Part shown: piece after piece, positions 1 through 61,963 of the stretch
Layout: every line of letters begins with the position of its first letter
How positions within the stretch are numbered: the first letter of the stretch is position 1
From: a virus
Taxonomy: Duplodnaviria; Caudoviricetes
DNA: 61,963 bases
IMG/VR virus record: IMGVR_UViG_3300018080_000189
Location: 1-61,963 of that record
Strand: one strand, 5' to 3'
Translations under genes and position numbers: made by a program
Notes under the pieces: generated by a model
What the model saw: the letters and a program-made list of their open reading frames with translations, nothing else
What the model was told of the DNA's origin: nothing
Database searches by the model: none

Positions 1-103
1 CGATCCGCGCCTGTGACGTTAATTGACAGGACCCGTGAGGGGATACTATACATGTGTGGGGGCCTGCTCAGTGTATGGGGGATCACACAGTGGTGGGGGA
101 TGG

Positions 104-182
104 TGTATAGATATCTGCACAGTGTATGATGATATGCACACTGAGTAGTGGCTCGTACATTGTATAGATATCTGCACAGTGT
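104..182. repeat. 22-bp direct repeat TGTATAGATATCTGCACAGTGT (104-125, 161-182)
   Basis: Exact match read from the sequence. Confidence 0.9.
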
Positions 183-300
183 GTGGGATTATCTTACACT
201 ATGTGGTTTAGTTATATACTCTTTACAATGTGATAATAGTCTATATGTATATAATAGGATATACTATCATACCTGTCAATTCTTGTCAAAATTGAATGTA

Positions 301-435
301 AATTGTCACATACGAATAGTTAATAATATCAATCACTTATCCAATAGTGCGTGACAATTATTGGCATTGTTCAATATTTGCACTGGTGTAAGTGATTGAT
401 TTTATTGAATGGCGATAGTTGGCATGAGATATGCT
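301..435 (+). promoter_or_regulatory. Candidate sigma54 promoter with two IHF sites and an upstream inverted repeat
   Basis: TTGGCATGAGATATGCT (419-435) fits GG-N10-GC; WATCAAN4TTR matches at 327-339 (+) and 389-401 (-); AATTGTCAC/GTGACAATT inverted repeat at 301-309/351-359; first ORF with GGAGG RBS starts at 480. Confidence 0.6.
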
Positions 436-479
436 GTTATATATTAGCATACGTCAACAATAAAACGGAGGGTAATACC

Positions 480-599
480 ATGATAGCAGATATGATCATC
501 CAAATATACAGCGGGTTATATATTATTGGTTTCTTTTCGCTAGCACTCCCTATGGCGTTTATGCTTAGAAAAGCTATTATTAACTTCTTAGAACTATAA
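480..599 (+). CDS. Small hydrophobic protein (39 aa)
   Basis: GGAGG RBS, ATG at 480, one TM-like stretch. Confidence 0.6.
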   Translation: MIADMIIQIYSGLYIIGFFSLALPMAFMLRKAIINFLEL

Positions 600-912
600 T
601 AGAGAGGGGTATACAATGAATATTGACAAATTGTATAGAAAATATATAAAAGCTGAAAAAACTTGCTGTAATATCAATAGTTATGAGAGATATACACATA
701 TAAAGAATATGTTTAAAGAAGAGCTATTAAAGTCAAAAGCTGTTGATTTAGTTGGTATACCCTTTGAAGTAATTAAAGAAGTTATTAATTAACTTATTTG
801 AATAAGGGGTATTGTATCATGTTTATTGGTTTCTTTTCGCTAGCACTCTTATGCTTAGAAAGGCGGTCATCAATTTCTTAGAACTATAATAGGAAGGGGT
901 ATACAATGAATA
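524..912 (+). repeat. ~95-bp imperfect direct repeat (about 524-621 and 825-911) covering a gene end, TATAAT, RBS and ATGAATA
   Basis: TATTGGTTTCTTTTCGCTAGCACTC...TTCTTAGAACTATAATAG..AGGGGTATACAATGAATA occurs twice; the second copy has a 10-bp deletion. Confidence 0.85.
616..792 (+). CDS. Hypothetical protein (58 aa)
   Basis: AGGGGT RBS + ATG; MNIDKLYRKY... translated by hand. Confidence 0.6.
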   Translation: MNIDKLYRKYIKAEKTCCNINSYERYTHIKNMFKEELLKSKAVDLVGIPFEVIKEVIN

Positions 913-1097
913 AAAAATACAGGTTCGATAATTGCTACGAACTAGTATACAAGTATAGCGAAGCTAATAAATGTTATTACTGCATTGGATCGTATTATAT
1001 GTATGATATAACTAAAGACATGGGCTATAAACGAGCTGTACGTAGAGTAAATGAGTATAGCACACTGCATGAGGGGAGTATATACAATGGAATATAA
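906..1097 (+). CDS. Hypothetical early protein
   Basis: ORF with RBS. Confidence 0.6.
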   Translation: MNKKYRFDNCYELVYKYSEANKCYYCIGSYYMYDITKDMGYKRAVRRVNEYSTLHEGSIYNGI

Positions 1098-1317
1098 GAA
1101 AATAATAAACCTAGCCCAACAAGAAAAGCTATATGACTTAGTAGTATATACTTATATAGATATATTAGAGTGTGACACGCTGACTAGCGCAACAATACGT
1201 AATAGAGTAGTAGGTATGGTGGACGGTTTATTTTATACGAATTTAATTGATAGTAATACGCGGGGGCTTATACTTAGTGAAGCTCTGAAACGATTAGAAA
1301 ATAAGGAGGGGTTTTAA
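1087..1317 (+). CDS. Hypothetical early protein
   Basis: ORF; GAGGGGAG RBS favours the MEYKK start. Confidence 0.6.
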   Translation: MEYKKIINLAQQEKLYDLVVYTYIDILECDTLTSATIRNRVVGMVDGLFYTNLIDSNTRGLILSEALKRLENKEGF

Positions 1318-1319
1318 TC

Positions 1320-1712
1320 ATGTATGAATTAGCATATAAAATAACATACAAACATGAATCATTGTCAGCTGTAAATAAGTATAGCTTAAACTATTCTATC
1401 AATATACAGACCGATAAAATACCTAAAACACTAGGTATATTTTGCTTCGATACTATCTATAATGTAATACTATTTTTAGGCAAGTGTGGTATAGATAACA
1501 ATTATAACGTATATGAAGTAAAGGGTATTGATAGGCAATATATACAAGAAAGTCTTAGAATAGTGAGCGTTACATCGGAGCAAGTAATTGATAGGTATTA
1601 TCACGGCGATAAACAAGGCGATATTAAATTACCAATCGGCACAATATTATATAATTCAATTATACCCATAAGACTAGTAAATAAATGGGTATACACTAAA
1701 GGAGGGTTTTAA
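1320..1712 (+). CDS. Hypothetical early protein
   Basis: AAGGAGG RBS, 130 aa. Confidence 0.7.
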   Translation: MYELAYKITYKHESLSAVNKYSLNYSINIQTDKIPKTLGIFCFDTIYNVILFLGKCGIDNNYNVYEVKGIDRQYIQESLRIVSVTSEQVIDRYYHGDKQGDIKLPIGTILYNSIIPIRLVNKWVYTKGGF

Positions 1713-1882
1713 TTATGTTTACAAAATGGGTAAAAATAAAAGTATACGGCATTACAGGCAAATCATTCATCATGTATGATGAATTATCTCAATATGATGG
1801 TTGGTTTGATTATTGTTGTTTTGAATTGTCCAATGGTCACATTGGCGGTTTTTCAGTAACCATTACAGAGGAGGGACGATAA

Positions 1883-1960
1883 ATGACTATACACATAGTA
1901 CTATCACTAACTTATCTAATTGGTTTATTTATTCTCGGCATTATTAGACGGAGGTACTAA
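1883..1960 (+). CDS. Hydrophobic micropeptide (25 aa)
   Basis: GAGGAGG RBS; MTIHIVLSLTYLIGLFILGIIRRRY. Confidence 0.5.
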   Translation: MTIHIVLSLTYLIGLFILGIIRRRY

Positions 1961-1963
1961 ACT

Positions 1964-2212
1964 ATGACTAAATATATTGATATAATATTCTTGCAATATT
2001 ATGACGATTCTACACCATTTGACTTGCTCAAGACCAAAAGCGAATCGGCCGCGCTACAATACCTTACTCAATGGGATTACGGCGAAGGCGCCGAGATAAG
2101 AAACGAACCCCCGGCGGGTAAGTCTGATACGGTATATAAGGAAGGTGACTATATTATGAACTATAACTTGTCTCTAGGATATATTGGTCTAGTGCGAGTT
2201 ATACACGAATAG
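1964..2212 (+). CDS. Hypothetical early protein
   Basis: GGAGG RBS, 82 aa. Confidence 0.7.
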   Translation: MTKYIDIIFLQYYDDSTPFDLLKTKSESAALQYLTQWDYGEGAEIRNEPPAGKSDTVYKEGDYIMNYNLSLGYIGLVRVIHE

Positions 2213-2226
2213 AAAGGGGGTAACCA

Positions 2227-2343
2227 ATGGCATACTATAATATCAGTTTAGCACTAGTTGGATTGAAAGTCTTATGTATAGTGTATGGTGTATTATCAAC
2301 TATCAGTATTATTATGCTGTATTACTTTAATAGAAAGGGGTAA
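2227..2343 (+). CDS. Hydrophobic micropeptide (38 aa)
   Basis: AGGGGGT RBS; MAYYNISLALVGLKVLCIVYGVLSTISIIMLYYFNRKG. Confidence 0.5.
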   Translation: MAYYNISLALVGLKVLCIVYGVLSTISIIMLYYFNRKG

Positions 2344-2536
2344 ATAAATCATGTATACAGATATTGAAATTAGACAGCTTATAAATAAAGGCCACGTATT
2401 GACTAGTATTGAGCGGTTTCTCAATGGATACCTAGCTATACAACATAGGCATACTATTAATTATTACGCGAAAAAATCAGATGGGTTATGGTATAATTAC
2501 AATTGTAGAACTATCTACTAGAAAGGGGTAACCACT

Positions 2537-2611
2537 ATGCTTATGTTACATGGGTTATTAGCGATTGGTATTATTAGTATTATTACCGGGATAGTTTTAT
2601 TAACATTATAA
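2537..2611 (+). CDS. Hydrophobic micropeptide (24 aa)
   Basis: AGGGGT RBS; MLMLHGLLAIGIISIITGIVLLTL. Confidence 0.5.
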   Translation: MLMLHGLLAIGIISIITGIVLLTL

Positions 2612-2627
2612 TAAAAAGGTGTAACCA

Positions 2628-3146
2628 ATGATTAAAAACTATCGTTTTGATGAAAAATTTTTCCCTATTCCAAAACAACCATATAGTACGATACGATATA
2701 TGTTTGTATTAACCGATTTATTGCATTCACGCAAGATATTATATACCCGTGGTGCTATAGATAATAATTATATTATGCCCGTAGTATTTGATAACTATAA
2801 TAACATGAAGTTATATTATGATTATTTGAATATCAATAATGAATTGACTATACATGACACACTAGTGTATGGCGTACCAAACCAATACCCGGATAACACC
2901 GATTTTGATTATATTCTATACGCGTTTCATAATGGTTCATGGTGGATGTTTAACGCAGAGTTAATAGATTCGGTATTATTCAGAATACCCGACCGCAAAC
3001 GGTCCAAAGTAAGGTATTTTTTCAATAAATTGGGTAGGGTTCATACATTGGTATTATATTATAATAATCAGATTATAGCAGTTATCGCCGGGTTATTAAC
3101 CGAGTCTGATTATATACCGGATTATCTAAAAAACAGAGGGGAATAA
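2628..3146 (+). CDS. Hypothetical early protein
   Basis: 172-aa ORF with RBS. Confidence 0.7.
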   Translation: MIKNYRFDEKFFPIPKQPYSTIRYMFVLTDLLHSRKILYTRGAIDNNYIMPVVFDNYNNMKLYYDYLNINNELTIHDTLVYGVPNQYPDNTDFDYILYAFHNGSWWMFNAELIDSVLFRIPDRKRSKVRYFFNKLGRVHTLVLYYNNQIIAVIAGLLTESDYIPDYLKNRGE

Positions 3147-3152
3147 ATTATC

Positions 3153-3434
3153 ATGATAGGCAAGAACAATACCGTAATAATAAAAGAAGATGGTTATTTA
3201 AAAGTTATATTACACTCCACCACCATATATAAAGAGCGTGACAACGTATTAATACTCAATAATGGTGGTTGGGTAACCCTAACCACTACACGACGTATGA
3301 ATCAAGTATTGAACGACTTTGGACATAGTAATTTGAGAGTATTTAGGCGTAATGGTGATATGTATTTAGAAGATAGTAATAGCGGTATAGTGAGTGAATT
3401 TAGTAGTAGTGGTAAATTAGAAATAGCATTGTAA
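3153..3434 (+). CDS. Phage hypothetical protein
   Basis: 93-aa ORF with a GGW.T.TT..RMNQ motif. Confidence 0.65.
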   Translation: MIGKNNTVIIKEDGYLKVILHSTTIYKERDNVLILNNGGWVTLTTTRRMNQVLNDFGHSNLRVFRRNGDMYLEDSNSGIVSEFSSSGKLEIAL

Positions 3435-3467
3435 CCATAATATAACAATAGAAAGGTATATAAAACA

Positions 3468-4133
3468 ATGAATGCAATAAAAAAAGAACTAGACGAGCAA
3501 GAATTTTTAGACGTGCTTAATGATACGTATGAAGATGTAACCATTTGCGGTCTTGAAATGAGTCAAGGCGATATATTAAAAGAATGTGATCCAATCGCTT
3601 TTCAATGTGCTAAAAATGATTATGAGAGCGAGTCTGATAGCGTACCGTGGGAGTGTGGCGTATGCGGTACAGAGCACGATACAGAAGAAGGCGCCGAAAA
3701 CTGTTGTAAGGTATCTCATTTACTAAATTTACTAGAGAGTGCCGGTTTCATTGGCATCGATGCAAGCATAACTGAATCACTACTCACGTATGCATTAGTC
3801 TATCGAGAATTAGACGGTCTTACTCTGTTATGTGCAAATCCAAAGTGTAAAGATGAAATAGAAGACATAGACGATATATTGTTTCAATTTGAAGTTATTA
3901 GTAAAGACGATATTCAAAACGCGATATATGAGCAATCAGAGGGATTTTTTGATTTTATCGGCACAACTAGAGCGGAATATACACTAGACTCTATACCCTT
4001 AGTTATAGCATTGTCCGATATATTACAGTATTGCTCTGGTTGGTTGATAGAATCTCTAGAATATCCGTTAAATATCGATGACGTTATTCAATCATTAAAA
4101 GCCGGAGATCCAACCAATGAGAATACTAAGTAA
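3468..4133 (+). CDS. Acidic hypothetical protein with a CxxC...CC cluster
   Basis: D/E-rich; CGVCG...ENCC. Confidence 0.7.
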   Translation: MNAIKKELDEQEFLDVLNDTYEDVTICGLEMSQGDILKECDPIAFQCAKNDYESESDSVPWECGVCGTEHDTEEGAENCCKVSHLLNLLESAGFIGIDASITESLLTYALVYRELDGLTLLCANPKCKDEIEDIDDILFQFEVISKDDIQNAIYEQSEGFFDFIGTTRAEYTLDSIPLVIALSDILQYCSGWLIESLEYPLNIDDVIQSLKAGDPTNENTK

Positions 4134-4341
4134 CCAAGATCTTATCCGAAAAGCCGAGATAGCAGAGCATTTTGGCGATTGGATAGAAGCGCTTTTCTAC
4201 TACTATGAGCTGATAAACAATACTAATAATCAAGCTCTTATACGCGCTTGCATAGAAGATATACAAGCTATACAATTAATAGTCAAGGCAATAGAAGCCG
4301 GTGACAAAATAAGAGCTAAACAAACTAATAAAGAGGAATAA
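4117..4341 (+). CDS. Hypothetical helical protein
   Basis: ORF with GGAG RBS. Confidence 0.55.
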   Translation: MRILSNQDLIRKAEIAEHFGDWIEALFYYYELINNTNNQALIRACIEDIQAIQLIVKAIEAGDKIRAKQTNKEE

Positions 4342-4347
4342 CAAACC

Positions 4348-4596
4348 ATGTATAAAGATATGAAATTAATACCGTTAACCCTAGAGCGCGCAAAAATATT
4401 ACGTCCAGGCGATATGGTCTATCAAAAATGCCAATATAACGCGGACGGTACTAACAGACGTTGGAAAGTCAACGGCAAAGTAAAGACATGGAAACGCGAT
4501 AGTACAAGGATTCGCGTACCCGTCAAGCACGGTCTATATAGCTATGATTATATAGACGAAAGCGTATTAGATAAATGTTTAGTAGAGGAGAGATAA
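4348..4596 (+). CDS. Basic phage hypothetical protein
   Basis: ORF with RBS; NADGT..RW.VNGKVKTWKR motif. Confidence 0.7.
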   Translation: MYKDMKLIPLTLERAKILRPGDMVYQKCQYNADGTNRRWKVNGKVKTWKRDSTRIRVPVKHGLYSYDYIDESVLDKCLVEER

Positions 4597-4600
4597 TACA

Positions 4601-4810
4601 ATGATAATAGATAAAAATGCCCGTCTATGCTCTAAACAAGTTCAGCGCCATATCACAAGCGCGCTTGACATAATTGATAGTGTGTCGCTCCGAGTAGCTA
4701 TAGACCATAACCCGATTGAACAAATTAGAATAGAGCGTGCAATCCACCATTTAAAACAAGTCGTGACTAACAAACGAACTTGTCAACTATATAACGGCGA
4801 TGTAATATAG
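4601..4810 (+). CDS. Hypothetical protein
   Basis: ORF with GAGGAG RBS. Confidence 0.55.
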   Translation: MIIDKNARLCSKQVQRHITSALDIIDSVSLRVAIDHNPIEQIRIERAIHHLKQVVTNKRTCQLYNGDVI

Positions 4811-4823
4811 TCTCTCACGTATC

Positions 4824-4870
4824 GAAAAGCGTATCATACATCTAATATGGTACGCTTTTCTGTTTTTTAT
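4824..4870 (+). terminator. Rho-independent terminator
   Basis: GAAAAGCGTATCATA...TATGGTACGCTTTTC stem followed by TGTTTTTT. Confidence 0.8.
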
Positions 4871-4906
4871 AGTCATATTTTCTCATTTTAGTTAGCTATA
4901 TACTAT

Positions 4907-5275
4907 ATGAGATCTATTCTACCATACCTTAACGACTTAGAGTCTATACCAAGAATGCCACAAAAAGAGCTACTACACACTATAGAACTATACAGATTGA
5001 CGCGCTCTGAATCGGCGCGTAATGTCATTATAGAGCAATACCTGCCATTAATCCCTCAATTACTATTAAGGTATAAAGGTCAAGGTATACCCCTACCTGA
5101 TCTCTTACAAGAAGCCAATACCAGACTTATAGAGATAGTATCCGATTTGTCCCCCCAAATTGACGATTTAAGAGCATATATAATTAAGTCGATTAACAAC
5201 AGGATACTAAACGTACTACGCGCTCAAGGCAATTACACTAAACTTCTTAGTAATATCAAGAACTTATCTCTTTAA
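4907..5275 (+). CDS. Truncated sigma70-like protein (regions 1.2-2 only)
   Basis: ARNVIIEQYLPLI..LLRYKGQGIPLPDLLQEAN..L resembles sigma region 2; no region-4 HTH. Confidence 0.65.
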   Translation: MRSILPYLNDLESIPRMPQKELLHTIELYRLTRSESARNVIIEQYLPLIPQLLLRYKGQGIPLPDLLQEANTRLIEIVSDLSPQIDDLRAYIIKSINNRILNVLRAQGNYTKLLSNIKNLSL

Positions 5276-5328
5276 GAGCGCTAAAATAGAATACTACCCG
5301 CCATATTTACCGATAAGGATAATAAGAC

Positions 5329-5404
5329 CGATTTAAGCGATATGAGCACGTCTCACAATATCAGCTGGTAGAGAGTACTAGACGTGCTCATATCGCTTAA
5401 ATCG
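5329..5404. repeat. Perfect 25-bp inverted repeat with a 26-nt loop
   Basis: CGATTTAAGCGATATGAGCACGTCT (5329-5353) / AGACGTGCTCATATCGCTTAAATCG (5380-5404). Confidence 0.95.
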
Positions 5405-5726
5405 TCACTGTATAGAATACCTCACATTGAGCAGTCTACCATACGTATAGACTCCTGCTCAATGAGAATTTTGACTATTCCGTACTGTGGGGATTCCATA
5501 CACTGTGGGCAATCTGCACACTCTAGTAAGTGTATGGGGTCTCACACACTAATGTGCAGATGGTCACACGCCAAAAAACACGCCCCTAGTGACTCTCGGA
5601 AAATTTCGGAAATTCCGTATAGGTGTCTTGGGCCTTGGAACCGTGGGCCGCCTATGACCAGGTGGGTAGTGGGAGGGGTCAAATTGAGCACCCTCCCCTA
5701 GAAATATGGGTGGTTTGAGAAATCGA

Positions 5727-5918
5727 CTATTCGGCAGGCTTGTAATGCTGACATTTGATCTTATCGCTTGGTATTTCGCCCCACCATTGGCAATTTACCC
5801 AGCCGTCAGTGTGTGTAACTGTCCTACTGCTACACGTAGAGCAATTCTCGCCCCAATCCCCAGATAGCTTAGCTACTTTAGACTCCAATACATCGAGCCT
5901 CTTTAGTATATCGTCCAT
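5727..5918 (-). CDS. Small Cys-rich protein
   Basis: CxxC...C...C pattern; AGGAG RBS. Confidence 0.6.
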   Translation of the reverse strand: MDDILKRLDVLESKVAKLSGDWGENCSTCSSRTVTHTDGWVNCQWWGEIPSDKIKCQHYKPAE

Positions 5919-5920
5919 GG

Positions 5921-6280
5921 TTATGCTCCTTGTTCTGGTGTGTACTTGATATACGCATCCCGGTCATCCTCTTTCGTACTTGCTTCCCAGACATCGTGGA
6001 TCACATCGGCACTCACACCTTTCGCTAACAACCTCTGAGCGGCTTTCTTTTTATCAAATTTCTTTGATTTCCCAGCGGATACGTACACTACTGATCCGTA
6101 GCCTTTCTCGGATGTAAAGTTTTTGAACTCCTCGTTCATTTTATCCAGCAGTATTGGTTTGGCTTCCGATTTTAGTTTATCGGCTTCGAGTTCGAGTGTT
6201 TTAGCGAGAGATAGTTTGCCCACCGCCTCCTCGATTTCACTCATTATTTTGATTGCTATTCCTGGTACGCCTCCGGCCAT
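5921..6280 (-). CDS. Hypothetical protein
   Basis: ORF with GGAGG RBS. Confidence 0.65.
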   Translation of the reverse strand: MAGGVPGIAIKIMSEIEEAVGKLSLAKTLELEADKLKSEAKPILLDKMNEEFKNFTSEKGYGSVVYVSAGKSKKFDKKKAAQRLLAKGVSADVIHDVWEASTKEDDRDAYIKYTPEQGA

Positions 6281-6282
6281 GG

Positions 6283-6465
6283 TTATTGATCCTCCTTTGT
6301 TTTGTTTGTATTAGGGCAATCCTCCAATGGACAATCCTCTTCATCACAATGCCTATCTAGTAGTCGGCAGATATTCCGAGGAGGGCTAGTGAATGCTTTC
6401 ACAAACCCGTCTTCGAGATGAGGACAGTCGTAGGGGTTGTCGATCACTACTATTTTAGGTTTCAT
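6283..6465 (-). CDS. Small Cys-rich protein
   Basis: CP...C...C...CPL pattern. Confidence 0.55.
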   Translation of the reverse strand: MKPKIVVIDNPYDCPHLEDGFVKAFTSPPRNICRLLDRHCDEEDCPLEDCPNTNKTKEDQ

Positions 6466-6468
6466 TAA

Positions 6469-6732
6469 CTAATACCCTCCAGGTATTTTGAATTCCGCGT
6501 TCATTACTACAAACCCACACTCCTCTTTGTAGTCTATAGCCGCCTTTACATTATAGAACCTCATATCGCTCAACTCTCCGTTAACTAGGTTGAACCACGA
6601 GTACAATAGTGGTTTGTTTTCTACATACGGGTGTGCTGGGACTAATATCCCTACTTGGTGATCTGATTCCCGTTTTGCTACTAGTGGTTTGTCATAATCC
6701 AGTTGTTTTCCTTTTTTGTTATACCATTTCAT
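6469..6732 (-). CDS. Hypothetical protein, paralogue of 6732-6971
   Basis: MKWYNKKGKQLDYDKPLVA vs MKWYNKKEKQLNYDKPIVA. Confidence 0.75.
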   Translation of the reverse strand: MKWYNKKGKQLDYDKPLVAKRESDHQVGILVPAHPYVENKPLLYSWFNLVNGELSDMRFYNVKAAIDYKEECGFVVMNAEFKIPGGY

Positions 6733-6971
6733 TACTCTACCCCCTCCGGTAATACTAGGTCTGCGTTCACTATATTATAAGAATTTAAATACACGATTGC
6801 ATCCAACACAGTATCGAACACTTTAAATATTGTGTATCTACCTTCTGTAAGATTATACCATTGAAATTTCGTATCAGTCCAAGGTAGTAGTATTTGCATT
6901 GAGGTAGTGTTTAACGCCACTATTGGTTTGTCATAATTCAGTTGTTTTTCTTTTTTGTTATACCATTTCAT
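6732..6971 (-). CDS. Hypothetical protein, paralogue of 6469-6732
   Basis: Shared N-terminus and W.NL..G motif. Confidence 0.75.
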   Translation of the reverse strand: MKWYNKKEKQLNYDKPIVALNTTSMQILLPWTDTKFQWYNLTEGRYTIFKVFDTVLDAIVYLNSYNIVNADLVLPEGVE

Positions 6972-9520
6972 TATTTTAATTCTCCCCAGTTATTACCTAT
7001 ATTACAATCCACCGGCGTAGGCACACACAACTCAACCGCGTTCTCCATGGCTGATTGTATTACCACCGCCGCGTAATCTACAATCTCCTCTGACACTTCC
7101 GAGATAATCTCGTCGTGAATCTGAATCAATGGACGACATATATACCTACCGCCCTCTGATAGCTCCTCGTATATCGGTATGAGATCCCCCATCGCCTGCT
7201 TGATAATCTGCTGCGCCATCGATTGTATCGGAGCATTACTGGCCTGGCGCAGGCCCGCGTTCACTATCCTGGGTATGGCCGAATACACCTCTGGTACGAG
7301 TCGATACCGTCCAAAATAGTCTCGTACTAACCCGTCCTTTCTGGCCAATGCCTTCACCTGGTCCATGTAGTTATAGATATCTGGAAATACTCCATACCAA
7401 GCGGCTATTAGATCTTGGCACTCGCGTTCGGAATACACAATCCCATTCGACAACATCTGGTCTTGCAATCCCAATGCGCTCATACAATATATAACCCCAA
7501 ATCCAATTGATTTCGCTGGTCGTCGGTGTTTGTTCTTATCCACATCACTCACGGGTATCTTGAACATTCTCGCCGCTGTTTCTGAGTGGATATCGAGATC
7601 ATCCAAAAACATCTTTATCATGGTGCGGTCGTTAGCCATATGAGCAGTACACCGCATCTCTATCTGAGAGTAGTCGTTAGCCAGCAGCTTACATCCAGGG
7701 TTTGCTATAAACCCATAGCGGATCTGTTTACCCTCCTCGGATCGTGTAGGGATGTTCTGGAGATTGGGCTTAGACGACGCTAATCTCCCAGTAGTGGTGC
7801 GTGTCACACTGTATTTGGTATGTATGCGACCACTACTGTCTGCTCGTTCTGGTAGGGGTTTTAGGTACGTGGATTGGAGTTTACCTAACTCTCTCCAGCG
7901 GGTAATCTTGTTTATAATCGGGTGTTTGTCGCGCAGTAGGTCAAACGCTTTCACATCGGTAGAGTGGTTCTTGGTAGGTACCACTCCCAGAAGGTAGAGT
8001 GCCTCTGCGACCTGTTTGGGCGAGCCAGGATTAAGCCATGCATCGCTACCGAACATAGCATTGATATCCGCCTCGACATTCTGTTTCAATATCTCGTAGT
8101 CCCGATCTAGTTTCTGTAGGTGCTCCTGGTCTACCAATACCCCCTCACGCATCATTCTCGCCACCAGTGGAATCATTCTCATATCTCGGTTGAACGTATC
8201 CCAGAGATCCATCTCGGTAATCCTGCTCTTCAGTATGGGGTATATTTTATAGGTCGCCGCAGCGTCTGCACATGCGTATTGCAAAGCTGCACCAAAATCA
8301 ATATCTCTCAGCGACGCTTGCGGCATTGGTCCGAATATATCTTCTACTTGGGACCTCCCCCCGTTGTAATCCATCTTAGCCCAAGCGTCGGCAATATCGG
8401 CATCGGTACCGACTTTCTTGAGTAGACGTTGGATTTTCCTGCCTATGTTCTGGGGCTGTTTGAGTTTAGGGAACCCGCCGCGCCATTCGATAACCTGGTC
8501 TGGATCTGGGTAGTCCAGTAGTAATGCGTTGGTGAGGTATTCTATCGCGAGGTCTTGTTGCTTGTCGTGGATCATATCGGTGTATTTGTGCATATTCATG
8601 TTCAGTAGCCGGTATGATAGGGGTTTTAGTCCCAGTGGTAGGTCCTGAAGCAGGTACGCCATGACCATCGTGTCTTGCACTATCGCGGGCTTGACCCCGA
8701 TACTTTCAAGAACCCCCAGGTCAAATAGAGCATTGTGTACTATGGTTATGACGCCGGGACGATTGACCATCTCATTGAACTTCTTGAGATTGTCGTGATC
8801 ATCAGCCATAATAATACGGCTTGCATATCGGGCGCTGTCCAGACAATAAGTCAAACACCATGCACTTCCATCAGGGTTGGTTTCTGTATCGACAGCTACC
8901 ACCTCAGGGGCTTCTAAAGGGAAGTGGGCGAAATCCAGCGCATTGACCCTGGTGATCTCCCTAGTCAATCTCCTTGGCGGGATCTCGCCACGAATAACAC
9001 GCCCTAGTGCTTCGTAGTCTTGTCGTATGAGAGTCATCATTGATGTGGAGCGTAGTCCCGCCGCGGGATGGTAGATAGGTACTACAATCGGCCCCACACC
9101 CTCTACTTGGTAGGGTATTCCATGAGAGTATTCCATAGAGAGATCTTCCCCCAGAAACCATCGCGCAGAAAATCTCCCGATAGCTCCAATCACCTTGGGC
9201 CTATGCGTCTCCAGGTACGTATTGAGGAACTGCGAACACACCTCTATCTCGGCTGGTTTGGGGTCTCGATTACCAGGGGGCCGACACTGGACTATATTAC
9301 GGATATGGAACACCCACCGCGACAGTCCAGCGTTGGCCAGGTATTGGTCATGCTCTTTGCCGAAATCCCCGACAAAGGGCTGTCCCAATTCGGCTTCGCG
9401 TACACCAGGGGCCTCTCCGATAAGCGCGTAGTGTCGGTCGATATTTTCAGTCGGCGGCACATAGCAGTCGAGTCCGCCCCAGTGGCCATAGAGTGGGCAT
9501 TGTTTACAGATGTCTAGCAT
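6971..9520 (-). CDS. Family A DNA polymerase with N-terminal family-4 uracil-DNA glycosylase-like domain
   Basis: UDG: IGEAPG..E...G.PFVG, CRPPGNRDP, YHPAA; exonuclease: VDTET, HNALFD; polymerase: TTTGRLASSKPNLQNIP, DYSQIEMR, KSIGFGVIY, QIHDE. Confidence 0.95.
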   Translation of the reverse strand: MLDICKQCPLYGHWGGLDCYVPPTENIDRHYALIGEAPGVREAELGQPFVGDFGKEHDQYLANAGLSRWVFHIRNIVQCRPPGNRDPKPAEIEVCSQFLNTYLETHRPKVIGAIGRFSARWFLGEDLSMEYSHGIPYQVEGVGPIVVPIYHPAAGLRSTSMMTLIRQDYEALGRVIRGEIPPRRLTREITRVNALDFAHFPLEAPEVVAVDTETNPDGSAWCLTYCLDSARYASRIIMADDHDNLKKFNEMVNRPGVITIVHNALFDLGVLESIGVKPAIVQDTMVMAYLLQDLPLGLKPLSYRLLNMNMHKYTDMIHDKQQDLAIEYLTNALLLDYPDPDQVIEWRGGFPKLKQPQNIGRKIQRLLKKVGTDADIADAWAKMDYNGGRSQVEDIFGPMPQASLRDIDFGAALQYACADAAATYKIYPILKSRITEMDLWDTFNRDMRMIPLVARMMREGVLVDQEHLQKLDRDYEILKQNVEADINAMFGSDAWLNPGSPKQVAEALYLLGVVPTKNHSTDVKAFDLLRDKHPIINKITRWRELGKLQSTYLKPLPERADSSGRIHTKYSVTRTTTGRLASSKPNLQNIPTRSEEGKQIRYGFIANPGCKLLANDYSQIEMRCTAHMANDRTMIKMFLDDLDIHSETAARMFKIPVSDVDKNKHRRPAKSIGFGVIYCMSALGLQDQMLSNGIVYSERECQDLIAAWYGVFPDIYNYMDQVKALARKDGLVRDYFGRYRLVPEVYSAIPRIVNAGLRQASNAPIQSMAQQIIKQAMGDLIPIYEELSEGGRYICRPLIQIHDEIISEVSEEIVDYAAVVIQSAMENAVELCVPTPVDCNIGNNWGELK

Positions 9521-9750
9521 GATACTCCTTGATACTCAATGAGATAATCCAAAACCGCCGTCACTATACGCTGTGTTCGTACTCTTTCAAACTCCCTGCC
9601 CGACAGCCCCTCTAGGCGAGGTTCAGCAGGTCTCAGCAGTGTACCGACTGACTCTGCCGCATTATGGGCAACCAACATTATCGACGGCCACCCATCGTGG
9701 TCTTCTACCATATTACGCATATATTGTAGTATTAGTTTATCCAAGATCAT
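9514..9750 (-). CDS. Hypothetical protein
   Basis: Translationally coupled ORF. Confidence 0.5.
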   Translation of the reverse strand: MILDKLILQYMRNMVEDHDGWPSIMLVAHNAAESVGTLLRPAEPRLEGLSGREFERVRTQRIVTAVLDYLIEYQGVSC

Positions 9751-10315
9751 ACTCCTCTATACTCTTGGCACTGGCTATCTCGAATATCGATATCTCGGTT
9801 AGTGTATCCAGGACCTTGCGCAAGAACTTCAGCGTATTCGGCCCTGATCCATTATAGCGCATAATGGCTTTGTCGAGATCCCCATCCACCTCAATTAATT
9901 TCTCTATTAGTTTGCATATACCCACCATGACATTATACCTGAGTTCGTGTAGTTTGGATTTATCAATTGGTTTACCCAAACACGTCGGGTCATAGATCTG
10001 CATTAATCCTATCTCACCACAGGGGCCGACCGCCGACGGGTCATAATGGGATTCCACACACGCTAGGGCTGACACTACCTCGTATGGGATATTGGTAGCC
10101 TGGGATTCTGCTACTATAATAGTGGCGATCTCGTCGCGCAGAGCTTTCGGCAGGGCTGGGTTTTTCTTCTTGATGAACAGGCTCACTGACGAGACCTGAT
10201 ACGATACGCTGTTCTCATCGCAGTGGCCTATACACGCAAATAACACTAGGAATACGGTGATATATATAATGGTGAATATGGTCATGTTTTTTAATGTCGA
10301 TAGGTTTATCTTCAT
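9737..10315 (-). CDS. SLT-family lytic transglycosylase with N-terminal membrane anchor (candidate endolysin)
   Basis: VES catalytic Glu, AVGPCGEIGLMQI, RYNG; hydrophobic N-terminus. Confidence 0.85.
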   Translation of the reverse strand: MKINLSTLKNMTIFTIIYITVFLVLFACIGHCDENSVSYQVSSVSLFIKKKNPALPKALRDEIATIIVAESQATNIPYEVVSALACVESHYDPSAVGPCGEIGLMQIYDPTCLGKPIDKSKLHELRYNVMVGICKLIEKLIEVDGDLDKAIMRYNGSGPNTLKFLRKVLDTLTEISIFEIASAKSIEEYDLG

Positions 10316-10323
10316 TTGTTTAT

Positions 10324-10563
10324 CTATGCTCCTAATAAAATTATTGATAACATCATCACCACTGCCAAAAACAGCAGTGATGAATTCATATACAACCTGC
10401 CCTTACGCTGACGGATTTCGGCACGGTTTGTTAGTCTATTCAGAGAGAGGAAATCCCTCTGCATGGCGAATAGTAGATAGAGAAGCCAAAAATCCAGAAT
10501 ACCAATAGCTATGAGCATGTGCGCCCCCCTCCATAATAGTAAAAAGATTAGTAATTCCATCAT
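10324..10563 (-). CDS. Small membrane protein, possible holin
   Basis: Two hydrophobic segments; adjacent to the SLT gene. Confidence 0.35.
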   Translation of the reverse strand: MMELLIFLLLWRGAHMLIAIGILDFWLLYLLFAMQRDFLSLNRLTNRAEIRQRKGRLYMNSSLLFLAVVMMLSIILLGA

Positions 10564-11105
10564 TACTCCGACCTGTCAAACATAAAACAAGTTTTTGCGT
10601 GAGTAGTAATAATATCGCCCTCAGTATAGACTGCTAGTATCATACGCTGATCGGGAGTATATGCCTCTTGAGATATTCGTTTAAAGTAATCCGTCACTAT
10701 ATCAAGAGCTTTATCGGTATTCCCCCAGAGTGCTACTATATGTCTGCCGTCCAGGTTTCTGTTCTCATACACCATATAGATATGCGTAGCGTAGTCTGGG
10801 TCTATAGGTACTGTGACGTGGTACTTAAATGGTGATTTTAGGCGCATAGTGACTGAATAACCAGCTCGACCGATAGTGAATATCTTCTTGCAGGTCTTGC
10901 GCATGAGATCGGATTCTCCCATGAATATGATGAGTTTGTCTTCCCCTGCACACTCCTCTATTTGATCTTTGGTAGCCCTTACATGCTCAACCAATAATCT
11001 GGATTGCAGGAATTGCCCACAGAGATTCATGGATCTAAGTACTGACGACTCTGGTATGGTACTGTCTAGTGTACCTTTTACTACTATTATACTATCTTTG
11101 TGCAT
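10563..11105 (-). CDS. Hypothetical protein
   Basis: AAGGAGG RBS, 180 aa. Confidence 0.65.
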   Translation of the reverse strand: MHKDSIIVVKGTLDSTIPESSVLRSMNLCGQFLQSRLLVEHVRATKDQIEECAGEDKLIIFMGESDLMRKTCKKIFTIGRAGYSVTMRLKSPFKYHVTVPIDPDYATHIYMVYENRNLDGRHIVALWGNTDKALDIVTDYFKRISQEAYTPDQRMILAVYTEGDIITTHAKTCFMFDRSE

Positions 11106-11175
11106 TGTTTTATCCTCCTTAGTATTCTTATCGTCTCCCCACGCAAACCTCTTCGGTATTACCCCTCACAAACCT

Positions 11176-11775
11176 CTAACTTGTTGAATAATCATAATAA
11201 TATCTCAACTGCTCCATTAACTTCTCGTCTTTCTGCATTTGTTTCCATATAACCTTCTGGGCACTTTGCACTCCCTGGTACGTAATTCCCAGTTCGCGGC
11301 CTATTTCAGCCATAGACTTAATACCAAACCCATCTAGCCCATATAGGGATTTGAATATGTACTGTTTGCGTTCACTTAACGTATTGGTGAACTCCTTTAC
11401 TATGCTCGCTAATTCCTGCGCGTCTGAATTTTCACCAGTCTTCGGCTCCCCATGGATATCATATACGATATCGATATTGGTATAGTGAGGGTACTGTCTT
11501 AATCTATATCGTACTTGTCGATATAATCCCAGGAATATATACGATTTCAGGTTACTGATCTTGTCTAGGTTCAGCTTTTTGATTATTTTAATCAGTTCCT
11601 CATACGCTATCTGATACACATCTGACAGCTCCAGTCCCAATGACTCCATTCCCAGGTAATGCCTCCAGCCGTTCTCAGCTTGTTTATGTCCGCACATATA
11701 ACGGAATTTATACACAAGCGTAGTCACCAGGGGCCTACACTGATCAAATATCACCTGCTCGCTATCAGTCAGCAT
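11176..11775 (-). CDS. Sigma70-family-like factor
   Basis: Region 2 (DVYQIAYEELIK) and region 4 (LSERKQYIF...SMAEIGRELGITYQGV); start moved to MLTD. Confidence 0.75.
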   Translation of the reverse strand: MLTDSEQVIFDQCRPLVTTLVYKFRYMCGHKQAENGWRHYLGMESLGLELSDVYQIAYEELIKIIKKLNLDKISNLKSYIFLGLYRQVRYRLRQYPHYTNIDIVYDIHGEPKTGENSDAQELASIVKEFTNTLSERKQYIFKSLYGLDGFGIKSMAEIGRELGITYQGVQSAQKVIWKQMQKDEKLMEQLRYYYDYSTS

Positions 11776-12577
11776 AATTAATAGCCTCTCGTACCTCCTG
11801 CTCCTGCTCATCCAGATTATGCAGTACCGCGTCCACTATACCTCTGTATCTGGCATGGGACTTAGTAGAGTACTTAGTGTTATGCCTAATGCTTATGATC
11901 TCGTTATATTTCTCTTCTTGCTCTTCACTATAGATGGTAGGGAGATCCATAAACGATAAGAATTCTCTGAAATCCCTCAGATTGGTGATTTCGTGCATAT
12001 TTAGCCTGGCCGCTTTGCGGAAGGTGCCCACCCATAAATCCCAGTAGTGTTCCTTGCGCAGTTCCATTTCGAGTACGTGCCAGTACACCAGCTGGTAGTC
12101 TGACCAATCGCGCTTGGGTAGTTGGGACAGGTTAGTGTTATCCTCCGGGTCTAATAACCACCTACGACCGGCTTTAGTACGCACCGGAATATTACCCAGC
12201 GAGTACAGGGACCTAGCCGTGTCGCGCAAATCCCTCGACAATAGTATTATGTCGAAGTCAACCCCCAGCGCGTGCATGGGCTCGAAGAATCCCTTACATA
12301 TCATGTGGGAGGTTTCGATATAGGTATCGGTGTAGGTGTCAGTCATGGTCCTTAGTATAGCGGGCAGTTTGGTCTGTACTAACCACTTACGCGCTATATG
12401 TGGGTCGTGTCGCATCCTCCACCAGATATTATCCACAGGTGGCCACGGTTCATGTTCGGCATGTACCCCAGGCAGTAGTTGAAGCACTTCCGCTAGTAGT
12501 TTGGTGCCGGATCTCCCGGACGTGACGGTGAATATCAACCGTCGGTGGCGAAGACCGGCGAGTAATCTATTTATCAT
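11765..12577 (-). CDS. Sulfotransferase-like P-loop protein
   Basis: 5'-PSB-like TSGRSGTKLL, HEP, and 3'-PB-like LSRD....RS. Confidence 0.7.
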   Translation of the reverse strand: MINRLLAGLRHRRLIFTVTSGRSGTKLLAEVLQLLPGVHAEHEPWPPVDNIWWRMRHDPHIARKWLVQTKLPAILRTMTDTYTDTYIETSHMICKGFFEPMHALGVDFDIILLSRDLRDTARSLYSLGNIPVRTKAGRRWLLDPEDNTNLSQLPKRDWSDYQLVYWHVLEMELRKEHYWDLWVGTFRKAARLNMHEITNLRDFREFLSFMDLPTIYSEEQEEKYNEIISIRHNTKYSTKSHARYRGIVDAVLHNLDEQEQEVREAINYAD

Positions 12578-12836
12578 CGTCAGAATCCTCCCCTTCGTTA
12601 AACAACACAGATAAGCTAGCTAATATTTGTTTAGCTTCCTCATACTCTGTTTGAGTCTCTCTAAATTTTCTTGTTAGATGTACTAACCTGTGCTGCAACT
12701 CAATTAGCGGTCTCCGTAATTCTTTAGGTACAGTTAAATAATAGTCATAGCCACCAATTGCGCTTCCCTGTATTACTCTATCATCATCTAAACTTTCCGC
12801 CCATTCATACGTAAGTAAGTCTTTATTTATTTTCAT
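12567..12836 (-). CDS. Hypothetical protein
   Basis: Coupled ORF. Confidence 0.55.
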   Translation of the reverse strand: MKINKDLLTYEWAESLDDDRVIQGSAIGGYDYYLTVPKELRRPLIELQHRLVHLTRKFRETQTEYEEAKQILASLSVLFNEGEDSDDDK

Positions 12837-13557
12837 TGTTTTGTATCTCCTCTATGATTCGTTTTGCTAATATCTTACCTATCCCCGGTATGGCAGTCCA
12901 CTCTCTCGCGGTTGCGCTTACTACCTCGATAGCACTCCCGAAGTGCTTCGACACCTCGCGGGCTCTCTTATAACCAATACCGGACAATTGCGCTACCATT
13001 CTTTCGACAAACGTGGATTTGGTCACTGTCAATTGCGCATACGGTGTGTGCTTTAGTGTGTGGGATTTGTGAGCGTCCATGGGTTTTGAATTCCACCAGT
13101 GGTAGAGGTTAGTGATCCACTGGGCACTCTCCCTAGCGGTGCCGGTTTTCCATATATACACGCCCGCTAGGATCTGGAGAGTGTTGAGATACGACCAGAG
13201 TTCCTTGGCCATAAACCTTCTGGAGCCAAGGGTGACCGGATGCCAACTTTTATGTCGGGGGGTTTCCAGTATTCCGTCTCTGGGATTGGGCCTATATACC
13301 CCCTCGACCAGTAGGTATACCACATCGTATGAGTTAGTCAGGCCAGGGAGTTGATGCCCCGATAATCTCCCGGTAGTAAGAGAGGTCAAGAAATCATTTA
13401 ACCTCTTCCTCTCTATACCAATACTCACAGGCGCGTCGTCAACTCCCCGGCCCAGAAACGCAATATCGCCAAATTCCAGCCTAGTCAGTTTTGCACTATT
13501 CTTCGGCATCAGGGGGAGTAGATCCTTCGACCCCACTCGCTCGTCTAGGTAAATCAT
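12823..13557 (-). CDS. ERCC4/XPF-family nuclease with C-terminal HhH motifs
   Basis: GD...IERKRLNDF...GRL..Q; GIGYKRA and IPGIGKILA. Confidence 0.85.
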   Translation of the reverse strand: MIYLDERVGSKDLLPLMPKNSAKLTRLEFGDIAFLGRGVDDAPVSIGIERKRLNDFLTSLTTGRLSGHQLPGLTNSYDVVYLLVEGVYRPNPRDGILETPRHKSWHPVTLGSRRFMAKELWSYLNTLQILAGVYIWKTGTARESAQWITNLYHWWNSKPMDAHKSHTLKHTPYAQLTVTKSTFVERMVAQLSGIGYKRAREVSKHFGSAIEVVSATAREWTAIPGIGKILAKRIIEEIQNNENK

Positions 13558-13747
13558 CTAGTATGTCCTTTAGTTCGTTCATTTTCTTGGTCATTCTACG
13601 TAATAAAAATATAAGTCGATCCTGGGGGGATTTGAGTGGGAGCATTTCGAGTTCGAGTTCGCGCTGGTATTGACGTACTTGTGGGTTTTTATCCATGTAG
13701 TCGCTAAGGTTTTTTCGGGCTTGGTCTAATTCATCGCTCATATCCAA
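13496..13747 (-). CDS. Hypothetical protein
   Basis: Coupled ORF. Confidence 0.45.
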   Translation of the reverse strand: MDMSDELDQARKNLSDYMDKNPQVRQYQRELELEMLPLKSPQDRLIFLLRRMTKKMNELKDILDDLPRRASGVEGSTPPDAEE

Positions 13748-14454
13748 TCCTCCTCGCTGGTATTCGGGAATACCAATTGCGCCAGGTAAGGGAATCCGGT
13801 AAACTCATCCTCTAGCTCAACCTCACTACCACCCACTGACGAGTTTTGCCTACAATCCAGGATCTTCAACACAAATGGTCCGTCCAGACCATCTCTATAC
13901 ACCTCCAGGTTAGCCTGCACTAAAAACCCTGTGTTATTGAATCCTGCGCGTTCGTAGTTACCACTAAACGACTCGTTAACGTATTGTTTTTTGAGTTTGT
14001 GTAGTAGTATAATGTTTTTGTCATACGAATACCCTTCTCTCATCAGCGCCATGTATTCGGCATTCACAGGACCGTAATGGTATGGTTGTACTTGCGTGAG
14101 CTTACCAAACCTCGCCAGTCTGAGCAGCTCCCATGCCTCAGTTGCAGTGTCTATTATAATCGTGCGAGCCTGGGATTTAAGTGCGGCGTAGAAATCCGTT
14201 ACAAACCCAGTCCATAACTGTACGTATTTATCAGCGGTGTCGTTGCGTTTATAGCGGTACTCCTTCACGTAGATGTCCTTTAGGTATGTGTATTTTCCGA
14301 TAACGCCCTCCATCCCGTAATCGAGATTGAAAAATATAATCGGTCCGGGCGCTGAGAGAGCGAACGAGGTTTTCCCCTGTTTTTCTAGGCCCGATACTGC
14401 TGCGATAAGTCGTGGGACGACTTTATCGTCTGCTTTTTTGAATCCGTTTATCAT
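13738..14454 (-). CDS. P-loop ATPase, Sak4/AAA_24-like recombination protein
   Basis: Walker A GLEKQGKT, Walker B IIIDT; replication context. Confidence 0.75.
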   Translation of the reverse strand: MINGFKKADDKVVPRLIAAVSGLEKQGKTSFALSAPGPIIFFNLDYGMEGVIGKYTYLKDIYVKEYRYKRNDTADKYVQLWTGFVTDFYAALKSQARTIIIDTATEAWELLRLARFGKLTQVQPYHYGPVNAEYMALMREGYSYDKNIILLHKLKKQYVNESFSGNYERAGFNNTGFLVQANLEVYRDGLDGPFVLKILDCRQNSSVGGSEVELEDEFTGFPYLAQLVFPNTSEEDWI

Positions 14455-14910
14455 TTACGCCTCCTCTAATTCAATATATGAACTGCATTTTAACCTACAA
14501 TGATAAACTGTACTTTCTATCAAGTATGTCTCCCCTACTAGCAGCTCGTCACTATTGAAATAGTATCCTCCGCACCATCTCTCAGTGGATATAGCCATTA
14601 GTGTATTTGCACCTATCTTATGAAATATTTGCTTAACTGAATGAGTTTTATGATGAACACTGTACGAACTTCCCTCATTACAAACCTCTAATCGTAATAC
14701 TTTTCTTGATACATTATTCTCAGCCTTTACTAGAGCTGTCTTTAATTCTTTTATTGTGTTTTCTGATAATTCTAATTTCACTGTATTCCTCCTTTTACCA
14801 AATGCTAGAGATGCGTATCTCCAAGCGTTTACTAATTCGTTTCTTACGCTGTGATAATTTTTATCACAAAAATCTGGTATACCACCATCCGTCTTAGCCA
14901 CTATAGCCAT
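14455..14910 (-). CDS. Hypothetical protein
   Basis: 151-aa ORF. Confidence 0.6.
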   Translation of the reverse strand: MAIVAKTDGGIPDFCDKNYHSVRNELVNAWRYASLAFGKRRNTVKLELSENTIKELKTALVKAENNVSRKVLRLEVCNEGSSYSVHHKTHSVKQIFHKIGANTLMAISTERWCGGYYFNSDELLVGETYLIESTVYHCRLKCSSYIELEEA

Positions 14911-15440
14911 CCCCTATTTTTTGCATGATTTACTAACATATCCCAATTCTCCTGGACCTCTCTGTCGGTGAAATGGAACAGATAAGACCTATACAAGGGA
15001 CCTGATCCTCTATAATCCCCCATCAAATACAATACGTGAAACCTCACGACATTCACCCCCAGCATCTTACAATACCCCTTCACCTGCGTCATCCATTTCC
15101 ATACATTCTCAGGATGTGCATTCCGTATACTCTTCCATGTACATTTGTACTCATCCACTATACCGACATCGGAGTCGAATCCGTCTGGGCTACCCACAAT
15201 ACCGTCTAGCTCTACCTCTCCAGGTCGTGGGCTACAATGATCCGCGAGCGATCGCCCCAGAGTGTCCTCCCACAAAAACCCCACCTCGGCCCAGAGTGGA
15301 TTATTCATATCGGCAGTGGTGGATTTGGGGAAAAGCGTATTTTCTAGGTCGTTGTAGATAGTGGAGAGGTGGAGTCGGTCGAGAGAGCGGTCACCAGAGC
15401 CGGTAAGTGGGAATTCAGTATCTAGTTCTATAAATTCCAT
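14901..15440 (-). CDS. PD-(D/E)XK exonuclease
   Basis: GSPDG...VDEYK...QVKGY. Confidence 0.75.
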   Translation of the reverse strand: MEFIELDTEFPLTGSGDRSLDRLHLSTIYNDLENTLFPKSTTADMNNPLWAEVGFLWEDTLGRSLADHCSPRPGEVELDGIVGSPDGFDSDVGIVDEYKCTWKSIRNAHPENVWKWMTQVKGYCKMLGVNVVRFHVLYLMGDYRGSGPLYRSYLFHFTDREVQENWDMLVNHAKNRGWL

Positions 15441-15731
15441 TTAGTGCGCCCTCTCTGTTACTGTATGTTCCGCTTTCACCACATCGGCTGGAGTGACACT
15501 CTGAGTATAATATCTCAACAATGCTTCTTTTATAGCGCATCCTAGAGGGCATTTTTCGTTATCCAAGGCTTCTTTTATATCCGTATGGCTTGGGAATGTA
15601 AGCAAGCACGCCGTCACTATTTCGTACTCACCAGCATTGGACCAGTCTGTCTTAGTTCGTTTTCTGCAAATCTCGCATATTTTATAAGATCGTTTGCTAC
15701 GTATTTCTTTAATTTTTTCTTCAATATACAT
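15441..15731 (-). CDS. Cys-rich hypothetical protein
   Basis: CEIC, CPLGC. Confidence 0.55.
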   Translation of the reverse strand: MYIEEKIKEIRSKRSYKICEICRKRTKTDWSNAGEYEIVTACLLTFPSHTDIKEALDNEKCPLGCAIKEALLRYYTQSVTPADVVKAEHTVTERAH

Positions 15732-15734
15732 TGT

Positions 15735-15977
15735 TTACTCCTCCTCAAAATAATCAATAGGATCACTCACGCCCAATACAGTGCCCAATGCCACTACCTT
15801 AGGCGCATTGAACTTAGTGATCGGTTTATCCATCATCCAAGCGCACATATCCGAACCCTTAATATCAGCCTGCTTCAGTACGTCTTTGCGTTTCATTCCG
15901 ATACTGACCATCACCTTCATGTCACCTATCGTATAGTTCTTGGTTTTGTGGTTTGGCTTATCCCCGAATCTATTCAT
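15735..15977 (-). CDS. Possible HTH-like protein (start uncertain)
   Basis: C-terminal ALGTVLGVSDPIDYF resembles the end of an XRE HTH. Confidence 0.4.
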   Translation of the reverse strand: MNRFGDKPNHKTKNYTIGDMKVMVSIGMKRKDVLKQADIKGSDMCAWMMDKPITKFNAPKVVALGTVLGVSDPIDYFEEE

Positions 15978-16362
15978 GCGCTTGATGTTGATCGCGGTCC
16001 GGCGGGATAGTCTTTCCACTGCTAGTTTCATTGAGGTGCTTAATAGCATTCTTGTAGAAGTCATTTATAAACTCCTTAAATGATTTATATTTTGTTTTAA
16101 TTTTTTCTTTATAGCCAAGCTTGACAGGATCTATAAACTCAAAATCAATCAATCTCTTGCGGTCGTCTGTCTCAGGCCTTCCATGTAAGGCAAGGAATTC
16201 GTGTACTCCACATTGATACGCGTCTCTTATCCAAATACCTACGTCTGATTTATCTGCGTATAATTTGAGTTCAAAATCCTCTTTAGCCTCTTCTTCAGTT
16301 TTAAAGGGGCCATATCCGTTGCCACGATACTGATAAAAGAAGCCAATTTTAATTTTGCGCAT
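15970..16362 (-). CDS. Hypothetical protein
   Basis: ORF with GGAG RBS. Confidence 0.55.
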   Translation of the reverse strand: MRKIKIGFFYQYRGNGYGPFKTEEEAKEDFELKLYADKSDVGIWIRDAYQCGVHEFLALHGRPETDDRKRLIDFEFIDPVKLGYKEKIKTKYKSFKEFINDFYKNAIKHLNETSSGKTIPPDRDQHQAHE

Positions 16363-16618
16363 TTATATTCTCCCAATACAAGGGGGTGTAGGCCAATTCC
16401 CACACCCCCCAACAAAATCATCACTTATTATGTCCTATGTATGTTTAACTAATTGATTCCAGAAATGCTTACGCATCTCAGCATCTTCTGGCAGCTCTCT
16501 GTCATGCTTCTGGGCTATCGGGTTCTGCATTATCGACCTTAGCCAATTAGCTTCCCGTGCATTCATAATAAGCGTGACCTCGGTAGTTTGTTTCATTGTT
16601 GATTTCATATCAATACCT

Positions 16619-17431
16619 CTATCCGAGTTTGACCCTACCGCCTTCGTAAGTCCACGGCCCGGAATTCAAGAACTCATCCTCAAACACTTTCTTCACAATA
16701 AACGCACGATTAGGATCATCAGATTTCAGTCGCGCTAACGCTTCCGGTATGAGTTTAGCCTTTGGTATCCCATCGGGATAGTTCTGTAGCGTCTCGTCAT
16801 CCGACAATACCTCCAGTACAAACGCCTCAGCAGCGGCGTTCACGTCTGTGGTAGATTCGGTTTTGGTCTCGGTTTTTGCAGCGGTTTTGGGCTTTGATTT
16901 GGAGCTGGTTTTGGCCCGGGTTTTGGTAGTGGTTTTGGCTTTCGTGTCTGCGTCCCAGGGGTATTTGATGATTTTGGTGATTGTGAGTATGGTATTATCT
17001 CGCTTTTTACCTTCATTATTTATATTTAGCCCCTCCCGTTTGGGTGCGGCTACCCTATTGACGTGACATTCCATTCCTTCCAACACGGATATATCCTCAT
17101 CAATCTTACTCTCAGGAAATCCAGCATTGACAAGTGATGCTAATAATAGCATACCATTAGATGTAGTGACTAATTGAGTTGCTTTACCTATAGGCACTAA
17201 TTCTTTACCATCATCGCTAGGAATCCAGTCTAATGATTTGCCAACCGACCAATACTGCTGGATTGGGTCTGACCCGTCCATTACATCCAATGATAATTTG
17301 ATTGTCGGCACTGGTTGCTGACTACCGTTGTAATCAAACATCGCAAATCGTGCCTCGACTACTTTTACATCGACATCATCTAATAATCCACCGCCTTCTA
17401 CTGCTTGACTTGGTTTTAATGATACTCCCAT
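16619..17431 (-). CDS. Putative single-stranded DNA-binding protein
   Basis: Beta-rich N-domain, K/T-rich linker, small C-domain; lies between helicase and recombinase; GGAGG RBS. Confidence 0.45.
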   Translation of the reverse strand: MGVSLKPSQAVEGGGLLDDVDVKVVEARFAMFDYNGSQQPVPTIKLSLDVMDGSDPIQQYWSVGKSLDWIPSDDGKELVPIGKATQLVTTSNGMLLLASLVNAGFPESKIDEDISVLEGMECHVNRVAAPKREGLNINNEGKKRDNTILTITKIIKYPWDADTKAKTTTKTRAKTSSKSKPKTAAKTETKTESTTDVNAAAEAFVLEVLSDDETLQNYPDGIPKAKLIPEALARLKSDDPNRAFIVKKVFEDEFLNSGPWTYEGGRVKLG

Positions 17432-17513
17432 TTTACCCTCCTGTTGATTATGGGTTGTTGTTATTAGGCGCCTTTGATTGGCGCCGCTCTGTGTAACTTA
17501 CGCTGTTATGTAG

Positions 17514-17627
17514 TTAATAGCTTGGCCATGGTCCTGACTCTGACCCTGACCATGACGCTGACCATGACTTTGCCCCTGACTTCGATCCTGATCCTGCCCT
17601 TAATTTTCTTTTTCTATACTTCAACAT
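17514..17627 (-). CDS. 37-aa peptide with (S-x)n repeat
   Basis: MLKYRKRKLRAGSGSKSGAKSWSASWSGSESGPWPSY; GGAGG RBS. Confidence 0.45.
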   Translation of the reverse strand: MLKYRKRKLRAGSGSKSGAKSWSASWSGSESGPWPSY

Positions 17628-17632
17628 ACTGA

Positions 17633-19192
17633 TTAGTACCTCCCTCCTTTAAGTCTCTCTGACGGTTCCGGTATCGTCCTTACGGTCTTCACCGCGTCTA
17701 ACCACCATTTCGGTGCGAACTTCTCGTACTTCCTCACGAACCACACAAAATGATCATCAATAATCATGTTCTCGCATTGGTCATCCTGATACCTCATCCC
17801 CCTGCCACAAGTCTGAACTAAATTCTGCATCGCCATACAACAATGATAATCTGGATCTCTTTCTTTACGCGCCTTGTCCACCGCTCGTCGCGCATCCGGG
17901 AACGGTATCTTACCTATGATCTGATACTCGCATTGATCATAGGGAAAATCCCACCCCGTCACCACTGATGGCGAGCACAATATCGCTGGTTTGAGAGCAT
18001 TGCGGAACTTCTGTAGCGACGCCAGCATCCCCCTAGAAGCGTGGGTATAGAAATATTCCGAGTATTCACTCACATTAGTAATCCGGTCGCGTCGGGCATA
18101 ACTCACTGTGTGTATGATACCTTTTCGGTCAAGCCTCTTGGAGATTATCTGGTCGATTCGATTACACCAGAGTTCATAACCGAGATTGTCTATGCGAAAA
18201 TCCACTCGTGTAGTAGGGATGTAGTATACCTGTCTCCGCTCTGTTGGAAAATATGACGGGTATTCCTTAGTGAGTGAATTGTCTTTAGGCACTCCTAGCA
18301 TGTTTAGCGTGCTCTCGCCCATGGTAGCGGATGTCAACAAAATCCTATCAATACCCCTGAATAACATCGGTTCAGCGAACTCCGGTGGCCACAACGGATC
18401 GAACGTGATGTAATCATGAAAATACTCCACTACCCATTGAGCAGGGTTTTGCTCAGTCAGGCGCTTTAGTTTCATTTTGAGCTTATGCAAGCTTTTAAAA
18501 CTCTCGCTGGTCAGATTCCTCACAGCCCCCGCGTGTTTCTGTAGTCGCTCTTTGATAGCCACATCGATAGTGTGGTATGCGTAGTTGGCCCATTCCCAGT
18601 GGTTAGCTGACTTCTCAGGCCATTTGATCCCTGTTTTCGTCAGCGACTTCCTAGTCAAATACACTGACAGACTATCGGTCAGGTGATTGACTGCGTTGTG
18701 AGCCTCGTCACATACCAATAGGTCAAAATCCCCCAGTATACCGGGTTTGTGTGAATGCCAGAATGAGTAATTCGCTACCACTATATCGGACACTTTGGCG
18801 CGGCGTATCGCGTCGTGGTAAGGACATCCAGGTTCGCGCTTATAATTGCAAAATGATCCGAAATTGCACGGAGCCCACTCACAAGACGTGTGTGTTTTGG
18901 GACATTCATAGGCGGATTTTCCTTTTACCGTTACCAGCCCTGGCTCGTCGCTGAAGTCGGTCATTAACTGATCCTGGAGACCTTTGAGTGATGTGAGGAT
19001 TAAGGTACGCCCACTGCCCAGCATTGCAGATGTCACGTAGCAGAGAGACTTGCCAGACCCGGTAGGTTGGATTTGGGTTAGAAATCGCTGCTTGTGGTCT
19101 ACCATATCCATTATGGCGTGGACCTGCCCACTACGCCATTTGCGAAATTTTGATGGTAGTCCGAGATCGACTGGTGATGGTAAATAAATCAC
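17633..19192 (-). CDS. DinG/XPD-like SF2 helicase with Fe-S-type Cys cluster
   Basis: PTGSGKS, CPY, VVANY, DEAH, SAT, GWDFP...KIPFP, QTCGRGMR. Confidence 0.9.
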   Translation of the reverse strand: MIYLPSPVDLGLPSKFRKWRSGQVHAIMDMVDHKQRFLTQIQPTGSGKSLCYVTSAMLGSGRTLILTSLKGLQDQLMTDFSDEPGLVTVKGKSAYECPKTHTSCEWAPCNFGSFCNYKREPGCPYHDAIRRAKVSDIVVANYSFWHSHKPGILGDFDLLVCDEAHNAVNHLTDSLSVYLTRKSLTKTGIKWPEKSANHWEWANYAYHTIDVAIKERLQKHAGAVRNLTSESFKSLHKLKMKLKRLTEQNPAQWVVEYFHDYITFDPLWPPEFAEPMLFRGIDRILLTSATMGESTLNMLGVPKDNSLTKEYPSYFPTERRQVYYIPTTRVDFRIDNLGYELWCNRIDQIISKRLDRKGIIHTVSYARRDRITNVSEYSEYFYTHASRGMLASLQKFRNALKPAILCSPSVVTGWDFPYDQCEYQIIGKIPFPDARRAVDKARKERDPDYHCCMAMQNLVQTCGRGMRYQDDQCENMIIDDHFVWFVRKYEKFAPKWWLDAVKTVRTIPEPSERLKGGRY

Positions 19193-19195
19193 TGA

Positions 19196-19438
19196 TCAGA
19201 CCCCCCAACTCGGTGTCGAATGTGGCACCTCTACGATACTACTGCAAGTGGTGCTACTGTTTGGGTTGTAGTTTTTATATCGGTTTTCGACAAAATCTTT
19301 CTTACAAATTAAACAGTTAGGTATTGCCCTATCTCTTATGTATTTACAACCATCTTTCATATCGTTGTCTGGTGGGCACCTATCACATCTATCCAAAAAA
19401 TCAGGTTTCATATAGTCCACTAGTTCTTGTAATGTCAT
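19196..19438 (-). CDS. Small Cys-rich protein (related to the 20201 and 20424 ORFs)
   Basis: MT.....CPP...C...CxxC pattern. Confidence 0.55.
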   Translation of the reverse strand: MTLQELVDYMKPDFLDRCDRCPPDNDMKDGCKYIRDRAIPNCLICKKDFVENRYKNYNPNSSTTCSSIVEVPHSTPSWGV

Positions 19439-19663
19439 TATCGTATATCCTCCTCTGATCTAGGTTTTGGTGTTTTACTCTCTAAAACAGACCTGTAGTA
19501 TACCATGAATAACTATCGCAGATCCCACATAAACTAGCCCTTTTTCTATTGGATTGGTTGCGTTAGTCCATGCCGCCGTTCCAGAACAGCCTATCAATAA
19601 TACTGGCAATACTACTAGTATTAACATTTTCAATCTTTCCATTATCGTATATCCTCCTCTGAT
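19436..19663. repeat. 24-bp direct repeat CATTATCGTATATCCTCCTCTGAT (19436-19459, 19640-19663)
   Basis: Exact match; on the - strand it is an RBS plus ATG unit. Confidence 0.9.
19475..19642 (-). CDS. Small lipoprotein-like protein (55 aa)
   Basis: MERLKMLILVVLPVLLIGC, lipobox LIGC. Confidence 0.55.
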   Translation of the reverse strand: MERLKMLILVVLPVLLIGCSGTAAWTNATNPIEKGLVYVGSAIVIHGILQVCFRE

Positions 19664-20208
19664 ATATCTGCGTTTAACATCTCCTCAATCCCCTCACTCT
19701 CACTCTCACTGATCGCCTTTGTACTCCCTAGACTCGCTTTCGGCGCGCACTTTAATAACCCCGCATATCTCTCTCTTATCGTTCTACTGAATTTATCTTT
19801 CCAATACCCCTCTACCATCTCATCCACATACCCCAGGGTACGCAGAACGCACTTAATCGCTTCGTTTCTCGCTCCGCTCTGGGTGAAGTACGATACCCGC
19901 TCGCCCAGGTTCTTTACAACCCTCTCAAATCCCTGCTGGATCTTCTCTTCCTCTAACATATCCACCATTGATTGGATCTGGTGAAGTATTGACCCCTCTG
20001 GGATCTCAAATGTTTCAAGCCAGATGAAATGCCGGAACAGCGCGTCTCTGGCGATCTCGCCTTTTGAGACATAGGGGAATTTAGGAGATTTCACTATGAT
20101 GTTCATTTGTCGTATCCAGTTTGGGTCCATGCGGACCTGGAATTTTGCGCTATCGCCCTCTTCACCGGTTGCGGGGTGAAGTCGAGGTTCGTTTGTGTAT
20201 TTACCCAT
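19642..20208 (-). CDS. Hypothetical protein with possible ribbon-helix-helix N-terminus
   Basis: FQVRMDP...YVSKGEIARDAL. Confidence 0.5.
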   Translation of the reverse strand: MGKYTNEPRLHPATGEEGDSAKFQVRMDPNWIRQMNIIVKSPKFPYVSKGEIARDALFRHFIWLETFEIPEGSILHQIQSMVDMLEEEKIQQGFERVVKNLGERVSYFTQSGARNEAIKCVLRTLGYVDEMVEGYWKDKFSRTIRERYAGLLKCAPKASLGSTKAISESESEGIEEMLNADISEEDIR

Positions 20209-20419
20209 TCGACACCCCCTCCGTCCTATGCTGCTTATAGCCCCCTCTCATAAACTTTTTCCAACATTCCAAGCATCCACTGATGCCTTTCTCGCACTCA
20301 TTAGCATTCATGCCTGGTAAACATTCTCCAAGCGTAACCATAGGGTCATCAGGCCAATCGTCATTATAACTAAAATCCAAAGAATCGGCTATGTATTCTA
20401 ATAGTTTTTCAGCAGTCAT
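20201..20419 (-). CDS. Cys-rich paralogue
   Basis: ECLPG..C...CLECWKKFMRGGYK; start moved to MTAEK after the GGAG RBS. Confidence 0.65.
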   Translation of the reverse strand: MTAEKLLEYIADSLDFSYNDDWPDDPMVTLGECLPGMNANECEKGISGCLECWKKFMRGGYKQHRTEGVSNG

Positions 20420-20423
20420 GATA

Positions 20424-20609
20424 TTACTCCTCCTTTGGTTTATTATATGGTACTTTCTTGTATCCACCTCTCCAGAATCTAGTCCAGCACTCCACACATT
20501 TAATCTGTTTTTCACAAAACCCATTGGGCAATCGTGATCCTGGCGGGCACTCATCTAGAGACACCACTCTTAGCCTAGCTGCTATTTTTATCGCTTCTTG
20601 CGCAGTCAT
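20424..20609 (-). CDS. Cys-rich paralogue
   Basis: ECPPG..C...CVECWTRFWRGGYK. Confidence 0.65.
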   Translation of the reverse strand: MTAQEAIKIAARLRVVSLDECPPGSRLPNGFCEKQIKCVECWTRFWRGGYKKVPYNKPKEE

Positions 20610-20613
20610 AGTC

Positions 20614-21195
20614 CTATTTCCTCCTCAGTCTGGTAATCAGCTTACAATACCTCCCAAACTCGTCCTTGGTAATGTCCATTACCGGAATATCCAAATACGT
20701 GTAGTTCTTGAGTTCTTGGTGTAGTGCGTGGTGGAGTACCTTTTTGTGCATGTCGTCGAATAAAATAAAAGTCTTCTCATTACAATACTTTTCGAGAAGT
20801 TCCCCATAGTAGTATACTCGGCGTCGGGTCGTTCCCAGATCCATAAACACTATGTCTACAGGGCCCTTGCACCTACTATCCAATAAATTCCAAGGAACAA
20901 ACCCGCCAGTGTCGAAACACAGCTTGTTATCGCAGTATTTTTTGGTTTTTACCAGCCAGCCGGCATTATCATCCACCGACAATATCTCCAGGCTCAACTT
21001 TCCAAAATATGACCTCAATACATACGAACTAAATCCGGTACCTAGATCTAGGACACTATCGCCAGGTGTGCATAACCTCAATAACAACTCCAAGGTCTTG
21101 AGCGATGGGGCCATCTCTGAGACGTTCTTCAGGTACTCTCTATAGGGCTCCTGCATACGAACCCTGAAATCTTGTATTACTTCGTTATTGGTCAT
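20614..21195 (-). CDS. Class I SAM-dependent methyltransferase
   Basis: VLDLGTGFSS, SVDD, DIVFMD, LFDD. Confidence 0.8.
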   Translation of the reverse strand: MTNNEVIQDFRVRMQEPYREYLKNVSEMAPSLKTLELLLRLCTPGDSVLDLGTGFSSYVLRSYFGKLSLEILSVDDNAGWLVKTKKYCDNKLCFDTGGFVPWNLLDSRCKGPVDIVFMDLGTTRRRVYYYGELLEKYCNEKTFILFDDMHKKVLHHALHQELKNYTYLDIPVMDITKDEFGRYCKLITRLRRK

Positions 21196-21443
21196 GATCT
21201 ACTCCAATCATCCGGTAAATTATTAAGTGCGGTTAAATACTCTTCTAAAGTACATTTATATGTACTCTCTAAACGCTTTTTACATTCCTCTTTTGCCTTC
21301 TCTTCAGTCAATCCATCTCTCATTTGAAATACCACCCAATCGCAATTGTGCATTGGCGATCCATAATAATTAGGGCACGCCGTCACCCCTGGCTTAACTA
21401 GTATTCTTTTGACTCCACATATATAACAGTTATCATCGTCCAT
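21192..21443 (-). CDS. Cys-rich hypothetical protein
   Basis: CYIC...CPN...C. Confidence 0.5.
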   Translation of the reverse strand: MDDDNCYICGVKRILVKPGVTACPNYYGSPMHNCDWVVFQMRDGLTEEKAKEECKKRLESTYKCTLEEYLTALNNLPDDWSRS

Positions 21444-21648
21444 TATCCATCTCCCTCATGCGATTCCAGCACCAGATAGCGTCTTTGCGTAAGATATTGG
21501 GGTGTCCCTTACGGCCACACTTAGGACATTCTACCCATATCGAACCGAGGTAATCCTCTGATATTATCTCCGCCTTTTCTACTACCGGGTTTGCGCCGCA
21601 TAAACATTTAGTTATTGGTAATTCTGTCATTACTATTTTGTTCCTCAT
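21433..21648 (-). CDS. Lar-like zinc-ribbon protein
   Basis: CLCG...VECPKCG...AIWCWN. Confidence 0.55.
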   Translation of the reverse strand: MRNKIVMTELPITKCLCGANPVVEKAEIISEDYLGSIWVECPKCGRKGHPNILRKDAIWCWNRMREMDNGR

Positions 21649-21838
21649 ATCTATTATACGCTTCCTCTAAGCACTCACCACACACCGGCATGGCGTATGG
21701 ATTTGGTGAAACTGTACCGCCTTCTTTGTCTGGATCGAATATTCTACCACAATCACATTTTAATTTACCGCCCGGCTGAGACATTTTATCATACTCCAGT
21801 TCAGCTAAACGCTCCATTCTTTTTATTATATCTAACAT
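21608..21838 (-). CDS. Zinc-ribbon hypothetical protein
   Basis: CDCG...CGEC. Confidence 0.55.
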   Translation of the reverse strand: MLDIIKRMERLAELEYDKMSQPGGKLKCDCGRIFDPDKEGGTVSPNPYAMPVCGECLEEAYNRYEEQNSNDRITNN

Positions 21839-21839
21839 T

Positions 21840-22139
21840 TTATTTCACCACCCACAATGTAATTAATGTCGCTAATATACTAACCATCCCTCCTAGTGCG
21901 AGATATATCCGAATGCTTAATCCACCGTGTTCCTCTGTCATCTTCTGCCCTAACCTCGCTGTCTCTGTCTCTATACTCCCTTGGATACCAGTAGTCTGAG
22001 CGTGTATCGCCTCTACAAGCCTGTTGGTAGATTCTTCTAATCGGGTCAAAAACCATTTCTGCTGCTCCAGTAGTTTAGTGTTCATTTCCACTTGGGATTT
22101 GTAATTCTCCATTAGCATCTTTAATTGCTCGTCACCCAT
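21840..22139 (-). CDS. Coiled-coil protein with C-terminal TM segment (holin/XhlA-like architecture)
   Basis: Heptad region followed by IYLALGGMVSILATLITLWV. Confidence 0.45.
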   Translation of the reverse strand: MGDEQLKMLMENYKSQVEMNTKLLEQQKWFLTRLEESTNRLVEAIHAQTTGIQGSIETETARLGQKMTEEHGGLSIRIYLALGGMVSILATLITLWVVK

Positions 22140-22714
22140 TTGTGTGCTTCCTTTTTTAGTTTCTGTTTCATCTGCCAGAGTCTTCTTGATACCGATTCCC
22201 GCGTTATATGTAGATTATCGCTAATCCACTCTAACGACTTAGGGGCGCAATCTATACCATAGTAGTGTATTAACACCTTGCGTGTAATGTCAGTGGGAAC
22301 CTTATCCAATAACTGCTCTGCTAGTATCTTGTCTTCTACCGATCCCGTGCTTGGTATATTGACAGCTGTGTCTAAGTCGTAATGATACTTCTTGTAGTCT
22401 CGTATACGGGCTCTGTGTATTTGATTGAGGCACGCATTACTTACTACTCTGGTATAGTACCTAACTGGAAATTCTCTATCTATTAATCCACTTCTCTTTA
22501 TCGCCAGTACTAATTTTATACATGCCATCTGCACCATATCATCGTAGTTAGTATGCGTCCTGTCGTCGCCCTTTGAACGAATCTGGACATTAAACGTACT
22601 GCAAACACTGTGCACAATCGGCATAAGCGAGTGTAGTAGGGCCTCTTGTTGGGCAGTTAGCGATAAATCCTGTATTGTACTAAAGTATTGAGTTTGTCTC
22701 ACGGTTGCACCCAT
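22121..22714 (-). CDS. Sigma70-family (ECF-size) factor
   Basis: DDMVQMACIKL...VVSNACLN; SLEWISDNLHITRESVSRRL HTH. Confidence 0.75.
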   Translation of the reverse strand: MGATVRQTQYFSTIQDLSLTAQQEALLHSLMPIVHSVCSTFNVQIRSKGDDRTHTNYDDMVQMACIKLVLAIKRSGLIDREFPVRYYTRVVSNACLNQIHRARIRDYKKYHYDLDTAVNIPSTGSVEDKILAEQLLDKVPTDITRKVLIHYYGIDCAPKSLEWISDNLHITRESVSRRLWQMKQKLKKEAHKWVTSN

Positions 22715-23715
22715 TTGTCATACCAATCCTCTATACTGATGATTTGTTGATCTTTTATATGTCCACGATGATCAGCGCATTTCGCCACGATGTCGTCTAC
22801 GATCTTCGCAGCGGTTTTTTGGTCTAGTTTACAGTGCCGGGAGAATTTCTTTGCTCTGTCTTTGCCACCAAACATATAGGTAGCTATGATCTGATTACGT
22901 TTATAGTCTACAAACTCATAATTGTATCCACGTTTCTCAGCTAGATGATGTAAAGCTCTAGTCGGGTATATGCTGACGGTTTTCCCTAACACCGCGAGAG
23001 TGAAATTGATGAAATTTTCTCCCCCACCATAGATACCAAGTTCTTTAGGCCATCCACCAAGTAGATCATAAAGATAGCGCGACATCATCATACCACACGT
23101 AGACATACAAGGTACTATATAAGGCTCTTCTGCCTTTCTATAATTAGTAAATGAGTAATGATACAGTGCTTTATCAGGCTGGGATACTAGTTTATAAATT
23201 AACTGCTTACCATCTCTTTCTAGGAAATACGCTAGAGGCATGTGTAACGTGCCATCGAGCATCGCTGTTGGATGCTGTGTATAATATTGAAACATATCTA
23301 CCAGTGATTGCGGTCTAAGAGCACAATGTGCGTCTATGAAGAATAATATACTTCCGGTGGAGGCTGCTACACCAGCGTTTTTAGCATTCCAATGTGAGAG
23401 TTTATCTGAATACTCTACATATTTGAGCCATGGATGTATTCTTGAGTAAGAATTCACACGATCACCACCTGGATCTTCTCTGTTGTAGGGGGGCCTGTAT
23501 TTGTTGGCTTCTCCTCTAGTTATCTTACGAATTTTGCCGCAATCAGGACAGGTATAAGAATAATCAGCCTGTGCTGCGACTTTACTATTCCAATTATTTA
23601 CCATAATCACTTCAAAATCTATATCTGTATCACAGAGTTGATTCCAAAGTGATACTATTGTGAATAAATTCTGTGGGTATTCCCCACAGAATGGTGTTAT
23701 TATTGATAGTTTCAT
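22699..23715 (-). CDS. GT-A glycosyltransferase with polypeptide-GalNAc-transferase-like motifs
   Basis: SIITPF; NAKNAGVAASTGSILFFIDAHC (DxH); PCMSTCGMMMSR...LGGW...IYGGGEN...HH. Confidence 0.85.
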   Translation of the reverse strand: MKLSIITPFCGEYPQNLFTIVSLWNQLCDTDIDFEVIMVNNWNSKVAAQADYSYTCPDCGKIRKITRGEANKYRPPYNREDPGGDRVNSYSRIHPWLKYVEYSDKLSHWNAKNAGVAASTGSILFFIDAHCALRPQSLVDMFQYYTQHPTAMLDGTLHMPLAYFLERDGKQLIYKLVSQPDKALYHYSFTNYRKAEEPYIVPCMSTCGMMMSRYLYDLLGGWPKELGIYGGGENFINFTLAVLGKTVSIYPTRALHHLAEKRGYNYEFVDYKRNQIIATYMFGGKDRAKKFSRHCKLDQKTAAKIVDDIVAKCADHRGHIKDQQIISIEDWYDKWVQP

Positions 23716-23716
23716 A

Positions 23717-23911
23717 TTATAATCCTAACCATTTAAATAATAAATAATATTTAGCTAATCTAACCATAGTATGTATTAAGCTTTCGCTATAATCAAAATT
23801 CAAATACTCCTTAGGCAGCATTGAACTCGAATATGAAGTACACCATGTACTTGTCATTGTGGAACTGGTAGATCTAGTCCACGTTGTAGTTTTGGTGGTG
23901 TTTGTTGTCAC
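23717..23911 (-). CDS. Small protein with Ser/Thr-rich N-terminal half
   Basis: MTTNTTKTTTWTRSTSSTMTSTWCTSYSSS; GAGGAG RBS. Confidence 0.55.
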   Translation of the reverse strand: MTTNTTKTTTWTRSTSSTMTSTWCTSYSSSMLPKEYLNFDYSESLIHTMVRLAKYYLLFKWLGL

Positions 23912-24237
23912 TTATTACTCCTCTCCAGTAATCCTTTCGGTGTATAATTACATTCATGATCCCCAAATCGTTGCATATATGTCCACCAACATCGGTTGTC
24001 TACCCAATAATGACAAAAGCGGCAAACTGGGTTTATGGGGATATCAATAACTATCTCGTCAGTGGGTATGTTTTCTGGTTTCTCAAACAGCATACAATCC
24101 ATATACCCCAATACCGTACCGGAAATCATCCCGACCGCCCAGTGCCAATACGGCAGTGTAATGTTGAGTTTGAAATACATCAATGCCGGTAGGGCGAAAG
24201 ATATTAGTATTAGTACAATATATATTAGCGTGTTCAT
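23908..24237 (-). CDS. Membrane protein with C-terminal Cys cluster
   Basis: Two TM segments, CRFC...C...C. Confidence 0.55.
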   Translation of the reverse strand: MNTLIYIVLILISFALPALMYFKLNITLPYWHWAVGMISGTVLGYMDCMLFEKPENIPTDEIVIDIPINPVCRFCHYWVDNRCWWTYMQRFGDHECNYTPKGLLERSNK

Positions 24238-24238
24238 A

Positions 24239-24430
24239 CTATTTCTTTTTCCGTTTTATGTAGTTATCAATAGCTGTACGTACATTACATACTGCATCTG
24301 GTAGACTAGTTTCATGAAGTCTCCACCCTCTTCCAGTTATGGAATCCCGCAATATAACTGTACCTGTATACTTTGCTTCATCAGTTAGTTTTTGTAAAAA
24401 ATCTAATCTATTCTTATCTGTTATTTGCAT
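24239..24430 (-). CDS. Hypothetical protein
   Basis: ORF with AGGAG RBS. Confidence 0.55.
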   Translation of the reverse strand: MQITDKNRLDFLQKLTDEAKYTGTVILRDSITGRGWRLHETSLPDAVCNVRTAIDNYIKRKKK

Positions 24431-24442
24431 ATCGTAATGCTC

Positions 24443-24649
24443 CTATTTTTTCAACCACCTGCGGATCAAGGTTTCGATTACCAAAAACGCCATGCGCTTG
24501 ATGAACCTACCGACTGTTCTAGTCCTGGATTGCTTCTCTGGTATTGGCGTCGTGTTTATTTCTTCCCATTTGTCTTGACCTTCTTTTTTCATATATACTG
24601 ATCCTTTTCCTCTTAGTATTGTCATTTTAGTGTACCCTATTGCCGCCAT
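24443..24649 (-). CDS. Hypothetical protein
   Basis: ORF. Confidence 0.45.
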   Translation of the reverse strand: MAAIGYTKMTILRGKGSVYMKKEGQDKWEEINTTPIPEKQSRTRTVGRFIKRMAFLVIETLIRRWLKK

Positions 24650-24807
24650 CGCTGGGGCTTATCGACGCGGCTCGTGTACTAGGCTCTTCATCGAGAAATA
24701 CCAATACAGTGCCGGTACCATCCCTGAATGCCTGGATTAGAGTGGATATTTGAGCTACTTCTTCGGGCGATTCCGGGCGCACTAGCAAACAGGTTATTGA
24801 GTTGTTG

Positions 24808-25035
24808 TTAATGATTTCGGATTTCATACTGCTGGTCCTCCATTGATGGAAAATAAGGCTCGACATCACCAGTTATCAGAATAAAGCTATTATCCCCTGT
24901 TCTACTTATTGACTGCCCTGTTTTTTGTAAGTCTAGTTGTATTGAATACGCCTCCCAACGTCCACCTAAACAAAAAAGTAGACATGCAGCTGCTAACACG
25001 CAGATAACTGTTACTATTATCAGAAATAATTTCAT
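24808..25035 (-). CDS. Membrane-anchored hypothetical protein
   Basis: N-terminal hydrophobic segment; AAGGAG RBS. Confidence 0.5.
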   Translation of the reverse strand: MKLFLIIVTVICVLAAACLLFCLGGRWEAYSIQLDLQKTGQSISRTGDNSFILITGDVEPYFPSMEDQQYEIRNH

Positions 25036-25064
25036 AATCGACGACTCCTTTCCTTTTTCCAGGG

Positions 25065-25889
25065 TTATTTTATTATCCTCAATCCCGTACTTGATTTCTT
25101 ATCGGAATCATCCTCGATTATCTTCGGAATTTTTTCTCCAGATTGTGTTTCCCATTCCGTGAACCACGCCTTACTACCGGCTTTGCGGAATCCTTGCTCG
25201 ACCATCCAAGCGCGCCCGATATCCTTCACCGACGCCAAACGGTCTTGTTCTTGATACCACCCATACCGATGATCCGTAATATACTGCCCGAAATTTGCGT
25301 TTCCACCTTTGATTTGCTTCTCTGGGTTCTTAGTATCATCCAGGTGCGGAAGGACGTGTTTAATGAAGTCCTTACGTATTAGCGAGGGGTGTCCACAATA
25401 CCCCAGTAATCCACGTAGGTGTTTATCAACCTCGAAAAACGTACCGTTCCAATAAACCATTTTGTCCCAGCATTTCATTACGTGGGTGCCGGAACGGAAT
25501 GCGGAGAGGTGGAGGATTTCAAGTTCCGGGTAAATGCAGAGTAGAATTAGCATTTGTTGGAGGTTGATGGGATGTAGGAGTTCCCAGTCGTCCTCTAAGT
25601 GGAATACGCATTCACTATCGGATTGAAGGGCTTGTTGCCAGGTCCAGATGAACGCCTTTGGGAATGAGGACTCGTTGGGCATGTGCGCGGTGATTATATG
25701 TGGGCGGAAGTGCTGCTTACATACTCGAAATACCGCGTGCTGATCGCTCACTCCACACGGATCGATGTTGATGAATACGTTTCGGATTATGTTCATGTGA
25801 GGGCCGAACATATTACGACAGAATGACGAGAGGGTCCGGTCGAGAATTTCCGGTCGGCATGTCGCGGTTATAGTTATGTCGATACTCAT
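25065..25889 (-). CDS. GT-A fold glycosyltransferase
   Basis: ITATCRPEIL..TL.SF; FHLEDDW DxD-like motif; HPSL. Confidence 0.75.
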   Translation of the reverse strand: MSIDITITATCRPEILDRTLSSFCRNMFGPHMNIIRNVFINIDPCGVSDQHAVFRVCKQHFRPHIITAHMPNESSFPKAFIWTWQQALQSDSECVFHLEDDWELLHPINLQQMLILLCIYPELEILHLSAFRSGTHVMKCWDKMVYWNGTFFEVDKHLRGLLGYCGHPSLIRKDFIKHVLPHLDDTKNPEKQIKGGNANFGQYITDHRYGWYQEQDRLASVKDIGRAWMVEQGFRKAGSKAWFTEWETQSGEKIPKIIEDDSDKKSSTGLRIIK

Positions 25890-26064
25890 GACTCTATCTC
25901 CTTCCGTTGTATCTTTTCAGACATAGAATCCTTTATCGTTATACGATATTGTAGTAATTCTCGTATAATTGATATTAATTCAAATCTCAGATGCCCTAAA
26001 TCATTGAAATTGACAGGCGGTTTTCTCTCTAATATATAAAGAATAGTTTTTATCCTCTCATCTG

Positions 26065-26667
26065 TCATTTGGCTATCCTTTCCCATATCATGAGGTTATT
26101 ATAATACGCCTTTATACCTTTCTTGTGTTGCCAGGGCTCCCATTTACGCTGGAGCTGCATTACCAAGTCGGTTCGTGCTCGATACCCCCGGTCAGTGAAT
26201 TTATGAAACCAATACGGATACGACTGGCAATTAACATGACACCTACCGCCCTGGCCAGGGGGTGCGGCGGTCATTACAATCATGTCTGAAAATGAACAGA
26301 GATTATCTACAAATATATCGGCATACTCTGGTTCTAAGTGTTCAGCTACCTCGAAACAGATAGCGATATCGGCTCTTCGGATTAGTAATTCTCTAATAGG
26401 TTTTCTGAGATCTCTGATAAACACGTAGTTGTTCATTGGTATGCCCACTGCTGGTAATGCGTTTGCCGTGCCTTCGATACCGTAGCAGGGGGATTTTATC
26501 CTCTCACTAAACCTAGTGAGCAGATCCCCATTACCACACCCGACATCGATTACGGATTTGGGATTGAAAACCTCCATAATTGCATCCACTACGATTGGTA
26601 CGCGCCAACTAAGTGATTTTCGTTGTGCAAAGAATTTTTTATTATACGCTATGTCTAAATCATACAT
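26065..26667 (-). CDS. Class I SAM-dependent methyltransferase
   Basis: VIDVGCGNG, CFEVAEHL, TAAPPGQGG..HVNCQ. Confidence 0.85.
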   Translation of the reverse strand: MYDLDIAYNKKFFAQRKSLSWRVPIVVDAIMEVFNPKSVIDVGCGNGDLLTRFSERIKSPCYGIEGTANALPAVGIPMNNYVFIRDLRKPIRELLIRRADIAICFEVAEHLEPEYADIFVDNLCSFSDMIVMTAAPPGQGGRCHVNCQSYPYWFHKFTDRGYRARTDLVMQLQRKWEPWQHKKGIKAYYNNLMIWERIAK

Positions 26668-27793
26668 TTTGATATTTCTCCATAAAATACTGTCCTGCGG
26701 CCCGACGATCCGGTCGGGGGTTAGCTTCGATAAATTCCAGAATATCGAGCATCTTGGGAATAGCTATCTCGTGTAGACCATTGATCCTCTTGTAAGTGGT
26801 GTGGTCTACTTCCGGGTACACATTAAGTGCTTGGTTTATTATACAGGCGATATTAGCCGGGTCCTGAGGTATGTGGACCGAATGTGTCCAGATCGTAGGC
26901 GATACGTGGCGCTCTCCGAATATTAGTGGTAAGCACCCACAACACATGGCCTCCAGAATACCACGATCATTCTGGCCACCGTATCCTGGATGCACAAATA
27001 ATTTAGTGCGATTCATAGCCAAAGCGAGCTGTTGTCGTGTCATGTTGATTGGTCCTTCTATATCCACATCACCAGAACTAATTATGTCGCGGATTATTTT
27101 CACTGAAATCCCCCGCATAAACCCGCCGGGGAGTATAGCGCGGGGCTTGACCCCGAATAGGTGGTAATACTTTTGAAGAGCTTGTACGGTGAAATGTTGA
27201 CCCTTTTTCTTATGTATGTGGGATGCGCCTATCATTACGTCGTATTCTTTGGGGAGTGTATTTGACGCGTCTATGATACCAAATATGTCTTCGTTGACGG
27301 GTTTTGAAAATGGAAAATGGAGCCGACCACGAGCGAGTTTAGGCGTGTCAATCAGGTCATTCAGCGTGATGTCCCAGAATGGCCAAGGGTGTCGATTGGT
27401 ATTAGCGCGGTAGAACAGTATCCAGTTTTCCCGGCGTTTATATATGTGATTGAGGAGAGGGTACCATGCTTTGAACCCTCCCCTCACTACTAATATATCT
27501 CCAGGGTGGATGATGTTAGCTACCATGGCCATTGAAGGGATTGTGTAGAGAGCTGATCGGTGACCTAGATTAAGGACGCCGGGGGAGATTTTGGAATCTA
27601 CAAACACGCGCAGGTCAGTTATGTGGTGCTGGTCGGTGAGGGTTTTGAACATATTCACCATACCGTCTGAATAGGCTGGGATAGCGAATTTGTTGCGAGT
27701 GGTTCGGTCGGGGTCAAAATGCGGGGCAGGATCGGAAGGGTAGGCGATAGGAGCACCCCCTGAGGTGTAGAGATATATTAGTTTTTGTGGCAT
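26660..27793 (-). CDS. GT-B (GT4-like) glycosyltransferase
   Basis: KKKGQ...LFVHP..GQNDRGILEAMCCG. Confidence 0.7.
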   Translation of the reverse strand: MPQKLIYLYTSGGAPIAYPSDPAPHFDPDRTTRNKFAIPAYSDGMVNMFKTLTDQHHITDLRVFVDSKISPGVLNLGHRSALYTIPSMAMVANIIHPGDILVVRGGFKAWYPLLNHIYKRRENWILFYRANTNRHPWPFWDITLNDLIDTPKLARGRLHFPFSKPVNEDIFGIIDASNTLPKEYDVMIGASHIHKKKGQHFTVQALQKYYHLFGVKPRAILPGGFMRGISVKIIRDIISSGDVDIEGPINMTRQQLALAMNRTKLFVHPGYGGQNDRGILEAMCCGCLPLIFGERHVSPTIWTHSVHIPQDPANIACIINQALNVYPEVDHTTYKRINGLHEIAIPKMLDILEFIEANPRPDRRAAGQYFMEKYQNV

Positions 27794-27996
27794 ATACTAC
27801 AGATCCTTTCCTCTATATATAGTGGTTGTAGTGCATAACGTAGATGTACTCGTACTTTCTTCCCCTGGAGTAAAGGTATACAGACGGCCAATAGTTCCGT
27901 CTAACCATTTATACAACTTCTCTGTCTTATTAGTACCAAGTACAGTAGCGTCGTAGGTGGGTATACGGCTACTTTTTATTTGAGTATCCCACCCAT

Positions 27997-28197
27997 TTAG
28001 AAAGGGCGCACATACACCTTCATACGAGTTTTATCCACTTCGCCTGAGCATTGCATATACGCTTCGATGCTGGCTTCGTGTGAGTCCTTAGCGACTATTG
28101 GGTTGGGTGTGAAGTATTTTAATACTTCTTGTTTACCTTCTTCTTCTTGTTCCTTTTTGGTTGGCTCTTCGACTATTGCTACTTCAAATAATGGCAT
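27997..28197 (-). CDS. Hypothetical protein ending VRPF; possible -1 frameshift extension to 27797
   Basis: AAGGAG RBS; C-CCT-TTC heptamer directly before the stop. Confidence 0.65.
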   Translation of the reverse strand: MPLFEVAIVEEPTKKEQEEEGKQEVLKYFTPNPIVAKDSHEASIEAYMQCSGEVDKTRMKVYVRPF

Positions 28198-28208
28198 GAT
28201 TTTCTCCT

Positions 28209-28631
28209 TTATATCTTGCCAGTTAATAAAAATACAAGCCTACCCCAAATGGTAAGCCTCTTGAGTTTTGATAATTTGTTCTCCATTCCTGCGAGTGTGC
28301 CTTTGAGTTTATCCATTGAGATTCGACGCTCTTTATCCACACGTAGTAGTTTTTTGATTTCGTAATTCTGATCAACTATTCTTTCAGACTGATCATGAAC
28401 GCAGTCGAATGCTATACCGATAATATTCTGTACTCTCTTAGTCATACCTATCGTTACAGCTGGCTTTCCAGGTACCACATAGTCTATACCGCGTATTAGT
28501 TCTAGTTTAGCTGGACTGTTATTTTCTCTAGTTCTGAATTTAAAGCGTTTTTCGTCATCTCTTTCTTCCAATTCAATACTGTGATTAGCAGTCTTAAAAT
28601 ATTTAACATCAGTTATAACTATCATACCCAC
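28209..28631 (-). CDS. Hypothetical coiled-coil protein
   Basis: ORF. Confidence 0.55.
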   Translation of the reverse strand: MGMIVITDVKYFKTANHSIELEERDDEKRFKFRTRENNSPAKLELIRGIDYVVPGKPAVTIGMTKRVQNIIGIAFDCVHDQSERIVDQNYEIKKLLRVDKERRISMDKLKGTLAGMENKLSKLKRLTIWGRLVFLLTGKI

Positions 28632-29941
28632 AACCTACTCTCTTGCAATATCGGACCGTAGTATCGCGTATATAGATAATCATAGTTATAATGCCGCCGC
28701 ATGAACGTCTTCAACCTCACACTCTCATTAGCCAATATCCGCCCCAACACAATCAGAGCGATATCGCGCAATAACGGATCTATGCCGTTAATGTGATTCA
28801 CGCCACGATTGAATGACCCGAAATCAAAGAACAGCGCATTATACCCACTCACCTCGTGCATCATATCAAGTGAACCATTGAGTACGACGATTGGGCTCCC
28901 ACACAGAGCCGCTTCTGGGAGTACTAGCCCGAACGTCTCCTCGCGGGTAGGGAATATAAATACATTCGATAATTGGAATAGTTCCCGGATCATGTGTTTG
29001 GGTATGCCCACGCCGAACCGCCCCTCTTTGCCTGCGGGCTTGAAGTCTGGTGTGAATATAATCTCTGTACCGATGGTGAGACCGAGATCCACTGCTTGCT
29101 TTTTGTAGTTGTTGATGATGTCGAGTTGTTTCTGGCCGGTGGCCCACTGGGTGGCAATGACCAAACACACGGATTTACCCAAGCGCTTAAAGTGCCCGAA
29201 AATCCCCAACACTTCAGAGAGACGCTTAGCCTCTAGTCGATCCACCGACGCTGGGTAGATTTGAACTATCTCCGCTTGCATTACACCTGGGTAGGTATCG
29301 ATGAACTGCCTGGTATCTTCGCTATAATCGCATAGAGACCGTATGTCTTTAATATGGGGTATTACTCTCACATCGTCCATCACGCCTCGGTACTGTTCAG
29401 CCACTCTCAGCGCGTCAGAGCGATTTGGGTATAGGAGTTTGTGGCGCTTCCCGTAGAGCTTGATCTGCCAGAAATCAGACTCGGCTGACGGTACTGAGTG
29501 AATCGCGTGTAGCCATTTGACATTTGGTAAGTCCTTTGACGCTTCCATAATAGCGACAGCGAATGGTAAGTGCCAGCCTTGAAACACAATGTCTTCGGTA
29601 AACACCAGATCATAGTCTTTGAGTTCTTCTCTGAGCATCGCAGCGGTTTTGTTCTTGATCTGTTGGTGTTCGGCGGGGGTGCTGACTCCCGGCGCGGGTT
29701 TGTACGATTGGTCTTCACCTGTGAATTGCGCGAGCGTGTGATAGTCTGCCAGATGGGTGAACGGGATTTTCTTTTCGAGTATTACGTCGGCAGGGAACTC
29801 CTCGCCATGGTAGCGTTCAGACACGAATAAATGCACCTCGTGTCCGTATTTAGTGAGCATTTCTGCCCGGTCCTTTACTATGCCGGTCAGCGAATACTGC
29901 GGCATAAAGGATTGGAATGTAGTGATGATTCCAATTTTCAT
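28622..29941 (-). CDS. GT4-family (GT-B) glycosyltransferase
   Basis: MKIGII; FIFPTREETFGLVLPEAALCG; GGAGGAGG RBS. Confidence 0.9.
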   Translation of the reverse strand: MKIGIITTFQSFMPQYSLTGIVKDRAEMLTKYGHEVHLFVSERYHGEEFPADVILEKKIPFTHLADYHTLAQFTGEDQSYKPAPGVSTPAEHQQIKNKTAAMLREELKDYDLVFTEDIVFQGWHLPFAVAIMEASKDLPNVKWLHAIHSVPSAESDFWQIKLYGKRHKLLYPNRSDALRVAEQYRGVMDDVRVIPHIKDIRSLCDYSEDTRQFIDTYPGVMQAEIVQIYPASVDRLEAKRLSEVLGIFGHFKRLGKSVCLVIATQWATGQKQLDIINNYKKQAVDLGLTIGTEIIFTPDFKPAGKEGRFGVGIPKHMIRELFQLSNVFIFPTREETFGLVLPEAALCGSPIVVLNGSLDMMHEVSGYNALFFDFGSFNRGVNHINGIDPLLRDIALIVLGRILANESVRLKTFMRRHYNYDYLYTRYYGPILQESRLWV

Positions 29942-29964
29942 TTAGGTCCTCCTCCTTATCAGTG

Positions 29965-30009
29965 AATAAAACAAACGGGATAGCGACCACTCAGATCAAC
30001 CATCCCGTT
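29965..30009 (-). terminator. Hairpin/terminator upstream of the glycosyltransferase block
   Basis: - strand AACGGGATGG...CTATCCCGTT stem with G-U pairs, then TGTTTTATT. Confidence 0.55.
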
Positions 30010-30216
30010 CAATGATCCTGTCTCTCACAGACAAGCATATATCATACCAATCCTATGTCATTGATATTTCGTATTTGGTATTTTGAATCTGTTCAATTTT
30101 TGAACATCTCCCATTACAGGCTGTTCGATATTTGATATGCCAGGAGCGGGAGGGGATCACCAAAGCCAGCCCATGAACTTTGGTGAACCGCACTCCCAAT
30201 GGCATTCAGTTAGTTA

Positions 30217-32226
30217 TTATGGAGGAGGAGTAGAGGTTGTAGTACAGGTAGTAGTGGTAGAAGTGTGTGTAGAGGAGGTAGTGGATAACGTCGATGCTGT
30301 AGAGGATGTAGTAGAGCATGATGAGGTTGTGGTGGAGAGTGTTGATGCTGTTGATGAAGTCGAGGACGAGGTAGTCGAAGTGTGCGTTGTCGAGGTAGTT
30401 GAGAGTGTGGAGGCTGTGGATGAGGTTGAAGACGAGGTGGTTGTGGTTGTTGAGAGTGTGGAGGCTGTGGATGAGGTTGAAGACGTTGAAGACGAGGTGG
30501 TTGTGGTTGTCGTACTAGATGATGTCGTAGTCCAGAACTTAGGATACCCGTCTGGACAACACGTATTGTACGTAAGATTATCTAAGTCGAAATAACCACC
30601 TTGGTCACTTGCGGACCCGTGCGCCTCTAGTCTAATGCCTTCTATGGCAGACGCTTGGCCGCCAAAGTCTCTACTATCTACTAGAACCCAAGATCCATTA
30701 TAGTAGTAATAGGTGCTCAAGACGTTCCCCACTCTAGTCACTCTAGCCGATGCCGGTAGACTAGTCAACCCACTATCCTGGCTGTATTGATTATCACCAC
30801 TTACGGTAAGTTTAGACTGCGCTCTGTAATCCCCCTCGGAGTATTGCCACAATAACAGCCTAGCATAACTGCTTTGGCTTTGAGCAGAATCAATAAAAAA
30901 GAAGAAGAATGAGTTTCCTAATTCAGTCGGGTCGGGGGTATAGTTGGATATGTCAACACTCACATCAAAATCGCCCGATGGTAACATATACTGGTAATCT
31001 GCGTAAACTAGCTCCCCATCATCTGAACTACAATATAGTCTTAGCTTATTGCCTACTAATGTGGCCGTGGAGTTTCCGTTTTCAGTGATTGAAAATCGTG
31101 TCATATCCTCGAATGTCTCGCTGTATTCACACCAATAAGTGGTAGTAGTGGTAGAAGAAGAGGTAGAAGTATGAGTAGATGTTGTGGTAGATGTTGTGGT
31201 AGAAAAAGAGGTTGTGGTAGTGGAAGAGGTTGTCGAAGAAGACGTGGTGGAGAGCGTAGTTGAGGACGTTGATGTAGTAGAGAGCGTAGATGCTGTACTG
31301 GACGTTGAGGAGGACGTAGAGGATGAGGAAGAGGATGTGGTTGTGGAAAGTGTGGATGCAGTAGAGGATGTCGAGCTAGTGGTTGACATAGAGGAAGAGG
31401 TAGTAGAGAGTGTAGACGAAGAAGAAGAGGTAGTGGACAGTGTAGACGAAGAAGACGATGTGGTTGAGAGTGTAGATGCTGTAGATGATGTAGTACTAGA
31501 GCTTGAAGACGTTGTTGTTGTAGATGACGTGGTTGAGATAGTTGAGGCCGTCGTGCTAGTACTGGAGCTTGAAGATGTTGTGGATGTCGAAGAGCTGGTG
31601 GTTGACATAGAAGACGAGGTAGTTGAGAGTGTACTGGAGCTTGAAGATGAAGATGACGAGGTGGTTGTAGATGACGTAGTAGATAATGTAGACGCTGTGG
31701 AGGACGTAGAGGATGAGGAAGAGGTTGTAGACAAGGTAGATGAGGTAGTTGAATACGTAGACGAGGTTGTGGATATAGTAGATGATGTAGATGAAGACGA
31801 GGATGAAGAGGTCGTAGTAGATAGTGTCGTTGAGGTTGTAGTGGATGACGACGATGAGGACGTAGAAGATGATGTAGTGGTTGTAGAGGACGTGGACGTG
31901 GTGGTAGAGGTAGATGAGCTTGTAGATGTGGTCGAGGACGAGGATGACGTGGACGATGTAGAAGACGACGAGGATGTTGAACTCGACGTTGTGCTTAGCG
32001 TACTAGCTGTAGAGGATGTAGAAGATGACGAAGAAGCAGTAGAGGACGTGGATGAGCAGGACGAGGTTGAGGTTGAAGTGGTCGTGGTTGACGACGTAGT
32101 GGTATGCCCCATTAGTTCATAGATCTGCTCGATTGTGCATCGGTATGTGTGCCCGTTTTGCACGACGACGAGTTGATCTGACCAATGTAGAGCGGGTACC
32201 TGGTCGTACTGGGTTATTTTTGGCAT
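30217..32226 (-). CDS. Mucin-like Ser/Thr-rich fibre protein with one ConA/lectin-like domain
   Basis: 41-aa N-cap shared with 42577-45186, ~320-aa S/T tract, ~200-aa beta domain, S/T tail ending TPPP. Confidence 0.8.
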   Translation of the reverse strand: MPKITQYDQVPALHWSDQLVVVQNGHTYRCTIEQIYELMGHTTTSSTTTTSTSTSSCSSTSSTASSSSSTSSTASTLSTTSSSTSSSSSTSSTSSSSSTTSTSSSTSTTTSTSSTTTTSSSTSSSSSSTTTSTTLSTTTSSSSSSSTSSTISTTSSTYSTTSSTLSTTSSSSSTSSTASTLSTTSSTTTSSSSSSSSSTLSTTSSSMSTTSSSTSTTSSSSSTSTTASTISTTSSTTTTSSSSSTTSSTASTLSTTSSSSSTLSTTSSSSSTLSTTSSSMSTTSSTSSTASTLSTTTSSSSSSTSSSTSSTASTLSTTSTSSTTLSTTSSSTTSSTTTTSFSTTTSTTTSTHTSTSSSTTTTTYWCEYSETFEDMTRFSITENGNSTATLVGNKLRLYCSSDDGELVYADYQYMLPSGDFDVSVDISNYTPDPTELGNSFFFFFIDSAQSQSSYARLLLWQYSEGDYRAQSKLTVSGDNQYSQDSGLTSLPASARVTRVGNVLSTYYYYNGSWVLVDSRDFGGQASAIEGIRLEAHGSASDQGGYFDLDNLTYNTCCPDGYPKFWTTTSSSTTTTTTSSSTSSTSSTASTLSTTTTTSSSTSSTASTLSTTSTTHTSTTSSSTSSTASTLSTTTSSCSTTSSTASTLSTTSSTHTSTTTTCTTTSTPPP

Positions 32227-32306
32227 TCATCCCTCCTTTGTGTTTTGTATCTTCCAGACTGGAGGATTTTGGTTGTAGTTTACATCATTTGCTAGCAGGA
32301 GATGTT

Positions 32307-33935
32307 CTAGGCGTATTCCGCATAGCCGCCTCCGACAAATTGTGTGCCGGGCCATCCAGGGGAGAAGTCGTTAATGACTAGGCCGGGACCCGGTGGTGAT
32401 ACTTCATATTTGATCATTTTATTGAGTCCGAATATATGAAAAGCGAACCCGCTGGAATAGACAAAAGGGTGAGCCAGTACGGAATTCCAATACGCGGTGT
32501 AGTCAGCTAGAACAGAACTAAGCGTAGATGAGTACCCCACCATACGCCAGAGTTGAGCTTTGTATTTGCTTTCGGCGATTGAATACCAATGCACACTCAT
32601 AACGAGATCCCCCAAAAATGAGCACGCACCATCCAGAGAGACAAAACCAGTGAGGGAGTCAGCGTATGGGAATGTTAGTGTGGAAGAGATTGCGGTACTG
32701 ACGCCGTTGTGAACGCGTAGAGTACCACCATGGATACTTACGAGATTGGTAGTGGTTTCGTCGTAGTATAGTCCTGAGATTGGAAGAGCTGATATGTCGC
32801 CAATTACTGAGTCTACTATGGTGGAGATCCCGCTGAATTGATAAAGATTGAAATGAGAGTGCTGCTCAGCCGCAATCATGTTCTCGCCAGGCCCACGACA
32901 GCACCCACGCCACCGACCGCCTATTGAGTTGGATTCTGTTTCCAGAAGAGTATTTGACCATCCGGCGAATTTATATAGATCACCCCCTATATAGGAGATT
33001 TGGAATATACCAGGAACGTCTGGCGGTGCTGAAGTGGTGGTAGACGACGATGAAGTTGTGCAAGGATTGTCTTCAAACCCAATCACGCGAGGGGCTTCCC
33101 AGTTTTGGCCATAGAACCCGACAACAACTCTATCACCTATCTCGTAGGGCCCACCGTCATCGCGGTTCTTATATACCATAGGGACATTAGTGAGTGTACG
33201 GGTTACATCGGTGGCTAAGCCCTGAGCTGTCGAGTAGGCATCGAGTAGCACCGAGCATTTACTATTGTTTTTGATGTGCTGGGTAATGGTGCCCAATCGA
33301 TATAGAGGTTTCCACTTCTGCCATCCAGGAAATAGAGTGTAGTTGTAGGCAGCCTCGGCAGGAGACATTGATGCGACAGATCTGAGCTGGCCATCGCGGG
33401 ATTCGGAATATTCAGAATCTTCCCCGTCAGCGCCACCTGGGTGTATTAGAATAGTGTCGTCAGTGTTGGGGATTTCGAGAGTCCCTACAGAGCCAGTTAG
33501 GTTGCGAGTACAGTCGGCGCACCAGACTGTTCGGATATCCTCAGTGACTAGATTATTGAGATAGTCTCGTTGTTTTTCGAGTGATTTTTGTTTTAGTACA
33601 GCGGTTTGGTATTGGCTTTTAGCGCTGAGTAGTGCGGAGTAGGCTGAGCGCTCAGCTGATACTGCTGAGTTTACTTTTGATCCTGGGTTTTCCCCCGGGC
33701 TCTCTACCCGCTGACGTACAATCGCATTAAGATCGGATTCAGCTCTTTGGTGAGCACGTTGAGCGTTATCATACGCTTGAGAGCGTTCACTTATGGTAGT
33801 ATCAAGGAACTGTATTTCTTTGGATAGTATCTTGGCCTGATTGAGAGCGCGCTCGTCAGATTTCTCTATGCGCACGCGGTATCGCCCCCGCGCTAGGTTT
33901 CTGTCGCCAGATCCGAGTATAGTAGCCTTGCCCAT
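32307..33935 (-). CDS. Tail tip protein (coiled coil, OB-like region, short S/T linker, beta-rich C-terminus)
   Basis: Third gene after the tape measure; PGWQKWKP..R.G.I and GDRVVV.F...W..P.VIGF. Confidence 0.6.
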   Translation of the reverse strand: MGKATILGSGDRNLARGRYRVRIEKSDERALNQAKILSKEIQFLDTTISERSQAYDNAQRAHQRAESDLNAIVRQRVESPGENPGSKVNSAVSAERSAYSALLSAKSQYQTAVLKQKSLEKQRDYLNNLVTEDIRTVWCADCTRNLTGSVGTLEIPNTDDTILIHPGGADGEDSEYSESRDGQLRSVASMSPAEAAYNYTLFPGWQKWKPLYRLGTITQHIKNNSKCSVLLDAYSTAQGLATDVTRTLTNVPMVYKNRDDGGPYEIGDRVVVGFYGQNWEAPRVIGFEDNPCTTSSSSTTTSAPPDVPGIFQISYIGGDLYKFAGWSNTLLETESNSIGGRWRGCCRGPGENMIAAEQHSHFNLYQFSGISTIVDSVIGDISALPISGLYYDETTTNLVSIHGGTLRVHNGVSTAISSTLTFPYADSLTGFVSLDGACSFLGDLVMSVHWYSIAESKYKAQLWRMVGYSSTLSSVLADYTAYWNSVLAHPFVYSSGFAFHIFGLNKMIKYEVSPPGPGLVINDFSPGWPGTQFVGGGYAEYA

Positions 33936-34489
33936 TACCCGCTTGACGCCTCCTGTTCAAAATCGTACTGAGTAGCGTTGATAGTGAGTAATGCTACCTC
34001 AAAACTATACGCCTCGCCATTCAATGTATAAGATACGGTATCGCCAGCGGTGACGTTTTGGTAAGCGGTAAATCGCAGTCGAGTAGTGGTGCCGGTTTCG
34101 ATGTCGATACCTGAGCGGAGATAGTCTACGTCCTGGAGAGTGATGGTTTGAGGAGAGGCGTTCCAGAGAGTGCGGTGACCTACAAAAAACGCGGATTGTG
34201 ATCGACTACCGTAATCGATACGGACATTCTCAAAATCCACGGTTAGGATTTCGATTGGGTTAGAGGTGTCGCGGTCTTGGATTTTGTAAATGATTAACTC
34301 GCAGTCACGGCAGTGGTTGACGCGGGAGAGTATGTCGTCTACGTAGTCTGAGTAGTTAGGGACGACCACCTGGAGATAGGAGGGCGAACCTTCACGAATA
34401 CGAGCTGTTAATGACGATATTGGTATTGTCACATCACCGAGGTCGGGGTGGGATAATACAAATTTAAAGTTAATTTCTCTTACGCTCAT
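33935..34489 (-). CDS. Tail tip/hub-type protein
   Basis: Position after the Dit-like gene; beta-rich. Confidence 0.5.
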   Translation of the reverse strand: MSVREINFKFVLSHPDLGDVTIPISSLTARIREGSPSYLQVVVPNYSDYVDDILSRVNHCRDCELIIYKIQDRDTSNPIEILTVDFENVRIDYGSRSQSAFFVGHRTLWNASPQTITLQDVDYLRSGIDIETGTTTRLRFTAYQNVTAGDTVSYTLNGEAYSFEVALLTINATQYDFEQEASSG

Positions 34490-34490
34490 A

Positions 34491-37424
34491 TTATGGTATA
34501 ATAGTGGTTGTAGTTGTTACGATTGTCGAGGTGGTGGTCGTAGTAGAAGTGGTTGTAGAAGAGGTTGTCCATATTGTAGTACCTGTTGGGCATCCATGGC
34601 GGAATGTAAGATTGTCGAAGTCTACGTGGCCCCCATTAACATAACTGTACACAAAGCACGTCACACTATCGATTAAGGCGGCGTAGGATGTGAAGTCGTG
34701 TGACGATGTAGCAGCTACCCAAGATGCTCCATTGTAGTAGTAAGTTTGTAGTATAGTTCCTACTCGTGTTATCCTTAATTTTTGTGGTAATGACGCTGAT
34801 GTGGTCAAATACTCATCATCAGATACGCCATTTATCACTAGGTACTCTCTAATTAAATACCCGGCATCTGTCCTATGAGCTGTTATGTAAATACAATTAT
34901 CAGCAGAGTTTTTTCGTACATCATCACCAACGTACAGCACTGGGTATATACCATTATCAGCCTGTTCATAATCTTCATTACTGAGATCAACACGTATATC
35001 AAAATCCCCAGCGTTGATAGCATATAGGTAATCAGCTGTCGCCTCTGCACTATGGCTATAATCTATTGAGCCTCGCATTTTACCAGACACGCTGGTGATG
35101 TCGGAATAAGAGTCGTGATTGATCTGCCAATCATCTAAGTTAGTGAACTCTTCATTATACGAACATACCGTGGTAGTAGTTGTGCTGAGTGTCGCAGTGG
35201 TGGAGGTAGTCGATATAGTAGTTGAGGACGTTGAAGCGGTACTAGAGGTAGACGATGTAGAGATCGTAGATGAGGTTGTAGTAGTAGTTGGGCCTGGGCA
35301 CCCATCGACGAATTTAAGATCGTCCATCAGCACTTGCCCGCCTGGGTTTGATACAAACAACACTCTAACGTGAGCGAGATTAGCTGCGAACGCTGAAAAA
35401 TTCCAAGCATCGAGTTGAGTCCAGCTGCCGGCGTAGTAATAATACGCTCGGACGTTATTGCCCTCGCGGGTTACCCTAAGTCGAGACGGCACGCCTGCTA
35501 TTGTGTCCGATGTTTCGCCCTGATCTACTGAGTTTATAGTAGCATTAGCCACGACAGTGTGAGAGGTGTCGATGTAGTACCCAACGTAGGCTTGCTCTGT
35601 TGGTGTCGATACACTACTGCGTATATCGAGATAGATCTTTGAGCCGTTAGATGAAGATTCTGAGTAGTAGCTATCGAGATCGATTCTGATATCAAAATCT
35701 CCTGAAGATGCGCGATAGTCGTATATGCACTGGGTATTGCCGCTGTTGCCGTCGCCTACTAGCATCTTTAGTTGGCCAGCTTGTATTGTGGAGCTGCCGT
35801 CGCCGTTATTGGTAACTGTCCAGTTATCCAGAGATGCGAAGGATTCATCATAAACACAGAGAGAAGTTGTAGTGGTGGTTAGCGAGATAGTAGAGGTTGT
35901 GGTGGATAGTGTAGAAGCCGTTGAAGAGGTTGATGATGTTGTTGATAATGTAGATGATGAGGTAGAAGTAGATGACGAGGTAGTAGATGATGTAGAAGAA
36001 GACGAGCTAGTAGTAGTAGTGGTAGAGGAAGAGCTGGATGTTGATGATGTCGAAATTGTTGATAGTGTAGATGATGTCGAGGCTGTTGACGAGGTAGTAG
36101 AGGCTGTAGATGACGTTGATGAGGTTGATGCGGTGGATGATGTCGTGGATAGTGTACTAGTAGTAGACGCTGTAGAGGATGTTGAACTGGACGAGCTGGA
36201 TGTGGTAGTGGTTGACGATGACGACGTGGTAGTGGATAACGAGCTGGTTGACGACATTGATGATGTGGTGGAATAGGTTGAGGATTGTGTAGAGACGGTG
36301 GATGAGGTAGATGAAGTTGACGATGAGGAGCTAGAAGTAGATGAGGTGGATGAGGTTGACGTAGTAGTGGAGGAGAATGACGAAGATGAGGATGTTGTTG
36401 AGGCTGTAGAGGATGTTGTTGAGCTAGACGATGAGGTTGTGGTAGTCCAGGCTTTCGGATATGCGTCAGGACACCCCAAACGAAACATGAGGTTGTCTAC
36501 GTCGAGGGAGCCGCCTCGTGTAGAGGTGTCGTAGGCTAATAGCTCTATACGATCAAGCTCACTTGCGTTGGATGAGAAGTCGTGAGTATACGCCGTCTCC
36601 CAAGAAGTAATAAAATAATCAATAGAGAGTTCATTACCTGTCCGGACTATGCGAACTGAGCTGGGCTCCCCCATTCCGGTGTCGATATCGGTATAGGTCG
36701 AGAGGTTGTCTTTGTGGGATTTGGTTATTGAAAACACTCCAGCAGCAGTAGAGCGGATTTTGATTGTCGAGTAGTATAGAGAGTCAGATGAGCGGATACG
36801 GAATTCAAAAGTGAAGCCGTTGGTAGCGTCGTCAGGGGTGTAGTCGGATGTGCAGAGGTCTATACTGAAATCACCATCTGGGATAAGGTATTGGTAGAGC
36901 ATAGTGATCTGGGTATTGAGAGAGTCGGGTAAATCGATTTTACATTCCCAATCCCGGGCGCTTTTGAGATAGCTGGTAGCGGTTTCGGTTCCGTCGAGCT
37001 TAGTGACATACCACCAGGCCAGATCGTGAAACGTATCATCTAGCGAACAGTAATAGTCGGCGATTTCAATAGGGGCGAGTTTTTCACTCACGTATGCGAC
37101 TAGCGTGATTAGGCCGTGATCGTTTTGGAGTGAATTCAGGTTAACTAGGAATATACCTTCGGGGATGGCCATAACCACTTCGGAATAATTCTTAAATATG
37201 TATTCGAGAGTGGTAGCTTGCCCTTCGTCCAATTCAGCCACTATGGTTAGAGTACGGTCGCCGTCGGAATACCCGCTGTCGCTTATCGAAACACCTCCAT
37301 CGAGAGTGGCAGTGCGAGTAGCGCGTCGTGAGAGTGTCTTTATATCTGTGTCAGCTAGATTGGCCTTAAAGAACACATTACCACGGAGGTCGAAGGTCTG
37401 AGTTGATATTCCAACATACATCAT
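34491..37424 (-). CDS. Distal-tail-like protein fused to three lectin-like domains and Ser/Thr linkers
   Basis: First gene after the tape measure; N-terminal RRATRTATLDGGV..SD.GYS.GDRTLT; three GDF.I repeats. Confidence 0.75.
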   Translation of the reverse strand: MMYVGISTQTFDLRGNVFFKANLADTDIKTLSRRATRTATLDGGVSISDSGYSDGDRTLTIVAELDEGQATTLEYIFKNYSEVVMAIPEGIFLVNLNSLQNDHGLITLVAYVSEKLAPIEIADYYCSLDDTFHDLAWWYVTKLDGTETATSYLKSARDWECKIDLPDSLNTQITMLYQYLIPDGDFSIDLCTSDYTPDDATNGFTFEFRIRSSDSLYYSTIKIRSTAAGVFSITKSHKDNLSTYTDIDTGMGEPSSVRIVRTGNELSIDYFITSWETAYTHDFSSNASELDRIELLAYDTSTRGGSLDVDNLMFRLGCPDAYPKAWTTTTSSSSSTTSSTASTTSSSSSFSSTTTSTSSTSSTSSSSSSTSSTSSTVSTQSSTYSTTSSMSSTSSLSTTTSSSSTTTTSSSSSSTSSTASTTSTLSTTSSTASTSSTSSTASTTSSTASTSSTLSTISTSSTSSSSSTTTTTSSSSSTSSTTSSSTSTSSSTLSTTSSTSSTASTLSTTTSTISLTTTTTSLCVYDESFASLDNWTVTNNGDGSSTIQAGQLKMLVGDGNSGNTQCIYDYRASSGDFDIRIDLDSYYSESSSNGSKIYLDIRSSVSTPTEQAYVGYYIDTSHTVVANATINSVDQGETSDTIAGVPSRLRVTREGNNVRAYYYYAGSWTQLDAWNFSAFAANLAHVRVLFVSNPGGQVLMDDLKFVDGCPGPTTTTTSSTISTSSTSSTASTSSTTISTTSTTATLSTTTTTVCSYNEEFTNLDDWQINHDSYSDITSVSGKMRGSIDYSHSAEATADYLYAINAGDFDIRVDLSNEDYEQADNGIYPVLYVGDDVRKNSADNCIYITAHRTDAGYLIREYLVINGVSDDEYLTTSASLPQKLRITRVGTILQTYYYNGASWVAATSSHDFTSYAALIDSVTCFVYSYVNGGHVDFDNLTFRHGCPTGTTIWTTSSTTTSTTTTTSTIVTTTTTIIP

Positions 37425-37431
37425 GTGTTGT

Positions 37432-40182
37432 CTATGCTCCTATTCCTAATAAAAAGTTTCCATAATCTTCATTGACGCGGACCTGAATGGCGGAGAGGAT
37501 CTCCCACATGAAGGCTTCCAGATGGGGTTGTAGTCCGTCGCCTGAGACGGTGATGAGTGGATCACCAGAAGCCATTGCCGAGGCGCGTTGTTTTATGAGA
37601 TCAATTTGAGCGAGAGTGAGTTCTTTCTGTAGAGCGAATGCTTCCTCACGACGGGACTCCTCGTCACGAATGCGTTTTTGGATTGATTGCTGGGCGAAGA
37701 TGTCAAGTGACTTACTTCCAAGTTGATCATAAAGTTTTGACAGTGTATCGCCAGTCGCGTTTATGGATTCACCTATAGATCCAAACGAGGCAGTGATGGT
37801 CTCGTTCTCGGATTCCATGATAGTCGCGAACCCTTTCATCTTCGCTCCCATAATGTCGGCGTTGGCGTCAATCTCGGCTAATAATTTCTTTTGAGCGGCT
37901 TCAAATTTCTTGTCGTCAGGAACGTCTAGTTCAACAGAGGTTGAGTCTTCAATAGCAGTGGTTGTATTAGCGAGGTCTTTTTTGAGAGCAGCGAGATTAT
38001 TTTCCAAATAGGCGAGGTCGGAGTCGGTGAAGACGCCGATTTCTTTTCCAGCGTATGCGCCGGTACCCGATACGCGGTCAATAAAGTCTTTCGCGGCACT
38101 GTCCATTTCAATAGATGCGTTAAACTTGGCGTTCTCGGTGAATTGCTTGTTGGCAGCTAAGAGTTTGTCAGCGGCAGCCTGGATGTCATCGTCGATACCG
38201 TCGTCATCTATGGTTACTTTAGTGGAAATTTCCTTAGGGAGTTTGTCGATAGCGGAAATGACAGCATTGACGAGATCAGACGTAAACATTTCACTAATAT
38301 CGTCTATATTGGTTTCAGCAGATCTGGAGAGGTCTTTAAATACCGACTCGATATCGTCAATATTCTTTTCGGTAGTTTTCGATGCGTTTCCAATCTTATT
38401 GGCCATCTTGCTTGCGTCTTCGCCAACTTTCTCGATACTGCCGGACGCGCCTGTGAGTTTGTCAAGCCAGCGGGAGCCAAGGTTGAATATTGAATAATTG
38501 TCGGTCTTTTCGAGCTCCTCATTGGCCTTGCCGAGATTGTCAATCCATCTTGACCCCGCATCGATAGTAGACAAGATATTGGCGATGGTTTTTATCCTGG
38601 TGTCTACCAAGTCGAGTACGCCCAACATCTTCACACCGAATTTGTCAATCGCTTTAGCCCAACCGCCAAATTCTCCAGCAGCTTGTTGTTGAGTCGAGCT
38701 GAGTTCTGTAAACCCGCGTATTACGTTGAGTACCTTGAGAGCGACTTTATCAAAAGCGTTTACGAGTCCGGTGGTGGCTTCTACCAACGCTGCCGAGGTG
38801 TCGGTGGTTTCTTGTAGGAAGTCTTGGAGTCCTTCAGGAGTGTCAAGTTTAAATCTATCCACTATCTCGGAGAGTTTGTCGAATAGCCCTTCAAATGCTT
38901 TTATCAACGCGCTGTAGTCTACTTCTTGGAGAGCTTTAGGGAGCTGCATTCCCACACTCTTGAGGTAGTCGGCTAGGTCATCACTGAAGTTCTCCAGAAG
39001 ATTGAAAAGAGTATCGAACGCACCATCACGGAGTTCATCTCGGAACGATGAGAACAATTCGGTAGTAGCGCCGAGAACTTTCACGACAGCGGGTTTTAGG
39101 TTTCCACCAAGTTCGGCGGCTGCCAAAGTGATTGCGGATTTTGTCGCGCCCAACTGTACTTCTAGTGAATTCCACCTCTTCTCAACTTGGTCGATTGTGT
39201 ATTGGTGGTTCACCATCCTTGCGACGGTTTCGATACCGGCAGTGTAGTTGAGATCACGGAGAGTAGCAATCATCTTAGCTGCTTGGCGGTTACCAAAGAT
39301 TTGTGACGCTGCAAAGAGTTGGTTGGAAGAGGTCGCGCCTTGCATTGCCACGATGAGATCTTTGAGTATGTCGCCGCCCTTACGAAGTTCCTTGTTTGGC
39401 CCCTCCCTCTGAGCGACGCCGAGCCTATCCAAGGCCGCAATGACAGGTTTTGCATCGTCAGTGAGTTTGATCAGCCCGCGCCGCCAAGCAGTACCGGCTT
39501 CCTCACCAGAGCGGAATACTTCTATAGCTGGGGTTATATAAGCAGTAGTTTCTTCTATCGAGAGACCTGCTAGCTTGGCAGCTGGGGCAACACGGCGGAG
39601 AGCGTCACTGAGTTCGTTGGCGTTTGTGGCGTAGGTATCAGAGACTTTGTTGATAACGTCAACAACATGGGTAGCATCTTTTACTCCGAACTCAAACCCT
39701 TTCATGATAGCAATAATGTTGTTGGTCGAGTCTGCCAGACCTACCATACCAGCACTGGAGAGTTCAAGTGAGCGGTTAAGGAGGATTATGGATTCTTCAA
39801 GAGTGAATCCAGCGCGTTTGAAATCGGTGGTGGCTTTTGTTACGTCAGCAGCGCCCATGCCGTATTGGATGGCGAGTTTTTCCATCGCCACCTGGTTTTT
39901 GCCAGTTATTACCTCCCCATCGCTCAGGACTTTTTCAAGATCGATAAGGGCGTATTCGTAGGATTTGAATGAGGCTAAGGCGATAGTACCGATTGCGGCC
40001 CCGACAGCGAGAATGGCAGCTTCCATCTTGAGTAGTTTATCGACAGTATTGGCGACAGGAGCGGCGAGGCTCTCCACCTTATCAATCACCTTATCAAGTG
40101 ATTTTACTATACTCATAGCAGGTTTCGATACGAGATTCACGCCGTTGAATATAATATCAACTGTTCTTTTTACATTTGCCAT
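37432..40182 (-). CDS. Tape measure protein (TP901-like core)
   Basis: 916-aa helical protein; ATNANELSDAL..VAPAAK.AG.S.EET. Confidence 0.9.
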   Translation of the reverse strand: MANVKRTVDIIFNGVNLVSKPAMSIVKSLDKVIDKVESLAAPVANTVDKLLKMEAAILAVGAAIGTIALASFKSYEYALIDLEKVLSDGEVITGKNQVAMEKLAIQYGMGAADVTKATTDFKRAGFTLEESIILLNRSLELSSAGMVGLADSTNNIIAIMKGFEFGVKDATHVVDVINKVSDTYATNANELSDALRRVAPAAKLAGLSIEETTAYITPAIEVFRSGEEAGTAWRRGLIKLTDDAKPVIAALDRLGVAQREGPNKELRKGGDILKDLIVAMQGATSSNQLFAASQIFGNRQAAKMIATLRDLNYTAGIETVARMVNHQYTIDQVEKRWNSLEVQLGATKSAITLAAAELGGNLKPAVVKVLGATTELFSSFRDELRDGAFDTLFNLLENFSDDLADYLKSVGMQLPKALQEVDYSALIKAFEGLFDKLSEIVDRFKLDTPEGLQDFLQETTDTSAALVEATTGLVNAFDKVALKVLNVIRGFTELSSTQQQAAGEFGGWAKAIDKFGVKMLGVLDLVDTRIKTIANILSTIDAGSRWIDNLGKANEELEKTDNYSIFNLGSRWLDKLTGASGSIEKVGEDASKMANKIGNASKTTEKNIDDIESVFKDLSRSAETNIDDISEMFTSDLVNAVISAIDKLPKEISTKVTIDDDGIDDDIQAAADKLLAANKQFTENAKFNASIEMDSAAKDFIDRVSGTGAYAGKEIGVFTDSDLAYLENNLAALKKDLANTTTAIEDSTSVELDVPDDKKFEAAQKKLLAEIDANADIMGAKMKGFATIMESENETITASFGSIGESINATGDTLSKLYDQLGSKSLDIFAQQSIQKRIRDEESRREEAFALQKELTLAQIDLIKQRASAMASGDPLITVSGDGLQPHLEAFMWEILSAIQVRVNEDYGNFLLGIGA

Positions 40183-40191
40183 TGTTTTTAA

Positions 40192-40362
40192 TTACCTTTT
40201 TATTTCTGCGTAATATAATCCCCAAAGCTCTATCTCGGTGTCGGTGAGATAGCCCTCAGGGAATAAATCAGGACGAGCCTGAAATAGGAGAAGCCCCCTA
40301 GCGTAGCACAAAGCTAAGGCTGCTTTGACACTTTGGTCTCGCCAGAGGGCTTGGGTTTTCCC
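40192..40362 (-). CDS. -1 frameshift extension of the tail assembly chaperone (gpGT-like)
   Basis: Slippery G-GGA-AAA at 40362-40356; -1 frame open to TAA at 40192 (TQALWRDQ...RPDLFPEGYLTDTEIELWGLYYAEIKR). Confidence 0.75.
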   Translation of the reverse strand, partial: GKTQALWRDQSVKAALALCYARGLLLFQARPDLFPEGYLTDTEIELWGLYYAEIKR

Positions 40363-40787
40363 GGCACCTGACCCTTTCCTGTCAATTTGGTAATGGTATT
40401 GGTGATTTCATAAAATTCGATTGGGTAGGTGTCACAGAGTTTTACCGCGACCTCTAGGGTGACCTTTGGGGAGATTGAGGCGATAGTGAGCATTTCGAGC
40501 CGTTTGGCTATATCGGAAGGTACGTCGTCTGTGATACCCATAGCTTTTCTTATCGCTTCCACCTTTTCGCCTGTATGGCCGGATAAGAGACCATCTATAA
40601 GAGCTGAGATGTTCTGTTGTTTTGCTGCGGCCTCCTGGGTGTGGGCTAGTTCTGGGCCGGTGAGGCCCCGGACCGTAAAGATGGGTTTCTCATCTGGTGA
40701 GAAATAATCTTTGAGATCCGGGACCGGGACTTCTTGAGTTCTGGGCTGGAAGTTCGTTTTCATGAACTTCTTTTCGTCAAATGCCAT
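40314..40787 (-). CDS. Tail assembly chaperone (gpG-like)
   Basis: Between tail tube and tape measure; slippery site near its 3' end. Confidence 0.75.
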   Translation of the reverse strand: MAFDEKKFMKTNFQPRTQEVPVPDLKDYFSPDEKPIFTVRGLTGPELAHTQEAAAKQQNISALIDGLLSGHTGEKVEAIRKAMGITDDVPSDIAKRLEMLTIASISPKVTLEVAVKLCDTYPIEFYEITNTITKLTGKGQVPGKPKPSGETKVSKQP

Positions 40788-40824
40788 TGTGGTTCGCTCC
40801 TGTACTAGTGGTTAAGGGTTTGTA

Positions 40825-41841
40825 TTATGATTCTTGGTCTATTGCGACTTCATCAGCAGAGATGGTACAAGCCGCTACCATTGAGTCGTCTGCCGGGAAT
40901 GTACGCGTGATTCCGAGTTTGCCCTGACAGAGAATATAGCCTGTTTTGTATTTATCAGGGAAGAATTTGAACACTAGGATCTCCTCTTTGTTTTTGACCA
41001 CAGCGTCGTTGTAGCCGGTTCGGAGATAGGCGTTGAATGATCCCTGACCAATAGAGGATGAACGCGAGCCAATGGTCTGTTGGTATACCTGGTTGGAAGA
41101 GACGGAATGAGAGTTCTCAGGCGGTACGAAATCTGACACTGGGCGTAGTTCAGCGAATATCGGATCTGCGTAAGACGCATAGACGCCTTTGGGTAGTGCC
41201 CCGACATGATCATCCGGAAGTGCAGAGAGGAAGGTTATTGAGCCGCCAGTACGAGTGCCGTCAGCATTTGGTAAGAAATTCTCTTCCCAGAGAGGGTAAT
41301 CATAGCGTTCCTGGGTAGAGCCTGGAATCGTGTAGATTTCGGTTGAGAGCACGGCTGCATCGGTTTCTGAATTATATTTAACTTGAGCGACCTCTATCGC
41401 ACCTACCGTGATTAGTGGGGGCCCACCAGCAGCACCACGAGTAGATGACCAAGCGGATGCGTGGCCGGTGCCGGTTAATACGTCGTACGCCCCAGCTGCG
41501 GTTACGATAATGGAGTTGATTATGTATTTGGTAGCTGCGCCTGCGCCACGGGCACAAGTGATTTCAGCGGCAGGTATGGAAGTTTCCACCCCAGCGAGAT
41601 AGCAAGTCGAGGCAGGGCAATCTACTTTATTGTTCACACCAGCATCATCTGGAATAAACAACGGGTTTGATATTAACCCATCAGGTCTAACTACTGGGGA
41701 ATACCCGGATTTGTCAGACCAATAAGTCGCGTTTGACGTAAAATTGGTGTTATCGCCAGAGTCAGTCAACGCTTCCATAGCGTAAGCCGTCTCTCCAGCT
41801 TCGTACATCAATTTTCCATTCTCAGCTGTGTTAGATTTCAT
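40825..41841 (-). CDS. Probable major tail (tube) protein
   Basis: Synteny: after the terminator, before the chaperone; beta-rich. Confidence 0.6.
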   Translation of the reverse strand: MKSNTAENGKLMYEAGETAYAMEALTDSGDNTNFTSNATYWSDKSGYSPVVRPDGLISNPLFIPDDAGVNNKVDCPASTCYLAGVETSIPAAEITCARGAGAATKYIINSIIVTAAGAYDVLTGTGHASAWSSTRGAAGGPPLITVGAIEVAQVKYNSETDAAVLSTEIYTIPGSTQERYDYPLWEENFLPNADGTRTGGSITFLSALPDDHVGALPKGVYASYADPIFAELRPVSDFVPPENSHSVSSNQVYQQTIGSRSSSIGQGSFNAYLRTGYNDAVVKNKEEILVFKFFPDKYKTGYILCQGKLGITRTFPADDSMVAACTISADEVAIDQES

Positions 41842-41856
41842 TGATTGTACTCCTTG

Positions 41857-42570
41857 TTAGGATTGTTTATAGGGATTGCCAGCGAGTGTAGCATAGAAAA
41901 TAGAAAACGATACCGAGATCTTCACAATATCGTCTCCGGGATCAGGAAGTGGGTCTAAGCCTCCTCGTTGGTATTCTACGTTATTCAGGAGATCGGAGAA
42001 TAGATCATAGCGGGTACCGACTCCGGTAGTGGCCGCGATGGTCTCGCCTCCTGAGTTGAGAAAGTTTTCGGCGGTGAATGACCCCCAAGGGAGTCGTAAT
42101 AAAAATGTGCCAGCGGCAGTACCTAATGACCATGACCCTGATGAGAGGGTGGTGGACTCCAATACAGCGGTAGCGGATGAAGATGATCCAGTGAGTGTTG
42201 AGCCGATTTGTGGTTGTCGCACACCGGAAGTGAACGGCATAGTGATACGGGTAGCCAGCATACATGCTTGAATGTCGCCAAGTATATGCTCAGAAGTCCG
42301 GGCCGCTCGTTCAGATGCGTCGCCTTCAGAATTAACGAATTTACTAAACGCATCAATAGTGAGAGGCATTTCATGCACACCGTGGCCGAGATGCTCTGCA
42401 TTGGTGTCTTGTTCGGCTATCATTACGATGCCTGGGAGTTCTGGTTCCACAAGATCATAACGCCCACGGTAGACGTGTGTACCGATATTGGTTACGTAGC
42501 CATTGGTAGTAGTGATCTTGGCGAGTTCGGTTTTGATTGATTGTAGGATTTGTTCTCTTATAGTAAGCAT
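41857..42570 (-). CDS. Tail terminator-like protein with an inserted beta domain
   Basis: REQIL..IK..L..I...NGY......VYRGR; synteny. Confidence 0.65.
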   Translation of the reverse strand: MLTIREQILQSIKTELAKITTTNGYVTNIGTHVYRGRYDLVEPELPGIVMIAEQDTNAEHLGHGVHEMPLTIDAFSKFVNSEGDASERAARTSEHILGDIQACMLATRITMPFTSGVRQPQIGSTLTGSSSSATAVLESTTLSSGSWSLGTAAGTFLLRLPWGSFTAENFLNSGGETIAATTGVGTRYDLFSDLLNNVEYQRGGLDPLPDPGDDIVKISVSFSIFYATLAGNPYKQS

Positions 42571-42576
42571 ATAGGT

Positions 42577-45186
42577 TTACTCCGGGGGGCTCGTAGATGT
42601 TGTCGTCATTGCTGTCGTTGTCGTTGTCGTTGTTGTTGTTGTTGTCGTTGTAGTAGTCACTACAGGACAACCATCTACAAACTTTAAATCATCCATGTAG
42701 ATTAAACCGCCCGATGGCGTAGATGTCATTCGTATCTTTACGAGTTTTGGGTTGTCTGATCGTGTAGAGAAATCCCAAGAATCTAACATTACCCAGGAAG
42801 AATAGTAATAATACACTTTTATGGTTGATCCGTCTCGAACTAACCTAAATCGTGATGGTGTTCCGCCTATCGTGTCTCCGGTCTCGCCTTGTGCTACGCC
42901 ATCTATAGTAGCATTAGCGGATACCTTAGCACCATCATTTACACGATATGATATATAAGCGGAGTCTGTATTACCTACTCCGTTAGTAGTTTCTATACTG
43001 AATGCTATAACAGTCCCTAGAGTTGACGCCTCTGAATAGTAAGAGTCCATGTCTATTCTAATATCAAAATCGCCACTGGGCACTTTGTAATCATAGTAAC
43101 AATTAGATCCACCAGTATCACCATTAGGAACTTCCAATTTTAATTTATTCCCAAATATAGTCGCTGTTCCATCATCTATCTCTTCCACATCCCAAGCGTC
43201 TAATGATTCAAACCCTTCATCCCATTCACACAGTGCTGTAGTAGTAGTAGTTGACGAGGACGATGAGGCGGTAGTGGAGGTAGAGGAGGTAGATGAAGTT
43301 GACGATGATGAGGTAGTGGATAGAGTCGAGGTAGTAGAGTCGGTAGATGATGTGGTGGATGTCGTTGATGCTGTTGATGATGTTGATGTAGAGGTTGACG
43401 AAGATGATGTTGTAGAAAGCGTAGAGGTTGTCGATTCGGTTGTAGATATCGTAGAAGCAGTCGAGGATGTTGTTGATGCGGTAGAGGATGAAGTAGTAGT
43501 GGATGAAGTAGATGAAGATGAAGAAGTTGTAGTTAATGTTGATGTTGTGGTCGATGTAGTCGTCCATACTACGTCTTCTCCTGTCGGACACCCATCTACA
43601 AATACTAAGTTGTCGTAAGAAACAAACCCACCACGGTTATTTTGATCGTATACGTAGAAGTGTATGCTTTTCAGATTAGTGGCTCTGCCACCAAAATCGT
43701 CGCTACGTATTAAATTCCAAGACCCAGAATGCTCGTAATACAGATAGACTACTGTGCCGGTACGGACTATTCTAAATCCTGTTATTACTGTCGCCAGCCC
43801 TACCTCAGTCGTAGTCTGATTCACACTGTTTATCGTGTTCCTACCATATACTCTGAATGGATTAGCGTCGTTGGTATGTCTGAGGCGTAATCTGCACCAG
43901 TCTGTCCAATAGTCACCAATGCCGCCACCGACTCTAAACTCTACATGAAATCCGTCTGTTGAGTTGTAATATGTGTAGCCATTTATGTCCACCCTAATGT
44001 CAAAATCGCCTGAGTCTATAGCATACACATAAGTTGCTAATATATAGGTGTCGGCTGAGTCTGGCAAAGATAGCCTTAGTCTTTCCGATGTTATGGTTGC
44101 GGTTTCGCCAGAACCCCCAGAGTATATGTCCAGTAAATTCAGACTTGAATCGTCACTGAACATCTCGTTATACAAACACCAATAAGTAGACGTAGTTGTT
44201 GTGGACGATAGTGTAGAGGAAGAGGTTGTAGTGAGGGTAGTAGAGAGGGTGGACGCGGTTGAGGAGGTTGTGGTGAAGGTGGTGGTAGAGGTTGAGGATG
44301 TGTGCGTGGTAGAGGTTGTGGAGAGTGTGGATAAGGTCGAAGTAGTGGATAGTGTTGAGGATGAGGTAGAGGTAGTTGAGGATGAGGTAGAGGTAGAGGT
44401 AGTTGAAAGCGTAGAAGAAGAAGTGGAAATGGTGGAAGCTGTAGAGGAGGTTGAAGAAGAAGTGGAAATGGTGGAAGCTGTAGAGGAGGTTGAAGAGGAT
44501 GTAGTAGTGGTAGAGATAGTGGATGCAGTTGACGAAGTTGAAGAAGACATAGTAGTGGTAGAGCTAGTGGATACTGTAGAGGAGGTTGAAGATGAAGTGG
44601 TGGTAGTGGAGCTAGTGGATGCAGTTGATGAAGTCGATGAAGATGTGGATGCAGTGGACGAGGTTGAGGATGTGGTCGTCATTGTGGTAGATAGAGTAGT
44701 GGAGACAGTAGATGCTGTAGATGATGTAGAGGTAGTAGATGACGTAGAGGAGGATGTAGAAGAGGAAGAAGAAGAAGTGGAGGTAAAGGTAGTGGAAGTT
44801 GATGTTGAGACTGTAGAGGATGTCGTAGATGTGGAAGAGGAGGTAGATGAAGTAGTAGATGAGGCAGTAGATGAGGTAGTAGATGATAAGGTAGTAGATG
44901 AAGTCGTGGTAGATGACGATGTAGAGGTTGAGGTCGAAGACGACGATGTGGAGAGCGTAGACGAAGTAGAAGCGGTAGATGATGTTGAGCTTGAACTACT
45001 AGAAGTCGAGAATGTAGATGAAGTGGTCGATGACGTGGAGTTCGTGGATGACGTGGTGGTGTGGCCCATTAACTCAAATATTTGCTCGATTGTGCATCTA
45101 TAGGTCTTGTCGCCCCGAACTACTAATAGTTGGTCAGGCCAATGTAGTATTGGTGCTGAATCGTATTGTGATATTTTTCTTGACAT
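42577..45186 (-). CDS. Mucin-like Ser/Thr-rich fibre protein with two lectin-like domains
   Basis: N-cap paralogous to 30217-32226; S/T tracts of about 290 and 110 aa. Confidence 0.8.
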   Translation of the reverse strand: MSRKISQYDSAPILHWPDQLLVVRGDKTYRCTIEQIFELMGHTTTSSTNSTSSTTSSTFSTSSSSSSTSSTASTSSTLSTSSSSTSTSTSSSTTTSSTTLSSTTSSTASSTTSSTSSSTSTTSSTVSTSTSTTFTSTSSSSSSTSSSTSSTTSTSSTASTVSTTLSTTMTTTSSTSSTASTSSSTSSTASTSSTTTTSSSTSSTVSTSSTTTMSSSTSSTASTISTTTTSSSTSSTASTISTSSSTSSTASTISTSSSTLSTTSTSTSSSTTSTSSSTLSTTSTLSTLSTTSTTHTSSTSTTTFTTTSSTASTLSTTLTTTSSSTLSSTTTTSTYWCLYNEMFSDDSSLNLLDIYSGGSGETATITSERLRLSLPDSADTYILATYVYAIDSGDFDIRVDINGYTYYNSTDGFHVEFRVGGGIGDYWTDWCRLRLRHTNDANPFRVYGRNTINSVNQTTTEVGLATVITGFRIVRTGTVVYLYYEHSGSWNLIRSDDFGGRATNLKSIHFYVYDQNNRGGFVSYDNLVFVDGCPTGEDVVWTTTSTTTSTLTTTSSSSSTSSTTTSSSTASTTSSTASTISTTESTTSTLSTTSSSSTSTSTSSTASTTSTTSSTDSTTSTLSTTSSSSTSSTSSTSTTASSSSSTTTTTALCEWDEGFESLDAWDVEEIDDGTATIFGNKLKLEVPNGDTGGSNCYYDYKVPSGDFDIRIDMDSYYSEASTLGTVIAFSIETTNGVGNTDSAYISYRVNDGAKVSANATIDGVAQGETGDTIGGTPSRFRLVRDGSTIKVYYYYSSWVMLDSWDFSTRSDNPKLVKIRMTSTPSGGLIYMDDLKFVDGCPVVTTTTTTTTTTTTTTTAMTTTSTSPPE
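44414..44491. repeat. 39-bp tandem duplication inside an S/T tract
   Basis: GAAGAAGAAGTGGAAATGGTGGAAGCTGTAGAGGAGGTT twice. Confidence 0.85.
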
Positions 45187-45196
45187 TATCTCCTCG

Positions 45197-47701
45197 TTAT
45201 GGTGGAGGGGTTGACGTTGTTGTGCAGGTTGAAGTGGTACTAGTGGAAGATGAGGTAGTGGTTGTACTCCAGGTGGAGGCTGTAGATGAGGTTGAGGAAG
45301 AGGATGAGGTACTGGTAGTGGTAGTGGTAGACGCTGTAGATGAGGTTGTAGTCAGAGTGGACGAGGTTGTTGAGGAAGACGACGATGTACTAGTAGTCAC
45401 TGCGGTAATTTCAAGCACATGAGTCTGTAGATTATATCCTACTTGCCATACGATGAATGCGATAGCCTCCTCGTCAGTCATGGTAATATGAGACGCGCCT
45501 GGTGATGATATGACGGTGTATGGTGCGAGATAGGGTGATATGGTCGGCGTGAATAGCCCGGTATCGGCTTTGTATTCTCGCTCTACTATGTTGCCTGATG
45601 CTGCCTTCCATACTAAATGGAAGTGATAATAAGCGTGCTCACCTAAAGCGACAAACGTATCACCAGCTGTGTTGCTCAGGAGATGTTCCGCTGACCAGAC
45701 TTGACCTGGGCCTGCTGGGCGGGTTCGCAATGCTGCTTTACGGTCTGAGTTTATGTATATTAGCAGTGTCTCGCCGGTGTTCAGTACATTAGTGGCCTTA
45801 AGATTACTACCTGGGTATAGAGATACGTCAGCGGCAGTGGCTATTGATTGGGTTGCTTCCCAGTCGTCGCCACCTGCTGGGTTATTATCTGTCCCGTCTC
45901 TGTAAGCTGATTTGAGATCTGTGTACCCCTCACGCCAGACAGCTACCAGAGAGCCTACCGTTCCGGCATCGCCACGACGTATTGTAGAGCAGCATAAGTT
46001 GGATATGCCAGTTGCGAGTGTTTTAGCTGGATTGGCGGTGGTTGGGAGTGTATTACTGGCTGTTGATCTACGGACAAATAAATCGTAATCTTCGGTGGCG
46101 GTTACGTATAGAGAAGCAGAGACATTAATCTGATCTCCACCGCCGTCTTTAGCGATGTCTACGCGCTGATATGAACCGCCATCAGCTGATCCATCGAATA
46201 TTAGCGTGGAGGAATCCCATGAAAAGTTAGTAGCTGGGTAACCAGTGCTTTCGCGACCCAAACAGTCATCACCACTTTGATATACTACAAATGCGACTGT
46301 AGAATCTCCTATCAAGGAAAAATCACGAGATACGCCAGTATCGGTAATACGGGCAGAAGAGTTTTCTGTCCAGTCGTCAGGGTCGATAGTGAGACGGGCT
46401 TGGGTAGAATAGTCAAAACAAATAGCGGGTATTGACTCGTTATAATAAGATCGCCAGTAGCGGGTACCGTCAGACCAGATCTTAAGCTGAGTTGAATAGC
46501 CTGTCATAGATTCAGGTTGAATAGTGGTAGTGGTTGAGGATGAGATAGTGGTTGAGGAGGTAGTAGTGGAAGATGTTGTCGAGAGTGTGGAGGCTGTAGA
46601 TGAGGTTGAGGAAGAGGATGAGGTTGTAGTCGTAGAGGATGATGTAGTGGATGTAGTGGATGTAGTGGATGTAGTGGATGTAGACGTAGTTGAGAGTGTG
46701 GAAGCTGTGGATGAGGTTGAAGATGATGAGGATGAGGATGAGGTGGTAGTTGATAGTGTGGAGGCTGTAGAGGACGAAGATGAGGATGAAGAGGTAGTAG
46801 TCGAGGATGTAGATAATGTACTGGATGATGAGGTTGTAGTCGTAGAGGATGATGAAGATGATGTAGTTGTAGACAGTGAGGTTGTAGTCGTAGAGGATGA
46901 TGAAGTTGATGAAGTTGAGGACGTAGATGAAGATGAAGAAGTCGTAGTACTGGCCGTACTTGACGATGACGACGATGACGATGAGGATGAAGAAGTCGTA
47001 GTGGTAGTGGATGACGAACTACACGTAGAGGATGTAGAAGTGGAAGACGATGAGGTAGTTGTCGATGACGTTGTAGTGGATGTAGAAGAAGTGGAGGTTG
47101 TAGTAGACGATGAGCTGGTTGTGGACGAGCTTGAGCTGGTAGACGTAGACGTAGTAGAGGAGCTGGAGGATGTTGAGGATGTAGAGAACGTCGTAGTGGT
47201 AGTGGACGATGACGATGACGTGGTAGTGGAAGACGTAGTGGTCGAGGACGAGCTGGTTGTGGATAGTGTCGAACACGTACTTGATGATGACGACGATGAC
47301 GTGGTAGTGGATGACGATGATGTAGTTGTGGTCGTAGTCATTGACGTGGTTGTAGTTGTGTTTAGGCTCGCTATGGCCATGTATTTGATCCAGGTGCGCT
47401 TGCCGGGTATTGGGGATTCTAATACAAAACTACCCTCGCTAGGAACTACTACACGATCCCCTCTGGCGACTGTGTAACCAGTAGGCAGATCCTCAGGTCG
47501 GAATTTCACCACCTTATTTGTCGTGACTACGTATCCTTCATAGCCGCCTGGGACTTGAGCGTACTCTTGAGTGACCCGTACAGTGATTGAGAATGACGAG
47601 ACGGAGGGGTCTAGTGGTATATAAGTCGCAGATACGCCGAGGTTATCCATTATGTCTTCAGATGCTTGAGATAGTATGTCGAGTATATCGTCAGCTGCCA
47701 T
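45197..47701 (-). CDS. Head-closure (FII-like) domain fused to a Ser/Thr tract and a beta-propeller-like domain
   Basis: N-terminal ~110 aa GVSATY.P...ITV...RGDRV; ~280-aa S/T tract; ~370-aa beta-rich domain; TPPP end; neck-gene position. Confidence 0.6.
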   Translation of the reverse strand: MAADDILDILSQASEDIMDNLGVSATYIPLDPSVSSFSITVRVTQEYAQVPGGYEGYVVTTNKVVKFRPEDLPTGYTVARGDRVVVPSEGSFVLESPIPGKRTWIKYMAIASLNTTTTTSMTTTTTTSSSSTTTSSSSSSSTCSTLSTTSSSSTTTSSTTTSSSSSTTTTTFSTSSTSSSSSTTSTSTSSSSSTTSSSSTTTSTSSTSTTTSSTTTSSSSTSTSSTCSSSSTTTTTSSSSSSSSSSSSTASTTTSSSSSTSSTSSTSSSSTTTTSLSTTTSSSSSSTTTTSSSSTLSTSSTTTSSSSSSSSTASTLSTTTSSSSSSSSTSSTASTLSTTSTSTTSTTSTTSTTSSSTTTTSSSSSTSSTASTLSTTSSTTTSSTTISSSTTTTIQPESMTGYSTQLKIWSDGTRYWRSYYNESIPAICFDYSTQARLTIDPDDWTENSSARITDTGVSRDFSLIGDSTVAFVVYQSGDDCLGRESTGYPATNFSWDSSTLIFDGSADGGSYQRVDIAKDGGGDQINVSASLYVTATEDYDLFVRRSTASNTLPTTANPAKTLATGISNLCCSTIRRGDAGTVGSLVAVWREGYTDLKSAYRDGTDNNPAGGDDWEATQSIATAADVSLYPGSNLKATNVLNTGETLLIYINSDRKAALRTRPAGPGQVWSAEHLLSNTAGDTFVALGEHAYYHFHLVWKAASGNIVEREYKADTGLFTPTISPYLAPYTVISSPGASHITMTDEEAIAFIVWQVGYNLQTHVLEITAVTTSTSSSSSTTSSTLTTTSSTASTTTTTSTSSSSSTSSTASTWSTTTTSSSTSTTSTCTTTSTPPP

Positions 47702-47704
47702 GTA

Positions 47705-48130
47705 TTACTCCGAAGGGTTCCAACCGGTTAGAGGCGTGATGTGCATAGAGAGTATCGCGCCCTGGCCAGCTTCTATTATACGTTGCTCTTTCATATAGCC
47801 GTCAAGAGCTGCCTGAAGAGTGGCTTCCTGCGCCATGATAGCGGTGTGGAGGTTTTCGCCTGCAATGAACTTAAAGTCAATATCCTCGGTGAAGAGGATA
47901 GTAGATTCGTATTTGTCGGTGTACTCTACGTCTACAGGACCAGGGGCGTATGCTGTGTATTTTTTGTAGTATTGGGTTTCGGTATAGGTGATGCGGAGGG
48001 TTATTGTAAAGCAGTCGGTGGTGTTTTCTGATACGTTGTGTATAGTGACCTCGGTGGCGTAGGAGGGGGCGCCTTCAGCGAACCAGGTGTTGAATTCCTG
48101 GCCAAATATGTATATTCTACCGTCTTCCAT
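47705..48130 (-). CDS. Hypothetical virion-module protein
   Basis: ORF in the structural operon. Confidence 0.55.
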   Translation of the reverse strand: MEDGRIYIFGQEFNTWFAEGAPSYATEVTIHNVSENTTDCFTITLRITYTETQYYKKYTAYAPGPVDVEYTDKYESTILFTEDIDFKFIAGENLHTAIMAQEATLQAALDGYMKEQRIIEAGQGAILSMHITPLTGWNPSE

Positions 48131-48140
48131 TTTGTATTAC

Positions 48141-48770
48141 CTATTTGTTGTATTTTAATATATAGTCGATTTGATGAGTCAGCTCACGTTCTAGGCGTTT
48201 AGAGCCATACTCCAGGACGCGATTCATTACAGGAGTATTGCTCAACACGTCTGGTACGCGAGAACTGAATAGTTGTTTTATCTTGCGGCCAGCGGGACCC
48301 TTTGCGCCTGGGTTTTTGCGAACGAATATACCACGGTGGCCGGATTTTAGTTTGGGAATAAACGCATGAGCAAGTTGGTGTCGGCCACGGCCCTTCTGGA
48401 CAGTCACGTAGATTTTCTTGGCGTAGCGTTTACGATTACCACGTTGATTAGAGTATTCGATAAGTGGGACATTGGGGCCTTGGGTAGATACGAGCCCGCC
48501 GGGCTTAGCCACAGTTGCGCGTTTTATGTTGAATGTTCGGGTAGTGCGTCGGCCTGTTTGCTTATATATGTAACGGCGCTGGAGGTTAGTCGTGGCGCGG
48601 ATCTCGTCAGAGATAGATTTACGCATACCACCGGACTTTAACCCCAGGGTATTGTTAATGGCCCTAGAGAGGGCGCGATTAGCTGCACGCCCTCCCATAG
48701 AGTGCATTAAGCGGTTTAGGTCGCGGAGTTGCGCTTCCGATATGTGAATACTGAATGACGAGCTAGGCAT
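48141..48770 (-). CDS. Lambda gpZ-like tail completion protein
   Basis: Basic; ALSRAIN, AFI......GIF.R; start moved to MPSS after the GAGGTG RBS. Confidence 0.75.
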   Translation of the reverse strand: MPSSSFSIHISEAQLRDLNRLMHSMGGRAANRALSRAINNTLGLKSGGMRKSISDEIRATTNLQRRYIYKQTGRRTTRTFNIKRATVAKPGGLVSTQGPNVPLIEYSNQRGNRKRYAKKIYVTVQKGRGRHQLAHAFIPKLKSGHRGIFVRKNPGAKGPAGRKIKQLFSSRVPDVLSNTPVMNRVLEYGSKRLERELTHQIDYILKYNK

Positions 48771-48924
48771 ACACCTCGTCGAATACGAATCGGTTATCAG
48801 TATCGAGGATTGGTATACCGTTTTCGTCCAGTATAGGTCCAACACCGGCGTCAGTGATCTCGACAGGCATGAGGTCTTGAGTGCGGAGATCCGCGACGGT
48901 GAGTTGTGAATAATCAATATACAT
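48763..48924 (-). CDS. 53-aa acidic protein missing from the ORF track
   Basis: MYIDYSQLTVADLRTQDLMPVEITDAGVGPILDENGIPILDTDNRFVFDEVYA; AAGGA RBS; fills the gap exactly. Confidence 0.6.
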   Translation of the reverse strand: MYIDYSQLTVADLRTQDLMPVEITDAGVGPILDENGIPILDTDNRFVFDEVYA

Positions 48925-48926
48925 AG

Positions 48927-49259
48927 TTAATAGATTCCTTTATCACCAGTACAGACATAGACTGTATAGGTTTTGTCAGCGTCGAATCCGGTTGGTGTGA
49001 ATTGGAACGACTCGGCAAACCCGTAGAATTGAAACACAGCGGTCGTAGCCAACGCGGTCAGGTCGATAGTCCAAGGCAGGTCTTTATAAGTAGCTGCGCC
49101 TGGAGTCTTTACAGCGACAGTGAGAGTGCCAGCAGCGGGGGTAAGGTTAGTCGTTACCTGGAACTGGTGTAGTTTTGCACAATCAAATTGAGTCAGACTG
49201 ACGGTTTGTGCCCCGTCAGCCTGAGTTTTTGCTAATACTGAAGTTGATTTTATTTGCAT
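48927..49259 (-). CDS. Small beta-rich virion-module protein
   Basis: GGAGGTG RBS; follows the capsid gene. Confidence 0.6.
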   Translation of the reverse strand: MQIKSTSVLAKTQADGAQTVSLTQFDCAKLHQFQVTTNLTPAAGTLTVAVKTPGAATYKDLPWTIDLTALATTAVFQFYGFAESFQFTPTGFDADKTYTVYVCTGDKGIY

Positions 49260-49281
49260 GAGAGGTCCACCTCCGTCAGGA

Positions 49282-50298
49282 TTAGTTAGAGGTATGTATC
49301 TTAACGATTAGTGAAGGTCTCATACACATTGGGAGAGTATTTGATTGGGTATGGATGTCGATTCCGCGATTGAACTTACGTGCTTCTTGTTTTGCGTAGA
49401 GGCGTTTACCTAGGGTGTTGATTGTCTCCAAGAAGTCTGCTGGACAAATGAAATCTTTAAAGACATTCTGTGTGCCTAATGGGTAAGCGATACCCTCATC
49501 AGTATCTAGGAATGGTCTAGCGGTACCGTCAAAATCAGTAGCGGTGCCTCGGTATTCACGGAAGATAAGACCGCCAAACTCGAACCCGTCTCTGAGGTCT
49601 TCACGGAGAGCTGCGCCTTCTCGCCAGCGGTCGTATGCGGCCTTTACGAGAGTGTGGGAGATGAACTTATCCCAGAACGAGGAATCTACTTCTACTCGGA
49701 TGCTAGTCATGGTCTCACCCTGAAGATTATCTTCCACAATGCGTTTTACTGCGACACACTTGGCGAGTATGTCGGTAGAGGCTGTGCCTAAGAGGAAGTC
49801 AACTACCTCTTGTTTTACAGTGAACTCTTGGAAATAGTTATAGATGGCGGTACCATCAGAGTCGTACACTATCCCTTTGAGCGCGCCCATCTTTTGGTAC
49901 TCTTCAGTGATAGCGAATTTAGCTCTGATGTTTTCCAGGTGCTCGTTCATGAGGTTGGCGAGGGTTTCCAACTGAGACTCTGAGCCAAATGCGCGGAGAC
50001 CATCGTACTCCTCAGGGAGGATCACATCGTCTACTGGAATGTGGGGAATGATAAAGGCGCGAGCGTTACGTAAGCCCATTTTGTTTTTCTGGCCAGGTGA
50101 TCCAGGGGGTAGAGTTTTCAGTAAGTTGAGAGTGTTGTTTTTCTTTTCAATCATTATAGTCCGAGATCGGACTGGTTTATCCCTAAATAATCCGGAATTT
50201 CGGATTCTCCCGTAGGTGTTTGGGATTATGTTCAATGCTTCTGATAGTGATATCAGGTTGAAAGCATTGTTGGTTTCAAACGGGTTTAGAATAGGCAT
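49282..50298 (-). CDS. Major capsid protein (lambda gpE family)
   Basis: SLSEALN.IP...GLF; T.EY...GALKG; FEFGG..F.EY; QSN.LP.C.RP. Confidence 0.9.
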   Translation of the reverse strand: MPILNPFETNNAFNLISLSEALNIIPNTYGRIRNSGLFRDKPVRSRTIMIEKKNNTLNLLKTLPPGSPGQKNKMGLRNARAFIIPHIPVDDVILPEEYDGLRAFGSESQLETLANLMNEHLENIRAKFAITEEYQKMGALKGIVYDSDGTAIYNYFQEFTVKQEVVDFLLGTASTDILAKCVAVKRIVEDNLQGETMTSIRVEVDSSFWDKFISHTLVKAAYDRWREGAALREDLRDGFEFGGLIFREYRGTATDFDGTARPFLDTDEGIAYPLGTQNVFKDFICPADFLETINTLGKRLYAKQEARKFNRGIDIHTQSNTLPMCMRPSLIVKIHTSN

Positions 50299-50340
50299 TT
50301 ATAATACTCCTTGTAAATAAGGTTAGTAAGTGAGTTTGAA

Positions 50341-51261
50341 TTACGCCTCGGTACGGACGATGATGCCCTTCTCGGCCAGTTCTGCGTAAGCGACTGCTTT
50401 TTGAGCTGCGGTTGTGCCAGAAGGCCAAGAGAGTTCGGATGCGACGATCTCGGCATCGCGTACTATAGCGACACCTGGGATATCAGCTGCGGCTACAGCG
50501 CTTGAGTCACCACCGATAGTGGCGCAGTTGGTATTGCCACCGACATTGAGGTTTTCGGACTGAAGAGCGCCATTACGGTCATCGAGAGTGAATGTACCCG
50601 CTGCGTCGCCGCCTGCCCAGGTACCTGAAGAGAGTGTTATTGATACGACACGAGCAGTTGAGCCTGAGGTCGCGCCTGTGATTGTATCACCAGCTTCGAT
50701 CTCGTAGGTACCGCCAGAGGTGAATGCGAGTGTGCGGTTGCCAGATGCAGATGCGTCATAGGCGTCGTAGGAGAGACCCGCGGCCTTTGCGGAGCCGTCT
50801 ACGCCCGAGAAGTTGATTTCCCGGTATTGAAGTCCGCCGACTGGTACGGTTACGGTGAATACGTCGCCAACTACGAAATCGGTTGAGCCGTCGTTAATGG
50901 TGAAGTTGAGTTGGTCACTGGTATAGGCGACTCCCACAGCTGCGGCTGGGAGTGCCTCACCATCGGGACCCTTAACTGAGAATGATCCGAGATTGGTATC
51001 TGCACTAATACAAGTGAGAGTGTAGACCCCGACTTTGACGAATTTGCCGCCAGTAACACCGGTTACGGTTCCGTTTCCGGTATTACCACCATCTGCGGTC
51101 CCAGTTGTTGGGACGGTACCGACCTCTACTTTTCCTAGTACGTGTCCCACAGATAGTTCCTGGCCAGCCAGGATAGTAACCTGCTCTCTGGAGTGGTGTA
51201 GTTCTTGTTCCCATTTGAGGATAGCCCCAAGGGTGTATGATTGGGTGTAGTCATTAGGCAT
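50341..51261 (-). CDS. Head decoration protein with two inserted domains
   Basis: SREQVTI..G...G.VLGK and DGS..AAG...AIVRDAE...L.W...L...GI; 306 aa. Confidence 0.8.
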   Translation of the reverse strand: MPNDYTQSYTLGAILKWEQELHHSREQVTILAGQELSVGHVLGKVEVGTVPTTGTADGGNTGNGTVTGVTGGKFVKVGVYTLTCISADTNLGSFSVKGPDGEALPAAAVGVAYTSDQLNFTINDGSTDFVVGDVFTVTVPVGGLQYREINFSGVDGSAKAAGLSYDAYDASASGNRTLAFTSGGTYEIEAGDTITGATSGSTARVVSITLSSGTWAGGDAAGTFTLDDRNGALQSENLNVGGNTNCATIGGDSSAVAAADIPGVAIVRDAEIVASELSWPSGTTAAQKAVAYAELAEKGIIVRTEA

Positions 51262-51297
51262 TGGTATTGTCCTTTCGTATTAGTTATGGTATTATGA

Positions 51298-52590
51298 TTA
51301 GTGTTTTTGGTTCAGTATTGCGTCTCGGCGTGCCTTAGCGTTTTTGATTAAGGGGTTTTCCCCGCCAGCTGGGAGAGGATTGAGTGAGGATTGTACCGAT
51401 TGGGCTTTTGAGCGTTCCGAGAGCATAGTCATTATCATTTTGTTGGCGGTTTCGATTGTACTGCCGTCGGCGATGAGGTCGGGGGCGAGGTCTTTGACGT
51501 TGGCAATTGTGCAGGCTTCCATGATTTCGGTACAGCGGGATCGTTCAGCGGTGATAGCTGCGTCGAGAGTAGCCTGATCGAGAGCTGGAGACGGAGTAGG
51601 CGTCTGAGGGGGATCTTGTGTGGGGGTTTGCTCCTCAGCCTTTGGTACTTCAGGAGTTTGTTCTTTAGTTTCAAGTTTTGTGTCTTTGTTTTCTTTCGGC
51701 ATAGCTGTGAATATACCTCCTTTTTGGTTTACTAGGTTGTTTACCACTTCCTGATATGGCAAGATTCCATTTGCTAATCCTATATCTATAGCAGACTGGC
51801 CATGATAGGTGCCAGCCTGGGTATTGATGATGGTTTTTTCAGAGAGGTTGGTGTTGCGAGCGACAGTGGTGACGAATAATGAGTACATGGAGTCGATTGT
51901 GGCCTGGGCGTCGGCGCGGGCGCTGTCTGATAAGGGGGAATTGGGCGAGCCGTCGATCTTTTTGTCACCTGCGTACATATAGGTGTAGGAGATCCCAGCG
52001 CGTTTGTTGGCTTCGGATTTATCGACATGGATCATGACGACGCCGATTGAGCCCATACCGGCAGTGCGGGTTAAGTAGCGGTAGTCGGCTGCGGATGCGA
52101 TTGCGTATGCGGCGGAATAAGCACGCTCGTTAGAGATGGCTACTATGGGTTTGGTACCACGAGATAAGTAGATGTGATCCACAAGGTCGAATACGCCGGC
52201 GACTTCACCCCCAGGGGAGTCGATATCGAGTAGTATCGAATCTACGTCAGGGGATGCAAGCGCGGCATTGAACTGAGCGCGGATGTTTTCGTATGAGGTT
52301 ATACCAGATAGAGCGGAGAGACCGCGAGCGCGATGAACGAGAGTACCGTAGATTGGGATTACCGCAACGCCTTTGGTAGTGTGGTATTCGGTAGAGGATG
52401 AGCGGGCAGAGACGGGGGATTGAGTTACCACTAGAGATGTGTCTAAACCGATGCGGTTGCCAACTACATGTATGATCTGGTCTAGTTTAGCCTGGGTGAT
52501 TAGCAAGGGCGTGTTGATGATACGCTCGGCCAGAAATCCCAGATTGAGTTTAGTCTTCTGGTTTAGGTTTAGGTTGTTTTGGTCCGGCAT
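51298..52590 (-). CDS. S49 prohead protease/scaffold (lambda gpC-like)
   Basis: LDIDSPGGEV, AYSAAY.IA, GSIGV; possible internal scaffold start at 51702 after GGAGG. Confidence 0.9.
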   Translation of the reverse strand: MPDQNNLNLNQKTKLNLGFLAERIINTPLLITQAKLDQIIHVVGNRIGLDTSLVVTQSPVSARSSSTEYHTTKGVAVIPIYGTLVHRARGLSALSGITSYENIRAQFNAALASPDVDSILLDIDSPGGEVAGVFDLVDHIYLSRGTKPIVAISNERAYSAAYAIASAADYRYLTRTAGMGSIGVVMIHVDKSEANKRAGISYTYMYAGDKKIDGSPNSPLSDSARADAQATIDSMYSLFVTTVARNTNLSEKTIINTQAGTYHGQSAIDIGLANGILPYQEVVNNLVNQKGGIFTAMPKENKDTKLETKEQTPEVPKAEEQTPTQDPPQTPTPSPALDQATLDAAITAERSRCTEIMEACTIANVKDLAPDLIADGSTIETANKMIMTMLSERSKAQSVQSSLNPLPAGGENPLIKNAKARRDAILNQKH

Positions 52591-54082
52591 TGGACTCTCC
52601 TTTCTCGCGGGTGCCACCTGATTGAGTGGTCTTACGCGGGTCACTATCGTATATTATACCAGTGGCATCGGCACGGGTGTTGTCGGCGGTGTTTTCAGCG
52701 TCGATTTCGGCAGCGTTAGAGCCGCGTTCACCTACTGAGCGTGATCGTGAGGTGAGACCACCACGGATTTCCAGGATTGCTGCCTGAACATCTTTGAGTG
52801 GGTCTACCCAATCCCAGCCGTCAGGGTCCCAGATGTTGTTGATGATGATTCGACGGTTTTTATAGTATCGAGGTATGAATATGCGACCTGATGCGACTGC
52901 GATGTCAAGCCAGCGGGTAGTGATAGGACGGCAGAATTTGTGGACTAGGATCTGGCCTTGAATAGCTCGGCATTGACGGTAGATTTCGACTAGGCCCGCT
53001 CGGATTGACGAGTAGGTCACGCCCTCCAGGTCGCCGGTGAGTTGTTCATAGGTGATTTTGAGAGATTTAGCGATACGGCGGAGGTTGTGTTTCATCCAGG
53101 GCTGGAAGTTTTCGCCTACGTCGGCGGGTTTTGACCATTCTATATCTTCGCCGGGTTTTAGTCCCTGCATGAGACCGGGTTCGAGAGCGACAAGATCTTC
53201 CTCATCGTCGTAGTCCTCTTCGAGTCCTGGTAGTCCAGATAGTTCCGGATCTCCTGGGGGCGAGGTGATAAACCCTGCGTACATGGCCGCGATCTTTTTT
53301 CGTATACGTTCGGCATCGTCGTACTCGTCTATACTACGCAGACCAGCGATCACTGACGAGAGCCAGGGCATACCGCGTAGTTGGCCGGGACGGCGAGGTT
53401 GATAAAGGAATACGGTATCTTCGATAGGTATACGCACTGGTAATAGATTGGACGCGTCGGTAAACCCATCGCCGGGGTGTTGGGGGTAGACGTGGCAAGC
53501 GACTTTTTCCCCGGCGGGGTTGATCTCGAATCCCATTCGGAGGGAGTTGCCATTGGGTAGCATTTGGTCGTACTGGTCGTAGAGATGGTCGTTTTCTAAG
53601 AGCTTAAGCTGTACCGGGACATTAAGAGTGGAGGTGTAGGGACGGTAGACGAATTGGCCCAGTACGTCGCCCGACATTACCATGGCTGTCGCGGCCAGGG
53701 TTTGGAGTCCATAGAAGTCGAGTTCGCAAATTGATGCGTCCATTTCACCGACAGAGAGTTTCCACAGATCCAGGATCTTAGCGTCCAGGGTCGGGTTGCC
53801 AGTATTCCATCTCGGTGTCATACCCCGCCCTATGAGATTGGTCACGTAGGAGTCAATACCGCCGCTTGCGTGGGGGTTGTTGCGGTCTAGTTCGCGGGAG
53901 CGAGCCTTGGTACTGGCCATTGAGTCGTTTATTGATGAGTTAGGCCCGGCAGTGGAGAGACCCCAGGTACGCATACGTTTAGTGATGCTGGCCGCTTCGT
54001 AGGAGGTTTGACCAGTAGTAGCGAGTACGCGTAGCCCTCGGTATATGTGTGCGATGGGCGCGAATGGGTTTGGTATGTGCAT
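52550..54082 (-). CDS. Portal protein, lambda family
   Basis: RSREL.RNN, RPGQLRG.PW, YEQLTGDL..V.YSS.RAG, W.WVDPLKD. Confidence 0.95.
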   Translation of the reverse strand: MHIPNPFAPIAHIYRGLRVLATTGQTSYEAASITKRMRTWGLSTAGPNSSINDSMASTKARSRELDRNNPHASGGIDSYVTNLIGRGMTPRWNTGNPTLDAKILDLWKLSVGEMDASICELDFYGLQTLAATAMVMSGDVLGQFVYRPYTSTLNVPVQLKLLENDHLYDQYDQMLPNGNSLRMGFEINPAGEKVACHVYPQHPGDGFTDASNLLPVRIPIEDTVFLYQPRRPGQLRGMPWLSSVIAGLRSIDEYDDAERIRKKIAAMYAGFITSPPGDPELSGLPGLEEDYDDEEDLVALEPGLMQGLKPGEDIEWSKPADVGENFQPWMKHNLRRIAKSLKITYEQLTGDLEGVTYSSIRAGLVEIYRQCRAIQGQILVHKFCRPITTRWLDIAVASGRIFIPRYYKNRRIIINNIWDPDGWDWVDPLKDVQAAILEIRGGLTSRSRSVGERGSNAAEIDAENTADNTRADATGIIYDSDPRKTTQSGGTREKGESNAGPKQPKPKPED

Positions 54083-54083
54083 A

Positions 54084-54308
54084 TTAATACCCTTTATCCG
54101 TTACGCATTTACGTACACGGGAGTAGCCAGTGGCGGTGGAGGCGAGTTCCTGTCGGATTAGGTCGCGGAGAGCGCGGACTTTATCAAGATCGGATGGTTG
54201 ATAGCGTACCCGATCCCCGTCTATCTCGCATTCAATAACGCGGGTACCGACAGCGAGTTTTACTATTGCAGCCTCGACGTTGGCCAAGTCGGTTGATGTA
54301 AATGCCAT
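54084..54308 (-). CDS. gpW-like head-tail joining protein
   Basis: Between TerL and portal; L..G.RV.....DG..V.Y. Confidence 0.75.
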   Translation of the reverse strand: MAFTSTDLANVEAAIVKLAVGTRVIECEIDGDRVRYQPSDLDKVRALRDLIRQELASTATGYSRVRKCVTDKGY

Positions 54309-54323
54309 GGTGATTATACTCCT

Positions 54324-56306
54324 TTATATAGATGAATGTCCTGAAGACAGATAAGACGAGTGGGAAGTGCGGCGACGGCGTGTGCGAGGTGGTGGGGGCG
54401 TATTGGGCTTAGGGGGCTGAGTCGGGTCAGTATTGGGGTTTGCGACTGCGGCGCGGTGATTGATTACGGCAGAGAGTTTGTCCCAATCCATGCGTTCTAA
54501 GCCGGATCTGATAGCGGCAGCGCGAGCACCACAGATGCAGTCTAGGGCCTCGTTGCGTTTACCAGATGGGAGAACCCACACGCGCTTGGCGACGCCGTTT
54601 TTGTCATACACCGTCATTTGTTTTTCAGATGTGAGTTGGTTATAGAAATCATCAGGTAGACCGTCATAAAAATGTATGTACTGTCTGCCTGGGGATTCTA
54701 TTTTGAGACGACCATAAATTGTGGCCTTGAGAGTGGATGACCCGATTGGCCAGAGTTGAATACCGTTCTTTATGGTAGAGCCAAGGTAGTTTACATCTTG
54801 TTTTGTCGGGCGGCCCAGACTAGGGTGGCCCTGTAGTGATGATCCCTTAGTGGCCATGGCGATTGGTGAGCGTGTACGACAGAAATTATATACGTCGTCG
54901 GTGCGGTAGCCGGAATCAACAGCGTAGGCGGATAGGCCCAGTTCGATACCGGATAGATGAGGGAATTTACGAGATAAGAATTCAGAGAGTTCATCGTATG
55001 CGGCTTGTTGGGCGGTGTCGGTGTAGAGTTCGCCCCAGTAGATTACCCAGCATTCCTCGCCCTTACCCCAAGCGGTTACCACTATGGCGAAACGGTCGGC
55101 CTGAACATCGACACCGGCGGTTACCAGGAGACCGCCAGAGGGGATTGACATTGGTCGGTATGGCTCAGAGCGGTTCTTGACCTTTTCCCAATCTGGCTGT
55201 TCGCCACCGGCCTCGTAGACCAGCCCCATGCGGGTGTTCATCCAGACTTGGTATTTGGCTTTAGTCGGATCGCGTTTAGCCTCCAGGAACTCGCGGACGA
55301 TCTTTTCCCACGATACCCAGCCGTAGGGGGAATACAAAGAGTTTAGGGCGAATGATCGATGGTAGTCGGATAGGTCTGGGAATTTCGCGACCCAGAGGCC
55401 GTTTTCGAGCATCCAGGTTTTATTGTGCTCCTTGATCATGGTACCACAGTGAATACACATATAGCGAGCAGTTTTTGGTAAATGTCTGCCAGATTTTGAT
55501 TTATCCCATTTGAGACCGAAGGTCGCGTCGGGGCCACCAAACTCTAGGATTTGGGTTTTGCCGCATTCAGGACAGGGTACGTAGTAAAAACTCTGATCGC
55601 CTTCCAGGAAATACTTCTCGATCTTGGAGAATTCCTTAATCGTCGGGGTAGACATACGGAGTTCTTTACACGAAGACGAGAACGCATCCATTCGTTTTCG
55701 TGCGAGTTCAGCTGGGTCTCCTTCTTGGTTGACGCTGACTTCGTAGCCGTCGATATCATCTAGTATAAGGTATTTTATAGAGACGGATCTGAGAGCGGCA
55801 GCGGAATTAGAACCAACGAATGACCAGGAGCCCCCGGGGAATTCCTTGATGAGTATGGTGTTACCCCCGCCCTTTTCCTTTACGTCGTGGATTAGCCCCG
55901 ACATGCAGTCCATCGCCCGGATAGACGGGGTGATTTTGGTTTTTGAATGCCGCTTAGCCAACTCGACAGTGGGCAGCATCATCATGCAAGGTGCGGGATA
56001 GGAATGCGCGATTGCGAGGAGCCAGTTATTGCCGATGCCGTCGGTGCAAGCGACCTGGGTAGGTTTACGTATAGTAACGATTTTAACGGGTGAGCGGGGG
56101 GATAAACAATCTAGCGGCTCGACTATATACGGTGTGCGTTCTATATGGTATTTACCGTATTCGTTAGCGCACTCCCTGGGGAGTATTCGGAATTCATTAG
56201 CCCACTCAGAATTGAGCATATCAGGCGGAGGTTGTATACCGTTGGCGAAAGCGGTGGTGTAGATGTCTTGGTCGTAGGGCGGGGCTGGGTCGAGTTCGGG
56301 GATCAA
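54324..56306 (-). CDS. terL: Terminase large subunit (GpA family)
   Basis: TPY..EP.D, STPT, VPCP.CG, GVDVQ, DSGY, RNEALDC. Confidence 0.95.
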   Translation of the reverse strand: MIPELDPAPPYDQDIYTTAFANGIQPPPDMLNSEWANEFRILPRECANEYGKYHIERTPYIVEPLDCLSPRSPVKIVTIRKPTQVACTDGIGNNWLLAIAHSYPAPCMMMLPTVELAKRHSKTKITPSIRAMDCMSGLIHDVKEKGGGNTILIKEFPGGSWSFVGSNSAAALRSVSIKYLILDDIDGYEVSVNQEGDPAELARKRMDAFSSSCKELRMSTPTIKEFSKIEKYFLEGDQSFYYVPCPECGKTQILEFGGPDATFGLKWDKSKSGRHLPKTARYMCIHCGTMIKEHNKTWMLENGLWVAKFPDLSDYHRSFALNSLYSPYGWVSWEKIVREFLEAKRDPTKAKYQVWMNTRMGLVYEAGGEQPDWEKVKNRSEPYRPMSIPSGGLLVTAGVDVQADRFAIVVTAWGKGEECWVIYWGELYTDTAQQAAYDELSEFLSRKFPHLSGIELGLSAYAVDSGYRTDDVYNFCRTRSPIAMATKGSSLQGHPSLGRPTKQDVNYLGSTIKNGIQLWPIGSSTLKATIYGRLKIESPGRQYIHFYDGLPDDFYNQLTSEKQMTVYDKNGVAKRVWVLPSGKRNEALDCICGARAAAIRSGLERMDWDKLSAVINHRAAVANPNTDPTQPPKPNTPPPPRTRRRRTSHSSYLSSGHSSI

Positions 56307-56353
56307 CCCAGCTGGTAGGTTGGCGGGAGGAGGATTAGAATGTAGTTGGGTCT

Positions 56354-56914
56354 CTATGGTAAGGGCTCCTTAGTAAACACGTTGGATTTCAGCTTCCCAG
56401 TCAGAGATTGTTTAGTGTGCTTGAGTGGATCTTTGATCAATGTTGGGATAGTCTTGTTGAGGTTTCCATTACCTATCAGAGTGTGTGCAGTCGCGTATTC
56501 GTATATCACTGGGGATTTGGTTAGTTCATTGGTCAATTCCGCGTCGTTAATGAGCTTGATATGGGAGAGCTTGGGGGTGTTCGATAATATATACCGGAGT
56601 TCACGCACGAATGGCCACAGCGGCCACATCGAAATCCATCCTGGGGGGATAACCACTCCGTATCGTACTTTGTGCCGCTTGAGTATACAGGGCGCACAGA
56701 GGGGTTTTTTGCTAGTCGCGATTGCGATATTAAACCTGCGGAACCGGTCTCGGATTATATCGACAGTTTCAGGTGCGGGAGATTGTAGGTGGACCACTAT
56801 GCGAAACTGATCCAATTCAGCGGAATTCTGCCGCAGAAAGGACGCGATTGTACGACAGAGGATGTCGTAGTCTCCAGCGTCATGAAACATGGTTGTAAGG
56901 CGATTTTGGGCCAT
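56354..56914 (-). CDS. Hypothetical protein between the terminase subunits
   Basis: AGGAG RBS, start coupled to the TerS stop. Confidence 0.55.
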   Translation of the reverse strand: MAQNRLTTMFHDAGDYDILCRTIASFLRQNSAELDQFRIVVHLQSPAPETVDIIRDRFRRFNIAIATSKKPLCAPCILKRHKVRYGVVIPPGWISMWPLWPFVRELRYILSNTPKLSHIKLINDAELTNELTKSPVIYEYATAHTLIGNGNLNKTIPTLIKDPLKHTKQSLTGKLKSNVFTKEPLP

Positions 56915-57483
56915 TAACTACTCCTGGGGTTGGGGTTGGGTTTTTGTAAGAATTCATTGTAGAGTTCATTGAGAACTGCTCGGAAGTCTTTGTCGAGACG
57001 TAGCCAGATCTCGTGGGTGTCGGTCATGGTGGCTAGTACCGGCGGGAGTTGGTCCCTGAGGTTGAGCAGAGCGTCACGCACTCTAGTACCAGTGGTCTGC
57101 GCAGCGTTTATCACTCTGTCGGTTGGGGTGGATAGTTTTCGCGCCTCTCGGAGTTTGATCTCTTCCTGGTCGGCTTTGTATTTGGTGAGGCGGGCTCGGT
57201 GTTCAGCATAAGACCCAATGTCGGAGAGCTGAGAGATTTGGGATTTTATGTCGTCGCTAAGGAAGTCATCGGGTGCTGAAGAGTTGGTTTGCGGATTGCG
57301 GAGAGGGGATTCACTAAACTGGTTGAGCAGTGTGTCGGATATTTCGACATCGACTCGACCATCGGGCATGACCAGAATACGGTCCTCGCGCACGTATTTG
57401 GATACCATTGCGGCAGAGACGCCACGGTGTCGGGCGTATTCGGATTTTGTCATGGTGGTTGGTGTCGATGTTGGTGTTTGCAT
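56914..57483 (-). CDS. terS: Terminase small subunit (Nu1-like)
   Basis: N-terminal HTH SEYARHRGVS..MVSK; coiled coil; VRDALLNL; upstream of TerL. Confidence 0.8.
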   Translation of the reverse strand: MQTPTSTPTTMTKSEYARHRGVSAAMVSKYVREDRILVMPDGRVDVEISDTLLNQFSESPLRNPQTNSSAPDDFLSDDIKSQISQLSDIGSYAEHRARLTKYKADQEEIKLREARKLSTPTDRVINAAQTTGTRVRDALLNLRDQLPPVLATMTDTHEIWLRLDKDFRAVLNELYNEFLQKPNPNPRSS

Positions 57484-57614
57484 TTGGTTTTTTATTTCTC
57501 CCTCTACTATAATAGACACTGTACTACAAAATGAGGTGGATTTTCCGAAGTGGATCGGGGTAGATGCCGATAAGAGAATTAAACATGATAATAACCATTA
57601 AAGAGGGCGTAGAT

Positions 57615-58007
57615 ATGACCTATAAAGAGATTATCATTAACTTCATGAAAGAGAAAAACAAGATAATCAAAAAACATACTAAAATGTCTCTATTAAACAA
57701 AGCAGACTACGATGAACTGTCCACCTGGTCAGAGTATGAATTCAGCGTAATAGCATATAAACTACAGAATACATCAAGAGGAACCTGCCCGTGGTGCATG
57801 AATACTAGATTTAAATGTGATGAGTGTGGATATGGTAGACGCCATGGGATATGTGTATATTATAGGTCGAGATTTTGTACAATATCTACTATAATGGCAG
57901 TACACGCGTTGTGCATACCTGACTTACCAGATATGCAAGCGTTAGTGAATAAAACAAGACATGAGATAGTTGATAAGAGCTATCAAACACAAGGAGAACA
58001 GATATGA
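57615..58007 (+). CDS. CPWC-family Cys-rich protein, copy 1
   Basis: FMKEKN.II..HT...CPWC...C..C.YG.RHG.C. Confidence 0.75.
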   Translation: MTYKEIIINFMKEKNKIIKKHTKMSLLNKADYDELSTWSEYEFSVIAYKLQNTSRGTCPWCMNTRFKCDECGYGRRHGICVYYRSRFCTISTIMAVHALCIPDLPDMQALVNKTRHEIVDKSYQTQGEQI

Positions 58008-58390
58008 CCTATAAACAAATCATACTAGATTTTATGCGGGAGAAAAACGCGATAATACACAAACACACAAGGCTATTGATAGCAACCAAGCCAGATATGG
58101 ATGAGTTAAAGAGCTGGCCTGAATCGGAACACGAGTTCATAGCAGGATGCATAGAATTGAGTCCGTCAGGTATGTGTCCCTGGTGTATAAAAGAAAGTAA
58201 ATACCACATAAAGACGTGTAGCAAATGTAGTTATGGTAAGCGGCATGGGAAGTGTGTGGATATCAAGTCTAGGTGGAAAAGGATAGTACATAAACTCGCA
58301 CAAAAGAACTTAACCACGATGGAAATACCGGAACTTACACGTCTGGTAACCATTACGAGAGAAAAAATCTACAAAGGAGGCAAACACTAA
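58004..58390 (+). CDS. CPWC-family protein, copy 2
   Basis: Same motif set. Confidence 0.75.
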   Translation: MTYKQIILDFMREKNAIIHKHTRLLIATKPDMDELKSWPESEHEFIAGCIELSPSGMCPWCIKESKYHIKTCSKCSYGKRHGKCVDIKSRWKRIVHKLAQKNLTTMEIPELTRLVTITREKIYKGGKH

Positions 58391-58822
58391 ATGAAATACC
58401 AAACCATTCTATTAAGATTCATGGCCGAAAAGAACACCATCGTGCGTAAACACACCCGAATGTTGGTAGCGACCAAACCCGATATGGATGAGATCCGTAC
58501 CTGGCCAGAATCAATGTGTAAGAAAGCGTTGGTCGCGCTCCATTCTGCCTGGGACAACCGGATGTGCCCCTGGTGCATACTATCCGAGAACTGTGACGAA
58601 TGCACGTATGCAAAACGACATGAACAATGTACCGAGGGCGCACTGGTAAACTCCACATCTAGGTATGGTAAAATATACCACCGATTGGGGAATTCTGGTA
58701 TCTGTAGTCTGGCCGGTATGCGGGAATTAGTCGATAAATACAAATGGATATTAGCCAGAAAATTAGCCAAGGAGATTCGCTCGGCATACAAACTCAAATT
58801 AGGTAGCGCAGGTGGAAATTAA
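58391..58822 (+). CDS. CPWC-family protein, copy 3
   Basis: Same motif set. Confidence 0.75.
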   Translation: MKYQTILLRFMAEKNTIVRKHTRMLVATKPDMDEIRTWPESMCKKALVALHSAWDNRMCPWCILSENCDECTYAKRHEQCTEGALVNSTSRYGKIYHRLGNSGICSLAGMRELVDKYKWILARKLAKEIRSAYKLKLGSAGGN

Positions 58823-58957
58823 TCAGATTTGTGTGAAATCGAAAATCAGCCGATTTTGTCCCTATTATATAATATAGGGTACAAGGGTTTGCAAGATGAA
58901 ATTTTCTGCTATAGTATTGATTTTGTGTAAAACGGTTGCGCAGTATTTCAGGGGTCT

Positions 58958-59230
58958 GACAAATTTGGCCAAATTCTTGAGGTAAAATTGACATTCGGAT
59001 TCCACAAAAATGCAAGAATTTGACAAAACTTGCACAAAATTGACATTTTAAAATTCCTCAGTTACATAAACTTGTGCAAAATTTCAGCGAAGGTGCAAAA
59101 TCGAGGTGGTTTTTAAGAGTGAATTGCACATAATTTCACTTGCATAAATGTGGAATCTTGCACAAACGTGAAATTACTTGCACAAAATTGACATTTTTAG
59201 CATTTTGGCCGAGGGGCTGTACTACAAAAA
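58958..59230. repeat. Non-coding cluster of TTGCAC(A) and AAATTGACA repeats
   Basis: TTGCACA at 59030, 59124, 59158, 59178; TTGCATA at 59140; ACTTGCACAAAATTGACATTTT twice. Confidence 0.75.
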
Positions 59231-59272
59231 TATTTGATTATTGTGATTATTAGAAAGGAGGATATTAACACA

Positions 59273-59686
59273 ATGGAAGACAAAAACCTAGAGCTGGATA
59301 TGGGCGAGGAAGTCTCTGTCGAGCGGTTAAAAGAGCCCGGGGTGCTACGTCGGTGCCTGGTGATGAGTAGTAAAGCTAAGTTTTTGGTACAATCTACCGA
59401 CATAGTGGTGTCGCGGCGTACTACTCTCCAGAACTTTATGGATGACAATGAACTGTCACAAAAACAAACCGCTGATATCATTGGCGTATCGGAATCGACC
59501 ATGAGCCGATACATGACTGGTAAGACCACAATACCGGCTAGTTGCTTTTCGCGTTTGGGCATTACCGTGAGTTCGACAGTGATGCAGAAACAGGAAAAAC
59601 GCGATAGATTAGCTGAGGTGTTGGAGGCGCTGACCAAGAACGTAAAGGAATTGAAGAACATTATTCGTGATGAAGGGGAGGAGTAA
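59273..59686 (+). CDS. XRE-family HTH regulator
   Basis: LSQKQTADIIGVSESTMSRYMTG; AAGGAGG RBS. Confidence 0.85.
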   Translation: MEDKNLELDMGEEVSVERLKEPGVLRRCLVMSSKAKFLVQSTDIVVSRRTTLQNFMDDNELSQKQTADIIGVSESTMSRYMTGKTTIPASCFSRLGITVSSTVMQKQEKRDRLAEVLEALTKNVKELKNIIRDEGEE

Positions 59687-59692
59687 ACTACA

Positions 59693-60097
59693 ATGGCGCG
59701 TAAATGGAACAAATTAATGCTGGAGTTTATGAAAGAGAAGAACTCCATTATCAAAACACATACCGATGGGATCACTATACTCAATGACGAGGATCTAGCT
59801 GAACTATCCACATGGTCAGAATACAAAAGCAAGAAGTTCCTGGTTAATATCGTGGCTTGGCATGATAGTCGGATCTGTCCTTGGTGTACGCTATCCCCCA
59901 AGCGTAATAACAACTGTGCTAAGTGCTCGTATGGTAAGCGTCATGGTAAATGTAATGACGAAGGATCTACATATAGTAATATACTCGAATTACTGCCAAG
60001 ACACGCTATTACTGGTATATTTGCAATAAAGAGTCTAGTATTCAGATATGAGCTACTCATAGATAACGAGATCGAAAGGGGGCGTAAAACAAAATGA
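59693..60097 (+). CDS. CPWC-family protein, copy 4
   Basis: FMKEKNSII..HT...CPWC...CAKCSYGKRHGKC. Confidence 0.75.
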   Translation: MARKWNKLMLEFMKEKNSIIKTHTDGITILNDEDLAELSTWSEYKSKKFLVNIVAWHDSRICPWCTLSPKRNNNCAKCSYGKRHGKCNDEGSTYSNILELLPRHAITGIFAIKSLVFRYELLIDNEIERGRKTK

Positions 60098-60714
60098 AAC
60101 ACCTAAAACTATTATCAACACTGGTAATGAGTGGGTATCTCCCCACACTAAAACAAACCACTGAGGTAGTGCATCTGGACTGGTCCATATCTAAATGTCA
60201 TAAAGCTATCATAACCAGCTCCGACGTAGTTACCTACAACCCAACCGACGGGTCACAAACCAAAACCCCTATCAAGAACGTCCGCGCTATACGGCACACG
60301 AACACGGTTCAATATCCGGAACTACCGCCTGCATTCAAACACCCTCCCAAATCCGATCCATTAGCGTGGTCAGTTATCTGTATCCGCGCAATGCTGCACA
60401 AGGTGAATCTGGAGAGTGCACGACTCTGGGAATGCTCGTTGGTAACGGCGATTGAGCTGGATCATTCGTGTAAGTGTCTGAGAGTGGTAATGTCGCGGCT
60501 CTGGGAACGATTGGGGGTGCATGCGCGTCATGAGTTTCTGAATGAATTATGGACTCGGTATTGTACGTGTTTGGGGAGGTTGAAAGCGGATCGGAGATAT
60601 GCTCAGATTGCGTTATATGATGGGGTGAATCAAGAGTATCCGATAGGGATTAGGACTGAGAGTAGGGCGAAAGTGCTTGGCGGGCCGTTGGTGTTATATA
60701 AACATAAATCATAA
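60094..60714 (+). CDS. Hypothetical protein
   Basis: 206-aa coupled ORF. Confidence 0.6.
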   Translation: MKHLKLLSTLVMSGYLPTLKQTTEVVHLDWSISKCHKAIITSSDVVTYNPTDGSQTKTPIKNVRAIRHTNTVQYPELPPAFKHPPKSDPLAWSVICIRAMLHKVNLESARLWECSLVTAIELDHSCKCLRVVMSRLWERLGVHARHEFLNELWTRYCTCLGRLKADRRYAQIALYDGVNQEYPIGIRTESRAKVLGGPLVLYKHKS

Positions 60715-60740
60715 ACCATTAACAGGAGGTAAAATCAACA

Positions 60741-60941
60741 ATGAAACACATCATAATCACAATCGTACTAACACTATCTTTATTCTTCGTATTCGCAGGT
60801 ACGTATTCCTGCATTCACAATATAAATTCCAACCGCGACCTGATCAATGCGGTACTGACTCTCTGCCCTGATAGCTATGTAGTCGAGGTGTTAGAGGACG
60901 ACCCTAACCGCATACTGCTCAGTATCGAGAAAGGAGAGTAA
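60741..60941 (+). CDS. Membrane-anchored small protein
   Basis: GGAGGT RBS, N-terminal TM. Confidence 0.6.
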   Translation: MKHIIITIVLTLSLFFVFAGTYSCIHNINSNRDLINAVLTLCPDSYVVEVLEDDPNRILLSIEKGE

Positions 60942-61131
60942 TCACCATGGATGCATTCATAAGACATTTTATAGTCTGGCTTGGTCTAGCGGCCGGGGGT
61001 GCCACCTACACCTACCTAACCCATGATATATCTTGGGCTTGTTATGCTCGTGATTGCTATTTCACGGGCACCGGTGTGTTCTCTATTTGGCTTATTAACA
61101 ATATTTTATGGAAGGAAGGGTAGTAGTCATT

Positions 61132-61575
61132 ATGTCTATCGATCTTAAATATTTCGTATTAAAACCCAGATCCAAATACCCAGGCGACCCGTATGCTCAC
61201 GCCTCTCGCTGTGCTCTACTATCGTTTGCCATCCACATAGACAAAACCAACCCGGACCTGGCCCGCGAGTTACGCATCTGGGTAGAGGAAGAATCCCGGC
61301 TGGAGAATGAGCTTATACGGGAGCAGGACAAAGACAACGAAGGCCCTGAGTGCTCGCCCTATGTGGATTATCTCGGCACTCCTATCTACGAAGGCTCCAA
61401 GGTCAAATTCAGTGACGGGGATGTCGGTACCGTAATGATCCGCAAACATATCAAGGAAGACGACGCACGCTGGGTAATTAAACTATTGGATGTCCCTATA
61501 TTCTTTAAACTATCAGAAATGGGCGGTAAAGTTGTGGTGGTTGATGACGGCGATGCCCCACCGAGAAAGGAGTAG
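61132..61575 (+). CDS. Hypothetical protein
   Basis: KYFVLKP...D.YA.ASR.AL motif; YopX-like C-terminal half. Confidence 0.55.
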   Translation: MSIDLKYFVLKPRSKYPGDPYAHASRCALLSFAIHIDKTNPDLARELRIWVEEESRLENELIREQDKDNEGPECSPYVDYLGTPIYEGSKVKFSDGDVGTVMIRKHIKEDDARWVIKLLDVPIFFKLSEMGGKVVVVDDGDAPPRKE

Positions 61576-61579
61576 CCCA

Positions 61580-61792
61580 ATGAAACAACCTAAATACCTA
61601 AACGAATGGGTGAATGAACTATTGTCGAAAATCAACACCAACGACAAATCTACCTCTCAGATATGCGCATTCATGCTTGGCCTCAGTCTTTGTGCCCTTG
61701 ACGGTATCAAATCAATCGACTTATGCTGGAAAGAGCATGGGTATAATGTACAACACACAGTTAAACCACATATTAAGGTAGAATTCAAATAG
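61580..61792 (+). CDS. Hypothetical protein
   Basis: AAGGAG RBS before MKQPK. Confidence 0.5.
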   Translation: MKQPKYLNEWVNELLSKINTNDKSTSQICAFMLGLSLCALDGIKSIDLCWKEHGYNVQHTVKPHIKVEFK

Positions 61793-61808
61793 CCCCCCCC
61801 CGTCGTCC

Positions 61809-61860
61809 AGGGCGACCAACACCGGATTTAACCTCCAAATGGTCGCCCTTTCTATATTTG
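61809..61860 (+). terminator. Possible terminator hairpin
   Basis: AGGGCGACCA/TGGTCGCCCT 10-bp stem followed by a T-rich run. Confidence 0.5.
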
Positions 61861-61963
61861 TTCAGTTTTTTACCACCCTCAAACCCTTACCAGGCGTGGC
61901 CCTGTTCACTTATTAACCTCCCCCTGTTCAATTTTTATACACGAAAACCGCGAGTCTGCGATC

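Follow-up and report, generated by a model that had tools for sequence, protein, structure and literature searches.

A GT27-like glycosyltransferase gene linked to genes for serine/threonine-rich appendage proteins in a siphovirus genome

Polypeptide GalNAc-transferases (ppGalNAc-Ts, family GT27 in CAZy) are Golgi enzymes of roughly 500-630 amino acids, which feature an N-terminal anchor, a GT-A catalytic domain and a C-terminal ricin-type lectin domain. They start mucin-type O-glycosylation, UDP-GalNAc being the donor of a GalNAc added with retention to polypeptide Ser/Thr. In bacteria, O-GlcNAcylation of serine-rich-repeat adhesins is started by the GtfA/GtfB pair (GT4). Jelly-roll modules are known from evolved Dit/CBM tail proteins, such as the Dit of Lactobacillus phage J-1, which carries a CBM2 (5ly8). 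Mycobacteriophages Che8, Corndog and Myrna encode glycosyltransferases which are reported to glycosylate the virion proteins of the same phages, the glycans being attached to the C-terminal ends of subunits of the capsid and tail tube (PMC12363180, PMC12619734). According to another report, a bacterial gene with the annotation polypeptide N-acetylgalactosaminyltransferase is expected to function in the manner of TagN, a wall-teichoic-acid GalNAc transferase (PMC11032452). In the literature searched, mycobacteriophages are the one documented case of phage virion glycosylation, at short C-terminal acceptor sites. No report of a phage GT27-like enzyme, or of mucin-like phage fibres having their own transferase, was found in the same searches.

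The window, i.e. the whole stretch of DNA that was analysed, is a complete 62-kb siphovirus (tailed phage) genome. The genes discussed are the following.

22699..23715, minus strand: ATG-started ORF of 338 aa, ppGalNAc-T (GT27)-like glycosyltransferase, hereafter GT
25065..25889, minus strand: p274, probable GT-A (GT2-like) fold, from Atlas structure neighbours
26065..26667, minus strand: SAM-dependent methyltransferase, 200 aa (Pfam Methyltransf_23, 1.1e-05, and related families)
26660..27793, minus strand: p377, GT-B fold, GT4-like (weak Pfam match to Glyco_trans_1_4, 0.047)
28622..29941, minus strand: GT4 (GT-B) glycosyltransferase, 439 aa, first gene of the cassette (Pfam Glycos_transf_1, 3e-07)
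30217..32226, minus strand: fibre-like protein of 669 aa, 64% Ser+Thr, presumed acceptor
34491..37424, minus strand: protein of 977 aa, 38% Ser+Thr, presumed acceptor
42577..45186, minus strand: protein of 869 aa, 52% Ser+Thr, presumed acceptor
45197..47701, minus strand: protein of 834 aa, 50% Ser+Thr, presumed acceptor

The GT ORF is a real gene, because it matches 801 database proteins (E<=0.001) and 230 clusters at 50% identity. Its 3'-terminal 16 nt overlap the start of a downstream sigma-factor gene. A 64-aa S/T-rich ORF located just upstream (23717-23911) was dropped, as no homolog of it is conserved (best E 3.5 across 79 loci). An earlier note had read in the GT translation the motif layout of GT27 enzymes, and every string quoted is present in the stated order: SIITPF..E, NAKNAG, STGSILFFIDAHC, PCMSTCGMMMSRYLYDLLGGWPKELGIYGGGENFINF and YPTRALHH. 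The DxH motif corresponds to D128/H130, YGGGEN to residues 229-234, and the distal histidine is H257. The GT-A domains of ppGalNAc-Ts have DxH, the GGEN block and the distal histidine, and the apparent counterparts in GT follow the same order. GT differs in having YGGGEN in place of WGGEN, in its size, and in an additional helical C-terminal region (residues ~270-336 of the model); it also lacks both the N-terminal anchor and the C-terminal lectin domain. The AlphaFold model (pLDDT 93.5) is a single globular domain, the N-terminus of which enters strand 1 directly. Confidence is lowest for residues 261-270, in the loop after H257, a loop which in ppGalNAc-Ts closes over a peptide groove. No hydrophobic 19-mer exceeds a Kyte-Doolittle mean of 1.38, the maximum falling within the Rossmann core, and no type II membrane anchor is visible in the hydrophobicity scan or in the model. 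The absence of a ricin-type (CBM13) lectin domain, already claimed in the earlier note, agrees with the length of the protein, its one globular domain and the lack of Pfam matches to lectin families at E<=0.1. On sequence and model, GT is best explained as a soluble, metal-dependent GT-A glycosyltransferase, which would differ from ppGalNAc-Ts also in being cytoplasmic and is phage-encoded.

Pfam recognizes in GT only GT2-type families, so the caveat that accompanied the original reading, namely that some bacterial GT2 enzymes also feature DAH and that acceptor specificity is unproven, still stands, and applies to the donor too. The match to PF00535 (Glycos_transf_2; E 6.9e-10, 39.5 bits vs a cut-off of 23.3) is shared by 45/45 family members, and cannot separate GT2 from GT27, because PF00535 covers the catalytic domains of ppGalNAc-Ts as well. 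Glyco_transf_7C, the Pfam domain that covers the Gal/GalNAc-T motif (WGGEN...), matches none of the close family members (0/45, E<=0.01); P0126, a fused protein distant from the others, is the one member to match it (27 bits vs a cut-off of 23). PHROGs include no family for GT, and NCBIfam returns HpsN alone, with an E of 0.03, far under its cut-off.

Solved structures point to GT27, rather than to GT2 in the CAZy sense (inverting GT-A enzymes with DxD). Twelve PDB chains match GT in a phmmer search at E<=1, and 11 are ppGalNAc-Ts; the best match, 6s22, covers residues 85-262 with an E of 0.0017, weak as a single-sequence value. A family profile built from 45 sequences was also searched against PDB. 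The top four matches are ppGalNAc-T9, ppGalNAc-T10 and TgT3 chains (E 7.7e-07 to 1.1e-05), and the ppGalNAc-T alignments span positions 75-256, from DxH through the distal histidine. The profile match of the bacterial GT-A enzymes TarP, heparosan synthase and TarS is limited to short N-terminal stretches; GT2-type chains (TarP, sll0501, 3bcv, 6yv7) match over short stretches (1-52, 55-137 or 200-254), with E-values weaker than those of GT27. When the GT model was compared to PDB by Foldseek, ppGalNAc-Ts accounted for 30/30 of the matches listed (ranks 1-50; E 1.4e-15 to 1.2e-11, TM by query 0.60-0.70), and no GT2-type chain was among the top fold matches listed. D128-A-H130 aligns with DSH/DAH of PGANT9 and TgGalNAc-T3, and YGGGEN and H257 align with WGGEN and GH of ppGalNAc-Ts. 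Conservation within the family peaks at the positions corresponding to the GT27 DxH, the Glu of GGEN and the distal His, which are invariant or nearly so in 105 diverse representatives (D128 104/105, H130 105/105, E233 104/105, H257 105/105). The GT27-like layout is therefore backed by sequence, profile and fold neighbours in PDB, and the structure prediction that had been suggested as a check agrees with it. The likeness of GT to ppGalNAc-Ts, as judged from sequence and predicted structure, exceeds chance. By the same measures ppGalNAc-Ts are its nearest solved relatives, and GT is called GT27-like, as family membership is not established at the 12-16% identity seen in the fold alignments.

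The S/T tracts mentioned in the earlier note are real. Four ORFs contain 38-64% Ser+Thr, and include 30-residue windows at 97-100%. The S/T proteins have gene positions typical of virion appendages, and feature ConA-like lectin/CBM modules, according to both alignment and fold. The gene of the 834-aa protein comes right after the Neck1/tail completion gene; the tracts span residues from about 105 to 395 and from 765 to 834, with TSTPPP at the end. The gene of the 869-aa protein is located in the interval that separates the Neck1 gene from the tail terminator gene. Its product features two lectin-like modules, and shares with the 669-aa protein an N-terminal domain of ~42 aa. The gene of the 977-aa protein, in which S/T linkers connect three lectin-like modules, is in the Dit position, directly after the tape measure gene (37432-40182). 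The gene of the 669-aa protein is the last of the tail module, directly upstream of the cassette; in the protein the ~42-aa domain is followed by an S/T tract of ~300 aa, a lectin-like module and an S/T tail, again ending with TSTPPP. The lectin-like modules have a jelly-roll fold (5ly8 is found at rank 45, E 6.2e-06). In this respect, and because one carrier is in the Dit position, these proteins resemble evolved Dit/CBM tail proteins; they differ because the modules are mounted on long S/T linkers and are accompanied by a glycosylation cassette.

The association of GT with S/T tracts was monitored at the DNA level by searching whole viral records for a run of 14 Ser/Thr codons. The run was found in 34/71 GT-bearing records vs 0/77 control records, drawn by an arbitrary 14-mer and unmatched for habitat (Fisher p 6e-14). 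In records at least 90% complete the counts are 14/16 vs 0/16 (p 5e-7), two of the 16 GT records having no run. Since the DNA pattern can match antisense acidic runs, a strict protein-level test was added. Such is the case of the cultured relative Tunturi_4: the one match in its whole genome is an antisense acidic run, and the 14.5 kb examined are devoid of S/T tracts. At the protein level, S/T tracts were found at 33/73 GT viral loci vs 0/80 control loci (p 1.8e-13), and 40/73 GT loci have no tract within +-10 kb. The Fisher tests overstate independence, because GT records are interrelated and may have common hosts or habitats. S/T-positive loci are spread over 28/53 GT clusters at 70% identity and 7/13 at 50% identity. 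The S/T ORFs at GT loci are all on the same strand as GT (51/51), and many either stop 22-600 bp short of the GT4 start or open immediately past the GT stop. A terminase-based control set included three loci only, and was not used. The S/T codon run was found in at least 119 stretches in a scan of the collection. Viral S/T tracts do not generally come with GT, nor do they need it, because GT was found in 1/57 of the other viral records featuring such tracts.

GT is genetically linked to presumed virion acceptors, as in phage virion glycosylation systems, and its genomic partners are Ser/Thr tracts of mucin-like composition. Mycobacteriophages are similarly reported to encode glycosyltransferases for their own virion proteins, which is presumed here from the genes. 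The presumed acceptors are different, since they offer hundreds of S/T residues and belong to neck and tail appendages. No relation of GT to the mycobacteriophage enzymes is detectable, because a tblastn search against 50,697 phage records gave a single match, in a Tunturiibacter phage. In the Tunturiibacter phage Tunturi_4 the family member is gp2, whose gene is placed between those of terminase and portal.

The cassette is located in the window directly after the tail-fibre genes, and is made, in collinear order, by GT4, the GT-B-like p377, the methyltransferase, the GT-A-like p274 and, last, GT. From the sequences it is probable that the cassette glycosylates the S/T tracts. The long tracts of the four appendage proteins would be O-glycosylated inside the infected cell, prior to assembly. 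GT, a catalytic domain apparently built like that of eukaryotic ppGalNAc-Ts, minus membrane anchor and lectin domain, would be the best candidate in the cassette for adding the first sugar onto Ser/Thr hydroxyls; judging from the model, the chances that this step belongs to GT, rather than to GT4, are about even. The metal would be held by D128, H130 and H257, and the donor is probably a UDP-hexose or UDP-HexNAc. After this step, the remaining transferases, along with the methyltransferase, would lengthen the glycan and cap it. Glycosylated linkers between lectin-like modules may result in stiff, protease-resistant, mucin-like stalks. The protein acceptor, the initiating role and the donor sugar of GT, its retaining chemistry and its biological benefit are all presumed. 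A complex prediction that paired GT with 40 residues of S/T sequence from the 669-aa protein (score 0.02, mark 0.32) speaks neither for nor against. Taken as a whole, the explanation that a GT27-like enzyme in a phage cassette starts O-glycosylation of the appendage S/T tracts is slightly favoured on sequence grounds.

GT had been proposed in the earlier note as the initiating enzyme for the S/T tracts. A functional link to the tracts is supported by their genomic association, which is strong and was replicated; the initiating role is not established, because GT4, p377 and p274 are in the same cassette. GT4 (28622-29941), perhaps together with p377, might start the glycosylation of the tracts, GT extending or branching the glycan. 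This is judged rather unlikely, and is the most serious alternative. A GT4 homolog is the most constant partner of GT, being found upstream and on the same strand in 62/79 GT loci. Homologs of p274 are upstream of GT in 43/79 loci, and collinear homologs of the methyltransferase and p377 in 41/79 and 38/79, respectively. In 22 loci nothing but GT4 and GT is detectable. This is the minimal cassette, and since 8/22 of these loci are S/T-positive, p274, p377 and the methyltransferase are dispensable.

The pairing of GT4 with an adjacent GT-B-like protein is reminiscent of GtfA/GtfB, and the process proposed here likewise involves several cytoplasmic enzymes, which would O-glycosylate very long Ser-rich stretches of surface fibre proteins. 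Unlike adhesin repeats, which are SASA-type, phage tracts are mixed Ser/Thr, and no accessory Sec system is involved. GT4 has no specific similarity to GtfA: its PDB neighbours are generic GT4 enzymes (sucrose-phosphate-synthase-like, the best, 0.0029; BshA, 0.011), and no GtfA chain is among its PDB sequence matches at E<=1. p377 has no PDB sequence match, and its neighbours in Atlas, both by feature and by structure, belong to GT4/GT1 clusters (TM 0.64-0.74). p274 has no match in Pfam, NCBIfam, PHROG or PDB sequences, and its Atlas structure neighbours, mostly viral, include GT2 clusters (TM 0.65-0.76). The GT27-like fold, on the other hand, is that of the only solved GT-A family known to accept bare Ser/Thr peptides. 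Single loci argue in both directions. In one S/T record GT4 has two homologs and a GT27-like gene was not detected, the cassette there reaching the contig end; locus L069 hosts GT and S/T ORFs, and the 10 kb upstream, covered in full, contain no homolog of GT4 (n=1, with 1.1 kb downstream). GT4 homologs were found in 2/50 other S/T-tract viruses, a result which fails to separate GT4 from GT, because one virus has both genes and the other sequence terminates at the contig end.

It is improbable that GT acts instead on a non-protein acceptor, i.e. a glycopolymer of the host wall or membrane, for superinfection exclusion or seroconversion, S/T tracts being unrelated or otherwise modified. The GT2 call by Pfam, the JGI label of GT relatives (involved in cell wall biosynthesis) and the about half of GT loci having no S/T tract nearby would fit this reading. 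According to one source, phage glycosyltransferases are better known from DNA and serotype modification (PMC12619734). The predicted TagN-like gene (PMC11032452) may be cited in the same sense. TagN-type enzymes are prokaryotic and may bear a ppGalNAc-T-type annotation; they act on a polyol-phosphate polymer and belong to a cell-wall gene cluster, whereas GT is part of a structural module with S/T proteins. The tight cis-linkage of the S/T genes, often adjacent to the cassette, and the strength of the association relative to controls both argue against a non-protein acceptor. So do the lack of any convincing membrane span in the cassette enzymes (hydrophobicity scan), and the lack of flippases and polyprenol-linked glycosyltransferases in the window proteins covered by the Pfam scan. 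Moreover, the family is seldom found in cells: the GTDB species set includes 6 loci, which show the same phage-like cassette. The cultured strain Desulfatiglans anilini encodes a homolog, 47% identical, on a contig of 390 kb. What longer family members have in addition is either another GT2 domain or PqqD, and no lectin. As a lead for the preferred reading, in P0245, a distant member (26% identity, pairwise E 7e-23), the PqqD domain, a peptide-recognition element, is N-terminal (Pfam 1e-10; n=1).

The backbone lineages of GT phages differ, because TerL, MCP and portal genes are common to the window and to 1, 0 and 0 of the 79 GT loci, and the cassette is best explained as mobile among phages. 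Cassette and S/T genes stay adjacent nevertheless, and positives occur in separate GT clusters. Both observations make it very improbable that the association results from phylogenetic hitch-hiking, one phage lineage, of a single host group and habitat, having S/T fibres, either unglycosylated or glycosylated by the host, along with a cassette that has another target, for example phage DNA, in spite of the relatedness of GT-bearing records through the cassette, the lack of habitat matching in the controls, and the restricted host range hinted at by 3/6 cellular matches being Desulfobacterota MAGs. DNA glycosylation as the main reading was rejected, because no base-hydroxymethylase or similar base-modification gene was found in the ten replication-module ORFs scanned.

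GT27-like initiation on appendage tracts being the preferred reading, a broader proposal may be advanced more tentatively, at somewhat short of an even chance on the sequences available: that this is a dense, cytoplasmic, phage-borne mucin-type O-glycosylation of neck and tail fibres, started by a relative of ppGalNAc-Ts reduced to the bare catalytic domain, that the appendages are truly mucin-like, and that the family is a prokaryotic/viral sister of GT27. GT would represent a different enzyme family, the nearest look-alike in prokaryotic viruses of the animal mucin-initiating enzymes, travelling with fibres containing up to 64% Ser/Thr. If this is true, mucin-like glycoproteins and an initiator of the ppGalNAc-T type would be present in bacterial viruses, and GT would provide a minimal soluble scaffold of 338 aa to study and engineer peptide O-glycosylation in bacteria. 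It would also make hypotheses on how GT27 evolved accessible to testing, bearing on the source of the eukaryotic mucin-type pathway, and would explain the long, protease-resistant, sugar-coated and lectin-bearing appendages of some environmental phages.

The glycosyltransferase gene (GT) lies where the earlier note had placed it, on the minus strand at 22699..23715; it encodes 338 aa from an ATG start, and all the motif strings quoted there are found in its translation in the order stated. The gene is real and widespread. Database searches returned 801 homologous proteins at E<=0.001, mostly 305-350 aa long and 45-80% identical, and when 1.84 billion cluster representatives were searched exhaustively, 230 clusters matched at E<=0.001, 91 at E<=1e-30. 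Among 50,697 deposited phage genomes the sole detectable relative is found in Tunturiibacter phage Tunturi_4. This protein is 25% identical, features DNH at the motif, and is encoded between terminase and portal genes. Desulfatiglans anilini is one cultured bacterium with a homologue (47% identical).

In Pfam the GT matches Glycos_transf_2 alone (6.9e-10), and NCBIfam and PHROGs revealed nothing further on its identity. Since this model (PF00535) also spans the catalytic domains of polypeptide GalNAc-transferases (ppGalNAc-Ts, GT27), the match cannot separate GT2 from GT27. Solved structures were compared in three independent ways, all of which point to ppGalNAc-Ts. Single-sequence phmmer against the PDB gave 12 matches at E<=1; 11 of these are ppGalNAc-Ts, with a lowest E of 0.0017. 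When 45 family members were combined in a profile, its top four matches were ppGalNAc-T9, T10 and Toxoplasma T3 (E 7.7e-07 to 1.1e-05), spanning positions 75-256, whereas for bacterial GT-A enzymes, for example TarP, heparosan synthase and TarS, the match was confined to short stretches at its N-terminal end. An AlphaFold model of high confidence (pLDDT 93.5, pTM 0.92) was compared with the PDB by Foldseek, and all 30 rows listed for ranks 1-50 are ppGalNAc-Ts (human T1, T2, T4, T10, T12, fly PGANT9 and Toxoplasma T3; E 1.4e-15 to 1.2e-11, TM by query 0.60-0.70, identity 12-16%). The alignments place FIDAHC against LDSHC/LDAHC, YGGGEN against WGGEN, and LHH against VGH. In ppGalNAc-Ts the Mn2+ ion is held by three ligands, the DxH pair and a distal His, and the sugar pocket is lined by the Glu of GGEN. 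The top-conserved GT residues in 105 full-length representatives, with identity down to about 26%, are D128 (104/105), H130 (105/105), G231 (105/105), E233 (104/105) and H257 (105/105), followed by R262, Y264 and N274. As judged from its sequence, the protein is a soluble GT-A enzyme, and its DxH...E...H constellation is invariant.

The GT27-like motif layout is therefore borne out by PDB sequence, profile and fold neighbours. Unlike GT27 enzymes, the GT lacks a membrane anchor and, as the earlier note had claimed, no lectin domain was found. Sequence identity is low, and among the 45 close family members there is no match to Pfam Glyco_transf_7C, the only protein above threshold being a distant fused one (P0126). 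For these reasons the GT is called GT27-like in architecture, membership of GT27 being unproven. P0126 (740 aa) and P0123 (601 aa) feature an additional N-terminal GT2 domain, and hence two GT-A domains per chain. In the GT and its closest phage relatives a beta-hairpin is inserted (window 23518-23559, residues ~53-66) that has one CxxC (YTCPDCGK) and is absent from most family members. The match to a Pfam zinc ribbon is very weak (0.064), and a zinc site cannot form from two cysteines alone.

The window spans a virus record from end to end (CheckV completeness 100%), and the phage is a lambda-like siphovirus. Its main features, in minus-strand reading order, are as follows.

Main features of the phage genome
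54324-56306, minus: large terminase gpA
52550-54082, minus: lambda-family portal
Head module, minus: head maturation protease, head decoration protein
49282-50298, minus: major capsid protein E
Before the tape measure, minus: Neck1/tail completion protein, tail terminator, probable tube protein
45197-47701 and 42577-45186: Ser/Thr-rich (S/T) ORFs of 834 and 869 aa, 50% and 52% Ser+Thr, between Neck1 and tail-terminator genes
37432-40182, minus: tape measure
34491-37424: S/T ORF, 977 aa, 38% Ser+Thr, straight after the tape measure, in Dit position
30217-32226: S/T ORF, 669 aa, 64% Ser+Thr, last of the tail module, just before GT4
28622-29941, minus: GT4 glycosyltransferase (Pfam 3e-07)
26660-27793, minus: p377, 377 aa, atlas neighbours in GT4/GT-B clusters
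26065-26667, minus: SAM methyltransferase
25065-25889, minus: p274, 274 aa, no sequence family, structural neighbours GT2-like
22699-23715, minus: GT, 338 aa, Pfam Glycos_transf_2
22121-22714, minus: sigma-70-type factor, regions 2 and 4 (weak Pfam; PHROG RNA polymerase sigma factor 3e-06)
Replication module: family A DNA polymerase, helicase, ERCC4 nuclease

The sigma factor gene is directly downstream of the GT and starts 16 nt ahead of its stop codon; because of this overlap the two look translationally coupled. The DNA polymerase (6971-9520) is a fused protein, in which a uracil-DNA-glycosylase-superfamily domain precedes the exonuclease and polymerase domains. The left end (1-4300) has 32-34% G+C against 40-53% elsewhere, and hosts small plus-strand ORFs, while nearly all other genes run opposite. 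This region may have a separate origin and serve as an early or anti-defence module.

GT4, p377, the methyltransferase and p274 are all located upstream of the GT on the same strand, and together with it make up a glycosylation cassette. Homologues of the window proteins were searched by tblastn at 79 loci encoding GT relatives (73 viral, 6 in cellular genome bins). Collinear homologues were found for GT4 at 62, p274 at 43, the methyltransferase at 41 and p377 at 38 of the loci; for the backbone the figures are 1 (terminase), 0 (capsid) and 0 (portal). Because the cassette is shared and the backbone is not, these genes are a module moving between otherwise unrelated phages. A second methyltransferase (20614-21195; Methyltransf_24, 2e-05), downstream of the sigma factor, has homologues at 2/79 loci only, and is thus probably not a cassette member. 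Directly adjoining the GT start is a 64-aa ORF (23717-23911, GTG start) whose N-terminus is S/T-rich; since no homologue was detected in the 79 related loci (best E 3.5), this ORF is unlikely to be a gene.

The family is rare among cellular genomes, six loci being found in about 185,000 species (one genome per species). All are in metagenome bins, three Desulfobacterota, one Proteobacteria and two archaeal, and feature the same cassette and phage-like neighbours. The archaeal bins are assigned to Thorarchaeota (locus L321) and Thermoplasmatota (L322). L321 hosts the whole cassette and homologues of the tail genes of the window phage, and a phage contig placed in the wrong bin is a likelier explanation than a gene of archaea.

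In the four S/T ORFs, 30-residue windows reach 97-100% Ser+Thr. A module of ~200 aa is found in six copies (25-32% identical) between the tracts; structure prediction gives it a concanavalin-A-like jelly roll, with moderate confidence (pLDDT 70). Neighbours by fold include GH43 C-terminal domains, legume lectins, ERGIC-53 and, from the evolved Dit of phage J-1, its CBM2. The proteins may be pictured as neck and tail appendages, long mucin-like stalks bearing lectin-like heads. The 669-aa and 869-aa proteins have in common a ~42-residue N-terminal domain (MPKITQYDQVPALHW... and MSRKISQYDSAPILHW...) leading directly into the S/T tract. An S/T ORF in the contig binned as Thorarchaeota (L321:2178-3038) begins with a 40%-identical copy, and the domain may serve to attach the fibres to the virion. 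C-termini are near-identical in three of the four proteins (30217-30240, 45197-45220, 42577-42600), ending twice in TTTSTPPP and once in TTSTSPPE; the fourth ends in TTTIIP. The shared tail forms a conserved cap at the C-terminal end of the tracts.

The GT is genetically linked to S/T virion proteins and to the other cassette members, three of them transferase-like and one a methyltransferase. Runs of 14 Ser/Thr codons (WCN) were found in 34 of 71 whole GT-encoding viral records (73 loci, two being on one record and one record left out), and in 14 of 16 with a completeness of 90% or more; the reversed pattern occurs in 3/71. None was found in control viral records sampled with an arbitrary 14-mer (0/77, of 80 chosen; 0/16 near-complete), which yields Fisher p values of 6e-14 and 5e-7, respectively. 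As the DNA pattern also catches antisense acidic runs, one of which was matched in Tunturi_4, the test was repeated on translated ORFs (S/T content of 80% or more over 30 residues, 6 Thr or more, S/T frame the longest ORF at the site). Both versions are limited by the kinship of GT records through the cassette and by controls drawn without habitat matching. S/T ORFs were found at 33/73 GT loci (1.30 Mb) versus 0/80 control loci (0.73 Mb; p 1.8e-13), and no tract was found within +-10 kb at 40/73. Positive loci belong to 28/53 GT clusters at 70% identity and to 7/13 at 50%. All 51 S/T ORFs are on the GT strand, and many end 22-600 bp ahead of the GT4 start or start immediately past the GT stop. 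Viral S/T tracts are generally independent of the GT, since only 1/57 searchable viral records chosen solely for the S/T run has one among the matches listed.

Which enzyme starts the glycan is a separate matter. S/T ORFs are found in 8 of the 22 loci where GT4 and GT alone are detectable, and p274, p377 and the methyltransferase are for this reason accessory, plausibly serving extension and O-methylation. GT4 is a candidate starter in place of the GT. Compared with the PDB it resembles generic GT4 enzymes only, and its homologues are as rare as those of the GT in other viruses with S/T tracts (2/50 among the matches listed). One locus (L069) has GT and S/T ORFs, GT4 being absent from the 10 kb upstream. 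To our knowledge, ppGalNAc-Ts are the one structurally known GT-A family accepting unmodified Ser/Thr peptides, and because of the resemblance to this fold the GT27-like enzyme is given about an even chance of being the initiator. A single distant family member (P0245, 423 aa), alone in its cluster and encoded on a 3.1-kb contig, retains DAH, IYGGEE and the distal His and has an N-terminal PqqD domain. PqqD is the peptide-recognition element of RiPP pathways, and by this fusion a peptide may be the substrate in one or more branches of the family. The earlier note, which had the GT initiating glycosylation of the S/T tracts, was thus right in its observation and partly supported in its interpretation: the genomic association holds, and the initiating role is argued from fold analogy.

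If the GT is the initiator, late in infection it would bind a nucleotide sugar via a metal held by D128, H130 and H257, and attach the sugar, in the cytoplasm, to the hydroxyl groups of Ser/Thr in the unfolded tracts. GT4, p377, p274 and the methyltransferase would then build up the glycan. The glycosylated linkers would turn extended and protease-resistant, keeping the lectin modules off the particle.

Virion glycosylation is known in mycobacteriophages, where capsid and tube proteins are reported to accept the glycans at their C-termini (PMC12363180, PMC12619734); in the window phage, in contrast, they are presumably mucin-like S/T tracts. Mycobacteriophage virion glycosyltransferases have no detectable relation to the GT among the 50,697 deposited phage genomes. 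Neither a ppGalNAc-T-like phage enzyme nor a phage that encodes both mucin-like fibres and the transferases for them was found in the literature searched, which covered few subscription journals and no supplements. Self-glycosylation of phages being already known, we rate as new the enzyme family and the mucin-like class of acceptors, and the link between the GT and the S/T tracts merits experimental follow-up.
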